Source of the DNA: a virus | Taxonomy: Duplodnaviria > Caudoviricetes | Direction: 5' to 3' (one strand) | IMG/VR virus record: IMGVR_UViG_3300006865_000002 | Coordinates: 1-50,867 of that record | Length of the DNA: 50,867 bases | Part shown: positions 1-50,867 of the stretch, one piece after another | How positions within the stretch are numbered: position 1 is the stretch's first letter | Layout of the letters: the number at the start of each line of letters is the position of its first letter | Position numbers and translations under genes: made by a program | The notes under the pieces: generated by a model | The model's database searches: none | What the model saw: the letters and a program-made list of their open reading frames with translations, nothing else | What the model was told of the DNA's origin: nothing

Positions 1-123
1 CACGAAGAAGGGGGAAAGCGCGTTCGATGCCTTGACCCGAAGGGTTTTGGAACTCCAACGGGAAGTCGAAAAGGTCGAACTCCGCAAGGTCAACGAAACC
101 GAGTTGCGGAAGATAGTAGACGG
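1..123. repeat. Terminal overlap identical to 50745-50867 (circular assembly; unit genome 50744 bp)
   Basis: 123-nt exact direct repeat cacgaagaag...tagacgg at both ends; the tape-measure reading frame is continuous across the junction. Confidence 0.97.
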
Positions 124-1189
124 CTTCCGGCAAATCGGAACCGAAGCGGACAAGATCGGGCGTGACCTTGCGGCGGGGCTGATTACCCCGCTCCAAGCCG
201 TTGATTCCCGATTGAAGGCCGCGCAAGACAGCTTGCGGGCATTCTTGGACTCGACCCAAGACCAGCAAATCCAAATCGCCGTAGAAGTGTTGGGCGTCGA
301 TTCGGCGGAAGAAGCAATCCAACAGCTTACGGCCAGCTTGAAGGAAGCGCAGGAAGCCGCCGCCCAAATCAAGATCGAAGAACAGCAATCGGAAACGTTC
401 CGCAATTTCGAGCGGACCATACAGGCCGTCCCCGAAGCGTTCGCGGCAATCCAAACCCGTTTGGACAGGGGTTTTATCACGCCCCTTGAAGCCGCCCGGG
501 AACGCGCCCGCGCGCTGGAAGAATCAATCTTGCGGATCGACCAAGCCGCCGCCAAGGTCGAAGGCCCCCGGCTGACCGAAGCCTTGGAAACGGCGGCGGT
601 CGAAGTGGATCGTTTGCTTTCCGAACTGGAAAAGGACCGGGAGATTATAGCGGACGTGCAAATCCGCGAGGATTTCCAAAGGACTTTCGCGGAGCCCTTC
701 AGCCAAGCAATCGGGGACGCCGTGTCTCGCGGTATTCTGGAAGGCGAAGACGCCATGCAGATACTAGCGGGCGTCGGGGAAAACCTGTTCTCCAACTTCC
801 TGAAACAGTCAATTGACTTCTTCCAAAAGGGAATGACCGACGCCCTTACGTCCATCGCGGGCGCGGGCGGGGAAATCCTTGGCGGGCTGTTCTCTTCGCT
901 GGTCGGGCTGGCGGGATTCTTCCTTTCAGGAAGAGGGGACCAGCAAACCAGCCAGTCCTTTGAGTCCGTCCAAGGCCAAGTGGAGTCCACCCAAGCGGTA
1001 CGCGGGATCGTTGCGGGGCCGGAATCGGTTTCAATCGCGGCGGTCGGGGAGAACTTGCGCCGGGCCATGGTCGGGGTTGAAGCCCGGCTTGACGCCCTTA
1101 TCCGGGTCGCGGCTCAAATTCGAGACGGTCAAGGCGTGGGCGGCACGTCGGCGGGTACGCCGTTTGCCGGGACCGTGCCGACTTCATAG
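2..1189 (+). CDS. Tape measure protein, C-terminal part (begins at 49618 and wraps; about 771 aa total)
   Basis: In frame with the ORF starting at 49618; helical Ala/Glu/Gln-rich sequence, Gly-rich hydrophobic patch, follows the tail chaperone genes. Confidence 0.85.
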   Translation, partial: TKKGESAFDALTRRVLELQREVEKVELRKVNETELRKIVDGFRQIGTEADKIGRDLAAGLITPLQAVDSRLKAAQDSLRAFLDSTQDQQIQIAVEVLGVDSAEEAIQQLTASLKEAQEAAAQIKIEEQQSETFRNFERTIQAVPEAFAAIQTRLDRGFITPLEAARERARALEESILRIDQAAAKVEGPRLTEALETAAVEVDRLLSELEKDREIIADVQIREDFQRTFAEPFSQAIGDAVSRGILEGEDAMQILAGVGENLFSNFLKQSIDFFQKGMTDALTSIAGAGGEILGGLFSSLVGLAGFFLSGRGDQQTSQSFESVQGQVESTQAVRGIVAGPESVSIAAVGENLRRAMVGVEARLDALIRVAAQIRDGQGVGGTSAGTPFAGTVPTS

Positions 1190-1201
1190 AAAGGAAAAGA
1201 C

Positions 1202-2011
1202 ATGTCCGACTATTCGCTTTCCCAACGCGGCCTAATCAGCGCGACCAGCGCGGACGGGGCCGGGCCGAAGGATGCAACCTTGGCGTCGGCGGTCAAGCTG
1301 TCGTCGGTCGTGGTCTTCGGATTCATCCGTGACCGACGCCGAAACGCTTTCGTTCAGCGCGGCCAAATCGCGGCGGCGAACCCGGACACGTCGCCCAAGG
1401 ATTCCGCCGCGTTCACGGCGGTTGACGTGGACGCTTCCCATATCGTTTCGAGTTGGCGGGAAAACCGGGCGGGCAACGCCCAGGGCGCGACTTTCAAGTT
1501 GCTTTCCCCTACCCAAGTCCGCATGGAATGGGACGGAACCCTTGGGGTGGGCGAGACGCTTACCGGGGAATTCGAAGTCGTGGAACACAAGCCCCGGCGC
1601 GCGGCCTTCCTCCGCATCCTGAACGCGACGACGGTTCGGTTGGAGTGGGACGGGTCGCTTGCCGCCGGGGAAACCATCGAAGCCCATTACGAAGTTTGGG
1701 ACATCGAAAATTTGGGCGACGACGTGAAGGAACTTCTTTTCCGGCTCCAAAGGATGTTGGCCTACTTGGGCGAAAACTTGTTGCAAGACAAGATCGTATA
1801 CGACGACGCGGGCAACATGGTTTCGTACCGTCTCCGGTTGTTCAACTCCAAGGTCAACGCCGAAGCCGCCACGGTGGACACGCCGGGCGCGTTCGAAACC
1901 GGGGAGTTGGCCCGACAGACGGTCACGCAAGATATCAACTTCGCCAAGAACGACCGCCTTTCGCTTATCCGAGTCCTTACCGACTTGCTGGCAACGCCGG
2001 GGGTCAACTAA
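1202..2011 (+). CDS. Putative tail/virion protein with an internal duplicated beta module
   Basis: RBS aaagga; directly after the TMP; repeat VRMEWDGTLGVGETLTGEFEV / VRLEWDGSLAAGETIEAHYEV. Confidence 0.6.
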   Translation: MSDYSLSQRGLISATSADGAGPKDATLASAVKLSSVVVFGFIRDRRRNAFVQRGQIAAANPDTSPKDSAAFTAVDVDASHIVSSWRENRAGNAQGATFKLLSPTQVRMEWDGTLGVGETLTGEFEVVEHKPRRAAFLRILNATTVRLEWDGSLAAGETIEAHYEVWDIENLGDDVKELLFRLQRMLAYLGENLLQDKIVYDDAGNMVSYRLRLFNSKVNAEAATVDTPGAFETGELARQTVTQDINFAKNDRLSLIRVLTDLLATPGVN

Positions 2012-2014
2012 CTT

Positions 2015-2170
2015 GTGCGGATCAATGAAAGGGACTTCCGAAGGGCCGTCCACCTATTCAAGTTGAAGTGGCGACGGGGCTACTTCAACCGATTGGAGGA
2101 ACGCGAGTTCGATAAGGAACTGGAACGGTTGCTAGAGTTGTACCTAGAACTTAAATCCAAAAAGGATTGA
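2015..2170 (+). CDS. Small hypothetical protein (51 aa, MRINERDFRR...)
   Basis: GTG-start ORF exactly filling the gap between neighbours; below the ORF track cutoff. Confidence 0.5.
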   Translation: MRINERDFRRAVHLFKLKWRRGYFNRLEEREFDKELERLLELYLELKSKKD

Positions 2171-2172
2171 CG

Positions 2173-2766
2173 ATGGACGCCGCGACCCAAGGATACATGC
2201 CGACGTACTGGAATGCGCCCTTTGACTGGCCGGGGCCTTGGCATCGGGTCGCGGCTCATAAGAAGGACGCGCGCCTTTGCCCTTCGTTCGGCGGCGGTCG
2301 CCGGATGCGGCATCCGTTCTTGGACCCCATCGTTTACCCGAGGAACCCCGACCGGACCTTGAACTACGGCTATGACCGTTTGCGGAAGGTCCGCAGCGTG
2401 ATTATCAAGACGCTGGATTCGTCGGCGGTCGCCAAGTATCCCGAAGTGGCGGAAGACGTGGTTATCCGTGAAATCTGGTTGGCCGAAACCCTTTCGACCT
2501 TTACGGAACTCTTCCACCAATTCCATACGTACCTTCGGGAAATCCTGCCCCCGGGTCGATTCATCGGCTGGCAACCCAAAGACCTTTCGCCCAAAAACTA
2601 CTTCGTGGAATTGCTTGATGTCCAATGCGGGACGCCGGACGATTTCCAAATCGAAGAGTTGGGCGACGACCGACCGTACTACATGCGCGAACAACTGACC
2701 GTCTCGTTTAAGTTGGTCCGTGAAATCCAAGCCCCGGCGGGCGTGGTCAACGTGGTGGGGTTCTAA
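2173..2766 (+). CDS. Putative tail protein (distal-tail-like position and size)
   Basis: Position after the TMP, about 200 aa, tightly packed. Confidence 0.5.
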   Translation: MDAATQGYMPTYWNAPFDWPGPWHRVAAHKKDARLCPSFGGGRRMRHPFLDPIVYPRNPDRTLNYGYDRLRKVRSVIIKTLDSSAVAKYPEVAEDVVIREIWLAETLSTFTELFHQFHTYLREILPPGRFIGWQPKDLSPKNYFVELLDVQCGTPDDFQIEELGDDRPYYMREQLTVSFKLVREIQAPAGVVNVVGF

Positions 2767-2767
2767 C

Positions 2768-4174
2768 ATGTCGCTTCAAAGCCATGGTCAAATCCCCGCG
2801 CTGGACTTCGATAGGGTCCACCGTGCGGACGAACCGCGTTTGCGCCAGCCGATCCCCGCTCTTAACGCGGCGTTGGAGAACGCGAACCAAACGCTTGACA
2901 AGGTAGTTGCCGCGCTGAACCGCGCGGGCTCCAACCCCCGGAACCCGATTCTTTCCGGCCTTGGCGGTCAATTCCAATTCTCGTTGGCCGTGGCCGACCA
3001 GTTGAAGGGCGTTTTCATCTTTCAGGATCGGGCCAACATCGGTTCGAACCTGAAGCCCGTTACGTCGATTCTTGCGCCCGGCGTCTACGGGATTAATCAC
3101 GTCTATGGAGCCGGGCAATCAATCGCGGGCTCCCCCGCCACGGGCGCGCGGAAGAACTTCCTTCGTGTCCAATCGGCTTTCGGCACGGTGGAAAAGGAAT
3201 TTTGGGTCAAGACCAAGGACGCGGACATTGTGGCCGTGGACGGGAAGCCCGTCCTTGATCCCGACACGCTGCTACCCGTGGTCTTGGATTTCTTCATCGA
3301 AGACCCGTCCCGGCCTTGGCTTCAACTCCCTATCGACTTCTTCGTTTCGTGGAACGATGAATTTCAAGTCCTGCACAACGCCAAGAATCCGTTTCTTGAC
3401 CCGGGCTTCCTGAAAGCCTACGGCGGGTCCAAGTTCGTTTCGTTCTTCGACAGCATCCCGGGAACCGAGGGGGTGGGCGTCAAGGTCAACCCGGTTACGC
3501 AAGCCCCCATCGAAGATCAACACTTGGTCGAAGTCCAAAACACCCCGGGGTTGAAGGAATTTACCGTCCGGTTCCGATCCAAACTGGGTTCGCCCTACTT
3601 CGTGGACTGCCCGGTTGTCCTGAACATCATTGCCCCGCCCGTCACGTCTTGCGACCCCCCGGTTATGGGACCGCCCGAGACGTGTACGGCGGTCTTGGTC
3701 CCGTTCGGAACCCCGATCCCGGCGGGAGCCCCGGACGTTCCTTCGGTCCCGGGCGTTCCGGTCGTGGTCGGAACTCCGGGCAACCCGGCGACGAAAGACC
3801 TTCTAATCGTCACCGTGCGGGGCGCGGTCACGTCGGCGGGCAAAACCCTTCTGGTCCGCCGCTGGAAGTACGTAACGTCGCCCGCCGATTTGTCCGGTAC
3901 GTATACGGACATCGTGTCGGAAGTGGGGAACTACATCCCGCTTGCGAACCCGTCCGCCAGCCCCGCGCCGGGCTCCCCGTACAACCCGGGCGAACGGCTT
4001 ACCATGGCGTTCGACGTGGGCCAAGACCGGGCGGACCTTGTGGCGTGGTATACGGTTCAAGTCGTGGACGCGGCAGGGCTTGGGGGTCCGCCTATGCTGA
4101 TCCCCGGCCCCCGAGCCCGGGATATCCAGTTCACGGCCCCCGGCGGAACGGGCGGGGAAGGACTCTGCTACTAA
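2768..4174 (+). CDS. Putative tail/baseplate protein
   Basis: ATG just after the previous stop; Pro/Gly/Val-rich, beta-type composition; tail module. Confidence 0.55.
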   Translation: MSLQSHGQIPALDFDRVHRADEPRLRQPIPALNAALENANQTLDKVVAALNRAGSNPRNPILSGLGGQFQFSLAVADQLKGVFIFQDRANIGSNLKPVTSILAPGVYGINHVYGAGQSIAGSPATGARKNFLRVQSAFGTVEKEFWVKTKDADIVAVDGKPVLDPDTLLPVVLDFFIEDPSRPWLQLPIDFFVSWNDEFQVLHNAKNPFLDPGFLKAYGGSKFVSFFDSIPGTEGVGVKVNPVTQAPIEDQHLVEVQNTPGLKEFTVRFRSKLGSPYFVDCPVVLNIIAPPVTSCDPPVMGPPETCTAVLVPFGTPIPAGAPDVPSVPGVPVVVGTPGNPATKDLLIVTVRGAVTSAGKTLLVRRWKYVTSPADLSGTYTDIVSEVGNYIPLANPSASPAPGSPYNPGERLTMAFDVGQDRADLVAWYTVQVVDAAGLGGPPMLIPGPRARDIQFTAPGGTGGEGLCY

Positions 4175-4875
4175 TGCCGACCAAGCAAGCCCAATTGGTT
4201 ACGGCGGTCATGCCGACCCGGAATCGTCCGGGCTTGGTTAAGTTCGCCGTCGAACTCTTTTTGGCACAAACCTACCCGTGCAAAGAACTGATCATCGTTG
4301 ACGATGGGACGTTGCCCGCCGAAATCCCTTCGGATTCGCGGGTCAAGTATATTCGCGTGGAGCCCATGACCATTGGGGCCAAGCACAACCTTGGTTGTGG
4401 GCTGGCGCAGGGCGAATACATGATCCATTGGGACGACGACGATTGGTTTGCCCCGCGACGTATTTCAATGCAACTTGAGCCTATCGCGCTTGGAAAAGTC
4501 GCCATTACCGGAATCCCCATGGGCCATCAACTTCGGTTTGCTGAAAAGCAATTCTTCTACTGGAAACGCGGATACCCGCGCGGAACTCGCCCGGTCAAGT
4601 TCAAGTTCCACGACAGTACGGCGGCGTTTTCCCGAAAGGTTTGGGACTTCGGAATCCGGTACACGGATTTGAACATGGGGGAGAAGGTCGATTTCATCGA
4701 AGCCGCCATGCTGCAAGGCTTCGCGGAAACCCCGATCCCCAATCATGGGTTGTTCGTGTACGGTCGGCATCGTCGCAACGCTTGGGTGTTCCCCGACTTC
4801 TGGTTGCGGCCCGTGGTCCGACCCGGCAACTTCCCCGAATCGCATTTGGACCGATACGCGGAGATTGTGGGCTAA
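4174..4875 (+). CDS. Glycosyltransferase family 2 (GT-A fold)
   Basis: VMPTRNR...AQTY...ELIIVDDG...GAKHNLG...GEYMIHWDDDDW (DxD) motifs; TAATG coupling on both sides. Confidence 0.9.
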   Translation: MPTKQAQLVTAVMPTRNRPGLVKFAVELFLAQTYPCKELIIVDDGTLPAEIPSDSRVKYIRVEPMTIGAKHNLGCGLAQGEYMIHWDDDDWFAPRRISMQLEPIALGKVAITGIPMGHQLRFAEKQFFYWKRGYPRGTRPVKFKFHDSTAAFSRKVWDFGIRYTDLNMGEKVDFIEAAMLQGFAETPIPNHGLFVYGRHRRNAWVFPDFWLRPVVRPGNFPESHLDRYAEIVG

Positions 4876-6536
4876 TGGCTAGGTTCATTCTTCCGGGGTC
4901 TAGGCTTAACGAAATCGCGGGCTCCCCGATTCGTTACCCCGCGTGGAAGGTCTACATTTGGAACCCGCGTTGCGTCACCATAAACCAAATCGCTTCGGGA
5001 GAAGTGACCGAGCCGCCGGAAGACCTTACGCCGTTCGTGGAGTCGGTCCAGTACCGGGAAAACATAGGTTTTGAAAATGGCAACGACCCCACGACGCCGC
5101 AAGCTACTTTCAATCTCAGAAGAAACCCCAACACGGGGAAGAACATCCGGCGCGGCTGGATCGAAGATGGGGTTATCGTCCAAATCCGACAAGGGGACTT
5201 GAGGGTTGACCCGAAGGACTGGATTCCGATTTTTACCGGAACGTTCCGGGGCCGACCCGGGGACAACCCGGGAATTCCTGCCGACTTGACCGAGGGTCTA
5301 CAGGCCACGGCCTACGGGCGGGAGGAACGTTACTTGAACCTGTCCGTTACGACGGACAAGTTTCCCAAGGACACGGACCTTGGGGATATGCTGGTTTCCA
5401 TTGCCCAACAGCATTTGGGCTTGGGTCAAAACGAAATCCTTATCGGAAGCCAAGGCTTCGAATCCAAGCATTTGACCAACCAAATTGTCGAACACCCCGC
5501 GCTTACGACCCTTTGGGAACTCCTGTTCCCGGTAGGGAAAAAGCCCAAGTTCGATTCGCTTGGACGGCTGGTTGCCGTGGACGTGAACCTTGATAAGCCC
5601 GCCGCCCGCGTGTATTCGGACGGCAATACGCTTATCATGTCCAAGATTGCGAATCCGAACGACGTTGAAGTAAACAACTCCATCGTCCTTCGCGGGCTGG
5701 AACACGACCTTAGCCGCATCATTCAAGAACAGCAATTGCTTACGGAGTTCGAAGTCACTACGGGATTTTTCGATTCCGAGTACGACGAACGGATTTACTA
5801 CAGCCAAGACCGTTCCCAACGCGCCCAAGAAACGTTCTTGGTCACGAAGAAGAAAATCCTTTGGTCGTCGGCGGATTGGGCGGAAGTTGACGAATTCTCC
5901 GGGCAAGTCACCATTGATACGCACTATCTTAGGGACGCCCGGGTAATCATCTTCTCTACCTACTTGGCTACCCAAGTATTCGTAGCGGCTTTGGATCTAA
6001 TCATGTTCGCCGGGGGTCAAGCCGCCGCCAATGCCATTATAATTCCCCCGGCTACGACCGTCGCCATTCTCCGAGAAATCCTATACGTGGTTTCGATTGT
6101 CGCGCTGGCGGGCTTGCTTTGGGCAATGCAATTCGTTGGGCGCGGTCGCTACGAAGTCCACGGCAAGCCCTTTGAGTACGTCTACCGTGAACTGGTTTCC
6201 CGGCATCAACTGGCGGGGCTGGCCCCGGAGCAAGTGAGGGAAACGGAATTCCGAAACGATTTCGTTTCGGACATGGTGACGTTGGACAGACTGGCGGAAG
6301 AACACTTGCGCCGGGAATTGGTCAAGGACCAGTTGTTCACGATTACCATTGTGGACGACCCCGTTTTGGAAGTGGACGACGTGATAGAGACGGCGGAAGG
6401 CGACCGTTTCTATATCGTTTCGGTCCAGAAGGAACTACAGCGGGAAGGCCGACCGACCATGACCTTGACTTGCTGGCAAATCGCCAGCGGCAAGACCGCG
6501 CCGATTGAAGCGTTGGAGTTGCACCATGGCGCGTAA
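4875..6536 (+). CDS. Tail tip / baseplate hub-like protein containing a hydrophobic hairpin
   Basis: Large tail-module gene; hub-like C-terminus DDPVLEVDDVI...FYIVSVQKEL; two TM-like segments. Confidence 0.6.
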   Translation: MARFILPGSRLNEIAGSPIRYPAWKVYIWNPRCVTINQIASGEVTEPPEDLTPFVESVQYRENIGFENGNDPTTPQATFNLRRNPNTGKNIRRGWIEDGVIVQIRQGDLRVDPKDWIPIFTGTFRGRPGDNPGIPADLTEGLQATAYGREERYLNLSVTTDKFPKDTDLGDMLVSIAQQHLGLGQNEILIGSQGFESKHLTNQIVEHPALTTLWELLFPVGKKPKFDSLGRLVAVDVNLDKPAARVYSDGNTLIMSKIANPNDVEVNNSIVLRGLEHDLSRIIQEQQLLTEFEVTTGFFDSEYDERIYYSQDRSQRAQETFLVTKKKILWSSADWAEVDEFSGQVTIDTHYLRDARVIIFSTYLATQVFVAALDLIMFAGGQAAANAIIIPPATTVAILREILYVVSIVALAGLLWAMQFVGRGRYEVHGKPFEYVYRELVSRHQLAGLAPEQVRETEFRNDFVSDMVTLDRLAEEHLRRELVKDQLFTITIVDDPVLEVDDVIETAEGDRFYIVSVQKELQREGRPTMTLTCWQIASGKTAPIEALELHHGA

Positions 6537-7221
6537 TATCGCGGTCTTCAGCCGCCGGGAACTTGAAGCCCATCGGCAGTTCGTTTCAGGGGTCACGGCC
6601 AGCGCGCCCCGTTACGAACCCGTGGACGGCGCGGGCAACAAGGAATGGATCGTTGATATCTACATCGGACCCTTGGAAGTCCAAGCCGCCGAAGGGCTGG
6701 CGAACATTGTTCGCAACGTCCCTATCGCCCCCTACGCCCGCCAGCGCGTGACGGACATTCGCCAGCCCGTCACCATGGAGCGGAGCAAGCAAGGCAAGTA
6801 CACCGTGGTTGGGCGGTCCAAGATTCTTCCTTCGGGAACCCAACTTCAAGGCGAATCCATTTTCGAGCCGACCTATCATGAAGTGAAACACAACTTGGCC
6901 GACTTGAAGTTGCTTTGGGTTGCCGATCTTGATTTCGAGTTGGAGCCCTTGCAGTCCAGCCCGACGACCCCGCTTCAGGCCAGCGCATCGGAGCCCCTTC
7001 AAGTGGTCAAGGCTTACGACGGGTTCGGGAAACAGGCTGTCGGCCCCGGGGCGTCGTGCGGCAACGAAGCAATCGACCCCGTGGCCGGGTCCACGACCAC
7101 GACCCGGCACGTTCGCATTACCCCGGCAAAGTTCGGGCCGAAGGGCGACCCCTTGGCTATGGATTGGGGCGTTGGCCCCCTGCAACCGTTCTTCCAAGAG
7201 ATTGTGGAACTAACCGTTTGA
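6526..7221 (+). CDS. Putative tail protein
   Basis: Overlaps the previous stop, RBS ggag, tail module. Confidence 0.55.
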   Translation: MARNIAVFSRRELEAHRQFVSGVTASAPRYEPVDGAGNKEWIVDIYIGPLEVQAAEGLANIVRNVPIAPYARQRVTDIRQPVTMERSKQGKYTVVGRSKILPSGTQLQGESIFEPTYHEVKHNLADLKLLWVADLDFELEPLQSSPTTPLQASASEPLQVVKAYDGFGKQAVGPGASCGNEAIDPVAGSTTTTRHVRITPAKFGPKGDPLAMDWGVGPLQPFFQEIVELTV

Positions 7222-7234
7222 TGGAGGATTCGCT

Positions 7235-8260
7235 ATGCCCCCGCTTTCTCTAACCGATTTCAACGCTTCGGATTTGGATTATGTCCAAAAGCTGAACAAC
7301 AACAACACGGCGATTGAAGCGGCGGTCAACGCCCTTCAAGCGCAAGTGTTGGCGTCCGTGGGCGAAGGCGTGGACTTGATCCTTGATACCTTCGACCGGG
7401 ACGGGCTGGTTGGAGCCCATTCCTACGTACTCGATTTGGACAACTACCCGGGCGGTTCCCAAATCACTATCGGGCGTCGTCCGGCCCCGTTGTTCCCCGG
7501 CGAAGTGGACAAGTCGATTGCTTGGGGGACGTACTCCGGGGAACATTTCCGGGTTTCCATGACGGGCGACCTTGTGTTGAACGCCATTTCGATTGTGTCG
7601 GGCCTTCCGAAGACGATCTATGTTGGAATCCCTTCGGACGGAATCCCGCAATTGTTCGAAAGCGGCGCGGTCCCCAACGTCCTTTACGTCTACAGCATGA
7701 CGTGGGACGGGTACAGCTTGAAGGACTTCCGGCGGCTGGCCCCCATCCTGCCCCACTACTCCGCGCTTCAAGGCATCGCCGGGGCTCCGCGATTCTTCAC
7801 GCTGTTCGATTCCGAAACCGATTGGACTTCGGAAATCGTGGGCAGTTCGGAAATCACTCTCCCGGGCGCGCGGGACGACAACGAAATTGACGTGGACGGC
7901 GCGGTTGAAATCCTTGGCTTCTTCATGACCGCCGGGAAGCCGGGAACGGACGGGTTCGCGGCCACGGGCTCCACTCCTGAACACAATAAGGTTGGGGTCA
8001 AGGTCGTGTCCGCCGCCGAAGACTACACCGAAACGCCGTTCGAATTCGACGCTTCGAACGTGCCGGATACCATCTTCAGGAAGATCAACCCCGCTTTGCA
8101 GGACAAGCGGTTTGTGACCGAAGTTCAACGCTTCACGTTGGAGCGTACCGAGTTGGGGCCGTTCGTGATTTCGGCCCGCGCCTTTTCGTGGGGGATCATC
8201 TATCGTCCGATCATCGGGATTCCGATTCCGAAGGACCAAGGCGACGTTGTGTTGATCTAG
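7235..8260 (+). CDS. Putative tail/virion protein
   Basis: RBS ggagg; N-terminal KLNNNNTAIEAAV segment typical of fibre anchor regions. Confidence 0.55.
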   Translation: MPPLSLTDFNASDLDYVQKLNNNNTAIEAAVNALQAQVLASVGEGVDLILDTFDRDGLVGAHSYVLDLDNYPGGSQITIGRRPAPLFPGEVDKSIAWGTYSGEHFRVSMTGDLVLNAISIVSGLPKTIYVGIPSDGIPQLFESGAVPNVLYVYSMTWDGYSLKDFRRLAPILPHYSALQGIAGAPRFFTLFDSETDWTSEIVGSSEITLPGARDDNEIDVDGAVEILGFFMTAGKPGTDGFAATGSTPEHNKVGVKVVSAAEDYTETPFEFDASNVPDTIFRKINPALQDKRFVTEVQRFTLERTELGPFVISARAFSWGIIYRPIIGIPIPKDQGDVVLI

Positions 8261-8305
8261 CGACCGGGGTTAGGACCGGGTAAGGGGTAACGAGTCGAAA
8301 TCAAT

Positions 8306-8635
8306 TTGGAGGGTCTAACCTTGGAAGATGAACTTAGGGAAGTCCTGAACGAAATGAAGGACACGACCAACCGGGGATTCGCCCGGCTGGAAGGAAAGGT
8401 CGAAGGACTTAGCAGCGGGCTACAGGCCCATATGCTTGAGTCCGCGACCCGGCACGTTGAAGTTTCGTCCACGTCCAAGGCGGCGCATCGTCGGATGGAC
8501 GAACACTTAGACGACCACAAGACCGGATCGGGGCGGCGTTGGGAATTGATCGTTGCCCTTGCTATCGCGGCCTTGTCCGGCGTCGGAACCCTGATCATGG
8601 CGTTGGTCCAACTGTACGCGAAGAAAGGTCCGTAA
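8306..8635 (+). CDS. Coiled-coil protein with C-terminal TM helix (holin/XhlA-like)
   Basis: AHRRMD motif followed by WELIVALAIAALSGVGTLIMALVQLY; lysis-cassette position. Confidence 0.55.
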   Translation: MEGLTLEDELREVLNEMKDTTNRGFARLEGKVEGLSSGLQAHMLESATRHVEVSSTSKAAHRRMDEHLDDHKTGSGRRWELIVALAIAALSGVGTLIMALVQLYAKKGP

Positions 8636-8658
8636 CCGTTTTGGAAAGGGGAACTATC

Positions 8659-9315
8659 ATGCGTTGGATTCTGGCGGTTTGGGTGCTGGTCGTGTTCACG
8701 GGCGCGGGGTGCGCGTCCAAGGATCGGGTCACGGAAGGGGACCGGGAATTGTCGCATCAAAACAAGGAAGCGGCAAAGGTCATTCAAGCCAAGACCGACA
8801 ACCCGGAAGTCGTGGCCCCGGCAAAGGACATCGAAGCCAATTCCCAACAGCAATTGGAGAATTGGGGCGCGCCCAAGGAACCCAAGCCCTACAGCGCGAC
8901 GGCTTCGAAGGAATCCCGGGACAAGTCCAAAGAGGAACACAAGGAAAGCCCGTTTTGGCCTGTCGCCATGGGCATACTTGGTACGGTCCTTGGTTGGGCG
9001 ACCCGAGCAACCCCGCTTGGGAACATTCCCTTTTTGGGGAAGCTGATTGAATCGGTTTCCCCCCGGCTGGCGAATGGGGCCAGCAAAAACGAAGCGGTCG
9101 CCCTTGGTCTTCAAGTGGCTTTGGACGTGGGCCGGGACGAACTGGACAAGCTGGCCGCGCGCCTTCGCCAAGAACTTTCGGACAAGCCCGCGTTGGCCGC
9201 GCTGGTTCCCGATGGGCATATGCTGGTTGACGTTGTTCGAAGGGTCATGGCCGACCGGGGCTTGCTGGACGCCAATACGAAGTTGTACGCGAAGAACGAC
9301 ACGGGCGTTGCCTAG
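8659..9315 (+). CDS. Lipoprotein with an internal TM segment (u-spanin-like candidate)
   Basis: Signal MRWILAVWVLVVFTGAG|C lipobox; second hydrophobic segment FWPVAMGILGTVLGWA. Confidence 0.55.
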   Translation: MRWILAVWVLVVFTGAGCASKDRVTEGDRELSHQNKEAAKVIQAKTDNPEVVAPAKDIEANSQQQLENWGAPKEPKPYSATASKESRDKSKEEHKESPFWPVAMGILGTVLGWATRATPLGNIPFLGKLIESVSPRLANGASKNEAVALGLQVALDVGRDELDKLAARLRQELSDKPALAALVPDGHMLVDVVRRVMADRGLLDANTKLYAKNDTGVA

Positions 9316-9380
9316 TCCGTTCGATACTACCCCCGAGCCCTGCCCGGGGAATAGTTAGGCCCGTACTCCATCCGGGCCGG

Positions 9381-9412
9381 GGAAGGCTCCCGCAAGGGGG
9401 CCTTTCTTTTTT
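9381..9412 (+). terminator. Rho-independent terminator ending the late operon
   Basis: GGAAGGCTCCC-GCAA-GGGGGCCTTTC followed by T6. Confidence 0.8.
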
Positions 9413-9547
9413 GGTCTAGGTTCCTGCATGTCAACGGGAGTACCCCCCGGTATGGCCCTATTCATCGTGTAAGTAAAGTTTTTTTTATTAGTATATTAAT
9501 CAACCCTTCCCCTTCCCCTCCCCCTAGGGGGGTACCCCCGTGACATG
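9413..9547. repeat. AT-rich element, copy 1 (copy 2 at 31507-31662)
   Basis: 21-nt block 9413-9433 and 35-nt block 9459-9493 identical to copy 2; flanked by an imperfect inverted repeat catgtca(a)cgggRgtacccccc. Confidence 0.85.
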
Positions 9548-9583
9548 GCGTATTTTTATTTTAATTGCGCGTGTCGATTTGTG

Positions 9584-9612
9584 TTGACAACTTGGGTTAA
9601 CCGTCGTATTAT
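9584..9612 (+). promoter_or_regulatory. Strong sigma70-type early promoter
   Basis: TTGACA-N17-TATTAT with an AT-rich upstream tract. Confidence 0.8.
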
Positions 9613-9627
9613 ACGAGTGTAGTAAAC

Positions 9628-9640
9628 GATCTTTGAAAAC
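9628..9640 (+). promoter_or_regulatory. boxA-like antitermination element
   Basis: GATCTTTGAAAAC about 10 nt after the predicted TSS; resembles rrn boxA. Confidence 0.5.
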
Positions 9641-9801
9641 GGGGCCGCGAGTGACGCGGGGCGGAACCAAGACCCCCCAACCGATATCGAGCCCGGATTG
9701 ACCGGGGCAGGGTTGGCGGGGTGCCGGGAGAAGGACGCGAAGAACCCGGACGCCAAAGGGAACGGTAGCCAAAACCGATAGAGATTGATGGAGGAAGAAC
9801 C

Positions 9802-10248
9802 ATGGCGGACAAGATGGACATTCGGCTTTCGATCTTCAACGGCAAGTACACGATTCAGAATCGGACCACGGGCGAACACCGAACCTTCATGGTCAAGACC
9901 CAAGCCGAAGACGCGAAGTTCGCGCCCGGAACGCGGGTCGTCGCGCTTCTGACGGGCTCCGACAACGATTCGGACGCCAGCTATCAGGGGTTCGGGTTCG
10001 TCAACTTGGACGGAATCCGGGTTTGGTCCAGCAAGCGCGGGACGCCGGACGGGAAGAAGTCGGCTTGGGAGTGGTACGCGGAAATGTTGTGGTCGCTGGC
10101 CGTGGACGCGGGGCATTCCGAATACGCCGACCGCTATACCCTTCTCATGGAAGGCCGTTGCGTCAAATGCAATCGGGTACTGACCGAGCCCGAAAGCATC
10201 CGAACGGGAATTGGCCCGGTTTGCGCCGGGCGGGAGGGAAAGGAGTAA
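9802..10248 (+). CDS. DUF6011-like Zn-finger protein
   Basis: C-terminal GRCVKCNRVLTEPESIRTGIGPVC motif; RBS ggagg. Confidence 0.75.
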   Translation: MADKMDIRLSIFNGKYTIQNRTTGEHRTFMVKTQAEDAKFAPGTRVVALLTGSDNDSDASYQGFGFVNLDGIRVWSSKRGTPDGKKSAWEWYAEMLWSLAVDAGHSEYADRYTLLMEGRCVKCNRVLTEPESIRTGIGPVCAGREGKE

Positions 10249-10310
10249 CCGGGGGACGGACGCCCCCGGCCCCATGTCGGGGCCGGGGAATCGAGTTTGG
10301 AGGAAAGGCC

Positions 10311-10529
10311 ATGCGCGTTATCACGTCGGGCCGGACGGGGACCAAGGGCTACCTTATCCGCATGTCGGCGGTCGTGGAGTCCAAGACCGAGCCCAAGCCC
10401 GAGGAAGTCGCGGCCAAGGCCGGGTATCATCCGGCGGGCTACGGCTGTTACGATGCGGTCGTGACCCGGGAGCCGGACCTTGTGGACGGTTGGCTTGTCT
10501 GTTGGTCGCGCGGTTCGACGTGCGACTAG
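10311..10529 (+). CDS. Hypothetical protein
   Basis: RBS ggagg, ATG, operon packing. Confidence 0.6.
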   Translation: MRVITSGRTGTKGYLIRMSAVVESKTEPKPEEVAAKAGYHPAGYGCYDAVVTREPDLVDGWLVCWSRGSTCD

Positions 10530-10541
10530 GGAGGAAGGACG

Positions 10542-10730
10542 ATGGAAGACGAAACCAAAGTGGAATTCCGAGTCCATACGGACTTGCCCGGCGTCCCGCT
10601 TTGCGGCGTCTTGGCGTGTCCGTGCGGCGGGCAGTTCTTCCGCAAGCGTTCGCGCGGCGCGGAGTTCACCACGGGCGTTTGGAAGTGTTCCGGTTGTAAG
10701 GTCGAAATCGAGTTGGTCGAAAAACAGTAA
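10542..10730 (+). CDS. Small Zn-ribbon protein
   Basis: CPCG...CSGC; strong RBS. Confidence 0.6.
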   Translation: MEDETKVEFRVHTDLPGVPLCGVLACPCGGQFFRKRSRGAEFTTGVWKCSGCKVEIELVEKQ

Positions 10731-10757
10731 CCAAACTTTTTTGAAAGGACGGCAACC

Positions 10758-11528
10758 ATGTTCACGATTACGGAAGGCACGGCGATTTCCCGCAAGGCCC
10801 TTGTCGGTATCCCGGTCACGTCCCGCGCCAAGGGCGAAGTCACCGACCGTTGGAAGGGCCTTCGCCATTCGGAGTTGGCCGACACCGTGGTTGACCGCGT
10901 GGAAAACGCGGGGTTCAAGATCAAGGGGGAGCGTTGGGCTACGGCCATGGACAACGCGGCGTTGTACGGGTCGTTGGACCTTCTGCCCGCCCCCGAAATG
11001 AAGATCGAAGTTCCGAAGGGCGTTGGGCTTTCCCTTGGGCTTCGTCACTCCAACAACGGGCGGTACGCGCTTACGTTCTTCGCCGGGGCGCGCGTGTTCG
11101 TTTGCTCCAACGGGATGATTTCCGAGCAGTTCACCCCGGGGGACCGCAAGCGGCATACCATGAACCTGAACCTTCAGGACACCATTGACGCCGGGCTTGT
11201 CCAGTTCGCGGACGGCGCGCGGGATTCGCTGGCGAAGGAAATCAAGGCCCTTCAGGGCATGGACTATTCTTCGGAACTGAAGGTCCATCACGTCCTTTGC
11301 AGGACGGGCGCGCTTGGGCTGGTCCCGTGGTCACAGTTGGGCAAGGTCGAAGCGGCTTGGCGGACGCCCCCGCACCCCGAGTTCAAGCCGCGCAACGGCT
11401 GGTCGCTGTACAATGCGTTTACCGAAGTCGCCAAGTCCTTCAGCCCGGCGAATCAGGCCAAGAGCATTTCGGGGATTCGCACGGTCTTTCAGGAAGCGGC
11501 GCGGGACGCGCGGTTCCGGTCCAACTAG
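10758..11528 (+). CDS. DUF932/DUF945-family protein
   Basis: LRHSNNG...AGARVFVCSNGM and WSLYNAFTE motifs. Confidence 0.75.
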   Translation: MFTITEGTAISRKALVGIPVTSRAKGEVTDRWKGLRHSELADTVVDRVENAGFKIKGERWATAMDNAALYGSLDLLPAPEMKIEVPKGVGLSLGLRHSNNGRYALTFFAGARVFVCSNGMISEQFTPGDRKRHTMNLNLQDTIDAGLVQFADGARDSLAKEIKALQGMDYSSELKVHHVLCRTGALGLVPWSQLGKVEAAWRTPPHPEFKPRNGWSLYNAFTEVAKSFSPANQAKSISGIRTVFQEAARDARFRSN

Positions 11529-11541
11529 GGTCGGAATTCCC

Positions 11542-11569
11542 TTGACTAGACCCCCTGTCGGGGTATAGT
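11542..11569 (+). promoter_or_regulatory. sigma70-type promoter
   Basis: TTGACT-N16-TATAGT in an intergenic gap. Confidence 0.6.
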
Positions 11570-11690
11570 TGAAATCTCAAGCCAAGGCCCCGGGGGGAGC
11601 CCTACGCTATGCGTGGGGCGAACCCCCGGGGCGGCGGCGACCGCGACCGGACGGGGAATCCGGCGACTTGTCAATACAGGGAATGTAGCC

Positions 11691-12590
11691 ATGCCGAAAA
11701 TCGCGTATCTCGATAAGCGGTTCAACGCTTCTTCGCGCGAAATCATCCGAAAGGCCAACGCCATAATCGAAGAGTACGCCCAACAGGGTTTCGATTTGAC
11801 GTTGCGGCAGTTGTTCTACCAGTTCGTTAGCCGAGACTTCCTGAAGAACAGCCAGAAAGAATACAAGCGGCTAGGCCAAATCATTTCGGACGCGCGGCTT
11901 GCCGGGCTGGTCGATTGGGAAGCAATCACGGATCGGACCCGCAATCTTCGCGGCCTGTCCCATTGGGACAACCCGGAGGAAATCATCCGGTCGGCGTCGG
12001 AGTCCTTCCGGCTGGACAAATGGGCGGACCAGAAGTTCCGGCCCGAAGTCTGGATCGAAAAGGACGCGCTGGCCGGGGTCTTCGAAGGGGTTTGCCAATC
12101 TCTCGACGTGCCGTACTTCTCTTGCCGTGGTTACACGTCGCAATCCGAAATGTGGGCAGCGGCCCAACGGATGCTTCGTTGGAAGAAGGCCGGGCAAACG
12201 CCCGTCGTGTTCCACTTCGGGGACCATGACCCTTCGGGAAAGGACATGACCCGCGACATTGTGGACCGTCTCACGCTGTTCATGGGCGGAATCAAGTTGG
12301 AACGGCTGGCCCTGAACATGGATCAAATCGAGCAATACAACCCGCCGCCCAACCCGGCCAAGCTGACCGACACGCGGGCGGAAGCGTACATCGCGGAGTT
12401 TGGCGCGGAGTCGTGGGAGTTGGACGCGCTGGACCCGAAGGTTTTGGCCGCGCTGGTCCAAGCCGCCGTGAAGTCCGTTCGGGACGAAAAGGCTTGGAAG
12501 GCCAGCGTAGCCGAAGAGAACGAACAGCGCAAAGACCTTTCGGCTTGCTCCGACCGTTGGGAAGACGTGGTGGATTTCCTCAATGAGTAA
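11691..12590 (+). CDS. Topoisomerase VI subunit A / Spo11-like protein (wHTH + Toprim)
   Basis: TLRQLFY (putative catalytic Tyr), EVWIEKDAL, FGDHDPSG Toprim acidic motifs. Confidence 0.7.
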   Translation: MPKIAYLDKRFNASSREIIRKANAIIEEYAQQGFDLTLRQLFYQFVSRDFLKNSQKEYKRLGQIISDARLAGLVDWEAITDRTRNLRGLSHWDNPEEIIRSASESFRLDKWADQKFRPEVWIEKDALAGVFEGVCQSLDVPYFSCRGYTSQSEMWAAAQRMLRWKKAGQTPVVFHFGDHDPSGKDMTRDIVDRLTLFMGGIKLERLALNMDQIEQYNPPPNPAKLTDTRAEAYIAEFGAESWELDALDPKVLAALVQAAVKSVRDEKAWKASVAEENEQRKDLSACSDRWEDVVDFLNE

Positions 12591-12840
12591 ACCCAAGTCG
12601 GTTCGGGAAGCATACGACGCCGGGTATTGCACGGCGAAGTATTGCCGCGACTTGGTAGGTTCAGGGGAAGGGGTCCAAGACCATACGGACCCGGACAACC
12701 CGCAACGCTATTGTTGGTCCTGCTATCAAAAGCTGGAAGCCAAGCGCGAAGCGGAATCCAAGTTCGTACCGGACTTGGAGCCCCAACCCGAGCCCGCCCC
12801 GAAGCCCCGGCGCGTGGTCGTCGTGCGGAGGAAGCACTAG
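12583..12840 (+). CDS. Hypothetical Cys-rich protein
   Basis: CxxxxC...CxxC; overlaps the previous stop. Confidence 0.55.
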   Translation: MSKPKSVREAYDAGYCTAKYCRDLVGSGEGVQDHTDPDNPQRYCWSCYQKLEAKREAESKFVPDLEPQPEPAPKPRRVVVVRRKH

Positions 12841-12842
12841 CC

Positions 12843-14294
12843 ATGCGGCCCGCCCTTCCCCATCAAGTCAAAGGAATTGGCTACTGTTCCCGGTTCCATC
12901 ATCCCGCGTTGTTTATGGAAATGCGGCTAGGGAAAACCCTAGTCGCTATCCGCGCGTGTCGCAAATGGGGGGTCAAGGCCGTTTTGGTCTTGGCCCCCCT
13001 TTCCGTTTTGAAGTCTTGGGAAACCGAGTTGAAGGAAGAAGGGGAGTCTTGGATTTCGTCCCCGGACTCCGACCAACTCGATTTCGAATCCCCGCCGGAC
13101 GGAAAAATTGCTTGGGTCTTGGTCAACTTCGAAAGGTTGTTGGCGGGGTTCAAGGCTTGCGACAATCCCCAAGACCAGCCGGAAGACAAGTCCCAAGAAC
13201 GGCGGTTCCGTCGTTTACTCGCGCGGTTCAAGCGTTGCGATTACGACGACTCGCCCCGGCTGGCCGCGTGGTCCGCGTGGGAATCCCAATTCGATACGGT
13301 CATAGTGGACGAATCAACCCGCATCAAGAACCCGAAGGCCATGATTACGCGGTTGGTCACGACCGCCTTTCGGGGCGCGGACCATCGGGCGATTCTGTCG
13401 GGGCTACCGAACCCGGAAGGCCCGCTAGACTTCGTGGAGCAATTCCGGTTCCTGCACGGTCGGTTCATGCGGGCCAAAACCTATTGGTCCTTCCGGGCGC
13501 GCAACTTCGAACCTTTGGACTATCAATGGGTGCCTAAGCCCGGGGTCCGTCAAGGGATCAAGGCCGAAGTCGGTAGGTTGTCCTTCATCATGAGCCGCAA
13601 GGAAGCGGGGATCGGTTCGAAGAAGATTTATTCGCGTCGTTATATCCAACCGACTACGGAACAAACCGAGTTGTTCGACCAAGTGGAAGGCGAATACCGT
13701 TTGGGCGAACAGGAAACGAAATATTCCCTTGTAATCCATTCGTGGTTGGGTAGAATTGCCGGGGGTCACGGGGAGGATTGGAACGTTGTATCCGAGAGAA
13801 AGGGACGAGAAGTCGTGACGCTGCTAGAGGGGGAACTAAGGCGCGAACCCGCCTTGGTCCTGTTCCGCTTCAATGCGGAACTCCGCTTGGTCGCCGGGAT
13901 GCTTCGCCGGGCTCGAATCCCGTTCGTATGGATTACGGGCGAGACTTCGCCGGACGAACGCCACGCGCGGCGGCTTCTCTTTCAGAAAGGGCGTGCCCGG
14001 GTCGCCCTTCTGCAAATAAAGGTTTGCAAGTACGGGCTGGACTTCTCCCGCGCGTCCACGTCGATCTACTATTCCAATTCGTTTTCGCTGGACGAACGGC
14101 GGCAGTCCGAAGATCGTATCATCCATCCCATGAAGAAAGACCCGCTCTTGTATATCGACTTGTTGACGCGGGACTCCGTGGACGAATCGCTTTCGGAAGC
14201 GTTGCGGATCAAGGGCGCGGATTCGTCTTGGTTCCTCCGTAAGTTCTTCCAGCTTGAAAGGGAACGCATTGTCCGCCGTCTTCGTGTCTCTTGA
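12843..14294 (+). CDS. SNF2-family (SF2) helicase
   Basis: MEMRLGKT, IVDESTRIKN, LSGLP, GLDFS...QSEDRI. Confidence 0.9.
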   Translation: MRPALPHQVKGIGYCSRFHHPALFMEMRLGKTLVAIRACRKWGVKAVLVLAPLSVLKSWETELKEEGESWISSPDSDQLDFESPPDGKIAWVLVNFERLLAGFKACDNPQDQPEDKSQERRFRRLLARFKRCDYDDSPRLAAWSAWESQFDTVIVDESTRIKNPKAMITRLVTTAFRGADHRAILSGLPNPEGPLDFVEQFRFLHGRFMRAKTYWSFRARNFEPLDYQWVPKPGVRQGIKAEVGRLSFIMSRKEAGIGSKKIYSRRYIQPTTEQTELFDQVEGEYRLGEQETKYSLVIHSWLGRIAGGHGEDWNVVSERKGREVVTLLEGELRREPALVLFRFNAELRLVAGMLRRARIPFVWITGETSPDERHARRLLFQKGRARVALLQIKVCKYGLDFSRASTSIYYSNSFSLDERRQSEDRIIHPMKKDPLLYIDLLTRDSVDESLSEALRIKGADSSWFLRKFFQLERERIVRRLRVS

Positions 14295-14766
14295 CCCGGG
14301 CCAGCGCACGGGCGTTGCCGTTTGGTCCAACGACCAACGGCGGGCCTTGGTTCCGCCCTTGACCGTGGACTACTGGACGGCCACGGAAGGGGATTGGGCG
14401 TTGCGTTGCCGGGCCTTGGGCTTCAAGCTGCACGGCTTCCTAAGCACGAACCGTAACCGGGGCGTGTCCAACGTCATTTGTGAACTCCCGGCCTTCTTCG
14501 AAGGGGAGAAGGGCCACGCGGCAGCGGCCAAGGGCGACGTCGTGAAGCTGTCCTATTTGGTCGGGGTATATGCCGGAATGTGTCACGCCCAAGGGGTAGG
14601 CTTCACGCTAGTTCCGGTTCGGGAGTGGAAGGGCCAGCTTTCGAAGAAGATCGTAGCGGCAAGGATTCGAAAGCGGATCGGGGATCAAGCGTTGGACGAC
14701 ATGGAGTTTCACGGGGACATTTGGGACGCCGTGGGGATAGGTCTATACGTGAAGGGACATTTCTAA
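14254..14766 (+). CDS. ruvC: RuvC-like Holliday junction resolvase (start uncertain)
   Basis: SLDPGQRTGVA, ICELP, WKGQLSK, DIWDAVGIG. Confidence 0.75.
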   Translation: MKGNALSAVFVSLDPGQRTGVAVWSNDQRRALVPPLTVDYWTATEGDWALRCRALGFKLHGFLSTNRNRGVSNVICELPAFFEGEKGHAAAAKGDVVKLSYLVGVYAGMCHAQGVGFTLVPVREWKGQLSKKIVAARIRKRIGDQALDDMEFHGDIWDAVGIGLYVKGHF

Positions 14767-15317
14767 TGGACATTCGAAAAGAGTTCGAAGAGTGGATCAA
14801 CTGCCGGAAGTGTCCCTTGGGGGAGCGGGCCAAGTTCCACGTCCTAGGCCGGGGCGAACTCCCGGCGCAAGTCCTGTTCGTGGGGGAAGGTCCGGGCAAG
14901 TCCGAAGACGTGTTGGGAGAAGCCTTCATCGGCCCCGCCGGGAAGCTGTTGGACAAGGCCGTTTCGTTCGCCAACAAGAAAAAGGCCCCGGTCTACTTCA
15001 CGAACTTGGTTGCTTGCCGACCGTGCGACCGGATCGGCGCGCCCAACCGCCAGCCGGAAGGCTCCGAAATCTTGGCGTGTTTGCCGCGTCTTCAGAAAGC
15101 CGTGAAAATCTCCGGGGCGCGCGGCATAGTGCTTTGTGGAAAACTGCCCCAACTCGTTTTCGCAAAGTTCATGCAATGGCCCGAACCCGTAGTCAAGCCG
15201 TCCATTCTGGAAATCCCCCATCCGGCTTGGGTGCTTCGACGGGGAGGGGATCAATCCGCCGATTGGCCTAACTACGTGTCCAAACTGGTTTCGTTTTTTG
15301 GAAAGGTAACGACATGA
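14766..15317 (+). CDS. Uracil-DNA glycosylase family 4 (Fe-S)
   Basis: CRKCPL, VGEGPGKSED...FIGPAGKLLD, TNLVACRP, HPA. Confidence 0.9.
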   Translation: MDIRKEFEEWINCRKCPLGERAKFHVLGRGELPAQVLFVGEGPGKSEDVLGEAFIGPAGKLLDKAVSFANKKKAPVYFTNLVACRPCDRIGAPNRQPEGSEILACLPRLQKAVKISGARGIVLCGKLPQLVFAKFMQWPEPVVKPSILEIPHPAWVLRRGGDQSADWPNYVSKLVSFFGKVTT

Positions 15318-16297
15318 AGAAGGCCGCGCCGCCCAAACCCTACGACATGGAGTCGGACGGAGTAACCCAAAGCCTGTTGGGGATGTTCTTCGAATGCCGC
15401 CAGAAGTCAAGCATCTACCTTGACCGATGGTCGCCGTTGAAGGTCGCCCAACCCTTGCTTCACGGCATCTTGACCCATCGGGTTTTGGAAGTCGTCCACG
15501 AACAGCAACGGAAGGCGAAAAAGACGCCGGGCCGGGAGTCCATCATCAAGACCGTTCAAGCCGTGTTGGACGAACACGAACGCAAGGACGGGTCGCGCTG
15601 GTCGGCGGAAGAAACGGAGAAGTTTGAAACGGTGGGCGCGCAAATGCTGGCGGTCCTGCCGGAATACTTCGCCTATTGGGACGTGAAGAAGCCCCTTGAT
15701 TGGGTGGACGTGGAAGGGGTCTTCCGGGTTCCCTTTTGTTTCGACACCGTGTCCATTCCCAACCGCCGGACTTGGCTTATGGGACGCTTCGACGGCGTGT
15801 ATACGTCCAAGACCAAATCCCTTTGGCTGTTCGACGCGAAGAACAAATCGCAAATCGTGGAAGAACAGCTTGGGGAAACCTTGCTCCGTGACTTCCAAAT
15901 CAACTTCTACTTGCTGGCCGTCCGCATTCTCACGGGCAAGATTCCGGCGGGCTTCCTGTACAACGTGATTCGCCGTCCCAACCTGAAAGTCGGCAAGGCC
16001 GAATCGTTGGACCAGTACCGCGCCCGCATCGTGGAGCATATCAAGGAAGAACCGGAACACTACTTCAAGCGGTACGAAGTATGCGTGTCCAAGTCCGACC
16101 TTGACCAATTCGAAAAGGAGTTGCGAGAAGTCCTTTCAGACTTCTACGCATGGTCCAAGGCCGGGCGTCCCGTGCGGCTGTTCGGCCAGCCGTGTATCAA
16201 CAAGTTCGGAATGTGTCCGAACATCCCGATTTGCTACAACGACAACCGGGCGACCTTCTACCAGCGTCCGGCGGTCTTCGCGGAATTGGAGGAATAA
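15314..16297 (+). CDS. PD-(D/E)xK exonuclease (RecB/Cas4-like)
   Basis: GILTHRVLE, GRFDGV...FDAKN, QINFY, terminal Cys cluster. Confidence 0.8.
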   Translation: MKKAAPPKPYDMESDGVTQSLLGMFFECRQKSSIYLDRWSPLKVAQPLLHGILTHRVLEVVHEQQRKAKKTPGRESIIKTVQAVLDEHERKDGSRWSAEETEKFETVGAQMLAVLPEYFAYWDVKKPLDWVDVEGVFRVPFCFDTVSIPNRRTWLMGRFDGVYTSKTKSLWLFDAKNKSQIVEEQLGETLLRDFQINFYLLAVRILTGKIPAGFLYNVIRRPNLKVGKAESLDQYRARIVEHIKEEPEHYFKRYEVCVSKSDLDQFEKELREVLSDFYAWSKAGRPVRLFGQPCINKFGMCPNIPICYNDNRATFYQRPAVFAELEE

Positions 16298-16299
16298 CC

Positions 16300-17109
16300 A
16301 TGGTCCTGAAGAAGAAGGTTGCGCCCGCCGCGCCCGTGCTGACCCTGCCGGACGAACCTACGGTCCCCGTTGGGGAGTTGGGCCGCTATTCGATGCTTCT
16401 CTACGGGTTGGAGAAGATCGGCAAAACGTCCTTGGCCGCGCAGTTCCCCGAAGCGTTCTTCCTCTTGTGCGAACCCGGCGGCAAGGCTTTGTCGCTGTTC
16501 TCCCGGGAAGTGAAGAACTGGGGCCAGTTCAAGACCTACCTTGACCTTCTGGACAAGAACCCTACCCGGTTCGGAACCGTGGTCGTGGACACCGTGGACT
16601 TGGCGTTCAAGTATTGCGAAGAATACATGCTTCGCAAACTTGGGATCGTCCACGAATCGGACGAAGAATGGGGCAAGGGCTGGTCGCTGGTCCGAAACGA
16701 ATTCGCTATGACCATGGCCCGAATCATCAACGGGCCGCGCGGAACGATCTTCATTTCCCACGCGACCGAAAAGAAGCTGAAGCGGCGCGACGGTAGGTCG
16801 TCGGATAGGATCGTCCCGACGATGCCCAACCAAGCCCGGCAAGTCTTGGAGCCCATGGTTGACATTTGGGCTTACTATCAGTACAGCGACGGCGGGAAGC
16901 GAATCCTTACGATCCGGGGCGACGACTTCATAGCCGCCGGGCATCGGGTCAAGGAACACTTCGTCGGCGTGACCGATGTTTCCATGGGCGATTCGCCCGA
17001 AGAGGGATATAGAAACTACGTCGCGGCCTTCAACAAGACCGCGCCCGTTGCCCCGGCAGGGGAGAAAGGAGGGGAATCGAAGCGCGTTGTTCGCATCGTC
17101 CGGCGATAG
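16300..17109 (+). CDS. AAA_24 / Sak4-like ATPase
   Basis: LYGLEKIGKTS Walker A, VVVDTVD Walker B, GKGW, FISHA. Confidence 0.85.
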   Translation: MVLKKKVAPAAPVLTLPDEPTVPVGELGRYSMLLYGLEKIGKTSLAAQFPEAFFLLCEPGGKALSLFSREVKNWGQFKTYLDLLDKNPTRFGTVVVDTVDLAFKYCEEYMLRKLGIVHESDEEWGKGWSLVRNEFAMTMARIINGPRGTIFISHATEKKLKRRDGRSSDRIVPTMPNQARQVLEPMVDIWAYYQYSDGGKRILTIRGDDFIAAGHRVKEHFVGVTDVSMGDSPEEGYRNYVAAFNKTAPVAPAGEKGGESKRVVRIVRR

Positions 17110-17158
17110 CAGTAAAGGGAAGTGGAACGACTTTGACTTAGAATGAAAGGGATTTGAA

Positions 17159-18037
17159 ATGGCATCCGAGTTTTCCAATCGGCTGAAGAAGTTGGGCGCG
17201 AACTGGAAGAAGGCCAGCAAGCGCGACCCTTCCGAGTTCGGCGGGTCTTCCGTCGAAGACGGAATCTACCGTCTCCGCATCACGGAATGCGAGTTGACGG
17301 AATCCGTTTCCTCCGGTCGGCTCCAAATCCATTGGGGCTTCACCGTGGAGGAAGGCGATTCCAAGGGCGAACAGGTTCACGACTACGACGGCTTGGAGTC
17401 GGAAGACAACTTGTTTTTCCTTCAGCGGAAACTTGCCCGGTTGGGCAAGGAAGTTCCCGAAGACATTTCGGCAATCGAACCCGTGTTGGCCGAAATCGTC
17501 AAGGAACGGCCCTTGATCCGTGGCCGGGTCAAGACCAAGGACGACTTCACGCACGTCTATATCAACAAGATGTTGGACGACAAGGGGCAGGACGTGGAGT
17601 TCGCGGAGCCGGACGGCGCGGAGCCCGAGCCCGAGGAAGAAGGCGGCGAGGAAGCCGCCCCGGAAGCGGAGCCCGAAGCCGCCCCGGAGGAAGTCCAGCC
17701 GGAAGCCGAAGCGGAGCCCGCCGCCGAAGCGGAACCCGAGGGGGTCGCGCTGGAAGAGGGAATGCGCGTGACCTTCAAGAGCAAGGGCGCGGACGTCGAA
17801 GGCGAAATCGTGGAGTTCGTGGAGAACGACACGAAAGCCCGGGTCAAGACCGACGCGGGCGTTTACAAGGTCGCCGTGGACGCCCTGTCCCCCGTGGAAG
17901 GCGAAGCGGAGCCCGAGCCCGAGCCCGAGCCGGAACCGGAGCCGAAGAAGAAGGCCCCGGCCAAGGCTCCCGCCAAGGCCCCGGCGAAGCCCGCCCCGAC
18001 CAAGACGACGGGGAAGGTTTCCAAGGTCAAGCGGTAG
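17159..18037 (+). CDS. DUF669-like ssDNA-binding protein with acidic linker, SH3-like domain and Lys/Ala/Pro tail
   Basis: DGIYRLRITECE OB-like start; synteny after the exonuclease and Sak4; EP repeats. Confidence 0.7.
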   Translation: MASEFSNRLKKLGANWKKASKRDPSEFGGSSVEDGIYRLRITECELTESVSSGRLQIHWGFTVEEGDSKGEQVHDYDGLESEDNLFFLQRKLARLGKEVPEDISAIEPVLAEIVKERPLIRGRVKTKDDFTHVYINKMLDDKGQDVEFAEPDGAEPEPEEEGGEEAAPEAEPEAAPEEVQPEAEAEPAAEAEPEGVALEEGMRVTFKSKGADVEGEIVEFVENDTKARVKTDAGVYKVAVDALSPVEGEAEPEPEPEPEPEPKKKAPAKAPAKAPAKPAPTKTTGKVSKVKR

Positions 18038-18095
18038 TCCACTACCTACCGGAGTCCGGGGGGCGGGCCTGTTGTCCGCTCCCCGGCCCGGTCCT

Positions 18096-18169
18096 TGGCC
18101 CGTCGTCTAATGGTAGGACAAGGGACTTTGAATCCCTTTATCTAGGTTCGAATCCTAGCGGGCCAGCCA
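18096..18169 (+). tRNA. trnQ: tRNA-Gln (anticodon TTG)
   Basis: Cloverleaf: acceptor TGGCCCG/CGGGCCA, anticodon arm AGGGA-CTTTGAA-TCCCT, T arm CTAGG-TTCGAAT-CCTAG, encoded CCA. Confidence 0.95.
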
Positions 18170-18195
18170 AAGGGCTTTGATGGAGACTACGGCCC

Positions 18196-20319
18196 ATGGG
18201 CGCGCTTCGGGAATATCTGGCGTCGTTGCCCCCGGCAGTCAAGAAAGTACAAGACATCGTAGGGGACCACGAAACCCTAGTTGCTTTGAAATCCCCGGTT
18301 GCTTGCGACACGGAAACGACCGGGCTTAACCCGTGGTTGGGCGACCGCCCTTATGCCTTCAGCTTTTGCGATTGCGAAGGCCGAAAGGCGTTCGTCCGTG
18401 GCCGGGTCGATCCGCTGACCCGCGAAGTTTCCATAGCCAAACCCGATTGGCGTTCCATGGTCAACTTCTTCGGGGACGCCAACGGCGTTCGGGTTTTCCA
18501 CCACGCCAAGTTCGATATCAGGATGTTGGAATCCACGGGCATTCAGGTTAGGGGCAAGATCGAAGAAACGATGTTCGCCCTTCACGCCCTGCACAACATG
18601 GAACCTAGCTTCAAGCTGAAGAAGTTGGGCGCGAAGTACCTTGACATTCCCGACGACGACGAAAAGGAATTGAGAAAGGCGACGGCCAAGGCCCGGCTTC
18701 AGGCTAAGAAGAAGGGTTGGAAGATTGCCGAAAAGGGTTCGCACGGCGACGACCCCATAGCCGCCGACTATTGGCTTGCGCCGGAAGAACTTTTGAAGCG
18801 GTACGCGCTGACGGATGCGGAGCGGACCATTCTTCTTTGGCTTATGGCCGATGGGGTCTTAGACGAAGAGGAAGTCCGAGACACTTACGAACGGGAAATG
18901 CGGTTGTTCCCCGTGACCTACGGCGCGGAGTCTCGCGGGGTCAAGATCGAAAAGGCCGTGGTGGATCGGGAAATCGTCAACCACGAATCCGCTTTGAAAA
19001 AGGCTTTGGACGAACTACAGAAGTGGAAGCCGGGGATCAATCTTAATTCCCCCATTCAGCTTCGGCGGTTCATGTACCAGCCCAAAGAGAAGGGCGGGCT
19101 TGGGATTCCCCCGGTCTACGACAAGGACACGGGCAACGAGACGACCGACGCGGAAGCGTTGCAGGGAATCCAACATCCTTTCGCGCGGCTTGTGTCAAGG
19201 GTCCGGGCGCATGAAAAGGCCCTGTCGTCCTTCTTCCTGAAGTATCGCGCCCTGTCGATTCCCGACCCGCTCAACCCCGGCGGGCTGGTCCTGCATCCCG
19301 ACTTTCAGCAAGTCGGTCCCGTCACGGGCCGCTACTCCTGCCGTCAACCCAACCTTCAAAACGTGGCCGACGCCAGCGGAGCGGGATTCACCACGGAGCC
19401 CATTCAAGCCCGAACCCCTTTCGGACCTAGGCCGGGATACGTTTGGTATCACTTCGACTTCAGCCAGCTTGAACTACGCATCTTCGCGGACGTGGCGCAA
19501 GAACCGACCATGTTAACCGCCATTCACGAAGGCGGCGACATTCACGGCAACACGGCCCGGAAGATTTGGGGACGCCAGCGGCCCGAAGCCGCAATCAAGG
19601 CGGCGGTATCCGCCCTTGGGCTGGACGGAAAGGAAGCGGAGAACACCCCGAAGGCAATCGAAACAGTCAAGGCCCTTCGAAGCAAGCGGCCCACGCTCAA
19701 AGAAGAAGGGTTGGCCGTGCTTTGGCTGGATCAATTCGATTGGGACATCAACAAGGCCGAAGCATCAATCGACAAAAAGAACAGCCGGAAGAAGGCGAAA
19801 ATCATCAACTTCCTAACCGTTTACGGCGGTTGGGCGGACGCCGTGGCGTCGAAGCTGGTTTGCACTAGGTCCGAAGCCGAAGAGTTGTTGGAAGAGTACC
19901 ACGCGACCTTCGACCGAATCCGGCCCTACTCCGAAGAACTTTCGTCGCTTGTATACCGGGATGGTTTTATCCGAAACCGTTTCAACCGGAAACTTTGGGT
20001 TGATCCCGATTACGCTTACCGTGCGGTAAACTACATGGTACAGGGATCGGCGGCGGACTTGCTAAAGGACCGGATGATTGCCGTTGCCGAATATCTTTCG
20101 AAGATGCGGGCGAGGGGGATAGATGCCCACTTGGTCCTTACCATTCACGACGAAATCGTTATCGAAATCAAATGGGGTCACGTCTTCCCTTGGTTCCTTC
20201 GGAGAGTCCGGCGGATCATGGAAGACCACGGCGGGCGGTTCGGGCTCCCGCTTCCCGTGGACGTGGCACGAACCGTTACCCGCTGGAACGAAAAGAAGGA
20301 ACTGAAAGACTTCCGATAG
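18196..20319 (+). CDS. polA: DNA polymerase family A with 3'-5' exonuclease
   Basis: DTETTG, HHAKFD, YALTDA; TGRYSCRQPNLQN, DFSQLELR, KIINFLTVYG, NYMVQGSAAD, IHDE. Confidence 0.95.
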   Translation: MGALREYLASLPPAVKKVQDIVGDHETLVALKSPVACDTETTGLNPWLGDRPYAFSFCDCEGRKAFVRGRVDPLTREVSIAKPDWRSMVNFFGDANGVRVFHHAKFDIRMLESTGIQVRGKIEETMFALHALHNMEPSFKLKKLGAKYLDIPDDDEKELRKATAKARLQAKKKGWKIAEKGSHGDDPIAADYWLAPEELLKRYALTDAERTILLWLMADGVLDEEEVRDTYEREMRLFPVTYGAESRGVKIEKAVVDREIVNHESALKKALDELQKWKPGINLNSPIQLRRFMYQPKEKGGLGIPPVYDKDTGNETTDAEALQGIQHPFARLVSRVRAHEKALSSFFLKYRALSIPDPLNPGGLVLHPDFQQVGPVTGRYSCRQPNLQNVADASGAGFTTEPIQARTPFGPRPGYVWYHFDFSQLELRIFADVAQEPTMLTAIHEGGDIHGNTARKIWGRQRPEAAIKAAVSALGLDGKEAENTPKAIETVKALRSKRPTLKEEGLAVLWLDQFDWDINKAEASIDKKNSRKKAKIINFLTVYGGWADAVASKLVCTRSEAEELLEEYHATFDRIRPYSEELSSLVYRDGFIRNRFNRKLWVDPDYAYRAVNYMVQGSAADLLKDRMIAVAEYLSKMRARGIDAHLVLTIHDEIVIEIKWGHVFPWFLRRVRRIMEDHGGRFGLPLPVDVARTVTRWNEKKELKDFR

Positions 20320-20337
20320 AGGGGAGAAGGCGCGCGA

Positions 20338-22407
20338 ATGATTACGGAAGAAGCGGCGAAAGCCGTTCGGGGTTTCGTATCCCATGGGGTCGTGTTCCAC
20401 GACATGACCGGGGATCAAGTCATAGGAGATTGTCCGTTTTCCGGGTCCGCCAAAAAGTTCTATGTCAATTGGCGGAACAAACTTTGGGACTGTAAAGTTT
20501 GCGGGATGAAAGGGAACTTCGAATCCTTCCTAGCCCAAATCGGGAAGGAAAACACGGAGTTCTATAGGCAAACGCCAGAAGCCCAATCTACGTTGGCCGC
20601 GAACCGACAGCTTCCCAAGTCGGCCTTCGTGCGTTGGGAAGTCGGCTTCAACGGCGAGTCTTACACCATTCCGATTCGGAACGAAAAGGGCAAAATCGTT
20701 GATCTTCGCGGCTGGCGTCCGAAGCGGAAGTCCATGTCAACGCCCGGGGTCAATACCGGGTTGTTCGGCCACGACCAGCTACACGACCCCAAGCGCGCCA
20801 AGGAACCCGTCTACATTTGCGAAGGCGAATGGGACGCCATGGCCCTTGACTGGTTGCTCCGTCTTATTCAGAAACCCGGGGTTGTGGTCGGTCTCCCGGG
20901 GGCTAACACTCTGAAAACGGAATGGGTTCCTTCGTTCAAGGGCCGGGACGTTCGCGCCATGTACGACGCCGACGAAGCCGGGGCGCAAGGGGAAGCGCGC
21001 TGCTACGAACTCCTGTCCACGGCGGCTAAGTCCCTCCGGTTCGTGGAGTGGCCCGCCGACTCGCCGGACGGTTTCGATACTCGGGACTGGATCGTTGCCG
21101 GGGCGGTCAAGGGGAAGAAGCCCAAGGCTTGCTTCGCGGCCTTGGAAGCCATGATCCGGCGGACGAAGCCCCGGTCCAAGACCGCCGCCAAGGGAGAAGA
21201 GGAAGAAAAGGAAGCCGAGTCCAAGCCCGAGTTGAAACCGATTTCGCGCCAAGAACTGTTCGCGGAGTATAAGAAATGGCTTCATATGCGGGACGATGAA
21301 GCCTTGGCGGTCATGTTCGGAACGTGCTTCGCCAACCGTCTTCACGGCGACCCGCTTTGGCTTTTCTTCGTCGCGCCCCCGGGCGGCATGAAGTCCGAAC
21401 TTCTCATGTCCCTTTCGAATTGCGACGAAACCTATTCGGTTTCGACTCTAACGCCCCATGCTCTTGTGTCCGGCGCGTCTTGGGTCGGGGGCGAAGACCC
21501 GTCCTTGATTCCGAAGCTTGATAAAAAAGTCCTGATCATTAAGGACTTTACGACCACGCTTCAAATGAACCCCATGGCCCGGGACGAAATCTTCGGACAG
21601 CTTCGGGACGCTTACGACGGCAAATTCGAAAAGGTTTTCGGTAACGGGATAGTCCGCCGTTATAACTCCACGTTCGGCATTATCGCGGGCGTTACTCCCA
21701 ACATTGACGCTTTCAGTTCCCTTCACTCCGGGTTGGGCGAAAGGTTTTTGAAGTACAGGCTTGAAGGGAACACGGTTCACTTGGACGAACTGGAAAGGAT
21801 CATGCGCGCAATCGGGAACATCAACAAGGAAAACACGATGCGCGATTCGATCAAGGAAGCCGCCGCGCGCTTCCTTTCTCAGAAGATGCCGGACCCCGCC
21901 CCCGAACTGACTATGGACATGCGGTTGAAGGTCGGCAACCTTTCCATGCTGGCGGCTCGAATGCGCGGAGTCGTCAACCGGGACAAGTACGATTACCGCC
22001 TTATGACCAACAAGGCCAGCTTTGAAATCGGAACCCGATTGGGAAAGCAATTGTCCCGGCTTGCTATGGGGGTCGCAATCTACTACGGGGAGAAGACCCC
22101 TAGCGAAAGGACTTACAAGTTGGTTACGCGGGTCGCCATGTCCACGGTCCCCGACAAAATCGAGGAAGTGATACACGGACTTTGGAAGTTGTGTCCCAAC
22201 CCGAATAGCACGGCCCCCACCCCGGCGGTAAACAAGGCTTGCCCGATGCTGACCCCTTCAACCGTGTTCCGAACCTTGCAAGACTTGGCCGCTATCGGTA
22301 TGGTTAAACAAGTAGGGACGGGGGCCAAGTACCAATGGCAATTGGACGAATCCGTTAAGAACTTGATTAAGGGAGCGAATGCTTATGGCGTGGCACGGCT
22401 CGATTAG
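20338..22407 (+). CDS. Primase (Zn finger + Toprim) fused to an MCM-like AAA+ helicase domain
   Basis: CPF...CKVC, ICEGEWD, YDADEAG; PPGGMKS, ERFL, RLGKQLSRLA, C-terminal wHTH-like segment. Confidence 0.8.
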   Translation: MITEEAAKAVRGFVSHGVVFHDMTGDQVIGDCPFSGSAKKFYVNWRNKLWDCKVCGMKGNFESFLAQIGKENTEFYRQTPEAQSTLAANRQLPKSAFVRWEVGFNGESYTIPIRNEKGKIVDLRGWRPKRKSMSTPGVNTGLFGHDQLHDPKRAKEPVYICEGEWDAMALDWLLRLIQKPGVVVGLPGANTLKTEWVPSFKGRDVRAMYDADEAGAQGEARCYELLSTAAKSLRFVEWPADSPDGFDTRDWIVAGAVKGKKPKACFAALEAMIRRTKPRSKTAAKGEEEEKEAESKPELKPISRQELFAEYKKWLHMRDDEALAVMFGTCFANRLHGDPLWLFFVAPPGGMKSELLMSLSNCDETYSVSTLTPHALVSGASWVGGEDPSLIPKLDKKVLIIKDFTTTLQMNPMARDEIFGQLRDAYDGKFEKVFGNGIVRRYNSTFGIIAGVTPNIDAFSSLHSGLGERFLKYRLEGNTVHLDELERIMRAIGNINKENTMRDSIKEAAARFLSQKMPDPAPELTMDMRLKVGNLSMLAARMRGVVNRDKYDYRLMTNKASFEIGTRLGKQLSRLAMGVAIYYGEKTPSERTYKLVTRVAMSTVPDKIEEVIHGLWKLCPNPNSTAPTPAVNKACPMLTPSTVFRTLQDLAAIGMVKQVGTGAKYQWQLDESVKNLIKGANAYGVARLD

Positions 22408-22711
22408 GATTGGGGAGTCCGAAGGCGGACACGTCTTGGTTTTGTACCGGGGCGAAGCCCGCGTCTACGACTTGCAGGACGCGGAGAACGTGGCGAAGTT
22501 GCGCCGGGTCGCCAGCACGAACCATGCCGCCGGGATGAAGTTCCTATCCCGTTTCGCCCGGGTTCCCGACGCGGAAAAGGCCCACGTCCAAGCCCTGAAG
22601 TCCGGCAACGCGGCAGAGTTCAAAGCCATTTTGGACGCTATCAAGGCGGCGACCAAGCGGACGGAACCGCCCCCGCCCGCTCCCCCGCCCAAGAAAGGCA
22701 AGGGAAAATGA
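22379..22711 (+). CDS. Hypothetical protein
   Basis: Operon packing. Confidence 0.55.
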   Translation: MLMAWHGSIRIGESEGGHVLVLYRGEARVYDLQDAENVAKLRRVASTNHAAGMKFLSRFARVPDAEKAHVQALKSGNAAEFKAILDAIKAATKRTEPPPPAPPPKKGKGK

Positions 22712-23055
22712 CGGACGAACTTCCCGACCGTCTCAACATGGACAAGGCTTCTTCCGCGTTCAAGAACCTTGCGGGGAAGACGACCTATAAGGAACTCCAA
22801 AAGGTCTTGGCCGAACGCGGGTCATCCGTGTTTCGTGGCAGTATCAAGAGGGACGCCCAACAGAAGTCGGAGCGGGAAGCCCGGGAACGAGCGCAGGAAA
22901 TCGCCCGGCTTCGCGCGGAAGAAGAGGAATGCGGACGGCTGGCGTCAGAGTCGGACAAGGCCGGAAACTTCAAACGGTTTGCGCGCTTCTGGAACAGGAT
23001 GGACGCGGCGCGTCAAGGACTGATCCGGCTTGGGGCGGCGGGGCCGGGAGCCTAG
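22708..23055 (+). CDS. Hypothetical protein
   Basis: ATGA overlap. Confidence 0.55.
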   Translation: MTDELPDRLNMDKASSAFKNLAGKTTYKELQKVLAERGSSVFRGSIKRDAQQKSEREARERAQEIARLRAEEEECGRLASESDKAGNFKRFARFWNRMDAARQGLIRLGAAGPGA

Positions 23056-23058
23056 GAC

Positions 23059-23313
23059 GTGGCCCGCGCGGATAGAGAACGGGCCTATTTCAGAAGGTTG
23101 GAATTGGTCAAGAAACTTGGCGGGAAATGCGTCGATTGCGGGACGAAGGGGACGCCGAAGAACCCGCTTGAAATCGACCACGTTAACGGCAGGAATTACG
23201 ACTTGCGGAAAATGGACCCGTCTTGGCGCGTGTCTCGGTACTGGCAAGAGTTCCGAAACGGCGTTGAACTCGCCGTGCGTTGCAAGCGTTGTAACGCCAA
23301 CGCCCACAAGTAA
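23059..23313 (+). CDS. HNH endonuclease-like protein
   Basis: LGGKCVDCG...LEIDHVNG...CKRCN. Confidence 0.75.
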   Translation: MARADRERAYFRRLELVKKLGGKCVDCGTKGTPKNPLEIDHVNGRNYDLRKMDPSWRVSRYWQEFRNGVELAVRCKRCNANAHK

Positions 23314-23322
23314 GGGGGAGCA

Positions 23323-23631
23323 ATGGAAGAGAAGTTGATTCACAAGGAAGGGCCGTTCCACTTCATGTTGGACCGGGAAGGGAAAATCCGAATCGACTTG
23401 CCGGACGGTCACGGCCCCAAGCTGTCCAAGGATGAAGTCCGCCAGCTTTCCCGGGGCGCGCGGTTCGTAGCGGGGTCGTTGGAGAACGCCGCGCCCTACC
23501 CCGGCCCGGTATGCCGTCACCGTTGCCGGACGTGCGACGAAGTTTGGACGCACGACCCCGAGAAACTCGAATGCCGTTGGGCCTACGATGATCTTTGCGG
23601 CGATTGCGCCGGGATGGAAAGGACCAAATGA
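23323..23631 (+). CDS. Hypothetical Zn-binding protein
   Basis: HRCRTC...C...CGDC; RBS gggggag. Confidence 0.55.
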   Translation: MEEKLIHKEGPFHFMLDREGKIRIDLPDGHGPKLSKDEVRQLSRGARFVAGSLENAAPYPGPVCRHRCRTCDEVWTHDPEKLECRWAYDDLCGDCAGMERTK

Positions 23632-24062
23632 GAAAGCTAACCGACTTGGAAGCCTTGGACGCGGAAAGGGAATTCCAGCTATTCAACGAACCCCGGAAGG
23701 ATTCCCCGCCCAACGAACGGGAAGCGTTCATGGCCGGGCTACAATTCCAATTGGGCATGGCGGACAAGGCTAGGGCGCGGGAAGTGTTCGAGCAAGAACG
23801 GTTCAAGCGCGCTTGGATTCTCGCGCGCCAAATGTCCGCCGTGTCCGCCCAAACCATTTTGGTTTTGAACAACGTCCGAAAGCGGCTGATCATAGGGCCG
23901 GACCAAAAGCCCGTGGACACGCTGGGAATCGGCAAGACCATTGAGACGGTCGCCAGCGCGCTAAAGTCCGCCGAAAAGGTCTTGGAAATCCTGAAGGTCG
24001 TACAACCGGACGGCAACGGGAATCCCATCCTTCCCAAGTTGCCGGAAGCGGGGGGCAACTAA
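23628..24062 (+). CDS. Hypothetical protein
   Basis: ATGA overlap, RBS aagga. Confidence 0.55.
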   Translation: MRKLTDLEALDAEREFQLFNEPRKDSPPNEREAFMAGLQFQLGMADKARAREVFEQERFKRAWILARQMSAVSAQTILVLNNVRKRLIIGPDQKPVDTLGIGKTIETVASALKSAEKVLEILKVVQPDGNGNPILPKLPEAGGN

Positions 24063-24649
24063 TGGGGAAATGCTGCAAGGAACACAAGCCCATGGACAAG
24101 GCCCGCGTGTTCGGGGTCGGGCTTTCTAGGACGGGGACTTCCAGCTTGACCAAGGCCCTAAGCGTGTTGGGCTGGAAGGCCGTTCATTGGCCGCTGTCCA
24201 TCAAAGAGATTTGCGCGGCGGAAGCGGCCACGGACATAACCGTATCGGTACGTTTCCGCGAGTTGGACCAGTCCTTCCCCGGCTCCAAGTTCGTCTTGAC
24301 CGTTCGCGCGGTCGGGTCTTGGATGGAGTCCCTTCGATCCTACTTCGACCTTGCCCATGCCCGCTACGTGAAGCGGAGTCTTTATCCCGCCCAATGGGAT
24401 TTCGTCGCGGACGCCGAACGAAAGCTATACGGAAAACTGTTGGGCTTCTCCAAGTTCACGGACGAACAATTGTTCGACGCATACAACAACCACGAAAGGG
24501 CCGTCCGAAGATACTTCACGACCCGACCCGCTCAACTGCTGGTCTTTGACGTGTCGGAAGGATGGTCCCCGCTTTGCCGATTCTTGGGCGTTCCGATCCC
24601 GGCGGAACGATTCCCCCATTGGAACCGGGTAGAGGATAAGCCCCGATGA
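24062..24649 (+). CDS. PAPS-dependent sulfotransferase (Sulfotransfer_4-like)
   Basis: 5'-PSB loop GLSRTGTSSL, 3'-PB motif FVLTVR...W..S, C-terminal GWSPLCRFLG.P.P...FPHWN. Confidence 0.85.
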   Translation: MGKCCKEHKPMDKARVFGVGLSRTGTSSLTKALSVLGWKAVHWPLSIKEICAAEAATDITVSVRFRELDQSFPGSKFVLTVRAVGSWMESLRSYFDLAHARYVKRSLYPAQWDFVADAERKLYGKLLGFSKFTDEQLFDAYNNHERAVRRYFTTRPAQLLVFDVSEGWSPLCRFLGVPIPAERFPHWNRVEDKPR

Positions 24650-25146
24650 TCGTTTGGATTACGGGCCTACCGTGTTCGGGAAAAACGACCTTGGCCTACG
24701 AACTCCACAAGCGGATTGCCCTTGGCCGCGCGGTCGTGCTGGACGCCGAAGACATGCGGTCGAACTTGTGGCCGGAAATCGGCTACAGCGACCAAGACCG
24801 CCGGGACAATATGCAGCGGTTGGGCTACCTTGCCCGGATGTTCTCCCAACTTGGTTTGGTCGCCATTGTCGCGGCGGTATCCCCCTTCAGAGATACCCGC
24901 AACACGATTCGGGCTTGCAACCCCGGGGTGTTCTTCGAAGTGTATTTGGAATGCCCGTTCGATGCGCGTTATGCGCGGGACAAGCGCGGCATACTTGGCC
25001 CGCCTACGTGGAGTCGGGACGAATCGTATTACGAACCCCCGGGTATGCCGGAAATCCACGGCCATACGGACACGGAATCCCCCGACGCGCTGGCCGACCG
25101 CGTTATACGGGCCATGGTCGAAAAGGGGCTGGTCCATGCCCATTGA
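24646..25146 (+). CDS. cysC: Adenylyl-sulfate (APS) kinase
   Basis: IVWITGLPCSGKTT, LDAEDMR, GYSDQDRRDN, VSPF, EVYLECP, RDKRG, YEPP. Confidence 0.9.
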   Translation: MIVWITGLPCSGKTTLAYELHKRIALGRAVVLDAEDMRSNLWPEIGYSDQDRRDNMQRLGYLARMFSQLGLVAIVAAVSPFRDTRNTIRACNPGVFFEVYLECPFDARYARDKRGILGPPTWSRDESYYEPPGMPEIHGHTDTESPDALADRVIRAMVEKGLVHAH

Positions 25147-25423
25147 TCCGACCGGACCCGCCGTCATGGTCGCGGCGCGCGGCGCGGTATGGTGGGGCTA
25201 TGCCGTCGAACGCCGGGGCAAGCGCGAAGCGTGGTTGATCCAGTCCCCGGACGGCGGTTTCCGGTACGCTTCCATTCATGCGACTTTGTATCACTACGAC
25301 CCCAAAGCGTTCGCGGCCTTGGCCGCGCTGCATCGGGACTTGGAGCCCCGCGACCCGGAGTTCGAAAAGGAATGGCGGGCCATAGTCGATAGGCTCGAAT
25401 TGTTTTCACCGAAATCTACTTGA
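25136..25423 (+). CDS. Hypothetical protein
   Basis: Overlaps the cysC stop. Confidence 0.5.
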   Translation: MPIDPTGPAVMVAARGAVWWGYAVERRGKREAWLIQSPDGGFRYASIHATLYHYDPKAFAALAALHRDLEPRDPEFEKEWRAIVDRLELFSPKST

Positions 25424-25449
25424 CTTGACCCCGTGACTAGGTAAGACTT

Positions 25450-25737
25450 ATGGACGAAATGACTATCGAAGAGTACCGCGAGAACCTGAAGACGTGCGCG
25501 CTTGCTTCGATGTTCTTGGAGCGGGTCAACGTCCCCGACATGCTGGAACGGATCGAACGCGCCGACGCATTCGGCGGCATGATCGACCCCACGCTTTACA
25601 GGGAAAAGCGCGGGGCCATGATGGAAGACAAGGAACTTTTGGAAGCGGCCTTGCCCCTTTGGAGATACGCCCAAAAGGTCCGCGAGTCCATCAACCAAAA
25701 GGCTTTGGAGGAACGGAAGAAAGCGGAAACGGCATAA
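25450..25737 (+). CDS. Hypothetical protein
   Basis: Clean ORF with phage-typical codon use. Confidence 0.6.
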   Translation: MDEMTIEEYRENLKTCALASMFLERVNVPDMLERIERADAFGGMIDPTLYREKRGAMMEDKELLEAALPLWRYAQKVRESINQKALEERKKAETA

Positions 25738-25888
25738 CAAACCATCCCTCTTCGGATCTACTTAGGCCCCCAAAACGTCTTGGGGGAAGTTGGAACCGAT
25801 GGAGGGTTGGACCATGAAGGAAATCCCGGTTGCGTTCATGGACGGTTCGGGGCGGAAAGCCATTCTCATACTTGATGGAGGGTCCAAC

Positions 25889-26146
25889 ATGGCGCGCAAG
25901 TTCCCCGTGTTCGAAGTATTCCACTCCAACCGCGCGAAGGAATACCGTTGGCGGCTCCGTTCGACCAACGGCGAAATCGTCGCGGCGTCCGGCGACGGCT
26001 TCAAGCAGCGCGCGGGGGTCGTGAACGCCATTCGCGCGGTCAAGCTGGCGGCGGCGCGGGGCGTGGTCGAAGCGGTCAAGGTCGTTCCCAAGCGGCTGTT
26101 GCGGAAGCCCAAGGCCGCGAAGCCCAAGGCGAATAAGGCCAGCTAA
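25889..26146 (+). CDS. YegP/DUF1508 family protein with basic tail
   Basis: FEVF...YRWRLRSTNGEIVAASGDGF...NAI motif. Confidence 0.8.
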   Translation: MARKFPVFEVFHSNRAKEYRWRLRSTNGEIVAASGDGFKQRAGVVNAIRAVKLAAARGVVEAVKVVPKRLLRKPKAAKPKANKAS

Positions 26147-26173
26147 CCAACCGCCTTTTCCTCCCTCTCTCGG

Positions 26174-26201
26174 GGCCGGGTAGCAATACCCGGCCTTTTT
26201 T
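26174..26201 (+). terminator. Rho-independent terminator
   Basis: GGCCGGGTA-GCAA-TACCCGGCC followed by T6. Confidence 0.85.
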
Positions 26202-26211
26202 ATTTTGCCAC

Positions 26212-26239
26212 TTGACTTTATGGCATAAAGTTGTATAGT
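26212..26239 (+). promoter_or_regulatory. sigma70-type promoter with palindromic operator in the spacer
   Basis: TTGACT-N16-TATAGT containing CTTTATGGCATAAAG (26216-26230). Confidence 0.7.
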
Positions 26240-26265
26240 TAGGCAGAGTGAAAGGAGGAACGACG

Positions 26266-26481
26266 ATGCTTACCCCGGAGGAAATGAAGGCCCGGCGCGC
26301 CCCGTGCGAGTTCCAGTCAAGGCCGTACTTCCCGATTGATCCCCGACCGGACGGCGACGACCTTTGGGACCGCTACTTCCGGCTGGTCCTTCGTCACCAC
26401 GTCGGAGCCGAAACCGAAGTCCGTTGGATCGACGAACCCAACGTGGTTTACGGTTGGGTAATCGGACTTGCCCCGCGTTGA
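26266..26481 (+). CDS. Hypothetical protein
   Basis: RBS aaaggagg. Confidence 0.6.
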   Translation: MLTPEEMKARRAPCEFQSRPYFPIDPRPDGDDLWDRYFRLVLRHHVGAETEVRWIDEPNVVYGWVIGLAPR

Positions 26482-26484
26482 AAC

Positions 26485-26517
26485 CTTTATGGCATAAAGT
26501 CTTTTTATGACATAAAG
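26485..26517. promoter_or_regulatory. Tandem palindromic sites (putative enhancer/UAS)
   Basis: CTTTATGGCATAAAG and TTTATGACATAAAG, about 85-117 nt upstream of the predicted sigma54 TSS. Confidence 0.65.
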
Positions 26518-26575
26518 TGTCAACACTTTACGTAAATTGTCACAACGGAACCGCGAACGCGCTTCAAAAATCGCT

Positions 26576-26591
26576 TGGCACGAAACTTGCA
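26576..26591 (+). promoter_or_regulatory. sigma54 (-24/-12) promoter
   Basis: TGGCACGAAACTTGCA matches TGGCACG-N4-TTGCW in an intergenic region. Confidence 0.75.
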
Positions 26592-26657
26592 GTAAGTAGG
26601 TAGTCGGGTCGGATGGTCCGGCCCAATGCTCTTTGGAAATCGGAAAGGAGGAACGGC

Positions 26658-27197
26658 TTGAACATTGAGCAAGCCTACGAACGGACCAACGCCGTTAAGC
26701 CCGAAGGCACGGTCACGCCACTTACCTTTGAGGAAGCGGAGAAGGCAATCCGAAAGATGTTCCGCCACTTGAAGGGGCGTCGGTTCCCTTACCGCATCGT
26801 GGAGACTTCCGGCAACCGCTACACTTGGCTAAGGGGATCGGAGTTCCGCGTCAACGTGGGCAACGGCTGGTCGGACTTGATCCACTTGTTTTCCCATTGG
26901 TTCCATAGGGAGTACGTCGGGGGTCGGCCCCACTCCAAGAAACACGCCCGGCTTGAAAAGAACCTTCGCAAGTGGGCCGTGGCGCGGGGCTGGTTCAACG
27001 GATCGTTGAAGCCCAAGCCCAAGGAACCGAAGCCGGAACCCGTGGCCGCGCCCGTGGACTTCGTGGCAAAGCGCGAAGCCAAGGCGCGTCGGATGCTGGC
27101 GAAGTGGGAACGCAAGTTGGAGTTGGCGAAGGGCCATCTTCAGAAGTGGCGGGCCAAGGTCCGCTACTACGACAGGAAGAAGACGGCCAGCGCGTAG
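26658..27197 (+). CDS. Hypothetical basic protein with His cluster (possible zincin-like metal site)
   Basis: RBS aaaggagg + TTG; LIHLFSHWFH...PH...H. Confidence 0.6.
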   Translation: MNIEQAYERTNAVKPEGTVTPLTFEEAEKAIRKMFRHLKGRRFPYRIVETSGNRYTWLRGSEFRVNVGNGWSDLIHLFSHWFHREYVGGRPHSKKHARLEKNLRKWAVARGWFNGSLKPKPKEPKPEPVAAPVDFVAKREAKARRMLAKWERKLELAKGHLQKWRAKVRYYDRKKTASA

Positions 27198-27249
27198 GGC
27201 CTTGGAGTAGAGGGAAGGAAAGGGCGGGGCCGAAAGGCCCCGCCCGCAT

Positions 27250-27321
27250 GGGCCTACCAAGGACGGACCGCGTGTAGGTTGGATACTCGCGGCGGGGGTT
27301 CGATTCCCCATAGGTCCACCA
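27250..27321 (+). ncRNA. tRNA-like RNA resembling an isolated tmRNA tRNA-like domain
   Basis: Acceptor GGGCCTA/TAGGTCC with G3-U70, A73, CCA; stemless D loop with GG...GAC; one 9-bp helix; T arm GGGGG-TTCGATT-CCCCA. Confidence 0.65.
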
Positions 27322-27348
27322 ATATTGATCGGACCAACAGGATTTCGG

Positions 27349-27376
27349 TTGACTTTATGGAATGCCCGGCTACGAT
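27349..27376 (+). promoter_or_regulatory. sigma70-type promoter
   Basis: TTGACT-N16-TACGAT; shares TTGACTTTATGG with the 26212 promoter. Confidence 0.55.
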
Positions 27377-27398
27377 TGTGTAGCCGATTGATGGAGGA

Positions 27399-27791
27399 AT
27401 GGACATGGCTAAGGCTCGAATCGAGTACGCGGCGGTTGTCGGCACGGGACAGTTTCCTTTCGACATGCTCCGTTACGACTTCTGTTCCCCGGCGTCGGAG
27501 TCCAAGGACTGTTCGCAGTTGGGGCGGCTGACCGACCCGACCCTTTCGGACAAGGCCACGGCGGAAGAGTTCATCAAGATTCGGGTTGTCGTGGTCAAGC
27601 GCGTGTTCGCGGATTGCGTGGGCGGGGACTGGACGCCCGCGCGCTGGCAATCCTTCGGTTGGGAACTGGTCGCGGGCATGGGGCGGCGTCGATTCGAGTA
27701 CGAAGACGACGCGCGCCGGGCCGGGGAGAACTACGCCGCGTCCCTTCGGATGCACAACAACCATATGCGGAAGGGGACCAACAATGGTTAG
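27399..27791 (+). CDS. Hypothetical protein
   Basis: RBS ggagg; G.G.FPFDMLRYD.C.P motif. Confidence 0.6.
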   Translation: MDMAKARIEYAAVVGTGQFPFDMLRYDFCSPASESKDCSQLGRLTDPTLSDKATAEEFIKIRVVVVKRVFADCVGGDWTPARWQSFGWELVAGMGRRRFEYEDDARRAGENYAASLRMHNNHMRKGTNNG

Positions 27792-28323
27792 CCGCCGCGT
27801 TTGGTGCATCAAACTAAAGCCGCGCGACTTGGACGGCAAAGCGGGCGGGTACTGGTCCGCCAAACCCGGCGACGACATGAAGGCCGGAACCTACGGCGAA
27901 GGGTTCGCGGGGGAAGCCTTGGTCGTGCTGCTGGACGACGATTCCGGGGACTGGTTCGCGGGCTTGGCCCATGCCGCCGGATGCGAAGGCGGGGCGGGTT
28001 GCCGACACGCGGCGGGGCTGGCGGTCAAGGCCCTGTTGGAGAAGGCGGGCGTTTCGCTGGAAGTGAAGACCAAACGGACCAAGCGAGTTTCGCGGGCCGC
28101 GCAATGGGCCGACGCATGTTCCCGGGCGTCCGATGCCCTTTCGACGCTGGCCGAACTCAAGTCCGAATACGAATCGTGGAGGGACAATCTTCCCGAGAAC
28201 TTGCAAACGTCGGCGGTCGGGGAAAAGCTGGATGCGGTTTGCGACCTTGACCTTGATTCGTGCGTGTCCACCATTGAGGAAGCGGAAGGCTTGGACCTTC
28301 CCCTTGGGTACGGAAAGGACTAG
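27784..28323 (+). CDS. Hypothetical protein
   Basis: Overlap coupling; helical C-terminus DNLPENLQ. Confidence 0.6.
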   Translation: MVSRRVWCIKLKPRDLDGKAGGYWSAKPGDDMKAGTYGEGFAGEALVVLLDDDSGDWFAGLAHAAGCEGGAGCRHAAGLAVKALLEKAGVSLEVKTKRTKRVSRAAQWADACSRASDALSTLAELKSEYESWRDNLPENLQTSAVGEKLDAVCDLDLDSCVSTIEEAEGLDLPLGYGKD

Positions 28324-28328
28324 GGGCC

Positions 28329-28490
28329 ATGCTTTGCGCGAACGTGAATTGCGACCGGGGCAAGGGCAAGCGCAAGGGCCAGCGCGCTACCTTCCGCAAG
28401 GGGAAGAAGTGGTCCAAGTATTGTTCCCCGGCTTGCGGGTTCGCCGTTCGACAGCTTCGCTACTACCATCGGACGGCGGGGCGCAAGTGA
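28329..28490 (+). CDS. Small basic Zn-finger protein (53 aa)
   Basis: MLCANVNC...KYCSPAC; below the ORF track cutoff. Confidence 0.55.
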   Translation: MLCANVNCDRGKGKRKGQRATFRKGKKWSKYCSPACGFAVRQLRYYHRTAGRK

Positions 28491-28645
28491 AACGGTTTTG
28501 GCTGGCGGTCTTGTTACTCGCATTCGTGGGGGGATGCGCCAATCGTCCCCGTGTCCCGCGCCCGGGGTACGACTTCCCCGTATGGCGGGCGGGTCATGAC
28601 TACATCCCGCCGACGTGGAAGCATTGCAAGGGCAGGGGCCGCTAA
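28487..28645 (+). CDS. Small lipoprotein (52 aa)
   Basis: GTG start, MKRFWLAVLLLAFVGG|C lipobox; coupled on both sides. Confidence 0.6.
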   Translation: MKRFWLAVLLLAFVGGCANRPRVPRPGYDFPVWRAGHDYIPPTWKHCKGRGR

Positions 28646-29217
28646 TGGCTTTCGAACTCCCGACCAAGCCCCGAGCCCATGGGCATAAGTGGTACGAATG
28701 CCCGGGGAATCACGCTTACGCGAACTCTTGCCAGTTTTGCGACGGCGGGCTTGGTTGGTGCATCCGTTGTGACTGTTTCGAGGGGGAACTTACTTACACT
28801 TGCCCGGGAAGGAAAATGACCCGGGAGGAAAAGGCCCTTTCCTATGCGGGTTGGCTTAACTTCGTGAACGGGCGTTGGATCAAGAAACGTCCGGCCTTGA
28901 TCGTTGAAAAGTACCTTCATCCGGGGGCGCGTGGCGAAAAGGCAAACGCGGCGGTTTCAAAAACCGTTGGGGCAACCCTTGGGGGTTCGACTCCCCCCGC
29001 GCCCACTATTCACCGTTGCCATTGGCCCAACTGCATTCATGAAGTTCCGCCCCGGCTTTGGGGCTGTCGCTTCCATTGGTTCAAACTTCCCAAAGAACTT
29101 AGGGACGCCATTTGGCGGACCTACGTTCCCGGGCAGGAAGTGACCAAGACCCCTTCGCCCGCGTACATCAAGGCCGCGCAAGCCGTCCAAGAGTGGATCA
29201 AAGGGAACCGCGAATGA
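28645..29217 (+). CDS. Two-domain Cys/His-rich protein whose linker is encoded by a tRNA gene
   Basis: TAATG start; CQFC..CIRC..CPG domain and HRCHWPNC..C..HW domain; open frame throughout. Confidence 0.6.
   Translation: MAFELPTKPRAHGHKWYECPGNHAYANSCQFCDGGLGWCIRCDCFEGELTYTCPGRKMTREEKALSYAGWLNFVNGRWIKKRPALIVEKYLHPGARGEKANAAVSKTVGATLGGSTPPAPTIHRCHWPNCIHEVPPRLWGCRFHWFKLPKELRDAIWRTYVPGQEVTKTPSPAYIKAAQAVQEWIKGNRE
28925..29005 (+). tRNA. trnL: tRNA-Leu (anticodon CAA), type II, no encoded CCA
   Basis: Acceptor GGGCGCG/CGCGCCC, anticodon arm GCGGT-TTCAAAA-ACCGT, variable arm GGG-GCAA-CCC, T arm GGGGG-TTCGACT-CCCCC, A73. Confidence 0.85.
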
Positions 29218-29369
29218 GCGGAGGGAGGAAGCGCGCGTCCCAAGTCTCGTTGCCCGGCGTGGCCGAAGCCGTGAGCCGGGGAGTCATGGGCCAAATCGAC
29301 TTCGAAGAAGTGGAAGATTTCCAATACGGATTCGGAGGAAAGGAAGACCATGGACAACCCGAACCCTGA
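29214..29369 (+). CDS. Small hypothetical protein
   Basis: ATGA overlap. Confidence 0.35.
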   Translation: MSGGRKRASQVSLPGVAEAVSRGVMGQIDFEEVEDFQYGFGGKEDHGQPEP

Positions 29370-29937
29370 TTGCCGCTGGAAGTTGTGGACGTGGATTGGA
29401 ACCCATGCGCCCGCTTGGGTCAAGAACGCGCTGGCCGACTCCGTGAAACACGCGGAGAAACGCGGAATCCGAATGGGGGCGGAAGTCGCTTCGGACTACG
29501 ACTACTTGTCCGGCCACGACCATTTGGTTTCGGACTGCATCCTTGGGAAACTGAACTTGCTTGGGAAGAGGAAGCCCCGGAGGAATCGGACGGCTTCTTC
29601 CGATGCCAAACGGCTTCGGGAGATTGCCGACATTCTGGAAGCTGTCGATAATCGCTGCATGGCGGTTGACGGCCCCGTTACGCCGACCAAGGACGAAATC
29701 AGGGCGGACGAACTCCGGACTATCTACAGGCTGGCGAAACGTCTTCGTCCCTTCCCCAAGGTCGCGCGCCGTTGCAAATGCGAATCCGGCGGGGCTCAAT
29801 GCGGGCGAACCACGGCCAACAAGAAAGGGGTTTGCTCCGAATGTTTGCGGCGTTGTTTCAGCCTTCAGAATTGCAGCATCAACCATTCGGAAGAAGCCCG
29901 TAGCCGAGTGGGGGACGCGCGGAGGGAAGTACATTGA
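29350..29937 (+). CDS. Hypothetical protein with C-terminal Cys cluster
   Basis: RBS aagga; multiple Cys pairs. Confidence 0.55.
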   Translation: MDNPNPDCRWKLWTWIGTHAPAWVKNALADSVKHAEKRGIRMGAEVASDYDYLSGHDHLVSDCILGKLNLLGKRKPRRNRTASSDAKRLREIADILEAVDNRCMAVDGPVTPTKDEIRADELRTIYRLAKRLRPFPKVARRCKCESGGAQCGRTTANKKGVCSECLRRCFSLQNCSINHSEEARSRVGDARREVH

Positions 29938-30245
29938 CCGGAGCCTACACTTTCCAGAAGTTCGAACCCGGGCCGGACCAAGACCATTGGGATTGCCCCA
30001 AGGGGCATTGGGTTTCGTGGGCCGGGACGCGGGACGGCAAGCCCTATCGGGCGGTCATGATCCGTTGCCCTGAATGCGGAACGTGCGGAATGCTACCGCA
30101 TCGGATCGACCCGGCGGGCGGGGTTCATCCTTCCATCGTTTGCACGGGGCCGGACCAGAAGCCGGGAACGTGCGCGTTCCATACCATGCCCAACACGCTT
30201 TCGGGTTGGACGCATGGAGAAAGGCCGGATACGAAGGACCAGTAG
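29934..30245 (+). CDS. Zn-binding hypothetical protein (DUF6527-like)
   Basis: CPECG...HPSIVC...CAFH. Confidence 0.5.
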   Translation: MTGAYTFQKFEPGPDQDHWDCPKGHWVSWAGTRDGKPYRAVMIRCPECGTCGMLPHRIDPAGGVHPSIVCTGPDQKPGTCAFHTMPNTLSGWTHGERPDTKDQ

Positions 30246-30400
30246 TGGACCCAAACGAATCGTCTTGGAAAATTCCCGTAGTGGGCGCGGATAAGCCCCG
30301 CGCTTCACGGCTGGCATTGCTGGCGTTCGGTCTTGCGGTCGGGTTCGTGTACGGGTTCGCGGCGGGGTTGTTTATAGCATGGTTGGTTAGCAGGGATTAA
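30245..30400 (+). CDS. Small single-TM membrane protein
   Basis: LALLAFGLAVGFVYGFAAGLFIAWLV. Confidence 0.5.
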   Translation: MDPNESSWKIPVVGADKPRASRLALLAFGLAVGFVYGFAAGLFIAWLVSRD

Positions 30401-30403
30401 TGA

Positions 30404-30479
30404 GGCCCCATCGTCTAGTGGCCTAGGATGTCACCCTTTCAAGGTGAAGACACGGGTTCGAATCCCGTTGGGGCTACCA
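30404..30479 (+). tRNA. trnE: tRNA-Glu (anticodon TTC)
   Basis: Acceptor GGCCCCA/TGGGGCT, anticodon arm TCACC-CTTTCAA-GGTGA, T arm ACGGG-TTCGAAT-CCCGT, encoded CCA. Confidence 0.95.
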
Positions 30480-30500
30480 AAATTGATTGGAGGAACGCGC

Positions 30501-30746
30501 ATGACCGACGAACAGTTCAAGCAGGAAGTCCTAGTCCGTTTGGATATGATCATCAACGGGTTTCGGGACGCCCTAGGGTATCTCCATTGCATTGACGCGA
30601 AACTCCACGGCGTCGTTGTTCCGACCCCGGAACACAAGGACCAAGCCCCGGCCATGGCCGTTCGCACGACGCCGGGCAAGGAAGACAAGTCGCGGAAGCT
30701 GGTCCCCCATGACTACGTGCCGCCGGGGGAGGGGAAAAAGTCATGA
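30501..30746 (+). CDS. Hypothetical protein
   Basis: RBS ggagg. Confidence 0.55.
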   Translation: MTDEQFKQEVLVRLDMIINGFRDALGYLHCIDAKLHGVVVPTPEHKDQAPAMAVRTTPGKEDKSRKLVPHDYVPPGEGKKS

Positions 30747-31009
30747 TCAACTTAGACGACTTGAAGGGGCCGGACGGGTTCGAAAGCCTTTCGCGTTACG
30801 TCAACGAGACGATCCGGGCGGAACTTGTACAGAAGGAACTAAAGATGCTCCGCGCCGTCGTTTGGATCGTCGCCCGGGAGAACGGAGGGGGCTTGACCAT
30901 CCCCCGAAGGCATTTGGAAATGGTCCCCGAAGAAGCGGTCCTTGACGCTTGGTTGGAAGCCAAGGACGGCACGGCCCATATCCGGGCCTTGGGAAAGCCC
31001 AAGGTATGA
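30743..31009 (+). CDS. Hypothetical protein
   Basis: ATGA overlap. Confidence 0.55.
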   Translation: MINLDDLKGPDGFESLSRYVNETIRAELVQKELKMLRAVVWIVARENGGGLTIPRRHLEMVPEEAVLDAWLEAKDGTAHIRALGKPKV

Positions 31010-31236
31010 CCGCCGCGCAGTTGTGCGACCTAGGCGGGGTGTTAACCGCCGTCAAGGACATTGACGGTAAAAAGAACTCCGCTTGGTTGGCCCATGCCCC
31101 CGAGGGATTCCGATTCACGAACGGACGGCACGTCGTCCGAAGGGAGTTGGACCAGTCTTGGGAAACGGTCATGGGCTACCTAGGCTTGGAGCGTTGCGGC
31201 CCGGGTTGTTCGTGCCGGGAAGCGGAAAGGCTATGA
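31006..31236 (+). CDS. Hypothetical protein
   Basis: ATGA overlap. Confidence 0.5.
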   Translation: MTAAQLCDLGGVLTAVKDIDGKKNSAWLAHAPEGFRFTNGRHVVRRELDQSWETVMGYLGLERCGPGCSCREAERL

Positions 31237-31487
31237 TGATTCCCGCGCTTAGGTGGACGTGCGACTTTTGCCCGGCGTCTTTTCTTCAGGAAGGCCCCCG
31301 GGCCGGGGCCATGCCCGCGATTCCCCCCGTGGGCTGGTTGCTTGTGGGCGTGTCTTGGTTCGTCCCGGCCCATTCGACCCAAACGGCTTCGGGAGAGAAG
31401 GTCAAGGTTGGGGACGCCCGAGAGACGGCCCGCCGTATGGTTTGCCCGGCCTGTCGGGACGCCGTGCTTGGCCCTTTGCGGTTGTAA
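31233..31487 (+). CDS. Small Zn-ribbon protein
   Basis: CDFC...P.GW...CPAC. Confidence 0.55.
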   Translation: MMIPALRWTCDFCPASFLQEGPRAGAMPAIPPVGWLLVGVSWFVPAHSTQTASGEKVKVGDARETARRMVCPACRDAVLGPLRL

Positions 31488-31506
31488 CTTATGACCTACC
31501 AAATCG

Positions 31507-31662
31507 GGTCTAGGTTCCTGCATGTCACAAAGGGGGTAGGGGTAAGGGGGTCTGTATTCATCGTGTAAGTAAAGTTTTTTTTATTAGTAATAATATTAGT
31601 ATATTATTACTATAGGCTTAACCCTTGTACACCCCCCTATAGGGGGGATACCCCGTTGACAT
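31507..31662. repeat. AT-rich element, copy 2
   Basis: Blocks 31507-31527 and 31555-31589 identical to 9413-9433 and 9459-9493. Confidence 0.85.
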
Positions 31663-31685
31663 ACGGAATAAAAATCAAGTAGACT
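31656..31685 (+). promoter_or_regulatory. sigma70-type promoter
   Basis: TTGACA-N18-TAGACT upstream of RBS aaaggag. Confidence 0.55.
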
Positions 31686-31709
31686 GGTCTTGAAGAAAGG
31701 AGCCTAGCC

Positions 31710-32015
31710 ATGCCCGGTCCCGGTCGTCCCAAGGGTTCAACGTCGGTCGCCCCGCTCCCTTGCGGCTGTCGCGCCGCCATTGGACCCAAAACGCATTGGA
31801 AGATAAGGAAGCTGAAACACGGCGTCCGCATTTGCGAAGCCCACAACCGGGCCTTTGTGCAGGAGTGGCGCGAAGTCGGGATGGACGAGGCGGTTAAGAT
31901 TGCCGAAAGGAAAGATCATGGCCCGGCGTCAACCCAAGTTCGAACCGCCCCCCGGCGGGTTTTTGTGCAGCGGCCCGTATCGGCTCGAATGGCTACGAAG
32001 GGAAGCGGAGCATAG
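31710..32015 (+). CDS. Small basic protein (AT-hook-like PGRPKGS, Cys/His)
   Basis: Strong RBS; CGC...CEAH. Confidence 0.55.
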   Translation: MPGPGRPKGSTSVAPLPCGCRAAIGPKTHWKIRKLKHGVRICEAHNRAFVQEWREVGMDEAVKIAERKDHGPASTQVRTAPRRVFVQRPVSARMATKGSGA

Positions 32016-32178
32016 ATACGGACTCTTCTTCCGCTGCATGGGCGGGGGTTGCCGCCAAACCATCGAAGTGAACTTGGACCAGCGCGAAACGCCCAAGTAT
32101 CCCCTTCCCCCCTTGGGGCGGTTTTATTTGCTCCGCTGTACGGACGGAACAAACTTCGAAGTACAGGAAGTTAGTTGA
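31918..32178 (+). CDS. Hypothetical protein
   Basis: RBS aaagga; overlaps the previous ORF. Confidence 0.45.
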   Translation: MARRQPKFEPPPGGFLCSGPYRLEWLRREAEHRYGLFFRCMGGGCRQTIEVNLDQRETPKYPLPPLGRFYLLRCTDGTNFEVQEVS

Positions 32179-32281
32179 CCCAATGTAGGAATGCAACTAG
32201 ATTCGGCCCGAAGGGGCTTGGGAGCCCCAAAGCGGCGAAATTCCCTTGCTTTGACCCCGACGCGCGCGCCATACTTAGGGC

Positions 32282-32743
32282 ATGGCCGATGCCGCGAGGA
32301 AGCTACCTTCAGGGAAGCCGGGCCTTGATTTACAGGGCAAGGAACAGGCCCCCAAGAGTGTAGGTCATAGGTTCCAGCCCGGACAGTCCGGGAACCCCAA
32401 AGGGCGTCCGCCGGGCCAAACCCGGGAAGCAATCGTCCGATCCTTTTTCGAATTGCTTTCGAAGAAGGCCAAGGGCGAGGAAGTGACTTACCTTGAAGTC
32501 ATGATGGCCCGCGTACTCGCTTCGGAGCATTTGCTTTCGAAGTTCTTGGACAAGCTGTTGCCGAACATGTCCCAAGACCAAACCAATTTGGTCTTCAACA
32601 ACTTCGAAGCGATTTTGGCCCAAGTACAAGCCCAACGCGCCGCGCTTGCGTTCACGCAATCCCCCGGGCTTCCCCCGGTCGTCCCGGTCGTGTCCACGCC
32701 GGAACCGGAGTTGGAGCCCGTTAACCGTAAGAGTGGGGGATAG
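32282..32743 (+). CDS. Terminase small subunit (DUF5681-type)
   Basis: FQPGQSGNPKGRP motif; directly upstream of the large subunit. Confidence 0.8.
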   Translation: MADAARKLPSGKPGLDLQGKEQAPKSVGHRFQPGQSGNPKGRPPGQTREAIVRSFFELLSKKAKGEEVTYLEVMMARVLASEHLLSKFLDKLLPNMSQDQTNLVFNNFEAILAQVQAQRAALAFTQSPGLPPVVPVVSTPEPELEPVNRKSGG

Positions 32744-32749
32744 CGGTAA

Positions 32750-34492
32750 ATGACCAAGGGGGGAACGGTCAAGCGGCGACGTATCATCGTGCGTAGGGGC
32801 GCAACGCCCCCCGTTCCTCCCGCCGTGGACCCTGGCTTCAACATCCCGCCCGAGTTCGTGGAACTCATGACGGACGAAAGCAAGTACATTCAAAACTTGC
32901 TCATGATCCGCGACAAGCGCGGAACCGTAGTGCCTTTCGCTCTTAACCCGGTCCAACAACGGATCATGGAAGTACGGCGTCAACTGCGGGCCGCTGGCAA
33001 ACGGATTAGGCTTCTAGTTCTCAAGTCCCGGCGACAAGGCGTAACGACTTTGGAACAGGGCCTTAGCTTCAAGGGCGTTGCGTCGGAGCCGAACTACCAA
33101 GCCTTGACCTTGGCCCACAACGACAAGTCCACCGAAAAGATTTTCCGAATCGCCAACCTGTTCTACGAACTCTTGGACGAACGCTTCAGGCCGCGCCGTC
33201 TCACGTCGTCCAACAAGCGAGACTTGAACTTTCCGGGGCTTCGTTCCCTGTACTCCATCGGCACGGCTGGCGGTCGCGGCGTCGGGCGTGGGGAAACGCT
33301 CAACCGCGCCCATTGGTCCGAAACCAGTTGGAGCCCGGGGAGCAAGGAAGAACAGCGGGAACTTTTGGCGGGCTTGACCGAAGCGGCTTCGGCGGGCGAA
33401 GTCGTTTTGGAAACCACGCCGAACGGCGTTGGCGATTTGTTCCACGAAAAGTTCGTTGAAGCCATGCGTGGCGGCAACGAGTGGTTGGGCCTGTTCTTCC
33501 CGTGGTGGGCCGATCCTACGTACCGGGAGCATTGCAAGGCCGAAGAAGCCGCGTACATCATGGCGAACTTGACCGAGGAAGAAGCATCCTTGGTTAATCG
33601 GCATGGCCTAGACGCGCAACAAATCAAGTGGCGTCGGGCTCAAATGCGCGAACTTGGGCGGCTGTTCCAACAGGAGTACCCCGAGGATTGGGAAACGTGC
33701 TTCCTTGTGTCCGGCCAATCCTTTTTCGAAAAGTCCATCATCAACGACCTTTTCCTTTCCACGGGCGAACCTATCGAAGAACGCTGGAACGGCGAACTTC
33801 GGATATGGAAGAAGGTCGAAGCGGGACGCCGCTACATCATCGCGGCGGACGTGGCCGAAGGCATCAAGGGCGGCAACTGGTCCACGGCTGGCGTACTGGA
33901 CGCCGAGTCGGGGGAGCAAGTCGCGGCCTTGCGCGGCCACTATCCCCCGGAAGAGTTCGCCCGGCGTCTTGTGTTAATCGCACAAGAGTACAAAGGCGAA
34001 AATCACGAATACCCGTTGTTGGCCGTCGAACGGAACAACCACGGCCATTCCTGCCTAAACACTTTGGCGAACGTCTACCAGTACCCCAACCTGTACTACC
34101 ATCGGGAGTACGACGCGAGGGGGAAGGAAGCCCCGGTCCTTGGCTGGCCGACCACGCCCAAGACGCGGCCTATCATGCTGGACGATCTACGCGAAGCCGT
34201 CGAAAAGCGGTACATGATCGTTCATGACCGCGTGTTCCTTGACGAATGCCGGACCTTCGGACCCAACGACCGGGGCAAGTACGAAGCGTTGAACGACGCC
34301 GACGACGACACCATTTTTGCGTGGGGCATCGGCTGGCAAATCCGGCAACAGTCCGTCCGGCGAGGGGAAGCCAGCCTTAGCGGGGGCTACGAAGCGGCGG
34401 TCCAAGCGGCGCAATCGGGAAAGGTCTTCACGGCCAGCCCCGAACCGATTTCGATTGGGTCGCTTAACCAAATGCCGGGGAGACTTTTCTAA
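32750..34492 (+). CDS. Terminase large subunit
   Basis: LKSRRQGVTT Walker A, HWSE, ETTPNG, FQQEYP, ADVAEG, VERNNHG, DDDTI nuclease motifs. Confidence 0.95.
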   Translation: MTKGGTVKRRRIIVRRGATPPVPPAVDPGFNIPPEFVELMTDESKYIQNLLMIRDKRGTVVPFALNPVQQRIMEVRRQLRAAGKRIRLLVLKSRRQGVTTLEQGLSFKGVASEPNYQALTLAHNDKSTEKIFRIANLFYELLDERFRPRRLTSSNKRDLNFPGLRSLYSIGTAGGRGVGRGETLNRAHWSETSWSPGSKEEQRELLAGLTEAASAGEVVLETTPNGVGDLFHEKFVEAMRGGNEWLGLFFPWWADPTYREHCKAEEAAYIMANLTEEEASLVNRHGLDAQQIKWRRAQMRELGRLFQQEYPEDWETCFLVSGQSFFEKSIINDLFLSTGEPIEERWNGELRIWKKVEAGRRYIIAADVAEGIKGGNWSTAGVLDAESGEQVAALRGHYPPEEFARRLVLIAQEYKGENHEYPLLAVERNNHGHSCLNTLANVYQYPNLYYHREYDARGKEAPVLGWPTTPKTRPIMLDDLREAVEKRYMIVHDRVFLDECRTFGPNDRGKYEALNDADDDTIFAWGIGWQIRQQSVRRGEASLSGGYEAAVQAAQSGKVFTASPEPISIGSLNQMPGRLF

Positions 34493-36012
34493 TGCTTTCG
34501 ATCCTTGGTCGCATCTTCGGGCGCAACGGCAACGGTCGACATGAAGCCTTGGCCCACGTACCGGACGATGGGACGCCGACGCCCCCGATTGGTTCGCTTC
34601 TCAACCAGTTCTTCGGGGATTCGAAGATCATGGGAGAAGCGGTCAAGCTGTTGGGCGTCTTCAACCCGCGCCAAGTCGGAACCCGTACCCGTCTCTTGAT
34701 GCGTTGCGACCCGGACGTTGCGTTCGGGCTGGCGATTCTCCGGGCTCCCATCATCAACATGAATTGGAGCGTGGAATCCAACGACCCCGAAATTGCGGCA
34801 TTCGTCAAGGCCGCGCTTCGTCCCGTCTATCGCAAGCTGGCGACGGGGCAAAGCATGGCCCTTCACTTCGGACGCCAGCTTTCCGAAAAGGTTTGGGAAA
34901 CCGGGCCCTTCACGGTCATTGACCAATCCGACGTGACCGGGGAGAAGACGACCAAGACCTACCCGGCGGCGTGGACCTATCACGACTTCAAGTCGATTGA
35001 CCCCCGGTCTTACGTGGTCCTGATCGACAAGGAAAACGACACGTTCGGGGGCGTGAAGCAAAACCTTTCGAAAACGGGCAACATCAACCCCGAGCCCGTG
35101 GGACCGGAAAAGGTCGTCTTGTGGGCCTTCCGCAAGGAAGAAGTTTGGGGCCACTTGGACGGCTTCCCGATTTCGGACCAATGCTATGAACCGTGGTGGG
35201 CCAAAGCCGCTACGAACCTGTTTGCCAACCGATACTTTGAACGGAAGGCCGACCCCGCGTACAAGGCCCTTGCGGATTCCCAAATCCAAGGCGCAAACGG
35301 CGTGAAGATGGACGGCTTCCAATTCATCATGTCGGCCATCTTGGGCTTGAAGGGCGGGGGCGTAATCGCGCTTCCCAACAAGCGTGACCAAATGGGCAAC
35401 CTGTTGTTTGACGTTGCTCCCCTTACCGACGACAAACGCGGGGACATGTTCCAACAGCGTTTGGACGCGCTGTCCCAACAAATCCTTCGGGGCCTTTGGA
35501 TTACGGACAAGGCCGGAACGTCGGACGGGACGGGTTCCCTTGCCATGGCCGAAGTCCACGCCGAAACCATGTCGTCCATGATGCAGGGCATTCTAAACGA
35601 ATGGCTTGACGACGTGGTTAACCCGCAAGTGGTCAACCCGCTGGTCCTGTATAACTTCGGCCCCGAAGCCCTGAAGAACAGCCAAACCCGTTTGGTTTCG
35701 GGCGGGCTGTCGGCCACGACCAAGGAACTTTTCAAAACCCTTCTGGTCCAACTCCTGCAAGCGGAGCAACTGACCGAAGGCGGCGGCGTCGTCACGCTGG
35801 CCGAACGAATCGACGGCGTGAACCTTCTTCAGCAATTGGGCATCGCGCTTCGTAGCCCGGAAGAGTTGGAAGAGATTTCGCGCCAGAAAGCGGCCCGTCG
35901 CCCCGAACTCCCGGGCGCGCCCCCGCGCGAAGACGGCGAGGAACCCAACGACGAAGAGATAGCGGACGAACTGGTTAAGACCGGAGTTATGGAGGGGGAC
36001 GAAGTGGAGTAG
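34492..36012 (+). CDS. Portal protein (Mu gp29/DUF935-like)
   Basis: After the terminase; G..LSEKVW, GSLAMAEVH, PLVLYNFG. Confidence 0.85.
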   Translation: MLSILGRIFGRNGNGRHEALAHVPDDGTPTPPIGSLLNQFFGDSKIMGEAVKLLGVFNPRQVGTRTRLLMRCDPDVAFGLAILRAPIINMNWSVESNDPEIAAFVKAALRPVYRKLATGQSMALHFGRQLSEKVWETGPFTVIDQSDVTGEKTTKTYPAAWTYHDFKSIDPRSYVVLIDKENDTFGGVKQNLSKTGNINPEPVGPEKVVLWAFRKEEVWGHLDGFPISDQCYEPWWAKAATNLFANRYFERKADPAYKALADSQIQGANGVKMDGFQFIMSAILGLKGGGVIALPNKRDQMGNLLFDVAPLTDDKRGDMFQQRLDALSQQILRGLWITDKAGTSDGTGSLAMAEVHAETMSSMMQGILNEWLDDVVNPQVVNPLVLYNFGPEALKNSQTRLVSGGLSATTKELFKTLLVQLLQAEQLTEGGGVVTLAERIDGVNLLQQLGIALRSPEELEEISRQKAARRPELPGAPPREDGEEPNDEEIADELVKTGVMEGDEVE

Positions 36013-36182
36013 GAATCGGCTTAATCCTCCGTCCCTGCATTCGCCCCCGAATTATCAAAGGGTTAAGGCGGAAGGCCGGACGGAGTGTTAAGCGGATTGG
36101 CCGTCCTTCGGCATGGTGCCGGAAAGAGACGGAGTGATTAGGGGCGTAATCCCCAACGATCCGCGAGGAAAGGAAGGCAACC

Positions 36183-36824
36183 ATGGGTCGCGTCAAGTTC
36201 TTGGGTCTTCGCAGCATCGGGGCCATTCGGCTTTCGGCCAACCCGGGCGACGGGGAAACGGCGCGCATCGGCCCCGTTCCGGCGGTCGGCGGCGTGACCG
36301 GAAAGCGTTTCGAGTTCGACAACAACGCGGCGGTCACGGCTGGAAACGTTTCCGTGACCGTCGGCGGTTCGGCGGCGGCCTCGGCCATCGCGCTTCGTGA
36401 CGCTATCAACGCCAACAAGCCGACGCCCGTTGGGGTCACGGCGGAAATCGACCCCGTGGACGCGCAAACCGTCCGGCTGTACGCGGACGCCCCGGGCGCG
36501 GGCGGCAATCTGGAACTGGCGGTCGTCGGCGCGAACCTTGCGGCTTCCGGCGCGGCCATGACCGGGGGCGAGGGTTCCGGCAACCAGACGTTGCACCGTG
36601 GGGAGTACGTCGTTACGGCCTTGGACGTGGCGGCGGGAAACATCATGATTGACACGGGGCTTTCCGGCCCCCGGTTCCCCCAAGTGGACGTGGTGGACGG
36701 CGCGGACGTGCCGAAGTACATCACGTCGAAAACCAAGGTCACGGGCTCCCGAATCCAAATCGACTTCGACGGCGCGACGAACCCGGCGGCGGGCGACCGG
36801 ATTTCGTGGGCGGCCTACGAATAG
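36183..36824 (+). CDS. Virion structural protein (Gly/Ala/Thr-rich)
   Basis: RBS; ALRDAINA and MTGG motifs typical of fibre/decoration domains. Confidence 0.55.
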   Translation: MGRVKFLGLRSIGAIRLSANPGDGETARIGPVPAVGGVTGKRFEFDNNAAVTAGNVSVTVGGSAAASAIALRDAINANKPTPVGVTAEIDPVDAQTVRLYADAPGAGGNLELAVVGANLAASGAAMTGGEGSGNQTLHRGEYVVTALDVAAGNIMIDTGLSGPRFPQVDVVDGADVPKYITSKTKVTGSRIQIDFDGATNPAAGDRISWAAYE

Positions 36825-36904
36825 CTTTGGGTGGCGCGGGGGGCTAACCGCCTAGGCTTGTTAAACCGAAAGCGGTTAGCCCCCTCTTGTGGGGGGCTAT
36901 TCGA

Positions 36905-37366
36905 ATGGGCCTTGACCAATCGCTTGAACGCGCGGTCGAATCGGTCGCGGAGTTGCGGGAAGTCAATATCCCGAACCATCGGGATACGGTCTTCAACCAC
37001 GCCAACAACTTCATGTACCGATTCAACAAGTTTTCGAACGCTTCCGACGACGGGGATACGGTCGTCAAGCCGGATTCGACCCATCCCCTACAGCCGGGAC
37101 GGTGGGAAAAGACCCCGGTTGGTTCCTTCCCGGGAGGGGGCGGCGGAAACTTCATCGAAAACGAGTTCGTGGCGGCTTCCAACGGCCAAACCGTTTTCAA
37201 TCTCACGGCTACGTTTGCCGTGGGCGGCTTGTCCGTCCTGTTCGTCAATGGCGTGGGGTACGCGGAGGGTACGGACTACACGATTGCCGGGACTATCCTT
37301 ACTTGGCTGGACAACGATTTCCCGTTGGAAATCGGGGACGAACTGACCGTGAAATTCCAAATCTGA
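36905..37366 (+). CDS. Virion adaptor/fibre protein
   Basis: DDGDTVVKP..GRW tailspike-type domain plus VNGV..EGTDY domain. Confidence 0.55.
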   Translation: MGLDQSLERAVESVAELREVNIPNHRDTVFNHANNFMYRFNKFSNASDDGDTVVKPDSTHPLQPGRWEKTPVGSFPGGGGGNFIENEFVAASNGQTVFNLTATFAVGGLSVLFVNGVGYAEGTDYTIAGTILTWLDNDFPLEIGDELTVKFQI

Positions 37367-37384
37367 TAGGAAAGGGCAAGCATC

Positions 37385-38614
37385 ATGTCGCAAATCAAGG
37401 GCAAACAACTTGCGGACGCCCCGAACGGCGTTACCGCAGCGAAGATCAACACCGATGCCGTTACGACCCCGAAGATTCAGGATTCGGCGGTCACGACTTC
37501 GAAGTTGGCGAACGGCGTTCTTTCGGCGGACGCGGCGGGCCGTCTCAAAGTCGCGTCCGGTTTCTTCGACGCTTCCACCGTCAACGACAAGTTCGCGGCG
37601 GCGTCCATCGCGCTTTCGAAGCTGGCCGAAGCCGTTATCGAAGCGGACGGCGGAACGCCCTTCACGGCGAATCAGTCCATGGGCGGCTTCAAGCTGACCA
37701 ACGTTGGAACGCCCACGGTCGGCACGGACGCGGCCAACAAGGACTACGTGGACAACGCCGTTGCGGGCCTGTCGTGGAAGGATTCGGTTCGGGTCGCCAC
37801 GACCGCGAACACGGCCCTTTCCGGCCTTCTCACGATTGACGGCATTACGCTGGTCGCCAACGACCGCGTGTTGGTCAAGAACCAAACGGCCCCGGCGGAA
37901 AACGGCATCTATGTTGCCGCGTCCGGCGCGTGGACCCGTGCTACCGACTTCGATTCTCAATCCGAAGTCCTTGGGGGTACGGTCTTCGTGGAAGAGGGGA
38001 CCACGCAAGCGAACACGTCTTGGACCATGACCACGGACGCCCCGATTACGATTGGGACGACCGCGCTTACTTGGGTTCAGTTCGCGGCGTCCCTGTCGTT
38101 GGTCGCGGGCGCGGGCTTGCTTGCCACGGGCAATACGTGGTCGGTCGAACTTGGGGTGAACCCGGGCCTTGAATTCGACGCGGGCGGCGACGGCGGAAGA
38201 CTCCGCGCGCTGGTCGATCCGAACGGCGGTCTTGAACGTGTCGCGGCGGGCCTTGGTGTTCTTCTGAACGGGGATTCGCTTCAGAAGTCCGGCAGCGGTC
38301 TTCGTTCGGTCGTGCCGACGACGGGCAACAAGAACCAAAACCCTTCGGCCACGGCGGGCGACAACGCGACCACGGGCCTTACCATCGCGGCCACTCCGGG
38401 CGGGGATGGTAACGTGCGCGTGTTCGTGAACGGTCAAGCGCAACGCTTGGGGAACGGCGTCAAGACGCTGGATTGCTACTTCAGCGCGGACGGCGGGACC
38501 ACGGCGCGGGCCATTTCCGCCATTGCGTCGGGCGATACGCTGTACTGGAACGGCGTAATTTCCGGCTTCAATCTGGAAACGTCCGACGTGGTGGAAATGG
38601 ACTACGAAGCCTAA
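37385..38614 (+). CDS. Fibre protein
   Basis: AVTT.KI repeats, DAANKDYVD, WKDSVRVATT...DRVLVKNQ...ENGIY...WTRATD. Confidence 0.7.
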   Translation: MSQIKGKQLADAPNGVTAAKINTDAVTTPKIQDSAVTTSKLANGVLSADAAGRLKVASGFFDASTVNDKFAAASIALSKLAEAVIEADGGTPFTANQSMGGFKLTNVGTPTVGTDAANKDYVDNAVAGLSWKDSVRVATTANTALSGLLTIDGITLVANDRVLVKNQTAPAENGIYVAASGAWTRATDFDSQSEVLGGTVFVEEGTTQANTSWTMTTDAPITIGTTALTWVQFAASLSLVAGAGLLATGNTWSVELGVNPGLEFDAGGDGGRLRALVDPNGGLERVAAGLGVLLNGDSLQKSGSGLRSVVPTTGNKNQNPSATAGDNATTGLTIAATPGGDGNVRVFVNGQAQRLGNGVKTLDCYFSADGGTTARAISAIASGDTLYWNGVISGFNLETSDVVEMDYEA

Positions 38615-38624
38615 GACCTTTTCG

Positions 38625-38655
38625 GGGGGCCTAGTCCTAATCGACTAGGCCCCCC
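38625..38655 (+). terminator. GC hairpin after the fibre gene (no U tract)
   Basis: GGGGGCCTAGTC-CTAATC-GACTAGGCCCCC. Confidence 0.45.
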
Positions 38656-38672
38656 ATGACGGGGAAAGCCGA

Positions 38673-39428
38673 ATGGCTAGAGTTAAAGTAAAGCAACTGG
38701 TCCCGGGCGCGGAAGGTCAAGTCCTCAAGACCGTTTCCGGCGTTCCGACGTGGGCCGCTGAAAGCGGAGGGTCGGGCGTTACTGCCGTGGGCTCCCCGTC
38801 TATCACGAAGATGGAACCCATATCGCTTTCGGGTCCGGCCAGCTACGCGGCGGGCGGGTTCGCGGCGACGTTCGGCAACCTAGTTGCCGTTCAGCGGGCG
38901 ATTATCTGCCTAGTCGCCGGGGCGTTCTATCTGTTCAAGGTCACGGCCAAATCGACCAACACCGTTACGATTCGGTGTTTCCGCGCGGTCAACGCCCATA
39001 CCCATGCGTTCACGGGAACTTCCCACGGCCATACGCTGACCATGAACGCGCATACCCATTCGTTGACGATGAACGCGCATACCCATTCGTTGACGATGAA
39101 CTCCCACGGCCATTCTTTCGTTGCCACGGCGGGTTCGGGGACGCTGGCCCTTGGCATGGCTACATCTTCTGTTCATATCCCTACGGGCAACCCCACGCGG
39201 ACGGTTCCGGCGGGGTCGGCTACGGGCGTCCAAAACACTACGGATACCGGGACGGTGGGGAGTACCACGTCAACGGGAACGGTCGGCAACACGACTTCGA
39301 CCGGGACCATTGGAAACACGGTCGCGGGCGGTACGAACGCGAATACCAACGTGGACACGTTGGAGGAAGTGGCGAACGGGACCAACCTTTCCGGGGTGAC
39401 GCTGGAACTTTTGGGCTTCGGAACTTAG
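38673..39428 (+). CDS. Fibre protein with HxH metal-binding needle repeats
   Basis: Five HTH/HGH motifs at 9-aa spacing; 27-bp tandem repeat 39042-39095. Confidence 0.7.
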   Translation: MARVKVKQLVPGAEGQVLKTVSGVPTWAAESGGSGVTAVGSPSITKMEPISLSGPASYAAGGFAATFGNLVAVQRAIICLVAGAFYLFKVTAKSTNTVTIRCFRAVNAHTHAFTGTSHGHTLTMNAHTHSLTMNAHTHSLTMNSHGHSFVATAGSGTLALGMATSSVHIPTGNPTRTVPAGSATGVQNTTDTGTVGSTTSTGTVGNTTSTGTIGNTVAGGTNANTNVDTLEEVANGTNLSGVTLELLGFGT

Positions 39429-39440
39429 GAAGGCGGGAAC

Positions 39441-40160
39441 ATGAGTGAAGAACACAAAGTAGCCGAAAGCCTTACGGAACTCCGTAAGGTTTCGGAACAC
39501 CACAACAACGACCGCGTGTTGATCCGGCCCACGCGGGACATGTACATTTTCGAAGCCGGAAACCTGTCGGCGGACGACGGAAACCTTGTCGTCAAGCCGG
39601 ACAACGTGCTTGTGGCCCAAGCCGGGCGTTGGGTCCGAGAAATCCAAGACCCTTCGGACTTGTCTTTGCCGCTGGCCCGCCACGTTCTTTCCGCCGACCA
39701 GTTGCTTGACGTGGGACCGGCCGATTGGGCCGTTGACGACCCCGCGCCGTTGTCGTCGGATTCCATCGTCCCGGCCCTGCCCGTTCGACGCTTTGACGAC
39801 ACGACCGAGGAAGGCGCGGGCTTCGTCACGTCGGTTCCCGTGGGCGCGGGAAGCGTTCGAATCAGTTTCAAGCATCGCGCCGAGTCCGCGCCCGGCGGGG
39901 CTACGACGGTCGCGCCCAAGGTCTACACGCGGCGGTTGCCCAACAACGCGGCCCCTGCCGCGTGGTCGGCTGGCGTGGCCCTTGCGACCCTACCCGTTCC
40001 GGCCAACGCCGAAATCCAGTACGGAGCCCCGGAGACGTTCACGCTTGCGGCCTTGGGGCTGGTTGCGGGGGAACTCGCCCTTATCGAGTTCACGCGCGTT
40101 GCCGGGGGACTTGTCGGGGACTGGACCGTTTCGGAAGTCCTGTTGGAGTTTCTGAACTAA
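39441..40160 (+). CDS. Virion protein sharing its N-terminal domain with the 36905 ORF
   Basis: ESLTELR...DDGNLVVKPD...GRW. Confidence 0.55.
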   Translation: MSEEHKVAESLTELRKVSEHHNNDRVLIRPTRDMYIFEAGNLSADDGNLVVKPDNVLVAQAGRWVREIQDPSDLSLPLARHVLSADQLLDVGPADWAVDDPAPLSSDSIVPALPVRRFDDTTEEGAGFVTSVPVGAGSVRISFKHRAESAPGGATTVAPKVYTRRLPNNAAPAAWSAGVALATLPVPANAEIQYGAPETFTLAALGLVAGELALIEFTRVAGGLVGDWTVSEVLLEFLN

Positions 40161-40852
40161 TGGCTATCGAGTTCAGCAACAACCCCAACAACGAACGGCT
40201 TGTTTCGGCGGCGACGTTCACGCCGGGGCTTGCCCATTCCGTTTCGCTTTGGCTTCGCTATACGTCGTTGGTAGCCAACATCCGGCGGTTGCTTGGGTCC
40301 GTGACCCAATTCGAGTTCCGGGGCGGCAACGGGGCGGGAACGCAACCCCCGGGCCAGTTGGTCAACGACATGTACAGCTTGTCGGATGGGGCTATGTCGG
40401 TCGCCCTGTTGACGGCGGGGCCGTGGTTCCATGTCGTGTTCACGGGCGAACGATCCGGCGGCAACTCGATTACGGATATCTACATCAACGGAGTCTTGGA
40501 CTCCGGGCCGTTCTCGATTGCCGAATCCATCCCCGGAGCCGCCCTTATGACGCTTGGGAACCGAACCGGGGTCGGCGTGACGGACGGACTTAACGGCTTG
40601 CTTGACGACGTGCGGATATACAACCGCCGTTTGTCGCCCGCCGAAGTCCAATCCATTTTCGCGGCGCGTGGCCGTGATTCCGTGCTTCAAGGGCTGTTGT
40701 CCCGAATCACTTTCAAAGGAGTACCCGGAACGTCCCCGGTCGGGGCGGATTCGGTCAAGGACGTGGGGCCTTCGGGCAACCATTACACCCCCACGGGCTC
40801 CCCCGTCTATCGGGAAAAGTTCATCGGTGGATTGCGTCGGAGGGTCGGCTAA
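40160..40852 (+). CDS. LamG/concanavalin A-like domain protein
   Basis: SVSLW, WFHVVFT, IYING, GLLDDVRIYNRRLSPAEV. Confidence 0.85.
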   Translation: MAIEFSNNPNNERLVSAATFTPGLAHSVSLWLRYTSLVANIRRLLGSVTQFEFRGGNGAGTQPPGQLVNDMYSLSDGAMSVALLTAGPWFHVVFTGERSGGNSITDIYINGVLDSGPFSIAESIPGAALMTLGNRTGVGVTDGLNGLLDDVRIYNRRLSPAEVQSIFAARGRDSVLQGLLSRITFKGVPGTSPVGADSVKDVGPSGNHYTPTGSPVYREKFIGGLRRRVG

Positions 40853-41376
40853 TGGGAAACGTCTTTAACAAGACCACGAAGGAATACCGTACCAGCGTCA
40901 ACACGCCGGACTATCCCGAATCGGATTGGGTCCGCAATCCGGCGGGAGCCGCCGCGCTGGTCGCGGCTGGCGTCCCGTCGTCGGAATGGAAGGAAGACCC
41001 GGCGGGCTCCGTCCGCGAAATGACGGCGGCGGAAAAGGACGCGTCGATTCTCTCTTCCAGAAAAGCGGCCAAGGTCGGAGCCTTGAAGAACGCCGTTACG
41101 GTCTACATCGGCGGGAAGTACGACCAAGGCCAGCAAACGACCGTCGCCGGGCTTTGGGCCGAAGCCCTTTCCAACAACTTGACCAACCGGAAGGCGTTGG
41201 CCCAAGGCATCATGGATTGGGTCAACTCCGTGTTGGCCGAATTCTACAACCGGAAGAACGCCGTTCTTGCGGCGTCCACGGTCGCGGCGGTTGCCGCCGT
41301 CTCCGAGTCCTTCGCGTCGTTCGATGCCACGGCCCCCGGAACCACGGTGGAGGAACTCAAGAACACGGTTGACTAG
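40852..41376 (+). CDS. Hypothetical protein (fibre chaperone-like)
   Basis: Follows the LamG gene; VREMTAAEK...helical C-terminus. Confidence 0.5.
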   Translation: MGNVFNKTTKEYRTSVNTPDYPESDWVRNPAGAAALVAAGVPSSEWKEDPAGSVREMTAAEKDASILSSRKAAKVGALKNAVTVYIGGKYDQGQQTTVAGLWAEALSNNLTNRKALAQGIMDWVNSVLAEFYNRKNAVLAASTVAAVAAVSESFASFDATAPGTTVEELKNTVD

Positions 41377-41378
41377 GC

Positions 41379-41711
41379 ATGTACGAATACCGCGCGTTCG
41401 TCTTGCGGGTCGTGGACGGGGACACTATCGACGTTGAAACCGATTTGGGTTTCTCCGTCGTACTGGCCCAACGTCTTCGGCTGGCCGGGATCAACGCGCC
41501 GGAAGTCAAGGGGGCCGAACGGGAGAAGGGCCTTGAAACCGCCGCGTGGTTGCGGAACCGGATCGAAGGCCGGGAAGTAGTTATCCGCACGATTCAGGAC
41601 AAGCAAGAGAAGTACGGGCGTTACTTGGCCGAAGTGTTCTTGGTCGGCGTGGACGTGTCCTTGAATCAAGAAATGGTCCAATTGGGGTTGGCGAAACTGT
41701 ATGGCGGCTGA
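41379..41711 (+). CDS. Thermonuclease (SNase family)
   Basis: RVVDGDTI, RLAGINAPE, KYGRYLA, LNQEMV..GLA. Confidence 0.9.
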   Translation: MYEYRAFVLRVVDGDTIDVETDLGFSVVLAQRLRLAGINAPEVKGAEREKGLETAAWLRNRIEGREVVIRTIQDKQEKYGRYLAEVFLVGVDVSLNQEMVQLGLAKLYGG

Positions 41712-42792
41712 TAGGGAACTCCGGGGATTCCTGAATCAAGCGAACGTGGTAAGCGCGCTGGACGCGCATTATCAACGCATCCTTGACCGCATCTTGCGCG
41801 AACTCGCGGCGGGCGTGTCGCGTCCCGGGTCGGCGCGGACTGCGGAATTGATCCGCAACATTCGGGATTTGGTCCGGCAGTTGGACCCCAAACGGGATTC
41901 GTTCGTCCGTGACTGGATTCGGAAGAACATCCCGCGCGCCTTCGTGCTTGGGGATCGGGCCGCGACCCGCGACCTTCAACGCCAGCTTGAAGCCGTTTCT
42001 TCGGAGCGGGCGGCGGAAGTCGGGTCCGTTAATCGCACGTTTACCGCCGTCAATCAAACGGCCATGAAAGCGATTACCGCCGCCATGGAGGAGACGCTAG
42101 GCCGGGCGGCGGACGAAATGCGGGCCAACCTTGGGTTGTTCATCCGTCGAACCCAACAAGTTTTGGTTTCGGAGCCGTCAATCCGAAACGTCACGGTTCA
42201 AGGCATCATCCGGGGAAGCACGTTCCGCCAGCGCGCCGACGAAATCGCGGCGGTTTTGCTTGGGAAGAAAATAACGCCCCAAATCCGAAAGGACTTGTCC
42301 GAAATCGGATTCAGGGCCGAACACTTCAACGACTTTGAGCGAATCGCCCGGGGTGAAATGATTACCGCCGGGGCGCGTCGGTTCAACGTCCGCGACTACG
42401 CGAACTTGGTAGCGCGGACCCAAACGCGCGAAGCCCACAAGGTCGGAACGGTCGTGCGGCTCCAAACGAACAACATCAACCACGTTCGGGTTTCGATCCA
42501 CGTTCAAGACCCCGAAGACGCGCCGGACGAATGTACCCCGTTTGCCGGAAAGGTCTTCTACGTGGGGCCGCTGGACGTGGACCCGTTGGGATTCCCGCCC
42601 TTGAAGCGGCTCCCGAACGGCGGTCCCCCGTTCCATCCCAATTGCAAGCACGTACTCCAACCCTACGTGGCCGCGCTGAAGACCCAAGAGACGTTGCAGA
42701 AGGACCGCGCGGAATCCCAAGCCATACCCAAGGTCTTGTTTGGAAAGACCGGAAGCGAAGTTCGGAAGCTGGTCAACGCGGGAGCCGCATAG
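41701..42792 (+). CDS. Minor capsid / head morphogenesis protein
   Basis: YANLVART, C.PFAGK, PPFHPNCKH. Confidence 0.8.
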   Translation: MAADRELRGFLNQANVVSALDAHYQRILDRILRELAAGVSRPGSARTAELIRNIRDLVRQLDPKRDSFVRDWIRKNIPRAFVLGDRAATRDLQRQLEAVSSERAAEVGSVNRTFTAVNQTAMKAITAAMEETLGRAADEMRANLGLFIRRTQQVLVSEPSIRNVTVQGIIRGSTFRQRADEIAAVLLGKKITPQIRKDLSEIGFRAEHFNDFERIARGEMITAGARRFNVRDYANLVARTQTREAHKVGTVVRLQTNNINHVRVSIHVQDPEDAPDECTPFAGKVFYVGPLDVDPLGFPPLKRLPNGGPPFHPNCKHVLQPYVAALKTQETLQKDRAESQAIPKVLFGKTGSEVRKLVNAGAA

Positions 42793-42804
42793 AAAGGAAC
42801 CCAA

Positions 42805-43620
42805 ATGGCTACGGAAAAAAAGCGCGTGGCGTTCTCCCACAAGGGCGAAGCGTTCGCTTCGCAAGGCTTGGGCAAGTTCGCCAAGGACGTTGTACGGATC
42901 GGGCGTTGGGTCCATCCGGCCAACGGACGCGAAGTCGTTTTCGACGCGGCCCGGCTCCAACGTCTCGCGGAGAACACCCAAAAGTATTTGGCGAACGGCA
43001 ACAAAATACCGTTTCCCGATGGGCATTCGCTGAAGGCGAAGGACAACATGGGCTTTTGGCCCGGTCCCTTCATCGTCCATCGGGACGCGCTGGTTGCCGT
43101 GGTGGAGCCGACCGACGACGACGCCAAAAAGGGGATCATGGACGGTTCGATTGACGCCGTATCCGTCTTCATCGAACCCGAAGTCGTGGACCCCAAGGGC
43201 AACAAGTATCCCGAAGTGATTACGCACGTTTGCGCGACCAACTACCCCGTGTTGACGGGCCAAGGCGACTTCCTGAAGCTGTCCCGGGAAGCCGACGAAT
43301 TGGGGCTTGACTTGATGTTTCCCGACGCCGTAGCATCAACGATGCGCCACCCCAAGGGGGATTCTACGGATAACCCCGCATCCGGGGCCGCGCTATCTCA
43401 ACTCGCGGAAGCCGTTTCTTCCTTCAGGAAGACGGCCCCCGCTGTTTCCCTGTCCCGGGAAGAGAAAGTCGCGGTTGCGTTCCTTAGTCTTTCGGCCCAT
43501 GGGAAGCCCGGGGAAACCTTCGATGAATGCGTGTCCATCATCATGAGGAAGAACGGGGTTCCCGAAGAGAACGCCCGGAGAATTTGCGGGGCCTTGAAGC
43601 GAAAGGAGGGGGGAGCCTAA
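42805..43620 (+). CDS. Prohead protease (Mu gpI-like)
   Basis: GRWVHP, DGH, AVSV, HVCATNYPVL; position before scaffold and capsid. Confidence 0.7.
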   Translation: MATEKKRVAFSHKGEAFASQGLGKFAKDVVRIGRWVHPANGREVVFDAARLQRLAENTQKYLANGNKIPFPDGHSLKAKDNMGFWPGPFIVHRDALVAVVEPTDDDAKKGIMDGSIDAVSVFIEPEVVDPKGNKYPEVITHVCATNYPVLTGQGDFLKLSREADELGLDLMFPDAVASTMRHPKGDSTDNPASGAALSQLAEAVSSFRKTAPAVSLSREEKVAVAFLSLSAHGKPGETFDECVSIIMRKNGVPEENARRICGALKRKEGGA

Positions 43621-43670
43621 GCGTAAGGCGGTCCAATCGGTTTCGGATAAAGGTTTTTGGAGGAACGATC

Positions 43671-44291
43671 ATGGATCTTGCACAGTTGGCGGAAGCGTTG
43701 GGGCTTCCGAAGGACGCCAAGGCCGAAGACGTGTACAAGGCGGCGGCGTCGGTCGTGCTGGACGGGAAAAAGGCGAAGGACAGTCTTTCGGCCTTCTCCG
43801 AACAGCTTTCGGGCCACGGTCTGAAGCTGGACCAAGGGAAGTTGGTCAAGGTCGCGGCTTCGAACAACCCGCCCCCGGCGGACGAAACGCCCCGGGAAAA
43901 GGAACTGCGGGAGCGGCTGGCGAAGATCGAGACGGACGGCGCGAAGCAGCGTCTTTCCTTCGCCAAGGCCGAAGCGGAACGGCTGGTCAAGGAAGGCCGC
44001 GTCCCGGCGGCGTTCGCGGAAAAGCTGTCCAAGGTATTCGCGCTGGCGGACGGCGCGGAAGCCTTGGCCCTGTCCGGCGACGGTTCCGCCGTGGTCCGGC
44101 AAGCCGTGGATGTGGCGGGGACGGTCAAGGAACTTCTGGCGTCCATCCCCGGCATCAACGCGCGTGGGCTGTCGCAACTCGCGCCGATGTCGGACGACGT
44201 GAAGAAGAAGTCCGAAGCCCTTTCGAGCAAGGGGCGCGAAGTCGCGGCGCGCGTTCAGGGCCGGAAGCCCGAGCCCGCCGGAAAGGAGTAG
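43671..44291 (+). CDS. Scaffold protein
   Basis: LAEALGLP.DA start, helical, strong RBS. Confidence 0.65.
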   Translation: MDLAQLAEALGLPKDAKAEDVYKAAASVVLDGKKAKDSLSAFSEQLSGHGLKLDQGKLVKVAASNNPPPADETPREKELRERLAKIETDGAKQRLSFAKAEAERLVKEGRVPAAFAEKLSKVFALADGAEALALSGDGSAVVRQAVDVAGTVKELLASIPGINARGLSQLAPMSDDVKKKSEALSSKGREVAARVQGRKPEPAGKE

Positions 44292-44366
44292 TTCCGGCGT
44301 CGTTCTTTGGCGTCATGTAGTACCTGAAGTGGTTTTGGGACCAAAGACATTCGGAGGAATCGAGCA

Positions 44367-44816
44367 ATGGACTTTCAAGCCGAAGCCAGCTTGCCCGGCC
44401 TTGGGCCGAAGCGCGACATGGAAACCGTGTCGTTCTTGCTGGACAACAACCATTTGATGCGGCGCGGAATCCGCATCCACAAGGACACGGACGACATTGT
44501 GAACGTCGGCAAGGAACACAAGTTGACGGCGGGCCTTGCGCTGGTCCGCGTGGAAGTCGGGGCCAACAAGGGCCGTTACGTTGACGCGGGCCACCCCGAC
44601 GCGCCCGTTGCGGCGTCGGTCGTGGAATCGGTCTTGCTCATGGAGTCGATTTCCCTGCACGACGCGGACGGGGTGCGGGAAGACAAGGTTGCTTCCGGGC
44701 TGATCCATGGTCGCGTGGACGAAACCAAGGTCCGCTTCGGGACCGCCGATCCTACGTACATCGCGGCCATCAAGTCGGCGTTGAAGCTGGTCGAATTCGA
44801 GAAGCCCGCCCCGTAG
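44367..44816 (+). CDS. Head decoration protein
   Basis: About 150 aa directly before the capsid gene (lambda D-like synteny). Confidence 0.6.
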   Translation: MDFQAEASLPGLGPKRDMETVSFLLDNNHLMRRGIRIHKDTDDIVNVGKEHKLTAGLALVRVEVGANKGRYVDAGHPDAPVAASVVESVLLMESISLHDADGVREDKVASGLIHGRVDETKVRFGTADPTYIAAIKSALKLVEFEKPAP

Positions 44817-44895
44817 TTCGGCGGCGTTCCCCGGTTCGGTGGAGAGTGTCTAGGGCAGGAAGTAAACGAAACTGAATTGGTCGGAGGGACCAGAA

Positions 44896-45900
44896 ATGAT
44901 CGACGTGGAACTTCTTCGGCTGGAATCGTTGATTGGGATGATCAACGATTTCCGCGAGTCGGCCCCCCGGCTGTCGGGCGTCCTGCCCGAGCAGTCCGGC
45001 CCGGGGCAAACCTTCAATTGGGACATCTTGGGCATTCAACGTGACGTGGACACGTTCGAAGGGCTCCGCTCCCCGGCGGGTCCGCGCAAGCTGACCGTCG
45101 TTGGCAACCGTTCCGCGACGTTGGCCCGGACGTTCAAATCCACGTTCGTTCCGGGCTCCGTGCTGATCGACCTTCGGAACCCCGGTTCCGAGTCGCGCCA
45201 GCGCATCGCGGAAGACACCGTGGGGCGGGAACTGCAACAGCTTTCGAAGCTGATCGACCGCCAAAACGAGTTCATGGCGTCCCAAGCCCTTCAGGGCTCC
45301 CTTGCCATGACGATTGACGGCGTGGCCCATACCGTCAACTACGGGTTCAGCGGTTCCCACGTCTTGACCGTGGGCGGCGGCATCCCGGCTTCGTGGGCCT
45401 TGCCCGCGTCCGACATCGTGGAAGACATCAAGAACATGAAGATTCGGATTGCGGAGGATTCCGGCTTCGTGCCGACGACCGTTTGGACGTCGGAGGAAGT
45501 TATCAACTTCCTGATCAAAAACGACTTCGTGAATTCCTACTTCGCTTCGACGCCCGCCGGGGTGCAAGCGTTGACGGAAGGAACCATCGGTCGTTTCATG
45601 GGGCTGAACTGGATTGCCTACAACGGCACGTACAAGGATTCGGCGGGGGCAATCAAGCGGTTCATCCCGGCCAACAAGCTGATCATGACCCCGACGCCCG
45701 ACGCCGAATGGGGCTTCTTCCGCAAGGGGTCGGACGTGGTTCCCACGGACGACAAGCGCGACATTCAGGAAGTCGTGGGGCGGTATGCCTACTCCACGAT
45801 TTCGGAGAACCCGGCCAGCATCGGCCTTTACGCGGGCGAAGTCCGCTTGCCGATCATTCGGATTCCCGACGCGCTGGTTGTCGCCACGGTGACGCCGTAG
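44896..45900 (+). CDS. Major capsid protein (lambda E-like family)
   Basis: R.NEFMASQAL.G, VNYG, W....SDIVEDI, LPIIRIP. Confidence 0.85.
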   Translation: MIDVELLRLESLIGMINDFRESAPRLSGVLPEQSGPGQTFNWDILGIQRDVDTFEGLRSPAGPRKLTVVGNRSATLARTFKSTFVPGSVLIDLRNPGSESRQRIAEDTVGRELQQLSKLIDRQNEFMASQALQGSLAMTIDGVAHTVNYGFSGSHVLTVGGGIPASWALPASDIVEDIKNMKIRIAEDSGFVPTTVWTSEEVINFLIKNDFVNSYFASTPAGVQALTEGTIGRFMGLNWIAYNGTYKDSAGAIKRFIPANKLIMTPTPDAEWGFFRKGSDVVPTDDKRDIQEVVGRYAYSTISENPASIGLYAGEVRLPIIRIPDALVVATVTP

Positions 45901-45921
45901 CCTAGAAGTTCCAACTTCCCC

Positions 45922-45955
45922 GGAGGGGGAAGGGTCGAAAGGCCCTTCCCCCTCC
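45922..45955 (+). terminator. Strong hairpin after the capsid gene
   Basis: 15-bp stem with GAAA loop, no U tract. Confidence 0.55.
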
Positions 45956-45973
45956 CCCTAGAAAGGAAAAGGC

Positions 45974-46468
45974 GTGGTGACGATCAACGCGACCCCTTCC
46001 GACCCGGCGGCGAATTCGTATTTGACGCTGGACGAAGCCGACGAACTGTTCGAAGGCTTTTCGGGCTTGGACGCTTGGGACGAACTGGACCCCGACGCCC
46101 AAACCCAATTGCTTTTGGAAGGTACGCGGCTGATCGACAGCTACCAACGGTGGGGTCCGGTTCGCGTCACGGGTCAACGTCTGGCGTTCCCCCGGGTCAT
46201 GGACGAAGCGGGCAAGATTCCCGAGAACGTCCGTCTTGCGCTGGTCGAATTCTGCAACTACATGGTGGACGGCCAGCTTGAACCCCTGAAGAAACTTCAG
46301 GCCGAAGGCGTGACTTCGGCTTCCATCTTGGGTCAATCGTCCAGCTTCGCGGCGGACCATTCCCGGCTTCCGGCCCCGGCTCGAAACCTGTTGGACGAAC
46401 TGTTCAAGTCCCATTGGCCCAACGCGGTTCAAAACCGCGACGGGTCGGATTGTTCCTTGTTTGGGTAG
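45974..46468 (+). CDS. Head-tail adaptor (DnaT-like family)
   Basis: ANSYLTLDEAD...QRLAFPR...IPENV. Confidence 0.75.
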   Translation: MVTINATPSDPAANSYLTLDEADELFEGFSGLDAWDELDPDAQTQLLLEGTRLIDSYQRWGPVRVTGQRLAFPRVMDEAGKIPENVRLALVEFCNYMVDGQLEPLKKLQAEGVTSASILGQSSSFAADHSRLPAPARNLLDELFKSHWPNAVQNRDGSDCSLFG

Positions 46469-46472
46469 ATGA

Positions 46473-46862
46473 ATGCTCGACGTTATTTTGACCGAAACCG
46501 TAACGGTTCGACGGGCCAAGCCCGGCCAACGATCCGTTACGAATTCGGTTCAGTACGAAGAGTTGAAGGACGAAGGCGGGTTCCCGCTTCCGATTCGTTG
46601 CAGGATCGAACGTCGGCGGCGGCGGGTTCATACGTCTTTGGAAGGCGTGGAACTGGACGCCGACGCCACGCTTGTTTATCGCGTGGATAAGGCCCCGGAG
46701 ATAAAGCCGGAAGACCTAATCTACTTGAGCCGGACCAAGGAAGTTTGGCGGGTCTTGACCCATGAAACGGCGGACCTTCTCTTCCAAGGGAAGGCCCATT
46801 ACGGGCGGCTGGCGTTGCAGTTGTCGCGTCAAGTCGTTCCGGGGGACTGGCCCAATGCCTAA
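46473..46862 (+). CDS. Head closure protein
   Basis: Synteny and size. Confidence 0.6.
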   Translation: MLDVILTETVTVRRAKPGQRSVTNSVQYEELKDEGGFPLPIRCRIERRRRRVHTSLEGVELDADATLVYRVDKAPEIKPEDLIYLSRTKEVWRVLTHETADLLFQGKAHYGRLALQLSRQVVPGDWPNA

Positions 46863-47382
46863 GAAGCCCTTTATTTCAATTGACATTGGCCGGATGCGCG
46901 CCGACTTGAAAAAGGTCGGCGTGGTGCTGGACGGTCTGGACGAATCCATTGACCGGGCCATGAAGCAAGCCATGGTCGAATACATGAACGACGTTCAGGC
47001 CGACGCCCAACAGAAAGCCCCCATCGGGGACACGGGCGACTTGCGCGCCAGCGCGACGACGACCGACGCCCTACAGGAAGGAAACGGGGTCGTGGTATTC
47101 ACGGCTTTCAACATCGTGTATGCGGCCCTTCGGGACCAAGGAACCAAGGGTCTTCCGGGGGGAGTTATTCGCCCGGTTAGGGCCAAGCGGCTTTTCATCC
47201 CTCTTCGAAAAGGGATTCGGCCCGGCCAACCCAACTTGATTCGCGGTCTTGACTTCATCTTGGCTAAGGAAGTCCGCCAAAGCGGGAACGGCTACCTTAC
47301 CGCGACCTTCAACGAACGCAAGGTAAGCGCGGGTCAGTTGATCGGCCAACGCATTTTCGAACTTGTTAGGGCCGGGGCATGA
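46855..47382 (+). CDS. HK97 gp10-like neck protein
   Basis: APIGDTGDLRAS...YAA...GT. Confidence 0.75.
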   Translation: MPKKPFISIDIGRMRADLKKVGVVLDGLDESIDRAMKQAMVEYMNDVQADAQQKAPIGDTGDLRASATTTDALQEGNGVVVFTAFNIVYAALRDQGTKGLPGGVIRPVRAKRLFIPLRKGIRPGQPNLIRGLDFILAKEVRQSGNGYLTATFNERKVSAGQLIGQRIFELVRAGA

Positions 47383-47858
47383 AGACGAATAGTCGCGTTA
47401 AGCTGGACGGGTTCGAAATCGCTTTGGCGGATTGGATTTCGTCAAATCTGATTTGCCATTGCGGTTCCCCTGCTATGGGTCGAAACCTTTTCGTTTCGGA
47501 CATGCCCGAAGTCGAAGACATCAAGGCTTCCCATTCGGACTTCGACCAAATCGAAGAATCCGTGTTCGCGGTCTACACGGACCCCGGGCTTGGCGTCCAG
47601 CCCGGCCCCGGAAGAGGGTCTAGGATGGAGTGGACCATCCGGCTTGTATGCCGTTTCGGGATCGTCCCCGAGGAAGCGAAGAAGGAACTTGAAGAAGTGG
47701 TCACGCAAATTCTGAAGAAAAGCCCCGGGACCAAGATGGGGGGCTTCATTTCAAAGGGGGTGAACATCGTTGCGCGTCCTACGGTCTTCGCGCGGCAGGG
47801 GGACGGTCACGCTTACGCGACTTGCGCTTTGCGGTTTTTCGTGGTGACGGTCGGTTAA
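47379..47858 (+). CDS. Tail terminator-like protein
   Basis: Synteny before the tail tube. Confidence 0.55.
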   Translation: MKTNSRVKLDGFEIALADWISSNLICHCGSPAMGRNLFVSDMPEVEDIKASHSDFDQIEESVFAVYTDPGLGVQPGPGRGSRMEWTIRLVCRFGIVPEEAKKELEEVVTQILKKSPGTKMGGFISKGVNIVARPTVFARQGDGHAYATCALRFFVVTVG

Positions 47859-47873
47859 TCAGGAGGAACAGTC

Positions 47874-48689
47874 ATGGCGGATCGGAACATCAAGCCTTCG
47901 GACCCGCGCAACTACCAGTTGCCCGGGTCGGTCTGTCTCTTCTTCAGGAAGAAGGGAAGCACGTCCTACGCGGATTGGAAGTCGTTGGGCAACATCATTG
48001 ACCCGGCGATTGCCGCCGAAATCGAACGGCTGGAACACTTCAGCCAGCGGCGCGGGCTCCGGGCCAAGGACCGGGAACTTGTGTCGGAGCGTTCGGCAAC
48101 GCTGAACTTCAGCATTGACGAAATCGCGCGCGACACGCTCGAATACATGTTCGGCACGGAAGACGCCCATTCGGATTCGACCGTGAACGTTCCGAACGAA
48201 GGCGTTTTCACGAACCCGGGCGGCGGCTTTTCGATTGACCTTGGGCCGAACGCGGACGGCTTGATTGCCGCGTCCGTGGTCGTGCGCGGGATCAACTTGG
48301 AGCCCGCCGCCGGGCCGACCGTGTACGCGACCCCCGCCGACTACACGGTTGACGCCCCCAACGGGGAAATCGACATCACGGTTGCGGGCGCGCTGGACCC
48401 CGGCCCGTCGGAAGTCCATGTCTTTTGGGAAAAGACCGTCAATACCCAAAAGTTCGAAATCTTCCCCGGGGACAACGTGGAAGGGGAAGCCAAGTTCGCG
48501 GTCATGACCCCGGGCGGAATCCAATACGTGTTGGAAATGAAAAACGTTTCCATCACGAACAACGGCGACATCACGATTGGCGACGGGACGGCGTTTCAGG
48601 AAGTCCCGCTTTCGCTCAACATCCTTGCGGACGTGAACGGCGAACTTGGAACGCTGCATATCGTGGACGATGCGGATTCCTTCGCCTAG
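47874..48689 (+). CDS. Major tail (tube) protein
   Basis: YQLPG...LGN...EHFSQRRGLRAKD motif; synteny. Confidence 0.75.
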   Translation: MADRNIKPSDPRNYQLPGSVCLFFRKKGSTSYADWKSLGNIIDPAIAAEIERLEHFSQRRGLRAKDRELVSERSATLNFSIDEIARDTLEYMFGTEDAHSDSTVNVPNEGVFTNPGGGFSIDLGPNADGLIAASVVVRGINLEPAAGPTVYATPADYTVDAPNGEIDITVAGALDPGPSEVHVFWEKTVNTQKFEIFPGDNVEGEAKFAVMTPGGIQYVLEMKNVSITNNGDITIGDGTAFQEVPLSLNILADVNGELGTLHIVDDADSFA

Positions 48690-48746
48690 TCCCTAGTCGT
48701 TTTCGAGTTCCTTTAGGCAGGGCAGGATAGAAAGGAGGGGAGTAAG

Positions 48747-49223
48747 ATGGAGACTCCCGGCGGGGCGCAAGCCCCCATGCTCAAGAACGCCGACACGGAC
48801 AAGGGCTTCGGGTCGTTGCCCGAAGCCCTGTCCAATCGGCGGAAAGCGGTCACGGTTCAAGGCGGCGTCGTGGTAGTTGAAAAGTGGTCGGCCCAAAAGC
48901 TGATCCTGATTATCAACTACCTGTCCGGCGCAATCGCGGGGCTGTCGGACTCCACGTTGCGGGAAATGGGCAAGGACGCCCGAGCCGCCGCAACTAACAT
49001 GATCCAAGTTCTAGGCGAAAAGGTCTTGGGCTTGGTTGAACTTTGCGTCCGGCAGGAAGACCGACCCAAGATCAAGGACTTGGACGCGGAAGAGTTCGTG
49101 GACGTGTTGGAAGCCGTAATCGACTTGAACTTGTCGGACAGCTTCCTAAAAAAAGTAAAGGGGCTCATGGCAAGGTTAAAGCCGTTGTCAACGGGCAACG
49201 GGCAGAGTACCCCATCGAAGTAG
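48747..49223 (+). CDS. Tail assembly chaperone (gpG-like)
   Basis: Between tail tube and TMP; slippery A7 near the 3' end. Confidence 0.7.
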   Translation: METPGGAQAPMLKNADTDKGFGSLPEALSNRRKAVTVQGGVVVVEKWSAQKLILIINYLSGAIAGLSDSTLREMGKDARAAATNMIQVLGEKVLGLVELCVRQEDRPKIKDLDAEEFVDVLEAVIDLNLSDSFLKKVKGLMARLKPLSTGNGQSTPSK

Positions 49224-49618
49224 CCATGGGCCTTTTGTGTAAGTCGGGTATTGCTTCGATGGGCGAGTTGTTGGACCTTGACGGAGTTTGGGACGAACAG
49301 TTGATAGGAACCATGCTTCCGGTCGCCATGGAACTTCAAGCGGACGAAGCCCAAATGCAGTTCGGGGCCGTGTCCGCCGCTGTCTCCCAAATTTCCGGCG
49401 GCAAGGCCGCACGGGAGTTCCGGGCGGGGCTCAACCGTGTTCGGGACCAAGCGCGAAAGGCCATGCGCGCGGCCCGGGGGCTGGACAATCAGGACGAACG
49501 GGTTACGACCGCCGCCGATACGTTCTTGGGGTTGGCAAAGAAGATCGGCATTAAGGTTCCGGGTTCGAAGTCCAAAAAGGTTTCGAGCCCGACCCGGATT
49601 CATGGGGGGCCTAAGTAA
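49148..49618 (+). CDS. Tail chaperone -1 frameshift extension (gpGT-like)
   Basis: A AAA AAA at 49148-49154 leads into an open -1 frame ending at the TAATG overlapping the TMP start. Confidence 0.7.
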   Translation, partial: KKSKGAHGKVKAVVNGQRAEYPIEVAMGLLCKSGIASMGELLDLDGVWDEQLIGTMLPVAMELQADEAQMQFGAVSAAVSQISGGKAAREFRAGLNRVRDQARKAMRAARGLDNQDERVTTAADTFLGLAKKIGIKVPGSKSKKVSSPTRIHGGPK

Positions 49619-50867
49619 TGGCTGGTCCGCCGTTTGAAGCGGGTTCGATCCTGATTGCGCTTCGCGCCAGCGCGGAAAATCTCCAAAAAGAGATTAGGAA
49701 AGCCAACGACACCCTTCAACAGTTCGGAACCCAAGTCCAAAACGTCGCCAAGACGACCGAACAGACTACGGCGAAGGTCGTTGACGGCTTCACGGCCATT
49801 GACCGGAAGACCCTTCAGCTTACGGCCAGAATTGCCAACTTCTCCCAAAGGCTGATCGGTCTTCAGTTCATCCTACAATCGTTCGGGAACATTTCGGGCC
49901 AAAGCGGGGAAGGGCTGGACAAGTTCAGGGACAAGACGCAAGGCGCGGTCGCGGCCTTGACCACGTTTTCGGGTATCGTCTCGTTGTTCCCTAACAAGAT
50001 CGGCTTGATTGTCGGGGCCATCGCCGGGCTTGCAATTCTGATAGCCGACTTGGTTAGACAGTTCAACCAAGCGAGTGAAGCCGTCAAGCGCGTGGAGCAA
50101 GCCGCCGCCGATATCGACAAGTTGCGCCAAGAACGGTTGAAGCGGCAGGAACAGGACGAAATCAGGTTTGCCCAACTCCGTTTGGCTGGCGTGAAGGACG
50201 CGGGCAACGCCGAAGACCGTCTTACTTCCATCATCGAAAGCCAAAAGTCTTTGGCTGAAGAAATCACGAAGTTGGAAGCGGCGCGCGTCCAAGCGGTCAA
50301 GGACCGAGCGGCGGCGGAAGCCGCCATCGCGGAAGACATCCGGCGCAATCCCGTTATCATCATCCCCCAAGGCGAGTTCGGAGCCGTGGAAGTCGCCCGG
50401 GATTTGCGCGAAGAACTGAGGGACAACAAAGAAATTTCCCGGTTGACTACGGAATCCACGAAGCTAGGCGCGGCCTTGGGCAAGGCCCGGGAAGAGTTCG
50501 CCAAGCTGTCGAAGGAAGCGGAAGACCTACAGAATAAGGTCAAGCTGGACGAACGCTTCCAAGACGCAATCAAGACCTTCTCCGAGTTCGGTACGCAAAC
50601 GGCCCGCGTCAAGGTCCAGTTGGAACAGGGCTTGATTACTCCGTCCGAAGCCCTTTCGCAACAACTTAGCATTGCCCGTGCGGAACTTGAAGCCTTCGTG
50701 AAACTTGGGGCCAACTCCGCAAAACGAATCGGAATCCTGATCGACACGAAGAAGGGGGAAAGCGCGTTCGATGCCTTGACCCGAAGGGTTTTGGAACTCC
50801 AACGGGAAGTCGAAAAGGTCGAACTCCGCAAGGTCAACGAAACCGAGTTGCGGAAGATAGTAGACGG
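49618..50867 (+). CDS. Tape measure protein, N-terminal part (continues at 124-1189)
   Basis: ATG 49618, MAGPPFEAGSILIALRA..., open to the window end; TM-like segment and coiled coils. Confidence 0.85.
   Translation, partial: MAGPPFEAGSILIALRASAENLQKEIRKANDTLQQFGTQVQNVAKTTEQTTAKVVDGFTAIDRKTLQLTARIANFSQRLIGLQFILQSFGNISGQSGEGLDKFRDKTQGAVAALTTFSGIVSLFPNKIGLIVGAIAGLAILIADLVRQFNQASEAVKRVEQAAADIDKLRQERLKRQEQDEIRFAQLRLAGVKDAGNAEDRLTSIIESQKSLAEEITKLEAARVQAVKDRAAAEAAIAEDIRRNPVIIIPQGEFGAVEVARDLREELRDNKEISRLTTESTKLGAALGKAREEFAKLSKEAEDLQNKVKLDERFQDAIKTFSEFGTQTARVKVQLEQGLITPSEALSQQLSIARAELEAFVKLGANSAKRIGILIDTKKGESAFDALTRRVLELQREVEKVELRKVNETELRKIVD

Follow-up and report, generated by a model that had tools for sequence, protein, structure and literature searches.

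Dedicated sets of genes that couple PAPS supply to a sulfotransferase are known from Sinorhizobium (NodP/NodQ with NodH) and from Xanthomonas (RaxP/RaxQ with RaxST). Concerning the Sulfotransfer_4 (ST4) family of sulfotransferases, all the solved relatives of the enzyme considered here are described as small-molecule enzymes, namely SgdX2, Cpz8 of the caprazamycin pathway, and the Schistosoma oxamniquine sulfotransferase. Concerning APS kinases, a study on the CysC of M. tuberculosis (PMC4373884) gives the second Asp of the LDGD motif (Asp480) as the proposed catalytic base and Cys556, Arg559 and Lys562 as residues of the lid, and states that a Cys-to-Ser change in the lid abolishes the activity. 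In a virus organosulfur survey, viral cysC is listed under assimilatory sulfate reduction (preprint 10.1101/2021.01.05.425418). A literature search found no bench-tested phage-encoded or viral sulfotransferase or kinase module, although supplements may list viral sulfotransferase/cysC pairs. This agrees with the original prediction made for the locus described here, which knew of no characterised phage sulfation system of this form. The gene combination itself, however, is not unique, as it recurs in IMG/VR viruses and in the Ralstonia phage phiRSL1.

The locus belongs to IMGVR_UViG_3300006865_000002, a complete virus record (100% complete, with direct terminal repeats) whose 50,867 bp were analyzed in full and are referred to as the window. 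No tyrosine integrase was found in the genome, and this tailed phage is probably virulent. The sulfotransferase and APS-kinase genes predicted with an ATGA overlap at 24062–25146 were confirmed as to both open reading frames, the overlap and the Pfam families (Table 1). The reading that we prefer, with a probability of about 0.5, is that this module converts host APS into PAPS of its own for the sulfation of a carbohydrate.

Table 1. Features of the cassette region and of the glycosyltransferase gene, in window coordinates
Feature	Position	Strand	Evidence or remark
GT2-family glycosyltransferase, 233 aa, DDDD motif	4174..4875	+	PF00535 at 4204-4617, 56.1 bits; candidate partner
Upstream flanking gene, 155 aa, no family	23595..24062	+	Kept in sister phage; last residues differ at the junction
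Cassette as bounded by sister-phage comparison	24028..25152	+	blastn; present here, absent in sister
Sulfotransferase, 195 aa, Sulfotransfer_4 / S. mansoni-type	24062..24649	+	Pfam PF17784, E 9.6e-37
ATGA stop/start overlap, kinase ATG on sulfotransferase TGA	24646..24649	+	Read directly from the sequence
Divergent APS-kinase-family P-loop kinase, 166 aa	24646..25146	+	Pfam PF01583, E 6.3e-30
Downstream flanking gene, 95 aa, no family	25136..25423	+	Kept in sister phage; 11-nt overlap with the kinase end
Terminator-like hairpin (11 pairs + T run)	26172..26197	+	Consensus scan only
Promoter-like site, after the terminator-like hairpin	26212-26239		Consensus scan only

The assignment of the first gene to the ST4 family is far above chance, as PF17784 scored 127.3 bits against a cut-off of 22.8. 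Its start codon may be either M1 (24062) or M11 (24092). The homologues begin 2–5 residues before the VFG motif, and in the AlphaFold2 model, with an overall pLDDT of 92.0, the first ten residues average 51, with residues 1–5 below 50. Among 24 aligned homologues, the segment GLSRTGTSS (residues 20–28) contains invariant G20, T24-G25-T26 and S28 and near-invariant S22 and R23; outside this segment, R82 and S90 are invariant, and D58 and H144 nearly invariant. We take GLSRTGTSS to be a 5′-phosphosulfate-binding (5′-PSB-like) loop, and R82 and S90 to be the Arg and Ser that bind the 3′-phosphate. These PAPS-binding-type motifs align with those of the solved enzymes, D58 standing opposite an Asp in all three alignments shown. 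The best Foldseek matches were SgdX2 (8y9p), Cpz8 (9kf2) and Schistosoma sulfotransferases (5tiz), with TMq of 0.68–0.73, E values from 2e-11 to 1e-9 and identities of 23–28%. The identity to the proteins of related viral and bacterial loci is 35–43%. A tblastn search of 50,697 cultured-phage records with the protein gave no match.

The second gene is also well above chance as a member of the APS-kinase family, with a PF01583 score of 104.7 bits against a cut-off of 21.1, but it scored 110.5 bits with TIGR00455, under the cut-off of 138.7, and fell likewise under those of the other five APS-kinase NCBIfam models. Each of its 24 PDB sequence matches (best E 9e-22), and likewise every chain listed by Foldseek (TMq 0.77–0.90), is either an APS kinase or the APS-kinase(-like) domain of a bifunctional enzyme. 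The AlphaFold2 model (pLDDT 92.7, with values of 84 and 67 for the blocks 111–120 and 121–130) fits APS-bound structures of APS kinases with TMq up to 0.90. The P-loop GxxxxGK[ST] is present as GLPCSGKTT (residues 7–15), in columns that are near-invariant among 120 homologues, and D33, R38, Y47, R52, N55, R58, S79-P80, R111 and D112 are also conserved. The columns of R38, Y47, R52, N55 and S79 presumably correspond to the APS-binding positions of the fungal and human structures.

The divergence of the kinase is concentrated in the LDGD motif and in the lid. LDGD is replaced by L32-D33-A34-E35; in the 120 homologues, the column of the base contains D in 112 and E in 8, and that of the glycine contains G in 115, A in 3 and S in 2. 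When the M. tuberculosis lid residues are located in the phage protein from the spacing of the motifs, rather than from a direct alignment, the lid Cys corresponds to Arg108 (a column with C in 108 and R in 5 of the 120 sequences) and the transition-state Lys to Arg114 (K in 114 and R in 5). Instead of the usual lid of about 30 residues, there is one shorter by some 22 alignment columns, without the YKKA and FTG motifs and with R111 and D112 kept. The short lid and the Glu35, Arg108 and Arg114 changes are common to the four members of the kinase clade, in which E35 is invariant. The clade is rare: the protein search gave only these four sequences, and a scan of JGI metagenomes with them yielded 15 loci, none above 35% identity. 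Judging from the aligned residues, Glu35 keeps a carboxylate at the position of the base, and the predicted APS-kinase activity may still be possible.

The cassette sits in the early/replication operon, among replication genes. A TAATG overlap at 24060–24064 couples the upstream 155-aa gene to the sulfotransferase gene, no promoter-like site was found by consensus scan between 22300 and 25594, and the hairpin shown in Table 1 is likely the end of the operon that bears the cassette. The two genes are core-gene-like in GC content (0.58 and 0.60), GC3 (0.73 for both) and codon-use cosine (0.91 and 0.92). Of the marks of a moron, presence in one phage and absence from a close relative, between conserved genes, was observed, while a promoter and terminator of its own and a deviant composition were not, the cassette having start/stop overlaps with both neighbours. 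An identical 245-nt contig that runs across the cassette junction is present in a second study.

A sister phage (G001) is available for comparison. It is also 100% complete, collinear with the window at 76% nucleotide identity, and lacks only the two cassette genes. The whole replication module is common to both phages except for the cassette. By blastn, positions 2249–13680 of the sister sequence L038 match window 12601–24027, and positions 13698–14218 match window 25153–25682; thus 17 bp in the sister stand where the cassette phage has about 1.1 kb. The flanking open reading frames of the sister are of 155 aa (13227..13694) and 91 aa (13684..13959). Since the sister is without exactly both genes and yet keeps a GT2 gene (60.7 bits), the pair forms a separate accessory cassette that is independent of GT2. 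Concerning its occurrence elsewhere, the cassette was found within 10 kb in none of 48 primase-related loci, its DNA gave no blastn match in the 50,697 cultured-phage records, and exact-peptide scans of IMG/VR with either protein alone gave no close relative. Copies of the cassette proteins do exist elsewhere at 62–65% identity (P0002, 62%; P0106, 65%; P0107, 64%). In Logan, P0002 and P0106 were each located on one 3,918-bp contig, and P0107 on a 50,424-bp contig; from the equal lengths, our guess is that the former two lie on one and the same contig.

The gene neighbourhoods of the relatives bear on both the pairing and the acceptor. Near viral ST4 genes (100 proteins from 26 loci), the families encountered were GT25 (10), epimerase/dehydratase (8), Nucleotid_trans (4) and GT2 (3); near bacterial ones (120 proteins from 30 loci), they were Sulfotransfer_3 (11), Sulfotransfer_1 (7), GT1 (6), GT8 (5), ST4 itself (5) and GT2 (3). 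Glycosyltransferase domains occur in three of the 19 longer ST4 relatives. The order of ST4 followed by kinase is also found in two other sets of viral lineages, L024/L037 and L171/L172, with an ATGA overlap of the two genes in L024 and a GTGA overlap in L171. A kinase gene lies within 6 kb in only two of 35 viral ST4 loci (L024 and its near-duplicate L037), so a kinase is not generally required by viral ST4 enzymes. Among 80 bacterial ST4 loci, none has an APS kinase within 8 kb, which suggests that the pairing is peculiar to versions that are mobile and self-sufficient. Seen from the side of the kinase, the commonest neighbours of viral APS kinases (among 141 neighbours at 37 non-redundant loci) are sulfotransferases, along with a small nucleotidyltransferase family: Sulfotransfer_3 and Sulfotransfer_1 appear seven times each, Sulfotransfer_2 three times and ST4 once. 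PAPS_reduct is absent from the 25 commonest neighbour families of these 37 loci. Ten selected genes directly beside viral APS kinases included five sulfotransferases above the cut-off and one below it.

In the mechanism that we propose, the kinase would take APS, its predicted substrate, from the host sulfate-activation enzymes and would phosphorylate its 3′-OH to give PAPS. The coupled ST4 enzyme would then use PAPS to O-sulfate a hydroxyl of an acceptor probably of the carbohydrate type. The leading candidate for it is a polysaccharide or glycolipid of the host envelope, and the product of the phage GT2 is the alternative. Many bacteria reduce APS directly, and an APS kinase of its own would free the phage from dependence on PAPS synthesis by the host. 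The benefit could be, for instance, an altered surface charge or receptor. As far as can be judged from homologues and gene neighbours, a glycan-type acceptor seems the best-supported class. In this respect, the glycan proposed as acceptor in the original prediction has gained from the ST4 neighbours and from the fusions of glycosyltransferase and ST4 domains, whereas its link to the phage GT2 has lost ground, with a sister that keeps GT2 without the cassette and a distance of 19 kb between the two loci.

Other explanations have to be weighed against this one, and the one that deserves most attention, unlikely as we consider it, retains the PAPS chemistry with a small-molecule acceptor such as a host metabolite, a signal, an antibiotic or a defence-related compound. 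The nearest solved structures were all deposited as small-molecule enzymes, SgdX2 as a “bacterial activating sulfotransferase”; the cassette is solitary, none of its neighbours being a glycan gene; and it is located in the early/replication operon, where host-takeover genes would be common. However, the sulfotransferase is closer to its relatives in glycan contexts than to the solved enzymes, as judged from the identities given above, and both the neighbour tallies and the fusions with glycosyltransferases point to carbohydrates. A narrower version of the glycan acceptor, in which the phage GT2 places on virion proteins a glycan that is then sulfated to give a sulfated coat, appears improbable. 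The GT2 gene was said to belong to a tail operon; the gene exists, while its tail placement is drawn from position alone. It gave weak NCBIfam matches of the WcaA/TuaG type, and its neighbours are large unassigned open reading frames, following a weak tape-measure-like one (E 3.5e-4). In favour of this version, GT2 is in the structural half of the genome. The L171/L172 fusions, lying beside an APS kinase, further illustrate that viruses couple a glycosyltransferase with ST4. Nevertheless, the GT2-bearing sister does without the cassette, GT2 and cassette are far apart and probably in different transcription blocks, the phage GT2 is not similar to the glycosyltransferase domain of the L171 fusion (E 0.2), and virion glycosylation is itself putative.

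A different sort of doubt, foreseen in the original prediction with a nucleotide kinase as the alternative, concerns the kinase, which might not be an APS kinase and might instead 3′-phosphorylate another nucleotide-linked donor, or the acceptor itself, with its partner transferring a group other than sulfate. An analogy is provided by the MeOPN pathway of Campylobacter, in which the 3′-kinase of cytidine diphosphoramidate is homologous to CysC. The co-varying changes of the base and of the Cys and Lys of the lid, together with the short lid, in all four members of a rare clade, and a score under the NCBIfam equivalog cut-off, are consistent with such a change of function. Against it, the residues at the APS-binding columns are kept, the D-to-E and K-to-R replacements are charge-conserving, the fold fits APS-bound structures, and no gene able to build an alternative donor was found in the genome, in which most small open reading frames are without family assignment; besides, among related substrates only APS can be counted on from any host that assimilates sulfate. 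On balance, we regard this departure from APS-kinase function as quite improbable. Far less credible is that the kinase is an ordinary assimilatory gene that raises cysteine synthesis in the host, the sulfotransferase being incidental. The filing of viral cysC under assimilatory sulfate reduction in the survey cited above would favour it, but profile searches of the complete genome gave no match to PF01507, the PAPS_reduct family that covers CysH and CysD, or to the ATP-sulfurylase family PF01747, and the gene coupled in translation to that of the kinase encodes a consumer of PAPS. The absence of cysH and cysD stated in the original prediction thus holds over all 50,867 bp, and its view of a dedicated sulfate transfer, not assimilation, is borne out by these searches and by the sulfotransferases and sugar enzymes that adjoin viral APS kinases, among whose commonest neighbours the reductase family is missing. 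Equally slim is the chance that phage DNA, or sugar bound to it, is what the module sulfates, as a protection against restriction; DNA was also put forward originally as an acceptor. The cassette lies in the replication region, and its position is all that could be brought in favour; no gene for base hypermodification or DNA glycosylation was detected among the open reading frames scanned, the sister has the entire replication module without the cassette, and nothing points to DNA.

If viral cysC genes often serve sulfotransferases located amid sugar enzymes, phages would be decorating the glycans of bacteria or virions with negatively charged sulfate, which could alter receptor recognition, superinfection, the biofilm matrix or the stickiness of particles. 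A complete genome and a sister that differs from it at the cassette locus by exactly two genes constitute a clean test and, should the wider reading given below be correct, such a pair of phages would be a natural tool to approach the role of glycan sulfation in a phage. For enzymology, too, the kinase clade deserves attention: three residues regarded as catalytic or essential have been swapped and most of the lid is gone, and yet the protein has been conserved and its gene is coupled to that of an enzyme using PAPS. More tentatively, the cassette might be an instance of a widespread and so far unrecognised viral activity, in which the cysC genes that virome surveys enter as auxiliary metabolic genes of sulfate assimilation mostly feed PAPS to virus sulfotransferases acting on glycans of the host surface or the virion, the short-lid kinases with a Glu base being a streamlined phage APS kinase. 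If many viral cysC genes do feed sulfotransferases, as suggested by the neighbour counts, the bookkeeping of sulfate assimilation is wrong.

The comparison with known systems can be made for each component and for the unit. The phage kinase shares with canonical CysC (M. tuberculosis 4bzp; P. chrysogenum 1m7g) the fold, the P-loop, the first Asp of LDGD, the APS-binding Arg and Asn columns and the SP pair, and differs in having LDAE in place of LDGD, Arg at the positions of the lid Cys and Lys, a lid shorter by about 22 columns and an NCBIfam score below the cut-off. The sulfotransferase has the family, the fold and the PAPS-binding-type motifs of the solved ST4 enzymes (SgdX2, 8y9p; Cpz8, 9kf1/9kf2; Schistosoma, 4mua/5tiz), but it is of 195 aa, compared with 212–263 aa in their deposited chains, and its relatives occur in glycan contexts and not in those of natural products or drugs.

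With regard to pairs of genes in viruses, the contigs of about 100 kb L171 and L172 carry a protein of the same ST4 family (35% identity, E 1e-32) in the same gene order, with near-overlapping genes in L171. Their ST4 domain is, however, fused to a Glyco_transf_7C/GT2-like domain, unlike the unfused phage enzyme, and their kinase has the canonical LDGD where the phage has LDAE. In phiRSL1 (AB366653.2), a cultured jumbo phage of 231 kb, the annotation includes an APS kinase (ORF238) and a sulfotransferase-like protein (ORF232), separated by about 4.7 kb in which sugar-nucleotide enzymes are encoded. That kinase is a distant relative of the one described here (31.6% identity over 78% of the latter), but the pair is not adjacent, and the sulfotransferase has no relation to the ST4 enzyme detectable by tblastn; the literature search found no paper on its function.

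The resemblance to NodPQ/NodH and RaxPQ/RaxST lies in the presence of a mobile accessory gene for sulfate activation beside a PAPS-dependent sulfotransferase, with PAPS destined for one product and not for cysteine. Those sets include an ATP sulfurylase, while the phage, which encodes only the APS kinase and the sulfotransferase of the three activities, must draw on host APS. The phage unit is further set apart by its sulfotransferase family (ST4), by consisting of two genes only and by being phage-borne.

The overlap (ATGA) of a sulfotransferase gene with a cysC-type kinase gene, as described in the original prediction, was confirmed by the ORFs and their Pfam matches (see the table). The window corresponds to a complete virus (50,867 bp, direct terminal repeats, estimated completeness of 100%), and this complete genome contained no member of the PAPS_reduct family (CysH or CysD), which bears out the claimed lack of cysH and cysD, and no ATP sulfurylase. 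Both absences support the interpretation of the gene pair as a system of donor supply and sulfate transfer rather than of assimilation.

Coordinates of the cassette, of other window features and of related loci
Feature	Coordinates	Strand	Details
Sulfotransferase ORF	24062..24649	+	195 aa; Pfam Sulfotransfer_4, E 9.6e-37
Kinase ORF	24646..25146	+	166 aa; Pfam APS_kinase, E 6.3e-30
UDG-superfamily protein	14580-15317		E 8e-21; inside replication module
tRNA Gln(TTG)	18096-18169
Small HNH endonuclease	23059-23313		PHROG E 6e-6
DUF1508 protein	25790-26146		E 2e-10
Terminator-like hairpin	26172-26197		11 pairs
tRNA Leu(CAA)	28925-29006
tRNA Glu(TTC)	30404-30479
Nucleotide alignment to sister phage L038	12601-24027		L038 2249-13680
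Nucleotide alignment to sister phage L038	25153-25682		L038 13698-14218
GT-ST4 fusion ORF, viral contig	L171:3415-5001		529 aa
GT-ST4 fusion ORF, viral contig	L172:3375-4772		465 aa
Long viral APS kinase	L178:4650-5504		~285 aa
Kinase-like gene and 135-aa ORF with HxGH-type motif	L024:6534-7356
Surroundings of the ST4/kinase pair	L024:3357-9977		low-GC viral fragment

The window encodes a replication set (family-A DNA polymerase, SNF2-type helicase, PD-(D/E)XK nuclease and a primase-helicase-like protein), an AAA_24 ATPase, a UDG-family protein, an E-type major capsid protein, a Mu-type portal and three tRNAs. No tyrosine integrase was found in it. This gene content is therefore that of a tailed phage, which is probably virulent. 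The HNH endonuclease located ~0.75 kb upstream of the cassette is also kept in the sister phage. Concerning the expression of the gene pair, the stop of the preceding gene overlaps the sulfotransferase start as TAATG, and a downstream gene of 95 aa starts 11 nt inside the kinase ORF. In a scan limited to consensus motifs, no promoter-like site appeared in or directly before the pair, and the nearest strong terminator-like hairpin downstream was the one at 26172-26197. Thus, the pair is probably co-transcribed with the genes of the replication region. The hairpin, the strongest in its region, follows the DUF1508 gene, and after it, ending at 26239, comes a promoter-like site with a score of 10 out of 12; an operon boundary is probable here.

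When the window primase-helicase was used as the query, 48 related IMG/VR loci were recovered. The closest was L038, the sister phage (83% amino-acid identity; record of 51,019 bp rated 100% complete), which is collinear with the window at ~76% nucleotide identity from 9.8 kb to 33 kb. Within this alignment, ~1.1 kb of the window is replaced by 17 bp in L038, and the difference comprises exactly the sulfotransferase and kinase genes, the homologues of the flanking genes directly overlapping one another in L038. Neither Sulfotransfer_4 nor APS_kinase gave a match anywhere in the whole L038 record, and neither gene occurred within 10 kb of the primase in any of the 48 loci. The GC content of the sulfotransferase and kinase genes (0.58 and 0.60), their GC3 (0.73 in both) and their codon use agree with those of the phage core genes, and this match in composition indicates that the cassette is not a fresh import. 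A second study, of a hot-spring metagenome, contained short contigs identical to the 22000-27000 region of the window (depth ~2), one of which, of 245 nt, crosses the sulfotransferase/kinase junction. To judge from these contigs, the same phage, including the cassette, occurs in more than one study; the best-matching dataset, from a different study, may be the source of the window itself and was left out of this support.

The sulfotransferase gave a confident structure model (pLDDT 92.0). With 23-28% identity and E values from about 1e-11 up to 1e-9, its closest structures were SgdX2, the Schistosoma oxamniquine sulfotransferases and Cpz8, an enzyme of caprazamycin synthesis solved with PAP. 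Across 24 homologues, little or no variation occurs in the GLSRTGTSS loop, at R82 and S90 or in the FPH-N tail, and an Asp lies opposite D58 in each of the three PDB alignments listed. To judge from deposition titles, the substrates of the solved relatives are small molecules.

The kinase was also modeled confidently by AlphaFold (pLDDT 92.7). Its 24 matches among PDB sequences (best E 9e-22) were without exception APS kinases or, in bifunctional enzymes, APS-kinase(-like) domains, and all the Foldseek matches listed were likewise APS-kinase(-like) structures (TMq 0.77-0.90, substrate-bound forms included). The P-loop, D33, R38, R52, N55, R58, S79-P80, R111 and D112 are conserved. According to a paper on M. 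tuberculosis CysC (PMC4373884), the second Asp of LDGD (Asp480) is the likely catalytic base, its equivalent being essential in the mouse enzyme; residues 552-581 form a lid that must close, in which Cys556 is essential (Cys-to-Ser is inactive) and Lys562 stabilises the transition state. When these residues were placed on the window kinase, by motif spacing rather than by direct alignment, the base position was Glu35 (column: D 112, E 8, in 120 aligned homologues), the lid Cys was Arg108 (C 108, R 5) and the lid Lys was Arg114 (K 114, R 5). Some 22 lid columns are absent, the YKKA and FTG motifs among them, and the protein falls under every NCBIfam APS-kinase cut-off (TIGR00455, 110.5 vs 138.7). 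E35, R108 and R114 are common to all four members of a clade formed with its relatives P0105, P0106 and P0107 (79%, 65% and 64% identical to it). As the substitutions preserve charge and co-vary, the kinase looks like a functional variant and not like a product of decay. Given its departures from the canonical enzyme, real doubt remains about its substrate, and this atypical kinase is the main open risk.

Concerning the acceptor, the proposed tie to the glycan added by the GT2 enzyme was weakened, as L038 retains GT2 (60.7 bits) without the cassette, and phage DNA as the target found no support. The glycan class gained from the context of Sulfotransfer_4 (ST4) relatives. From 35 viral ST4 loci in IMG/VR, near-duplicates (L006, L007, L021, L027, L028, L036 and L037) and loci without a gene call (L012 and L034) were dropped; the remaining 26 gave 100 neighbours, taking two genes per side where present. 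The commonest families were GT25 (10), NAD-dependent epimerase/dehydratase (8, a count in which one protein can match several overlapping families), Nucleotid_trans (4), FkbM methyltransferase (3) and GT2 (3). In two viral contigs, L171 (106 kb) and L172 (101 kb), a Glyco_transf_7C/GT2-like domain is fused ahead of ST4 and followed by an APS kinase; the ST4 domain of this type of fusion is 35% identical to the window protein (E 1e-32). Among the ST4 relatives longer than 342 aa, glycosyltransferase domains were found in 3/19 and APS kinase in 0/19. The bacterial set consisted of 80 loci kept of 204 matching stretches (identity <=43%), from which loci of >=9 kb were chosen in similarity order with four neighbours each. 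After leaving out L132, L133, L135, L141, L149, L150 and L151 for size, 30 loci gave 120 neighbours, whose matches included Sulfotransfer_3 (11), Sulfotransfer_1 (7), GT1 (6), ST4 (5), GT8 (5), ABC transporter (4) and GT2 (3). These surroundings have the look of sulfated-polysaccharide clusters. On account of the tallies and fusions, in relatives no more than 35-43% identical, a carbohydrate is the best-supported class of acceptor.

Among these ST4 loci, an APS kinase was found within 8 kb in none of the 80 bacterial ones and within 6 kb in only 2/35 viral ones, L024 and its near-duplicate L037. In L024, the ST4 gene is followed by a 140-aa kinase-like gene and a 135-aa ORF with an HxGH-type motif by eye and no Pfam match. 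Around this pair lie epimerase/dehydratase and GT25 genes (Pfam) and two ORFs without family (226 and 270 aa), with ORFs resembling, by eye, glyceraldehyde-3-phosphate dehydrogenase and aldolase downstream.

The kinase side looks different. There, 50 IMG/VR loci had an APS-kinase relative, 45 with a kinase gene call and 37 non-redundant. The commonest matches of the 141 flanking proteins were Sulfotransfer_3 (7) and Sulfotransfer_1 (7), which share some of their proteins, followed in the tally by CTP_transf_like (7), GT1 (5), Sulfotransfer_2 (3) and ST4 (1), PAPS_reduct being outside the 25 commonest families. Ten directly adjoining genes were hand-picked for individual scans: five were sulfotransferases above the cut-off (L173, L178, L182, L201 and L217), one was below it (L185), three were sugar-related (epimerase, PIG-L deacetylase and a weak Nucleotid_trans match) and one had no match. 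Some viral APS kinases are longer. Those of ~285 aa (L178, L196, L209, L213 and L218) include that of L178, with an N-terminal CTP_transf_like (HxGH nucleotidyltransferase) part confirmed by Pfam; CTP_transf_like/HxGH plus APS kinase could be a minimal sulfate-adenylylating enzyme. Others, of about 236-250 aa (L183, L185, L190, L191, L194, L198, L201 and L217), carry an N-terminal extension of ~70-90 residues, hydrophobic by eye.

In the literature, a survey of virus organosulfur genes filed cysC under assimilatory sulfate reduction, with 0 occurrences of sulfotransferase in its text (10.1101/2021.01.05.425418), and a glacier-ice virome paper lists a sulfotransferase among previously reported auxiliary genes (PMC8290583). 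A search outside subscription journals and supplements found no description or test of a phage APS-kinase/sulfotransferase module. In phiRSL1, a jumbo phage in culture, the genes annotated as APS kinase (ORF238) and sulfotransferase-like (ORF232) are separated by ~4.7 kb that includes genes for sugar-nucleotide enzymes. This, together with the kinase-side neighbour counts, indicates that viruses repeatedly combine an APS kinase with a sulfotransferase, drawn from different sulfotransferase families, and that the window cassette is a minimal version of this combination. The cassette would be a two-gene phage form of a known kind of system, PAPS-dependent sulfation with a dedicated kinase, its kinase belonging to an unusual clade.

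What the first reader, a model, noticed from the sequence alone, without database searches (positions are those of the whole stretch)
27222..27321. Miniature tmRNA: tRNA-like domain only, with no mRNA-like domain
Seen: a 72-nt RNA with G1-C72, G2-C71, G3-U70, A73 and CCA (AlaRS identity). It has no D stem but a loop CCAAGGACGGAC with GG at 12-13 followed by GAC, one long helix CCGCG-T-GTA/TAC-T-CGCGG capped by a non-canonical loop (no U33), then a short linker and T arm GGGGGTTCGATTCCCC. It sits 4 nt after a perfect GAAA hairpin. Known: this is the layout of the SmpB-binding tRNA-like domain of tmRNA, and tag-less tmRNAs exist in some mitochondria. Inference: a phage SmpB/EF-Tu decoy that blocks host trans-translation, or a rescue RNA that adds Ala without a degradation tag, possibly countering mRNA- or tRNA-cleaving defences.
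Basis: partly seen in the sequence, partly recalled or inferred. Interest (0 to 1): 0.85.

Follow-up and report, generated by a model that had tools for sequence, protein, structure and literature searches.

The report
Alanine-type tRNA mimic in phage
This phage carries a real gene for a 72-base RNA that keeps the alanine-accepting top of a tRNA but has no usable anticodon; it fits a widespread, apparently undescribed family of compact tRNA look-alikes and is not a cut-down tmRNA.

Summary
Window 27250-27321 (+) folds as a 7-bp acceptor stem with G3.U70, A73 and an encoded CCA, plus a T arm and one long helix, 4 nt after a GAAA hairpin. ARAGORN and Rfam do not call it: tRNA model 9.6 bits, tmRNA 17.3 bits, mt-tmRNA nothing.

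It is not a lone oddity. A sister phage has a syntenic copy with the same acceptor stem and a different but still paired long helix. Pattern and covariance-model searches found the same compact layout in many bacteria and some phages:
- acceptor stem
- mini D hairpin with an NGGN loop
- helix of about 9 layers
- T arm, with almost no linkers

In 22 aligned members, 17 of 25 pairs show changes on both sides. In a model-based Patescibacteria sample, 13 of 13 compact members with 10 different acceptor stems keep G3.U70 and ACCA.

The tmRNA reading is only partly supported. Three of four bacterial carriers also have a full tmRNA. The published TLD-only RNA of phage DS6A has a different layout. The phage has no SmpB.

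Best reading: an alanine-chargeable, non-decoding tRNA mimic of unknown target. This copy is somewhat worn and lacks the antisense partner seen in Patescibacteria. Earlier notes of this scan describe the same family on other DNA.

The parts
27222..27245 (+). Perfect 10-bp G+C hairpin with GAAA loop, 4 nt before the element. It ends the upstream gene (26613-27197). It has no U tract on the + strand.
   Evidence: sequence. One search lists it as terminator-like on the minus strand only. In the sister phage the same slot holds an acceptor-plus-T-arm minihelix.
27250..27321 (+). 72-nt alanine-type compact tRNA mimic, the whole element.
   Evidence: Not called by ARAGORN or by Rfam at gathering scores. 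An identical copy is present in an independent DNA run (record 4, 27204-27397, 0 differences).
27250..27256 (+). Acceptor stem, 5' strand. It pairs with 27311-27317, with G3.U70 at 27252/27315.
   Evidence: 7 of 7 pairs. The same acceptor stem occurs in 136 canonical tRNA-Ala genes out of 143 pattern hits.
27257..27267 (+). D region, 11 nt: a 2-bp CC/GG stem around a 6-nt loop holding GG, then one A. This is a degenerate form of the family's mini D hairpin.
27268..27292 (+). Long helix (5 bp, U.U, 3 bp) capped by the 7-nt loop 27277-27283, which has no U33-type base.
   Evidence: Against the sister phage, 3 of its pairs are changed on both sides and stay paired.
27294..27310 (+). T arm: 4 G-C pairs plus a G.A first pair, with a canonical 7-nt T loop.
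   Evidence: the only part matched by the Rfam tRNA model, 9.6 bits.
27311..27321 (+). Acceptor 3' strand, discriminator A (27318) and encoded CCA (27319-27321).
   Evidence: The phage's tRNA-Gln and tRNA-Glu also encode CCA.
27349..27376 (+). Sigma-70-like promoter (TTGACT, 16 nt, TACGAT) 28 nt after the CCA. It is kept together with the element in the sister phage, while the flanking genes differ.
   Evidence: 27295-27364 aligns to L006:17643-17712 at 81%.

Best explanation
The element is a gene for a small stable RNA that copies the upper half of tRNA-Ala on a compact four-way junction and cannot read codons in the normal way. It belongs, as a somewhat worn copy without an antisense partner, to a family of alanine-type tRNA mimics found in several bacterial phyla and in some phages.

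Inferred path:
1. It has no promoter of its own, so it is transcribed with the upstream gene through the hairpin.
2. Host RNase P cuts it out at G1, and 3' trimming stops at the encoded CCA. The upstream message is left ending in the protective hairpin.
3. Host AlaRS charges the 72-nt RNA with alanine. AlaRS reads only the acceptor end.

What the alanyl-RNA then does is not known. My leading guess is that it occupies or feeds a host factor that recognises the acceptor/T half of Ala-tRNA: a decoy or a donor outside ordinary decoding.

Shown here: the structure, its conservation and the conserved identity marks. Inferred: processing, charging and the downstream role.
For: - Anatomy.
- The sister phage (primase 83% identical) has a syntenic 71-nt copy with an identical acceptor stem and ACCA. 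Against it, 4 pairs are changed on both sides and stay paired, and 2 more are changed compatibly on one side.
- 25 of 25 short hits of the acceptor pattern in GTDB genomes have the same compact layout, and ARAGORN calls none of them. Rfam gathering scores give no family for 12 of those loci.
- 22-member structural alignment: 94.5% of cells paired against 73.0% in shuffles; 17 of 25 pairs have changes on both sides; 0 of 500 shuffles reach this; slid controls give 29-53% paired.
- Identity marks: in a model-based sample of 151 Patescibacteria genomes, all 13 compact matches that I read keep G3.U70 and ACCA. They have 10 different acceptor stems. A canonical 74-nt tRNA control has G3-C70.
- The bacterial Ala identity set is A73, G2-C71, G3.U70, G4-C69 and G20, with no anticodon base (PMC9976931, passages).
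- The same GGGCCUA-type acceptor stem belongs to 136 canonical tRNA-Ala genes out of 143 pattern hits.
- The loop lacks U33 and differs in length between the two phages, 7 against 8 nt.
- An identical copy exists in a second DNA data set.
Against: - No expression, processing or charging data. No RNA holder was listed.
- This copy is the weakest member. 5 of 25 model pairs are unpaired against 1 of 25 in the sister phage. The MFE z-score is only -1.74.
- Model R1 scores it 40.7 bits, no better than the phage's ordinary tRNA-Glu at 40.9. The link to the bacterial family therefore rests on shared architecture, not on demonstrable homology.
- The invariant acceptor stem in the 22-member set was imposed by the search pattern. 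R2, used for the 'unbiased' sample, was seeded with G3.U70 and leans towards it.
- The alignment behind one search was fitted to the model structure.
- Context gives no function. The neighbours have no Pfam or named PHROG family, and bacterial contexts vary.
- The Patescibacteria members have an antisense partner that this phage lacks, so the phage copy may work differently or not at all.
Confidence: 0.5

Rival explanations
1. Cis-acting processing signal only (a 't-element'). The tRNA shape recruits RNase P and 3' trimming enzymes to cut the phage message between the upstream operon and the next promoter. The released RNA itself has no job.
For: - No promoter of its own. It sits 4 nt after a strong hairpin and 28 nt before a conserved promoter.
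- The hairpin, element and promoter are kept together while the flanking genes differ between the two phages.
- The phage's three real tRNAs are also scattered singly between genes.
- A more distant relative (L002) carries four tandem tRNA-like units that cannot decode and lack G3.U70.
- Earlier scan notes reached this reading for other phage tRNA look-alikes (not tested here).
Against: - A cutting signal needs the shape, not the alanine marks. Yet G3.U70, A73 and the encoded CCA are identical in both phages while the interior diverged, and they are kept in 13 of 13 compact bacterial members with varied stems.
- Bacterial members are stand-alone genes with their own terminators and flanking processing stems.
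Confidence: 0.2
2. One reading: a miniature tmRNA (tRNA-like domain only) that binds SmpB and EF-Tu. It would either block host trans-translation or add an untagged alanine to stalled chains.
For: - Alanine identity marks without an anticodon are also the hallmark of the tmRNA TLD.
- Phage DS6A carries a TLD-only gene. PMC4131195 states that a similar molecule strongly inhibits tmRNA, citing Mao et al. 2009. I read passages of PMC4131195 and PMC11915505. I did not see Mao et al.
- The best in-clan Rfam match of the isolated element is tmRNA (17.3 bits).
Against: - That match covers only the T arm and 3' end and is far below the cut-off of 47. mt-tmRNA gives no match.
- The DS6A element has an open D loop and a 4-nt linker before the T arm. 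Its hit to R1 covers only the 3' part (L225:8520-8561, 19.1 bits).
- The family has a D hairpin and a long helix where an anticodon arm would stand. By inference from the known TLD-SmpB arrangement (recalled), that is the space SmpB occupies.
- 3 of 4 bacterial carriers tested also have a full tmRNA at 97-138 bits. There the family elements score 26.6-28.6 bits on the tmRNA model, below those genomes' best tRNA-length matches at 33-40 bits.
- The phage has no SmpB.
Confidence: 0.1
3. A decaying tRNA-Ala gene, or a leftover of an attachment site copied from a host tRNA-Ala or tmRNA 3' end, with no present function.
For: - This copy has 5 unpaired model pairs, a G.A pair in the T stem and a 2-bp D stem.
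- In the sister phage the upstream hairpin is itself a collapsed acceptor-plus-T-arm minihelix, which suggests decay of a tandem unit.
- Real attP remnants with a similar 3' end exist. Gordonia phage EMsquaredA has one between two integrase genes.
Against: - No tyrosine integrase in this complete 50.9-kb genome with terminal repeats. Serine recombinases were not searched.
- The 5' acceptor strand and the whole fold are present, not only a 3' part.
- The long helix changed at most positions between the two phages and still pairs. Drift does not do that.
- The exact allele recurs in a second data set.
Confidence: 0.08
4. An unusual but working decoding tRNA that inserts alanine. The 9-layer helix would replace the stacked D and anticodon stems, so the loop sits at the normal distance and reads a codon. 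The middle loop triplet would read Gln codons.
For: - Other phages carry compact, D-stem-poor tRNA-Ala genes that do have proper Ala anticodon loops: L224 from Vibrio phage D419, L261, L264 and L265 (UGC).
- L262, L263 and L266 (GGC) share the mini D hairpin and the interrupted long helix.
- Some bacterial members have CU-NNN-A-type loops.
Against: - No U at the U33 position. The loop is 7 nt here and 8 nt in the sister phage.
- Many family loops have a pyrimidine where position 37 would be.
- The phage already has a normal tRNA-Gln(UUG).
- Putting alanine at another amino acid's codons would damage the phage's own proteins.
Confidence: 0.06

Closest known systems
Canonical bacterial or phage tRNA-Ala
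   Same: The 7-bp acceptor stem is identical to that of 136 ARAGORN-called tRNA-Ala genes. It has G2-C71, G3.U70, A73 and CCA, a canonical T loop and GG in the D region.
   Different: - No 8/9 linker.
- D arm reduced to 2 bp (3-4 bp in relatives).
- No variable loop.
- About 9 helix layers instead of a 5-bp anticodon stem.
- No Ala anticodon and no U33.
- Rfam tRNA model 9.6 bits against a cut-off of 29.
tmRNA tRNA-like domain, and the CDS-less 'TLD-only' forms (mycobacteriophage DS6A; about 65-bp plastid forms; PMC4131195 and PMC11915505, passages read)
   Same: An alanine-type acceptor/T half without a decoding anticodon, carried by a phage, of similar size.
   Different: - DS6A (L225:8479-8561) has an unpaired D loop, a 4-nt linker before the T arm and no encoded CCA.
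- The window element has a closed junction with 0-1 linker bases.
- tmRNA models do not recognise it.
- Carriers keep a separate full tmRNA.
The 'alanine-tRNA mimic with private antisense RNA' cassette of Patescibacteria, known to me only from earlier notes of this scan. I found no paper on it.
   Same: The same compact layout and identity marks. My own loci L122, L187, L198, L200, L209, L211 and L213 show the second copy of the helix-plus-loop sequence 37-60 nt downstream.
   Different: The window and its sister phage have no such copy within 500 nt. The best shared words are 8 and 7 nt, equal to the shuffled background. The non-Patescibacteria bacterial members show none either.
tRNA-like processing signals: plant mitochondrial t-elements and MALAT1-mascRNA (recalled; mascRNA is Rfam RF01684)
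   Same: A tRNA shape placed right after a structure that protects the upstream RNA's 3' end. The mascRNA model aligns end to end at 14.5 bits, E 0.68, which is not significant.
   Different: Those signals do not need or keep an aminoacylation identity set and an encoded CCA.
D-arm-lacking mitochondrial tRNAs and non-proteinogenic tRNAs, such as staphylococcal tRNA-Gly used for cell-wall synthesis (recalled); Mom using Gly-tRNA to modify DNA (PMC13219725, abstract read)
   Same: These are precedents for shrunken tRNA bodies and for charged tRNAs that serve as amino-acid donors outside translation.
   Different: No aminoacyl-transferase candidate was identified in this phage. The neighbours have no Pfam family and at best PHROGs of unknown function. 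The whole genome was not scanned for such enzymes.

Membership tests
tRNA (Rfam RF00005 / ARAGORN) | Cloverleaf with D arm, 5-bp anticodon stem, 7-nt loop with U33, and variable loop; score at or above the gathering score of 29 bits | tested here: not met
   Only the T arm matches, at 9.6 bits, E 2.4. ARAGORN does not call it. There is no U33.
tRNA-Ala identity (AlaRS substrate) | G3.U70 with G2-C71 and A73 in a 7-bp acceptor stem, plus a CCA end (set taken from PMC9976931) | tested here: met
   Pair 4-69 is C-G rather than G-C, but the same stem occurs in 136 canonical tRNA-Ala genes. G20 cannot be assigned.
tRNA-Ala identity (AlaRS substrate) | Actual alanylation | not testable with these tools
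   Needs an in vitro or in vivo charging assay.
tmRNA (RF00023) / mt-tmRNA (RF02544) | Match to the covariance model at the gathering score | tested here: not met
   RF00023: 17.3 bits against 47, 5'-truncated, T arm and 3' end only. RF02544: no match at E<=10.
tmRNA TLD-only form (DS6A type) | Unpaired D loop leading straight into helix P2, and a linker of several bases between P2 and the T arm | tested here: not met
   The DS6A layout was read. The window has a 1-nt linker, and relatives have 0-1 plus a D hairpin. R1 hits only the 3' part of the DS6A element (L225:8520-8561, 19.1 bits).
tmRNA TLD-only form (DS6A type) | SmpB binding | not testable with these tools
   The phage has no SmpB.
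Compact alanine-type tRNA mimic (family defined here and in earlier scan notes) | Acceptor stem, mini D hairpin with GG loop, helix of about 9 layers, T arm, 0-1 linker bases, 70-73 nt | tested here: met
   Aligned full length to R1 at 40.7 bits with 20 of 25 model pairs formed. The sister phage scores 62.3 bits with 24 of 25. Caveat: R1 scores an ordinary tRNA-Glu equally.
Compact alanine-type tRNA mimic (family defined here and in earlier scan notes) | Neighbouring small RNA gene complementary to the long helix and loop | tested here: not met
   None within 500 nt in the window or the sister phage. Two 13-mers with one mismatch elsewhere in the window are about what I estimate chance would give.
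attP / tRNA-gene remnant | Only the 3' part of a host tRNA or tmRNA gene, next to an integrase | tested here: not met
   The full fold is present. No PF00589 match in the complete genome. Serine recombinases were not searched.

The most novel reading that the evidence does not exclude
The compact alanine-type mimics are a new class of charged RNA that works outside decoding. In Patescibacteria a private antisense RNA switches each one off by unfolding its long helix. The phage carries a partner-less version that the host cannot switch off. It uses this to force on, or jam, the host pathway that the alanyl-RNA feeds: for example an alanine transfer to a non-ribosomal acceptor, or a sensor of Ala-tRNA charging.
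Probability: 0.12. Interest if true: 0.85.

Novelty: new variant of a known kind. Interest (0 to 1): 0.6.

Why it matters
AlaRS reads only the acceptor end, so any RNA that keeps G3.U70 can carry alanine whatever the rest of it looks like. tmRNA is the one well-understood case that exploits this.

A second family would point to an unrecognised use of alanyl-RNA in cells and in phage-host conflict. This one is structurally distinct. It keeps these marks across distant phyla and has been picked up by phages.

The family is invisible to ARAGORN and Rfam, so it goes unannotated. In practice the report offers a defined 72-nt construct, a better-formed sister copy for comparison, and direct tests: processing, charging, SmpB and EF-Tu binding.

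Tried and rejected
- blastn of 26600-27800 against cultured phages: no match.
- The terminase's best cultured relative is only 28% identical, so no host could be named.
- The upstream protein P0001 has no relative in IMG/VR. P0002 has one distant relative, L002.
- A pattern built on the D-loop words of the window gave 3 hits. All were ordinary or unrelated tRNAs, and I dropped them.
- Earlier-notes look-up by sequence: nothing.
- MAFFT alignments A1 and A2 put several rows out of register for the long helix, so I did not use them for counts. I built R1 from four ungapped rows instead.
- R1 also hits ordinary tRNAs. The 63-row alignment A4 was discarded.
- A class-level sample around the Poriferisodalis genome found the compact form only in the centre genome (1 of 151). 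I judged all other listed matches, 76-78 nt at 47.9 bits or less, to be ordinary tRNAs by length alone, without checking them one by one.
- Gene neighbourhoods of 11 bacterial loci showed no shared protein family. IS1-like transposase fragments next to two of them were not pursued.
- Neighbours in the window have no Pfam or named PHROG family.
- Expression: no RNA holder listed. The contigs laid from two runs guessed to be RNA did not cover the element beyond a 32-nt T-arm piece of another organism. This says nothing about expression.
- Literature: five full-text searches found no description of this compact alanine-type family. Supplements were closed and may hold relevant tRNA lists, for example for PMC5389517, whose allo-tRNAs (passages read) are a different shape.
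- I did not search for serine recombinases, aminoacyl-transferases or the alphaproteobacterial two-piece tmRNA.

Full report
WHAT IS THERE. The window is a complete 50,867-bp viral record with direct terminal repeats. Its genes lie almost all on the + strand. At 27222-27245 a 10-bp G+C hairpin with a GAAA loop ends the gene at 26613-27197. Four bases later, 27250-27321 can be drawn as follows:
- a 7-bp acceptor stem whose third pair is G.U
- an 11-nt D region with GG
- a long helix of 5 bp, a U.U mismatch and 3 bp, capped by a 7-nt loop
- one linker base
- a T arm with a canonical T loop
- the 3' acceptor strand, then A and CCA

RNAfold returns this fold as the minimum (-30.5 kcal/mol). The z-score is only -1.74, so the single sequence proves little. 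A sigma-70-like promoter follows at 27349-27376.

WHAT THE DETECTORS SAY.
- ARAGORN finds tRNA-Gln, tRNA-Leu and tRNA-Glu in the window, but not this element.
- Rfam at gathering scores finds the same three tRNAs only.
- With the element given alone, the best in-clan match is tmRNA at 17.3 bits. The cut-off is 47, and the match is 5'-truncated and driven by the T arm and 3' end. A full-length but insignificant alignment to mascRNA scores 14.5 bits.
- The tRNA model matches only the T arm, at 9.6 bits.
- The mt-tmRNA model finds nothing at E<=10.

By the curated models it is neither a tRNA nor a tmRNA.

THE PHAGE.
- It encodes a family-A DNA polymerase and a primase-helicase-like protein.
- It has no tyrosine integrase and no SmpB.
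- It has no close cultured relative.
- The genes around the element have no Pfam family and at best PHROGs of unknown function.

A SISTER PHAGE. A search with the primase found a 51-kb IMG/VR contig whose primase is 83% identical (L006). The region is mosaic. The flanking genes differ, but the 3' part of the element plus the downstream promoter align at 81%. At the syntenic place, L006:17599-17669, lies a 71-nt element. It has:
- the same acceptor stem and ACCA
- a 3-bp D hairpin with a 4-nt loop
- a perfect 9-bp helix of different sequence
- an 8-nt loop
- a 5-bp T stem

In a structure-guided alignment, four pairs differ on both sides and remain paired, and two more differ compatibly on one side. 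The sister forms 24 of 25 model pairs and the window 20 of 25. That is the signature of a maintained structure, with the window copy the more worn. In the sister phage the upstream hairpin is itself an acceptor-plus-T-arm minihelix.

THE ACCEPTOR STEM IS A GENUINE tRNA-Ala STEM. I scanned IMG/VR and the metagenome collection for this acceptor stem around a T loop.
- The scans gave 143 sequences. ARAGORN of them tRNA-Ala, 1 tRNA-Arg, and leaves 6 uncalled.
- One uncalled sequence (L067) is called tRNA-Ala(UGC) when the whole locus is given.
- The others are the sister phage and four 72-73-nt elements with the window's layout.

Restricting the same pattern to short lengths in one genome per GTDB species gave 25 hits of 70-73 nt. 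ARAGORN called none of them. By record title they come from:
- Acidimicrobiia, Poriferisodalis and Microthrixaceae
- Peribacteria, Peregrinibacteria and Gracilibacteria
- Saccharibacteria
- Sphingomonas and Sphingorhabdus
- an alphaproteobacterium
- Terriglobia
- Abyssobacteria
- Bacteroidota

Rfam gathering scores name no family for the 12 loci I tested.

THE FAMILY LAYOUT. Folding the interior of each member shows one plan:
- acceptor stem
- immediately, a mini D hairpin of 3-4 bp with an NGGN loop
- immediately, a helix of about 9 layers, often with one mismatch or small internal loop in the middle
- a loop of 7-10 nt
- 0-1 linker bases
- T arm

I built model R1 from four ungapped rows. I used it to align 22 distinct members, counted pairs on that alignment and then built model R2 from it.
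- 94.5% of cells form standard pairs, against 73.0% in shuffles.
- 17 of 25 pairs have changes on both sides: all 4 D-hairpin pairs, all 9 long-helix pairs and 4 of 5 T-stem pairs.
- 0 of 500 shuffles reach any of the measures.
- Sliding the partners by 1-3 columns drops pairing to 29-53%.

Caveats:
- The alignment was fitted to the model.
- The acceptor stem is invariant there because the pattern demanded it.
- R1 does not separate weak members from ordinary tRNAs. The window element scores 40.7 bits and the phage's tRNA-Glu 40.9.

ARE THE ALANINE MARKS SELECTED? To escape the pattern bias, I searched 151 Patescibacteria genomes with R2. I read the 13 compact matches (71-73 nt) in six genomes other than the centre.
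- They carry 10 different acceptor stems.
- One has a mismatch at pair 4.
- All 13 have G.U at 3-70 and end in ACCA.
- A 74-nt canonical tRNA picked up by the same search has G-C there.

R2 was seeded with G3.U70 and leans that way, so this is good but not clean evidence. The bacterial alanine identity set lies wholly in the acceptor end, apart from G20 (PMC9976931, passages).

The distribution is patchy. Around the Poriferisodalis genome only the centre itself, 1 of 151, had a compact match. Each of the five carrier genomes searched had a single copy.

IS IT tmRNA? Two papers (passages read) record a 'TLD only' tmRNA gene in mycobacteriophage DS6A. They state, citing Mao et al. 2009, which I did not see, that a similar molecule strongly inhibits tmRNA, perhaps by titrating SmpB.

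I located the DS6A element at L225:8479-8561. It has an unpaired D loop running into a short helix, a 4-nt linker before the T arm and no encoded CCA. ARAGORN does not call it, and R1 hits only its 3' part (L225:8520-8561, 19.1 bits). That is a different architecture.

Of four bacterial genomes carrying the compact element, three also have a full-length tmRNA far above the cut-off (137.7, 120.4 and 97.3 bits). The fourth is a Sphingomonas MAG, and I did not test it with the two-piece model. A decoy against one's own tmRNA is unlikely to be the family's function. It could still be the phage's use of it, and I give that 0.1.

THE ANTISENSE PARTNER.
- In all seven Patescibacteria loci from the pattern scans, the 5' strand plus loop of the long helix recurs 37-60 nt downstream. 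The copy is direct in six loci and inverted in the Saccharibacteria locus.
- Earlier notes of this scan read this as a separately transcribed small RNA complementary to the mimic. That changed my reading of the repeat.
- The sequences fit. The direct copies lie beyond a two-way terminator and would be transcribed from the other strand.
- By eye, 9 of the 13 further members show such a copy within 100 nt. I did not score this by script.
- The window and its sister phage have none within 500 nt. Their best shared words, 8 and 7 nt, equal the shuffled background. The non-Patescibacteria bacterial members have none either.

COMPACT BUT DECODING RELATIVES. Several phages carry unannotated, D-stem-poor tRNA-Ala genes that keep a proper Ala anticodon loop: Vibrio phage D419 and its many relatives and IMG/VR loci L261-L266. 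Three of those loci share the mini D hairpin and the interrupted long helix. The compact body can therefore probably decode when it has an anticodon loop. The window element does not have one: no U33, and a 7-nt loop against 8 nt in its sister.

HOW IT MOST LIKELY WORKS. Shown here: a conserved fold, conserved alanine marks and the absence of a decoding loop. Inferred:
1. Co-transcription with the upstream gene.
2. Excision by RNase P and 3' trimming to the encoded CCA.
3. Charging by AlaRS.

The step after that is open. I rank the readings as follows:
- a trans-acting alanyl-RNA mimic of unknown target: 0.5
- a pure processing signal: 0.2
- the SmpB decoy: 0.1
- decay or an attP remnant: 0.08
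- a decoding tRNA: 0.06

Mom's use of Gly-tRNA to modify DNA (PMC13219725, abstract) shows that phages can use charged tRNAs as donors. I found no candidate transferase among the ten genes next to the element that I scanned.

EXPRESSION. No RNA holder was listed. A DNA run from another study holds 27204-27397 without a single difference, so the allele is real and circulating.

VERDICT. The tmRNA label is not, although 'alanine acceptor without an anticodon' stands. The element is a partner-less, somewhat worn phage member of a compact alanine-type tRNA-mimic family that curated tools miss. I could not find the family in the searchable literature. The scan has met it before on other DNA.

Noticed in passing
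L006:17553-17587 (same phage as L069 and L226); window 27222-27245: In the sister phage the hairpin just upstream of the element is an acceptor-stem-plus-T-arm minihelix with a canonical T loop and no CCA. The window has a plain GAAA hairpin in that slot. It looks like a collapsed second tRNA-like unit.
   Followed up: partly
L002:418-785 (IMGVR_UViG_3300046167_000720): Four tandem 65-68-nt tRNA-like units with a D arm, a 6-nt anticodon-type loop and varied acceptor stems without G3.U70. ARAGORN calls three of them 'tRNA-???'. They lie about 2.2 kb upstream of a homologue of the window's gene at 27399-27791.
   Followed up: no
L122, L187, L198, L200, L209, L211 (direct) and L213 (inverted), 37-60 nt after each element: A second copy of the mimic's helix-plus-loop sequence, which changes together with the helix from genome to genome. 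It fits the antisense partner RNA described in earlier scan notes. Several further examples are visible in L269 and L298-L304.
   Followed up: partly
L205, L214, L197, L220 (direct, 138-164 nt downstream) and L202 (inverted, 476 nt): In the Poriferisodalis and Acidimicrobiia carriers, the 10-11-nt sequence of the mimic's D hairpin recurs downstream. These lengths are at or only just above the shuffled maxima of 10-13. Meaning unknown.
   Followed up: no
L222:1442-1862 (Pseudomonas phage SM1, NC_041877.1, about 54041-54461): ARAGORN calls a permuted (two-piece) tmRNA with tag ANDTSFDVRLAA in a stretch with no annotated feature, next to a tRNA-Arg. The same 3' end matches in four more Pseudomonas phage records (PaMx31, a second SM1 record, vB_PaeS_FBPa45 and UF_RH6).
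   Followed up: partly
L224:1457-1527 (Vibrio phage D419, OZ195672.1); 289 Vibrio phage records matched: An unannotated 71-nt compact tRNA-Ala(UGC) without a proper D stem. It lies under two 'hypothetical protein' CDS annotations inside a tRNA cluster, and ARAGORN misses it.
   Followed up: partly
L223:1501-1530 (Gordonia phage EMsquaredA, MK433275.1): The 3' end of a tRNA-Ala or tmRNA-type gene between two tyrosine integrase genes. This is a textbook attP core and a useful contrast to the window element.
   Followed up: no
L208:1581-2507 and L217:119-949: ORFs with weak IS1-type DDE transposase matches lie directly downstream of the compact element in a Bacteroidota MAG and an Abyssobacteria MAG. 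In L217 an ordinary tRNA sits 4 nt after the element. An IS1595 transposase lies upstream in L199.
   Followed up: no
L268 and L297 (genome G237), about 65-100 nt downstream of the elements: A second T-arm-plus-acceptor-3'-end with ACCA follows the compact element, as if its 3' half were duplicated.
   Followed up: no
window 27197-27222 and L006 about 17530-17552: Both phages keep a short conserved stretch after the upstream stop codon. It contains the first six bases of the element's 5' acceptor strand, so it could offer an alternative pairing partner for the 3' acceptor strand.
   Followed up: no
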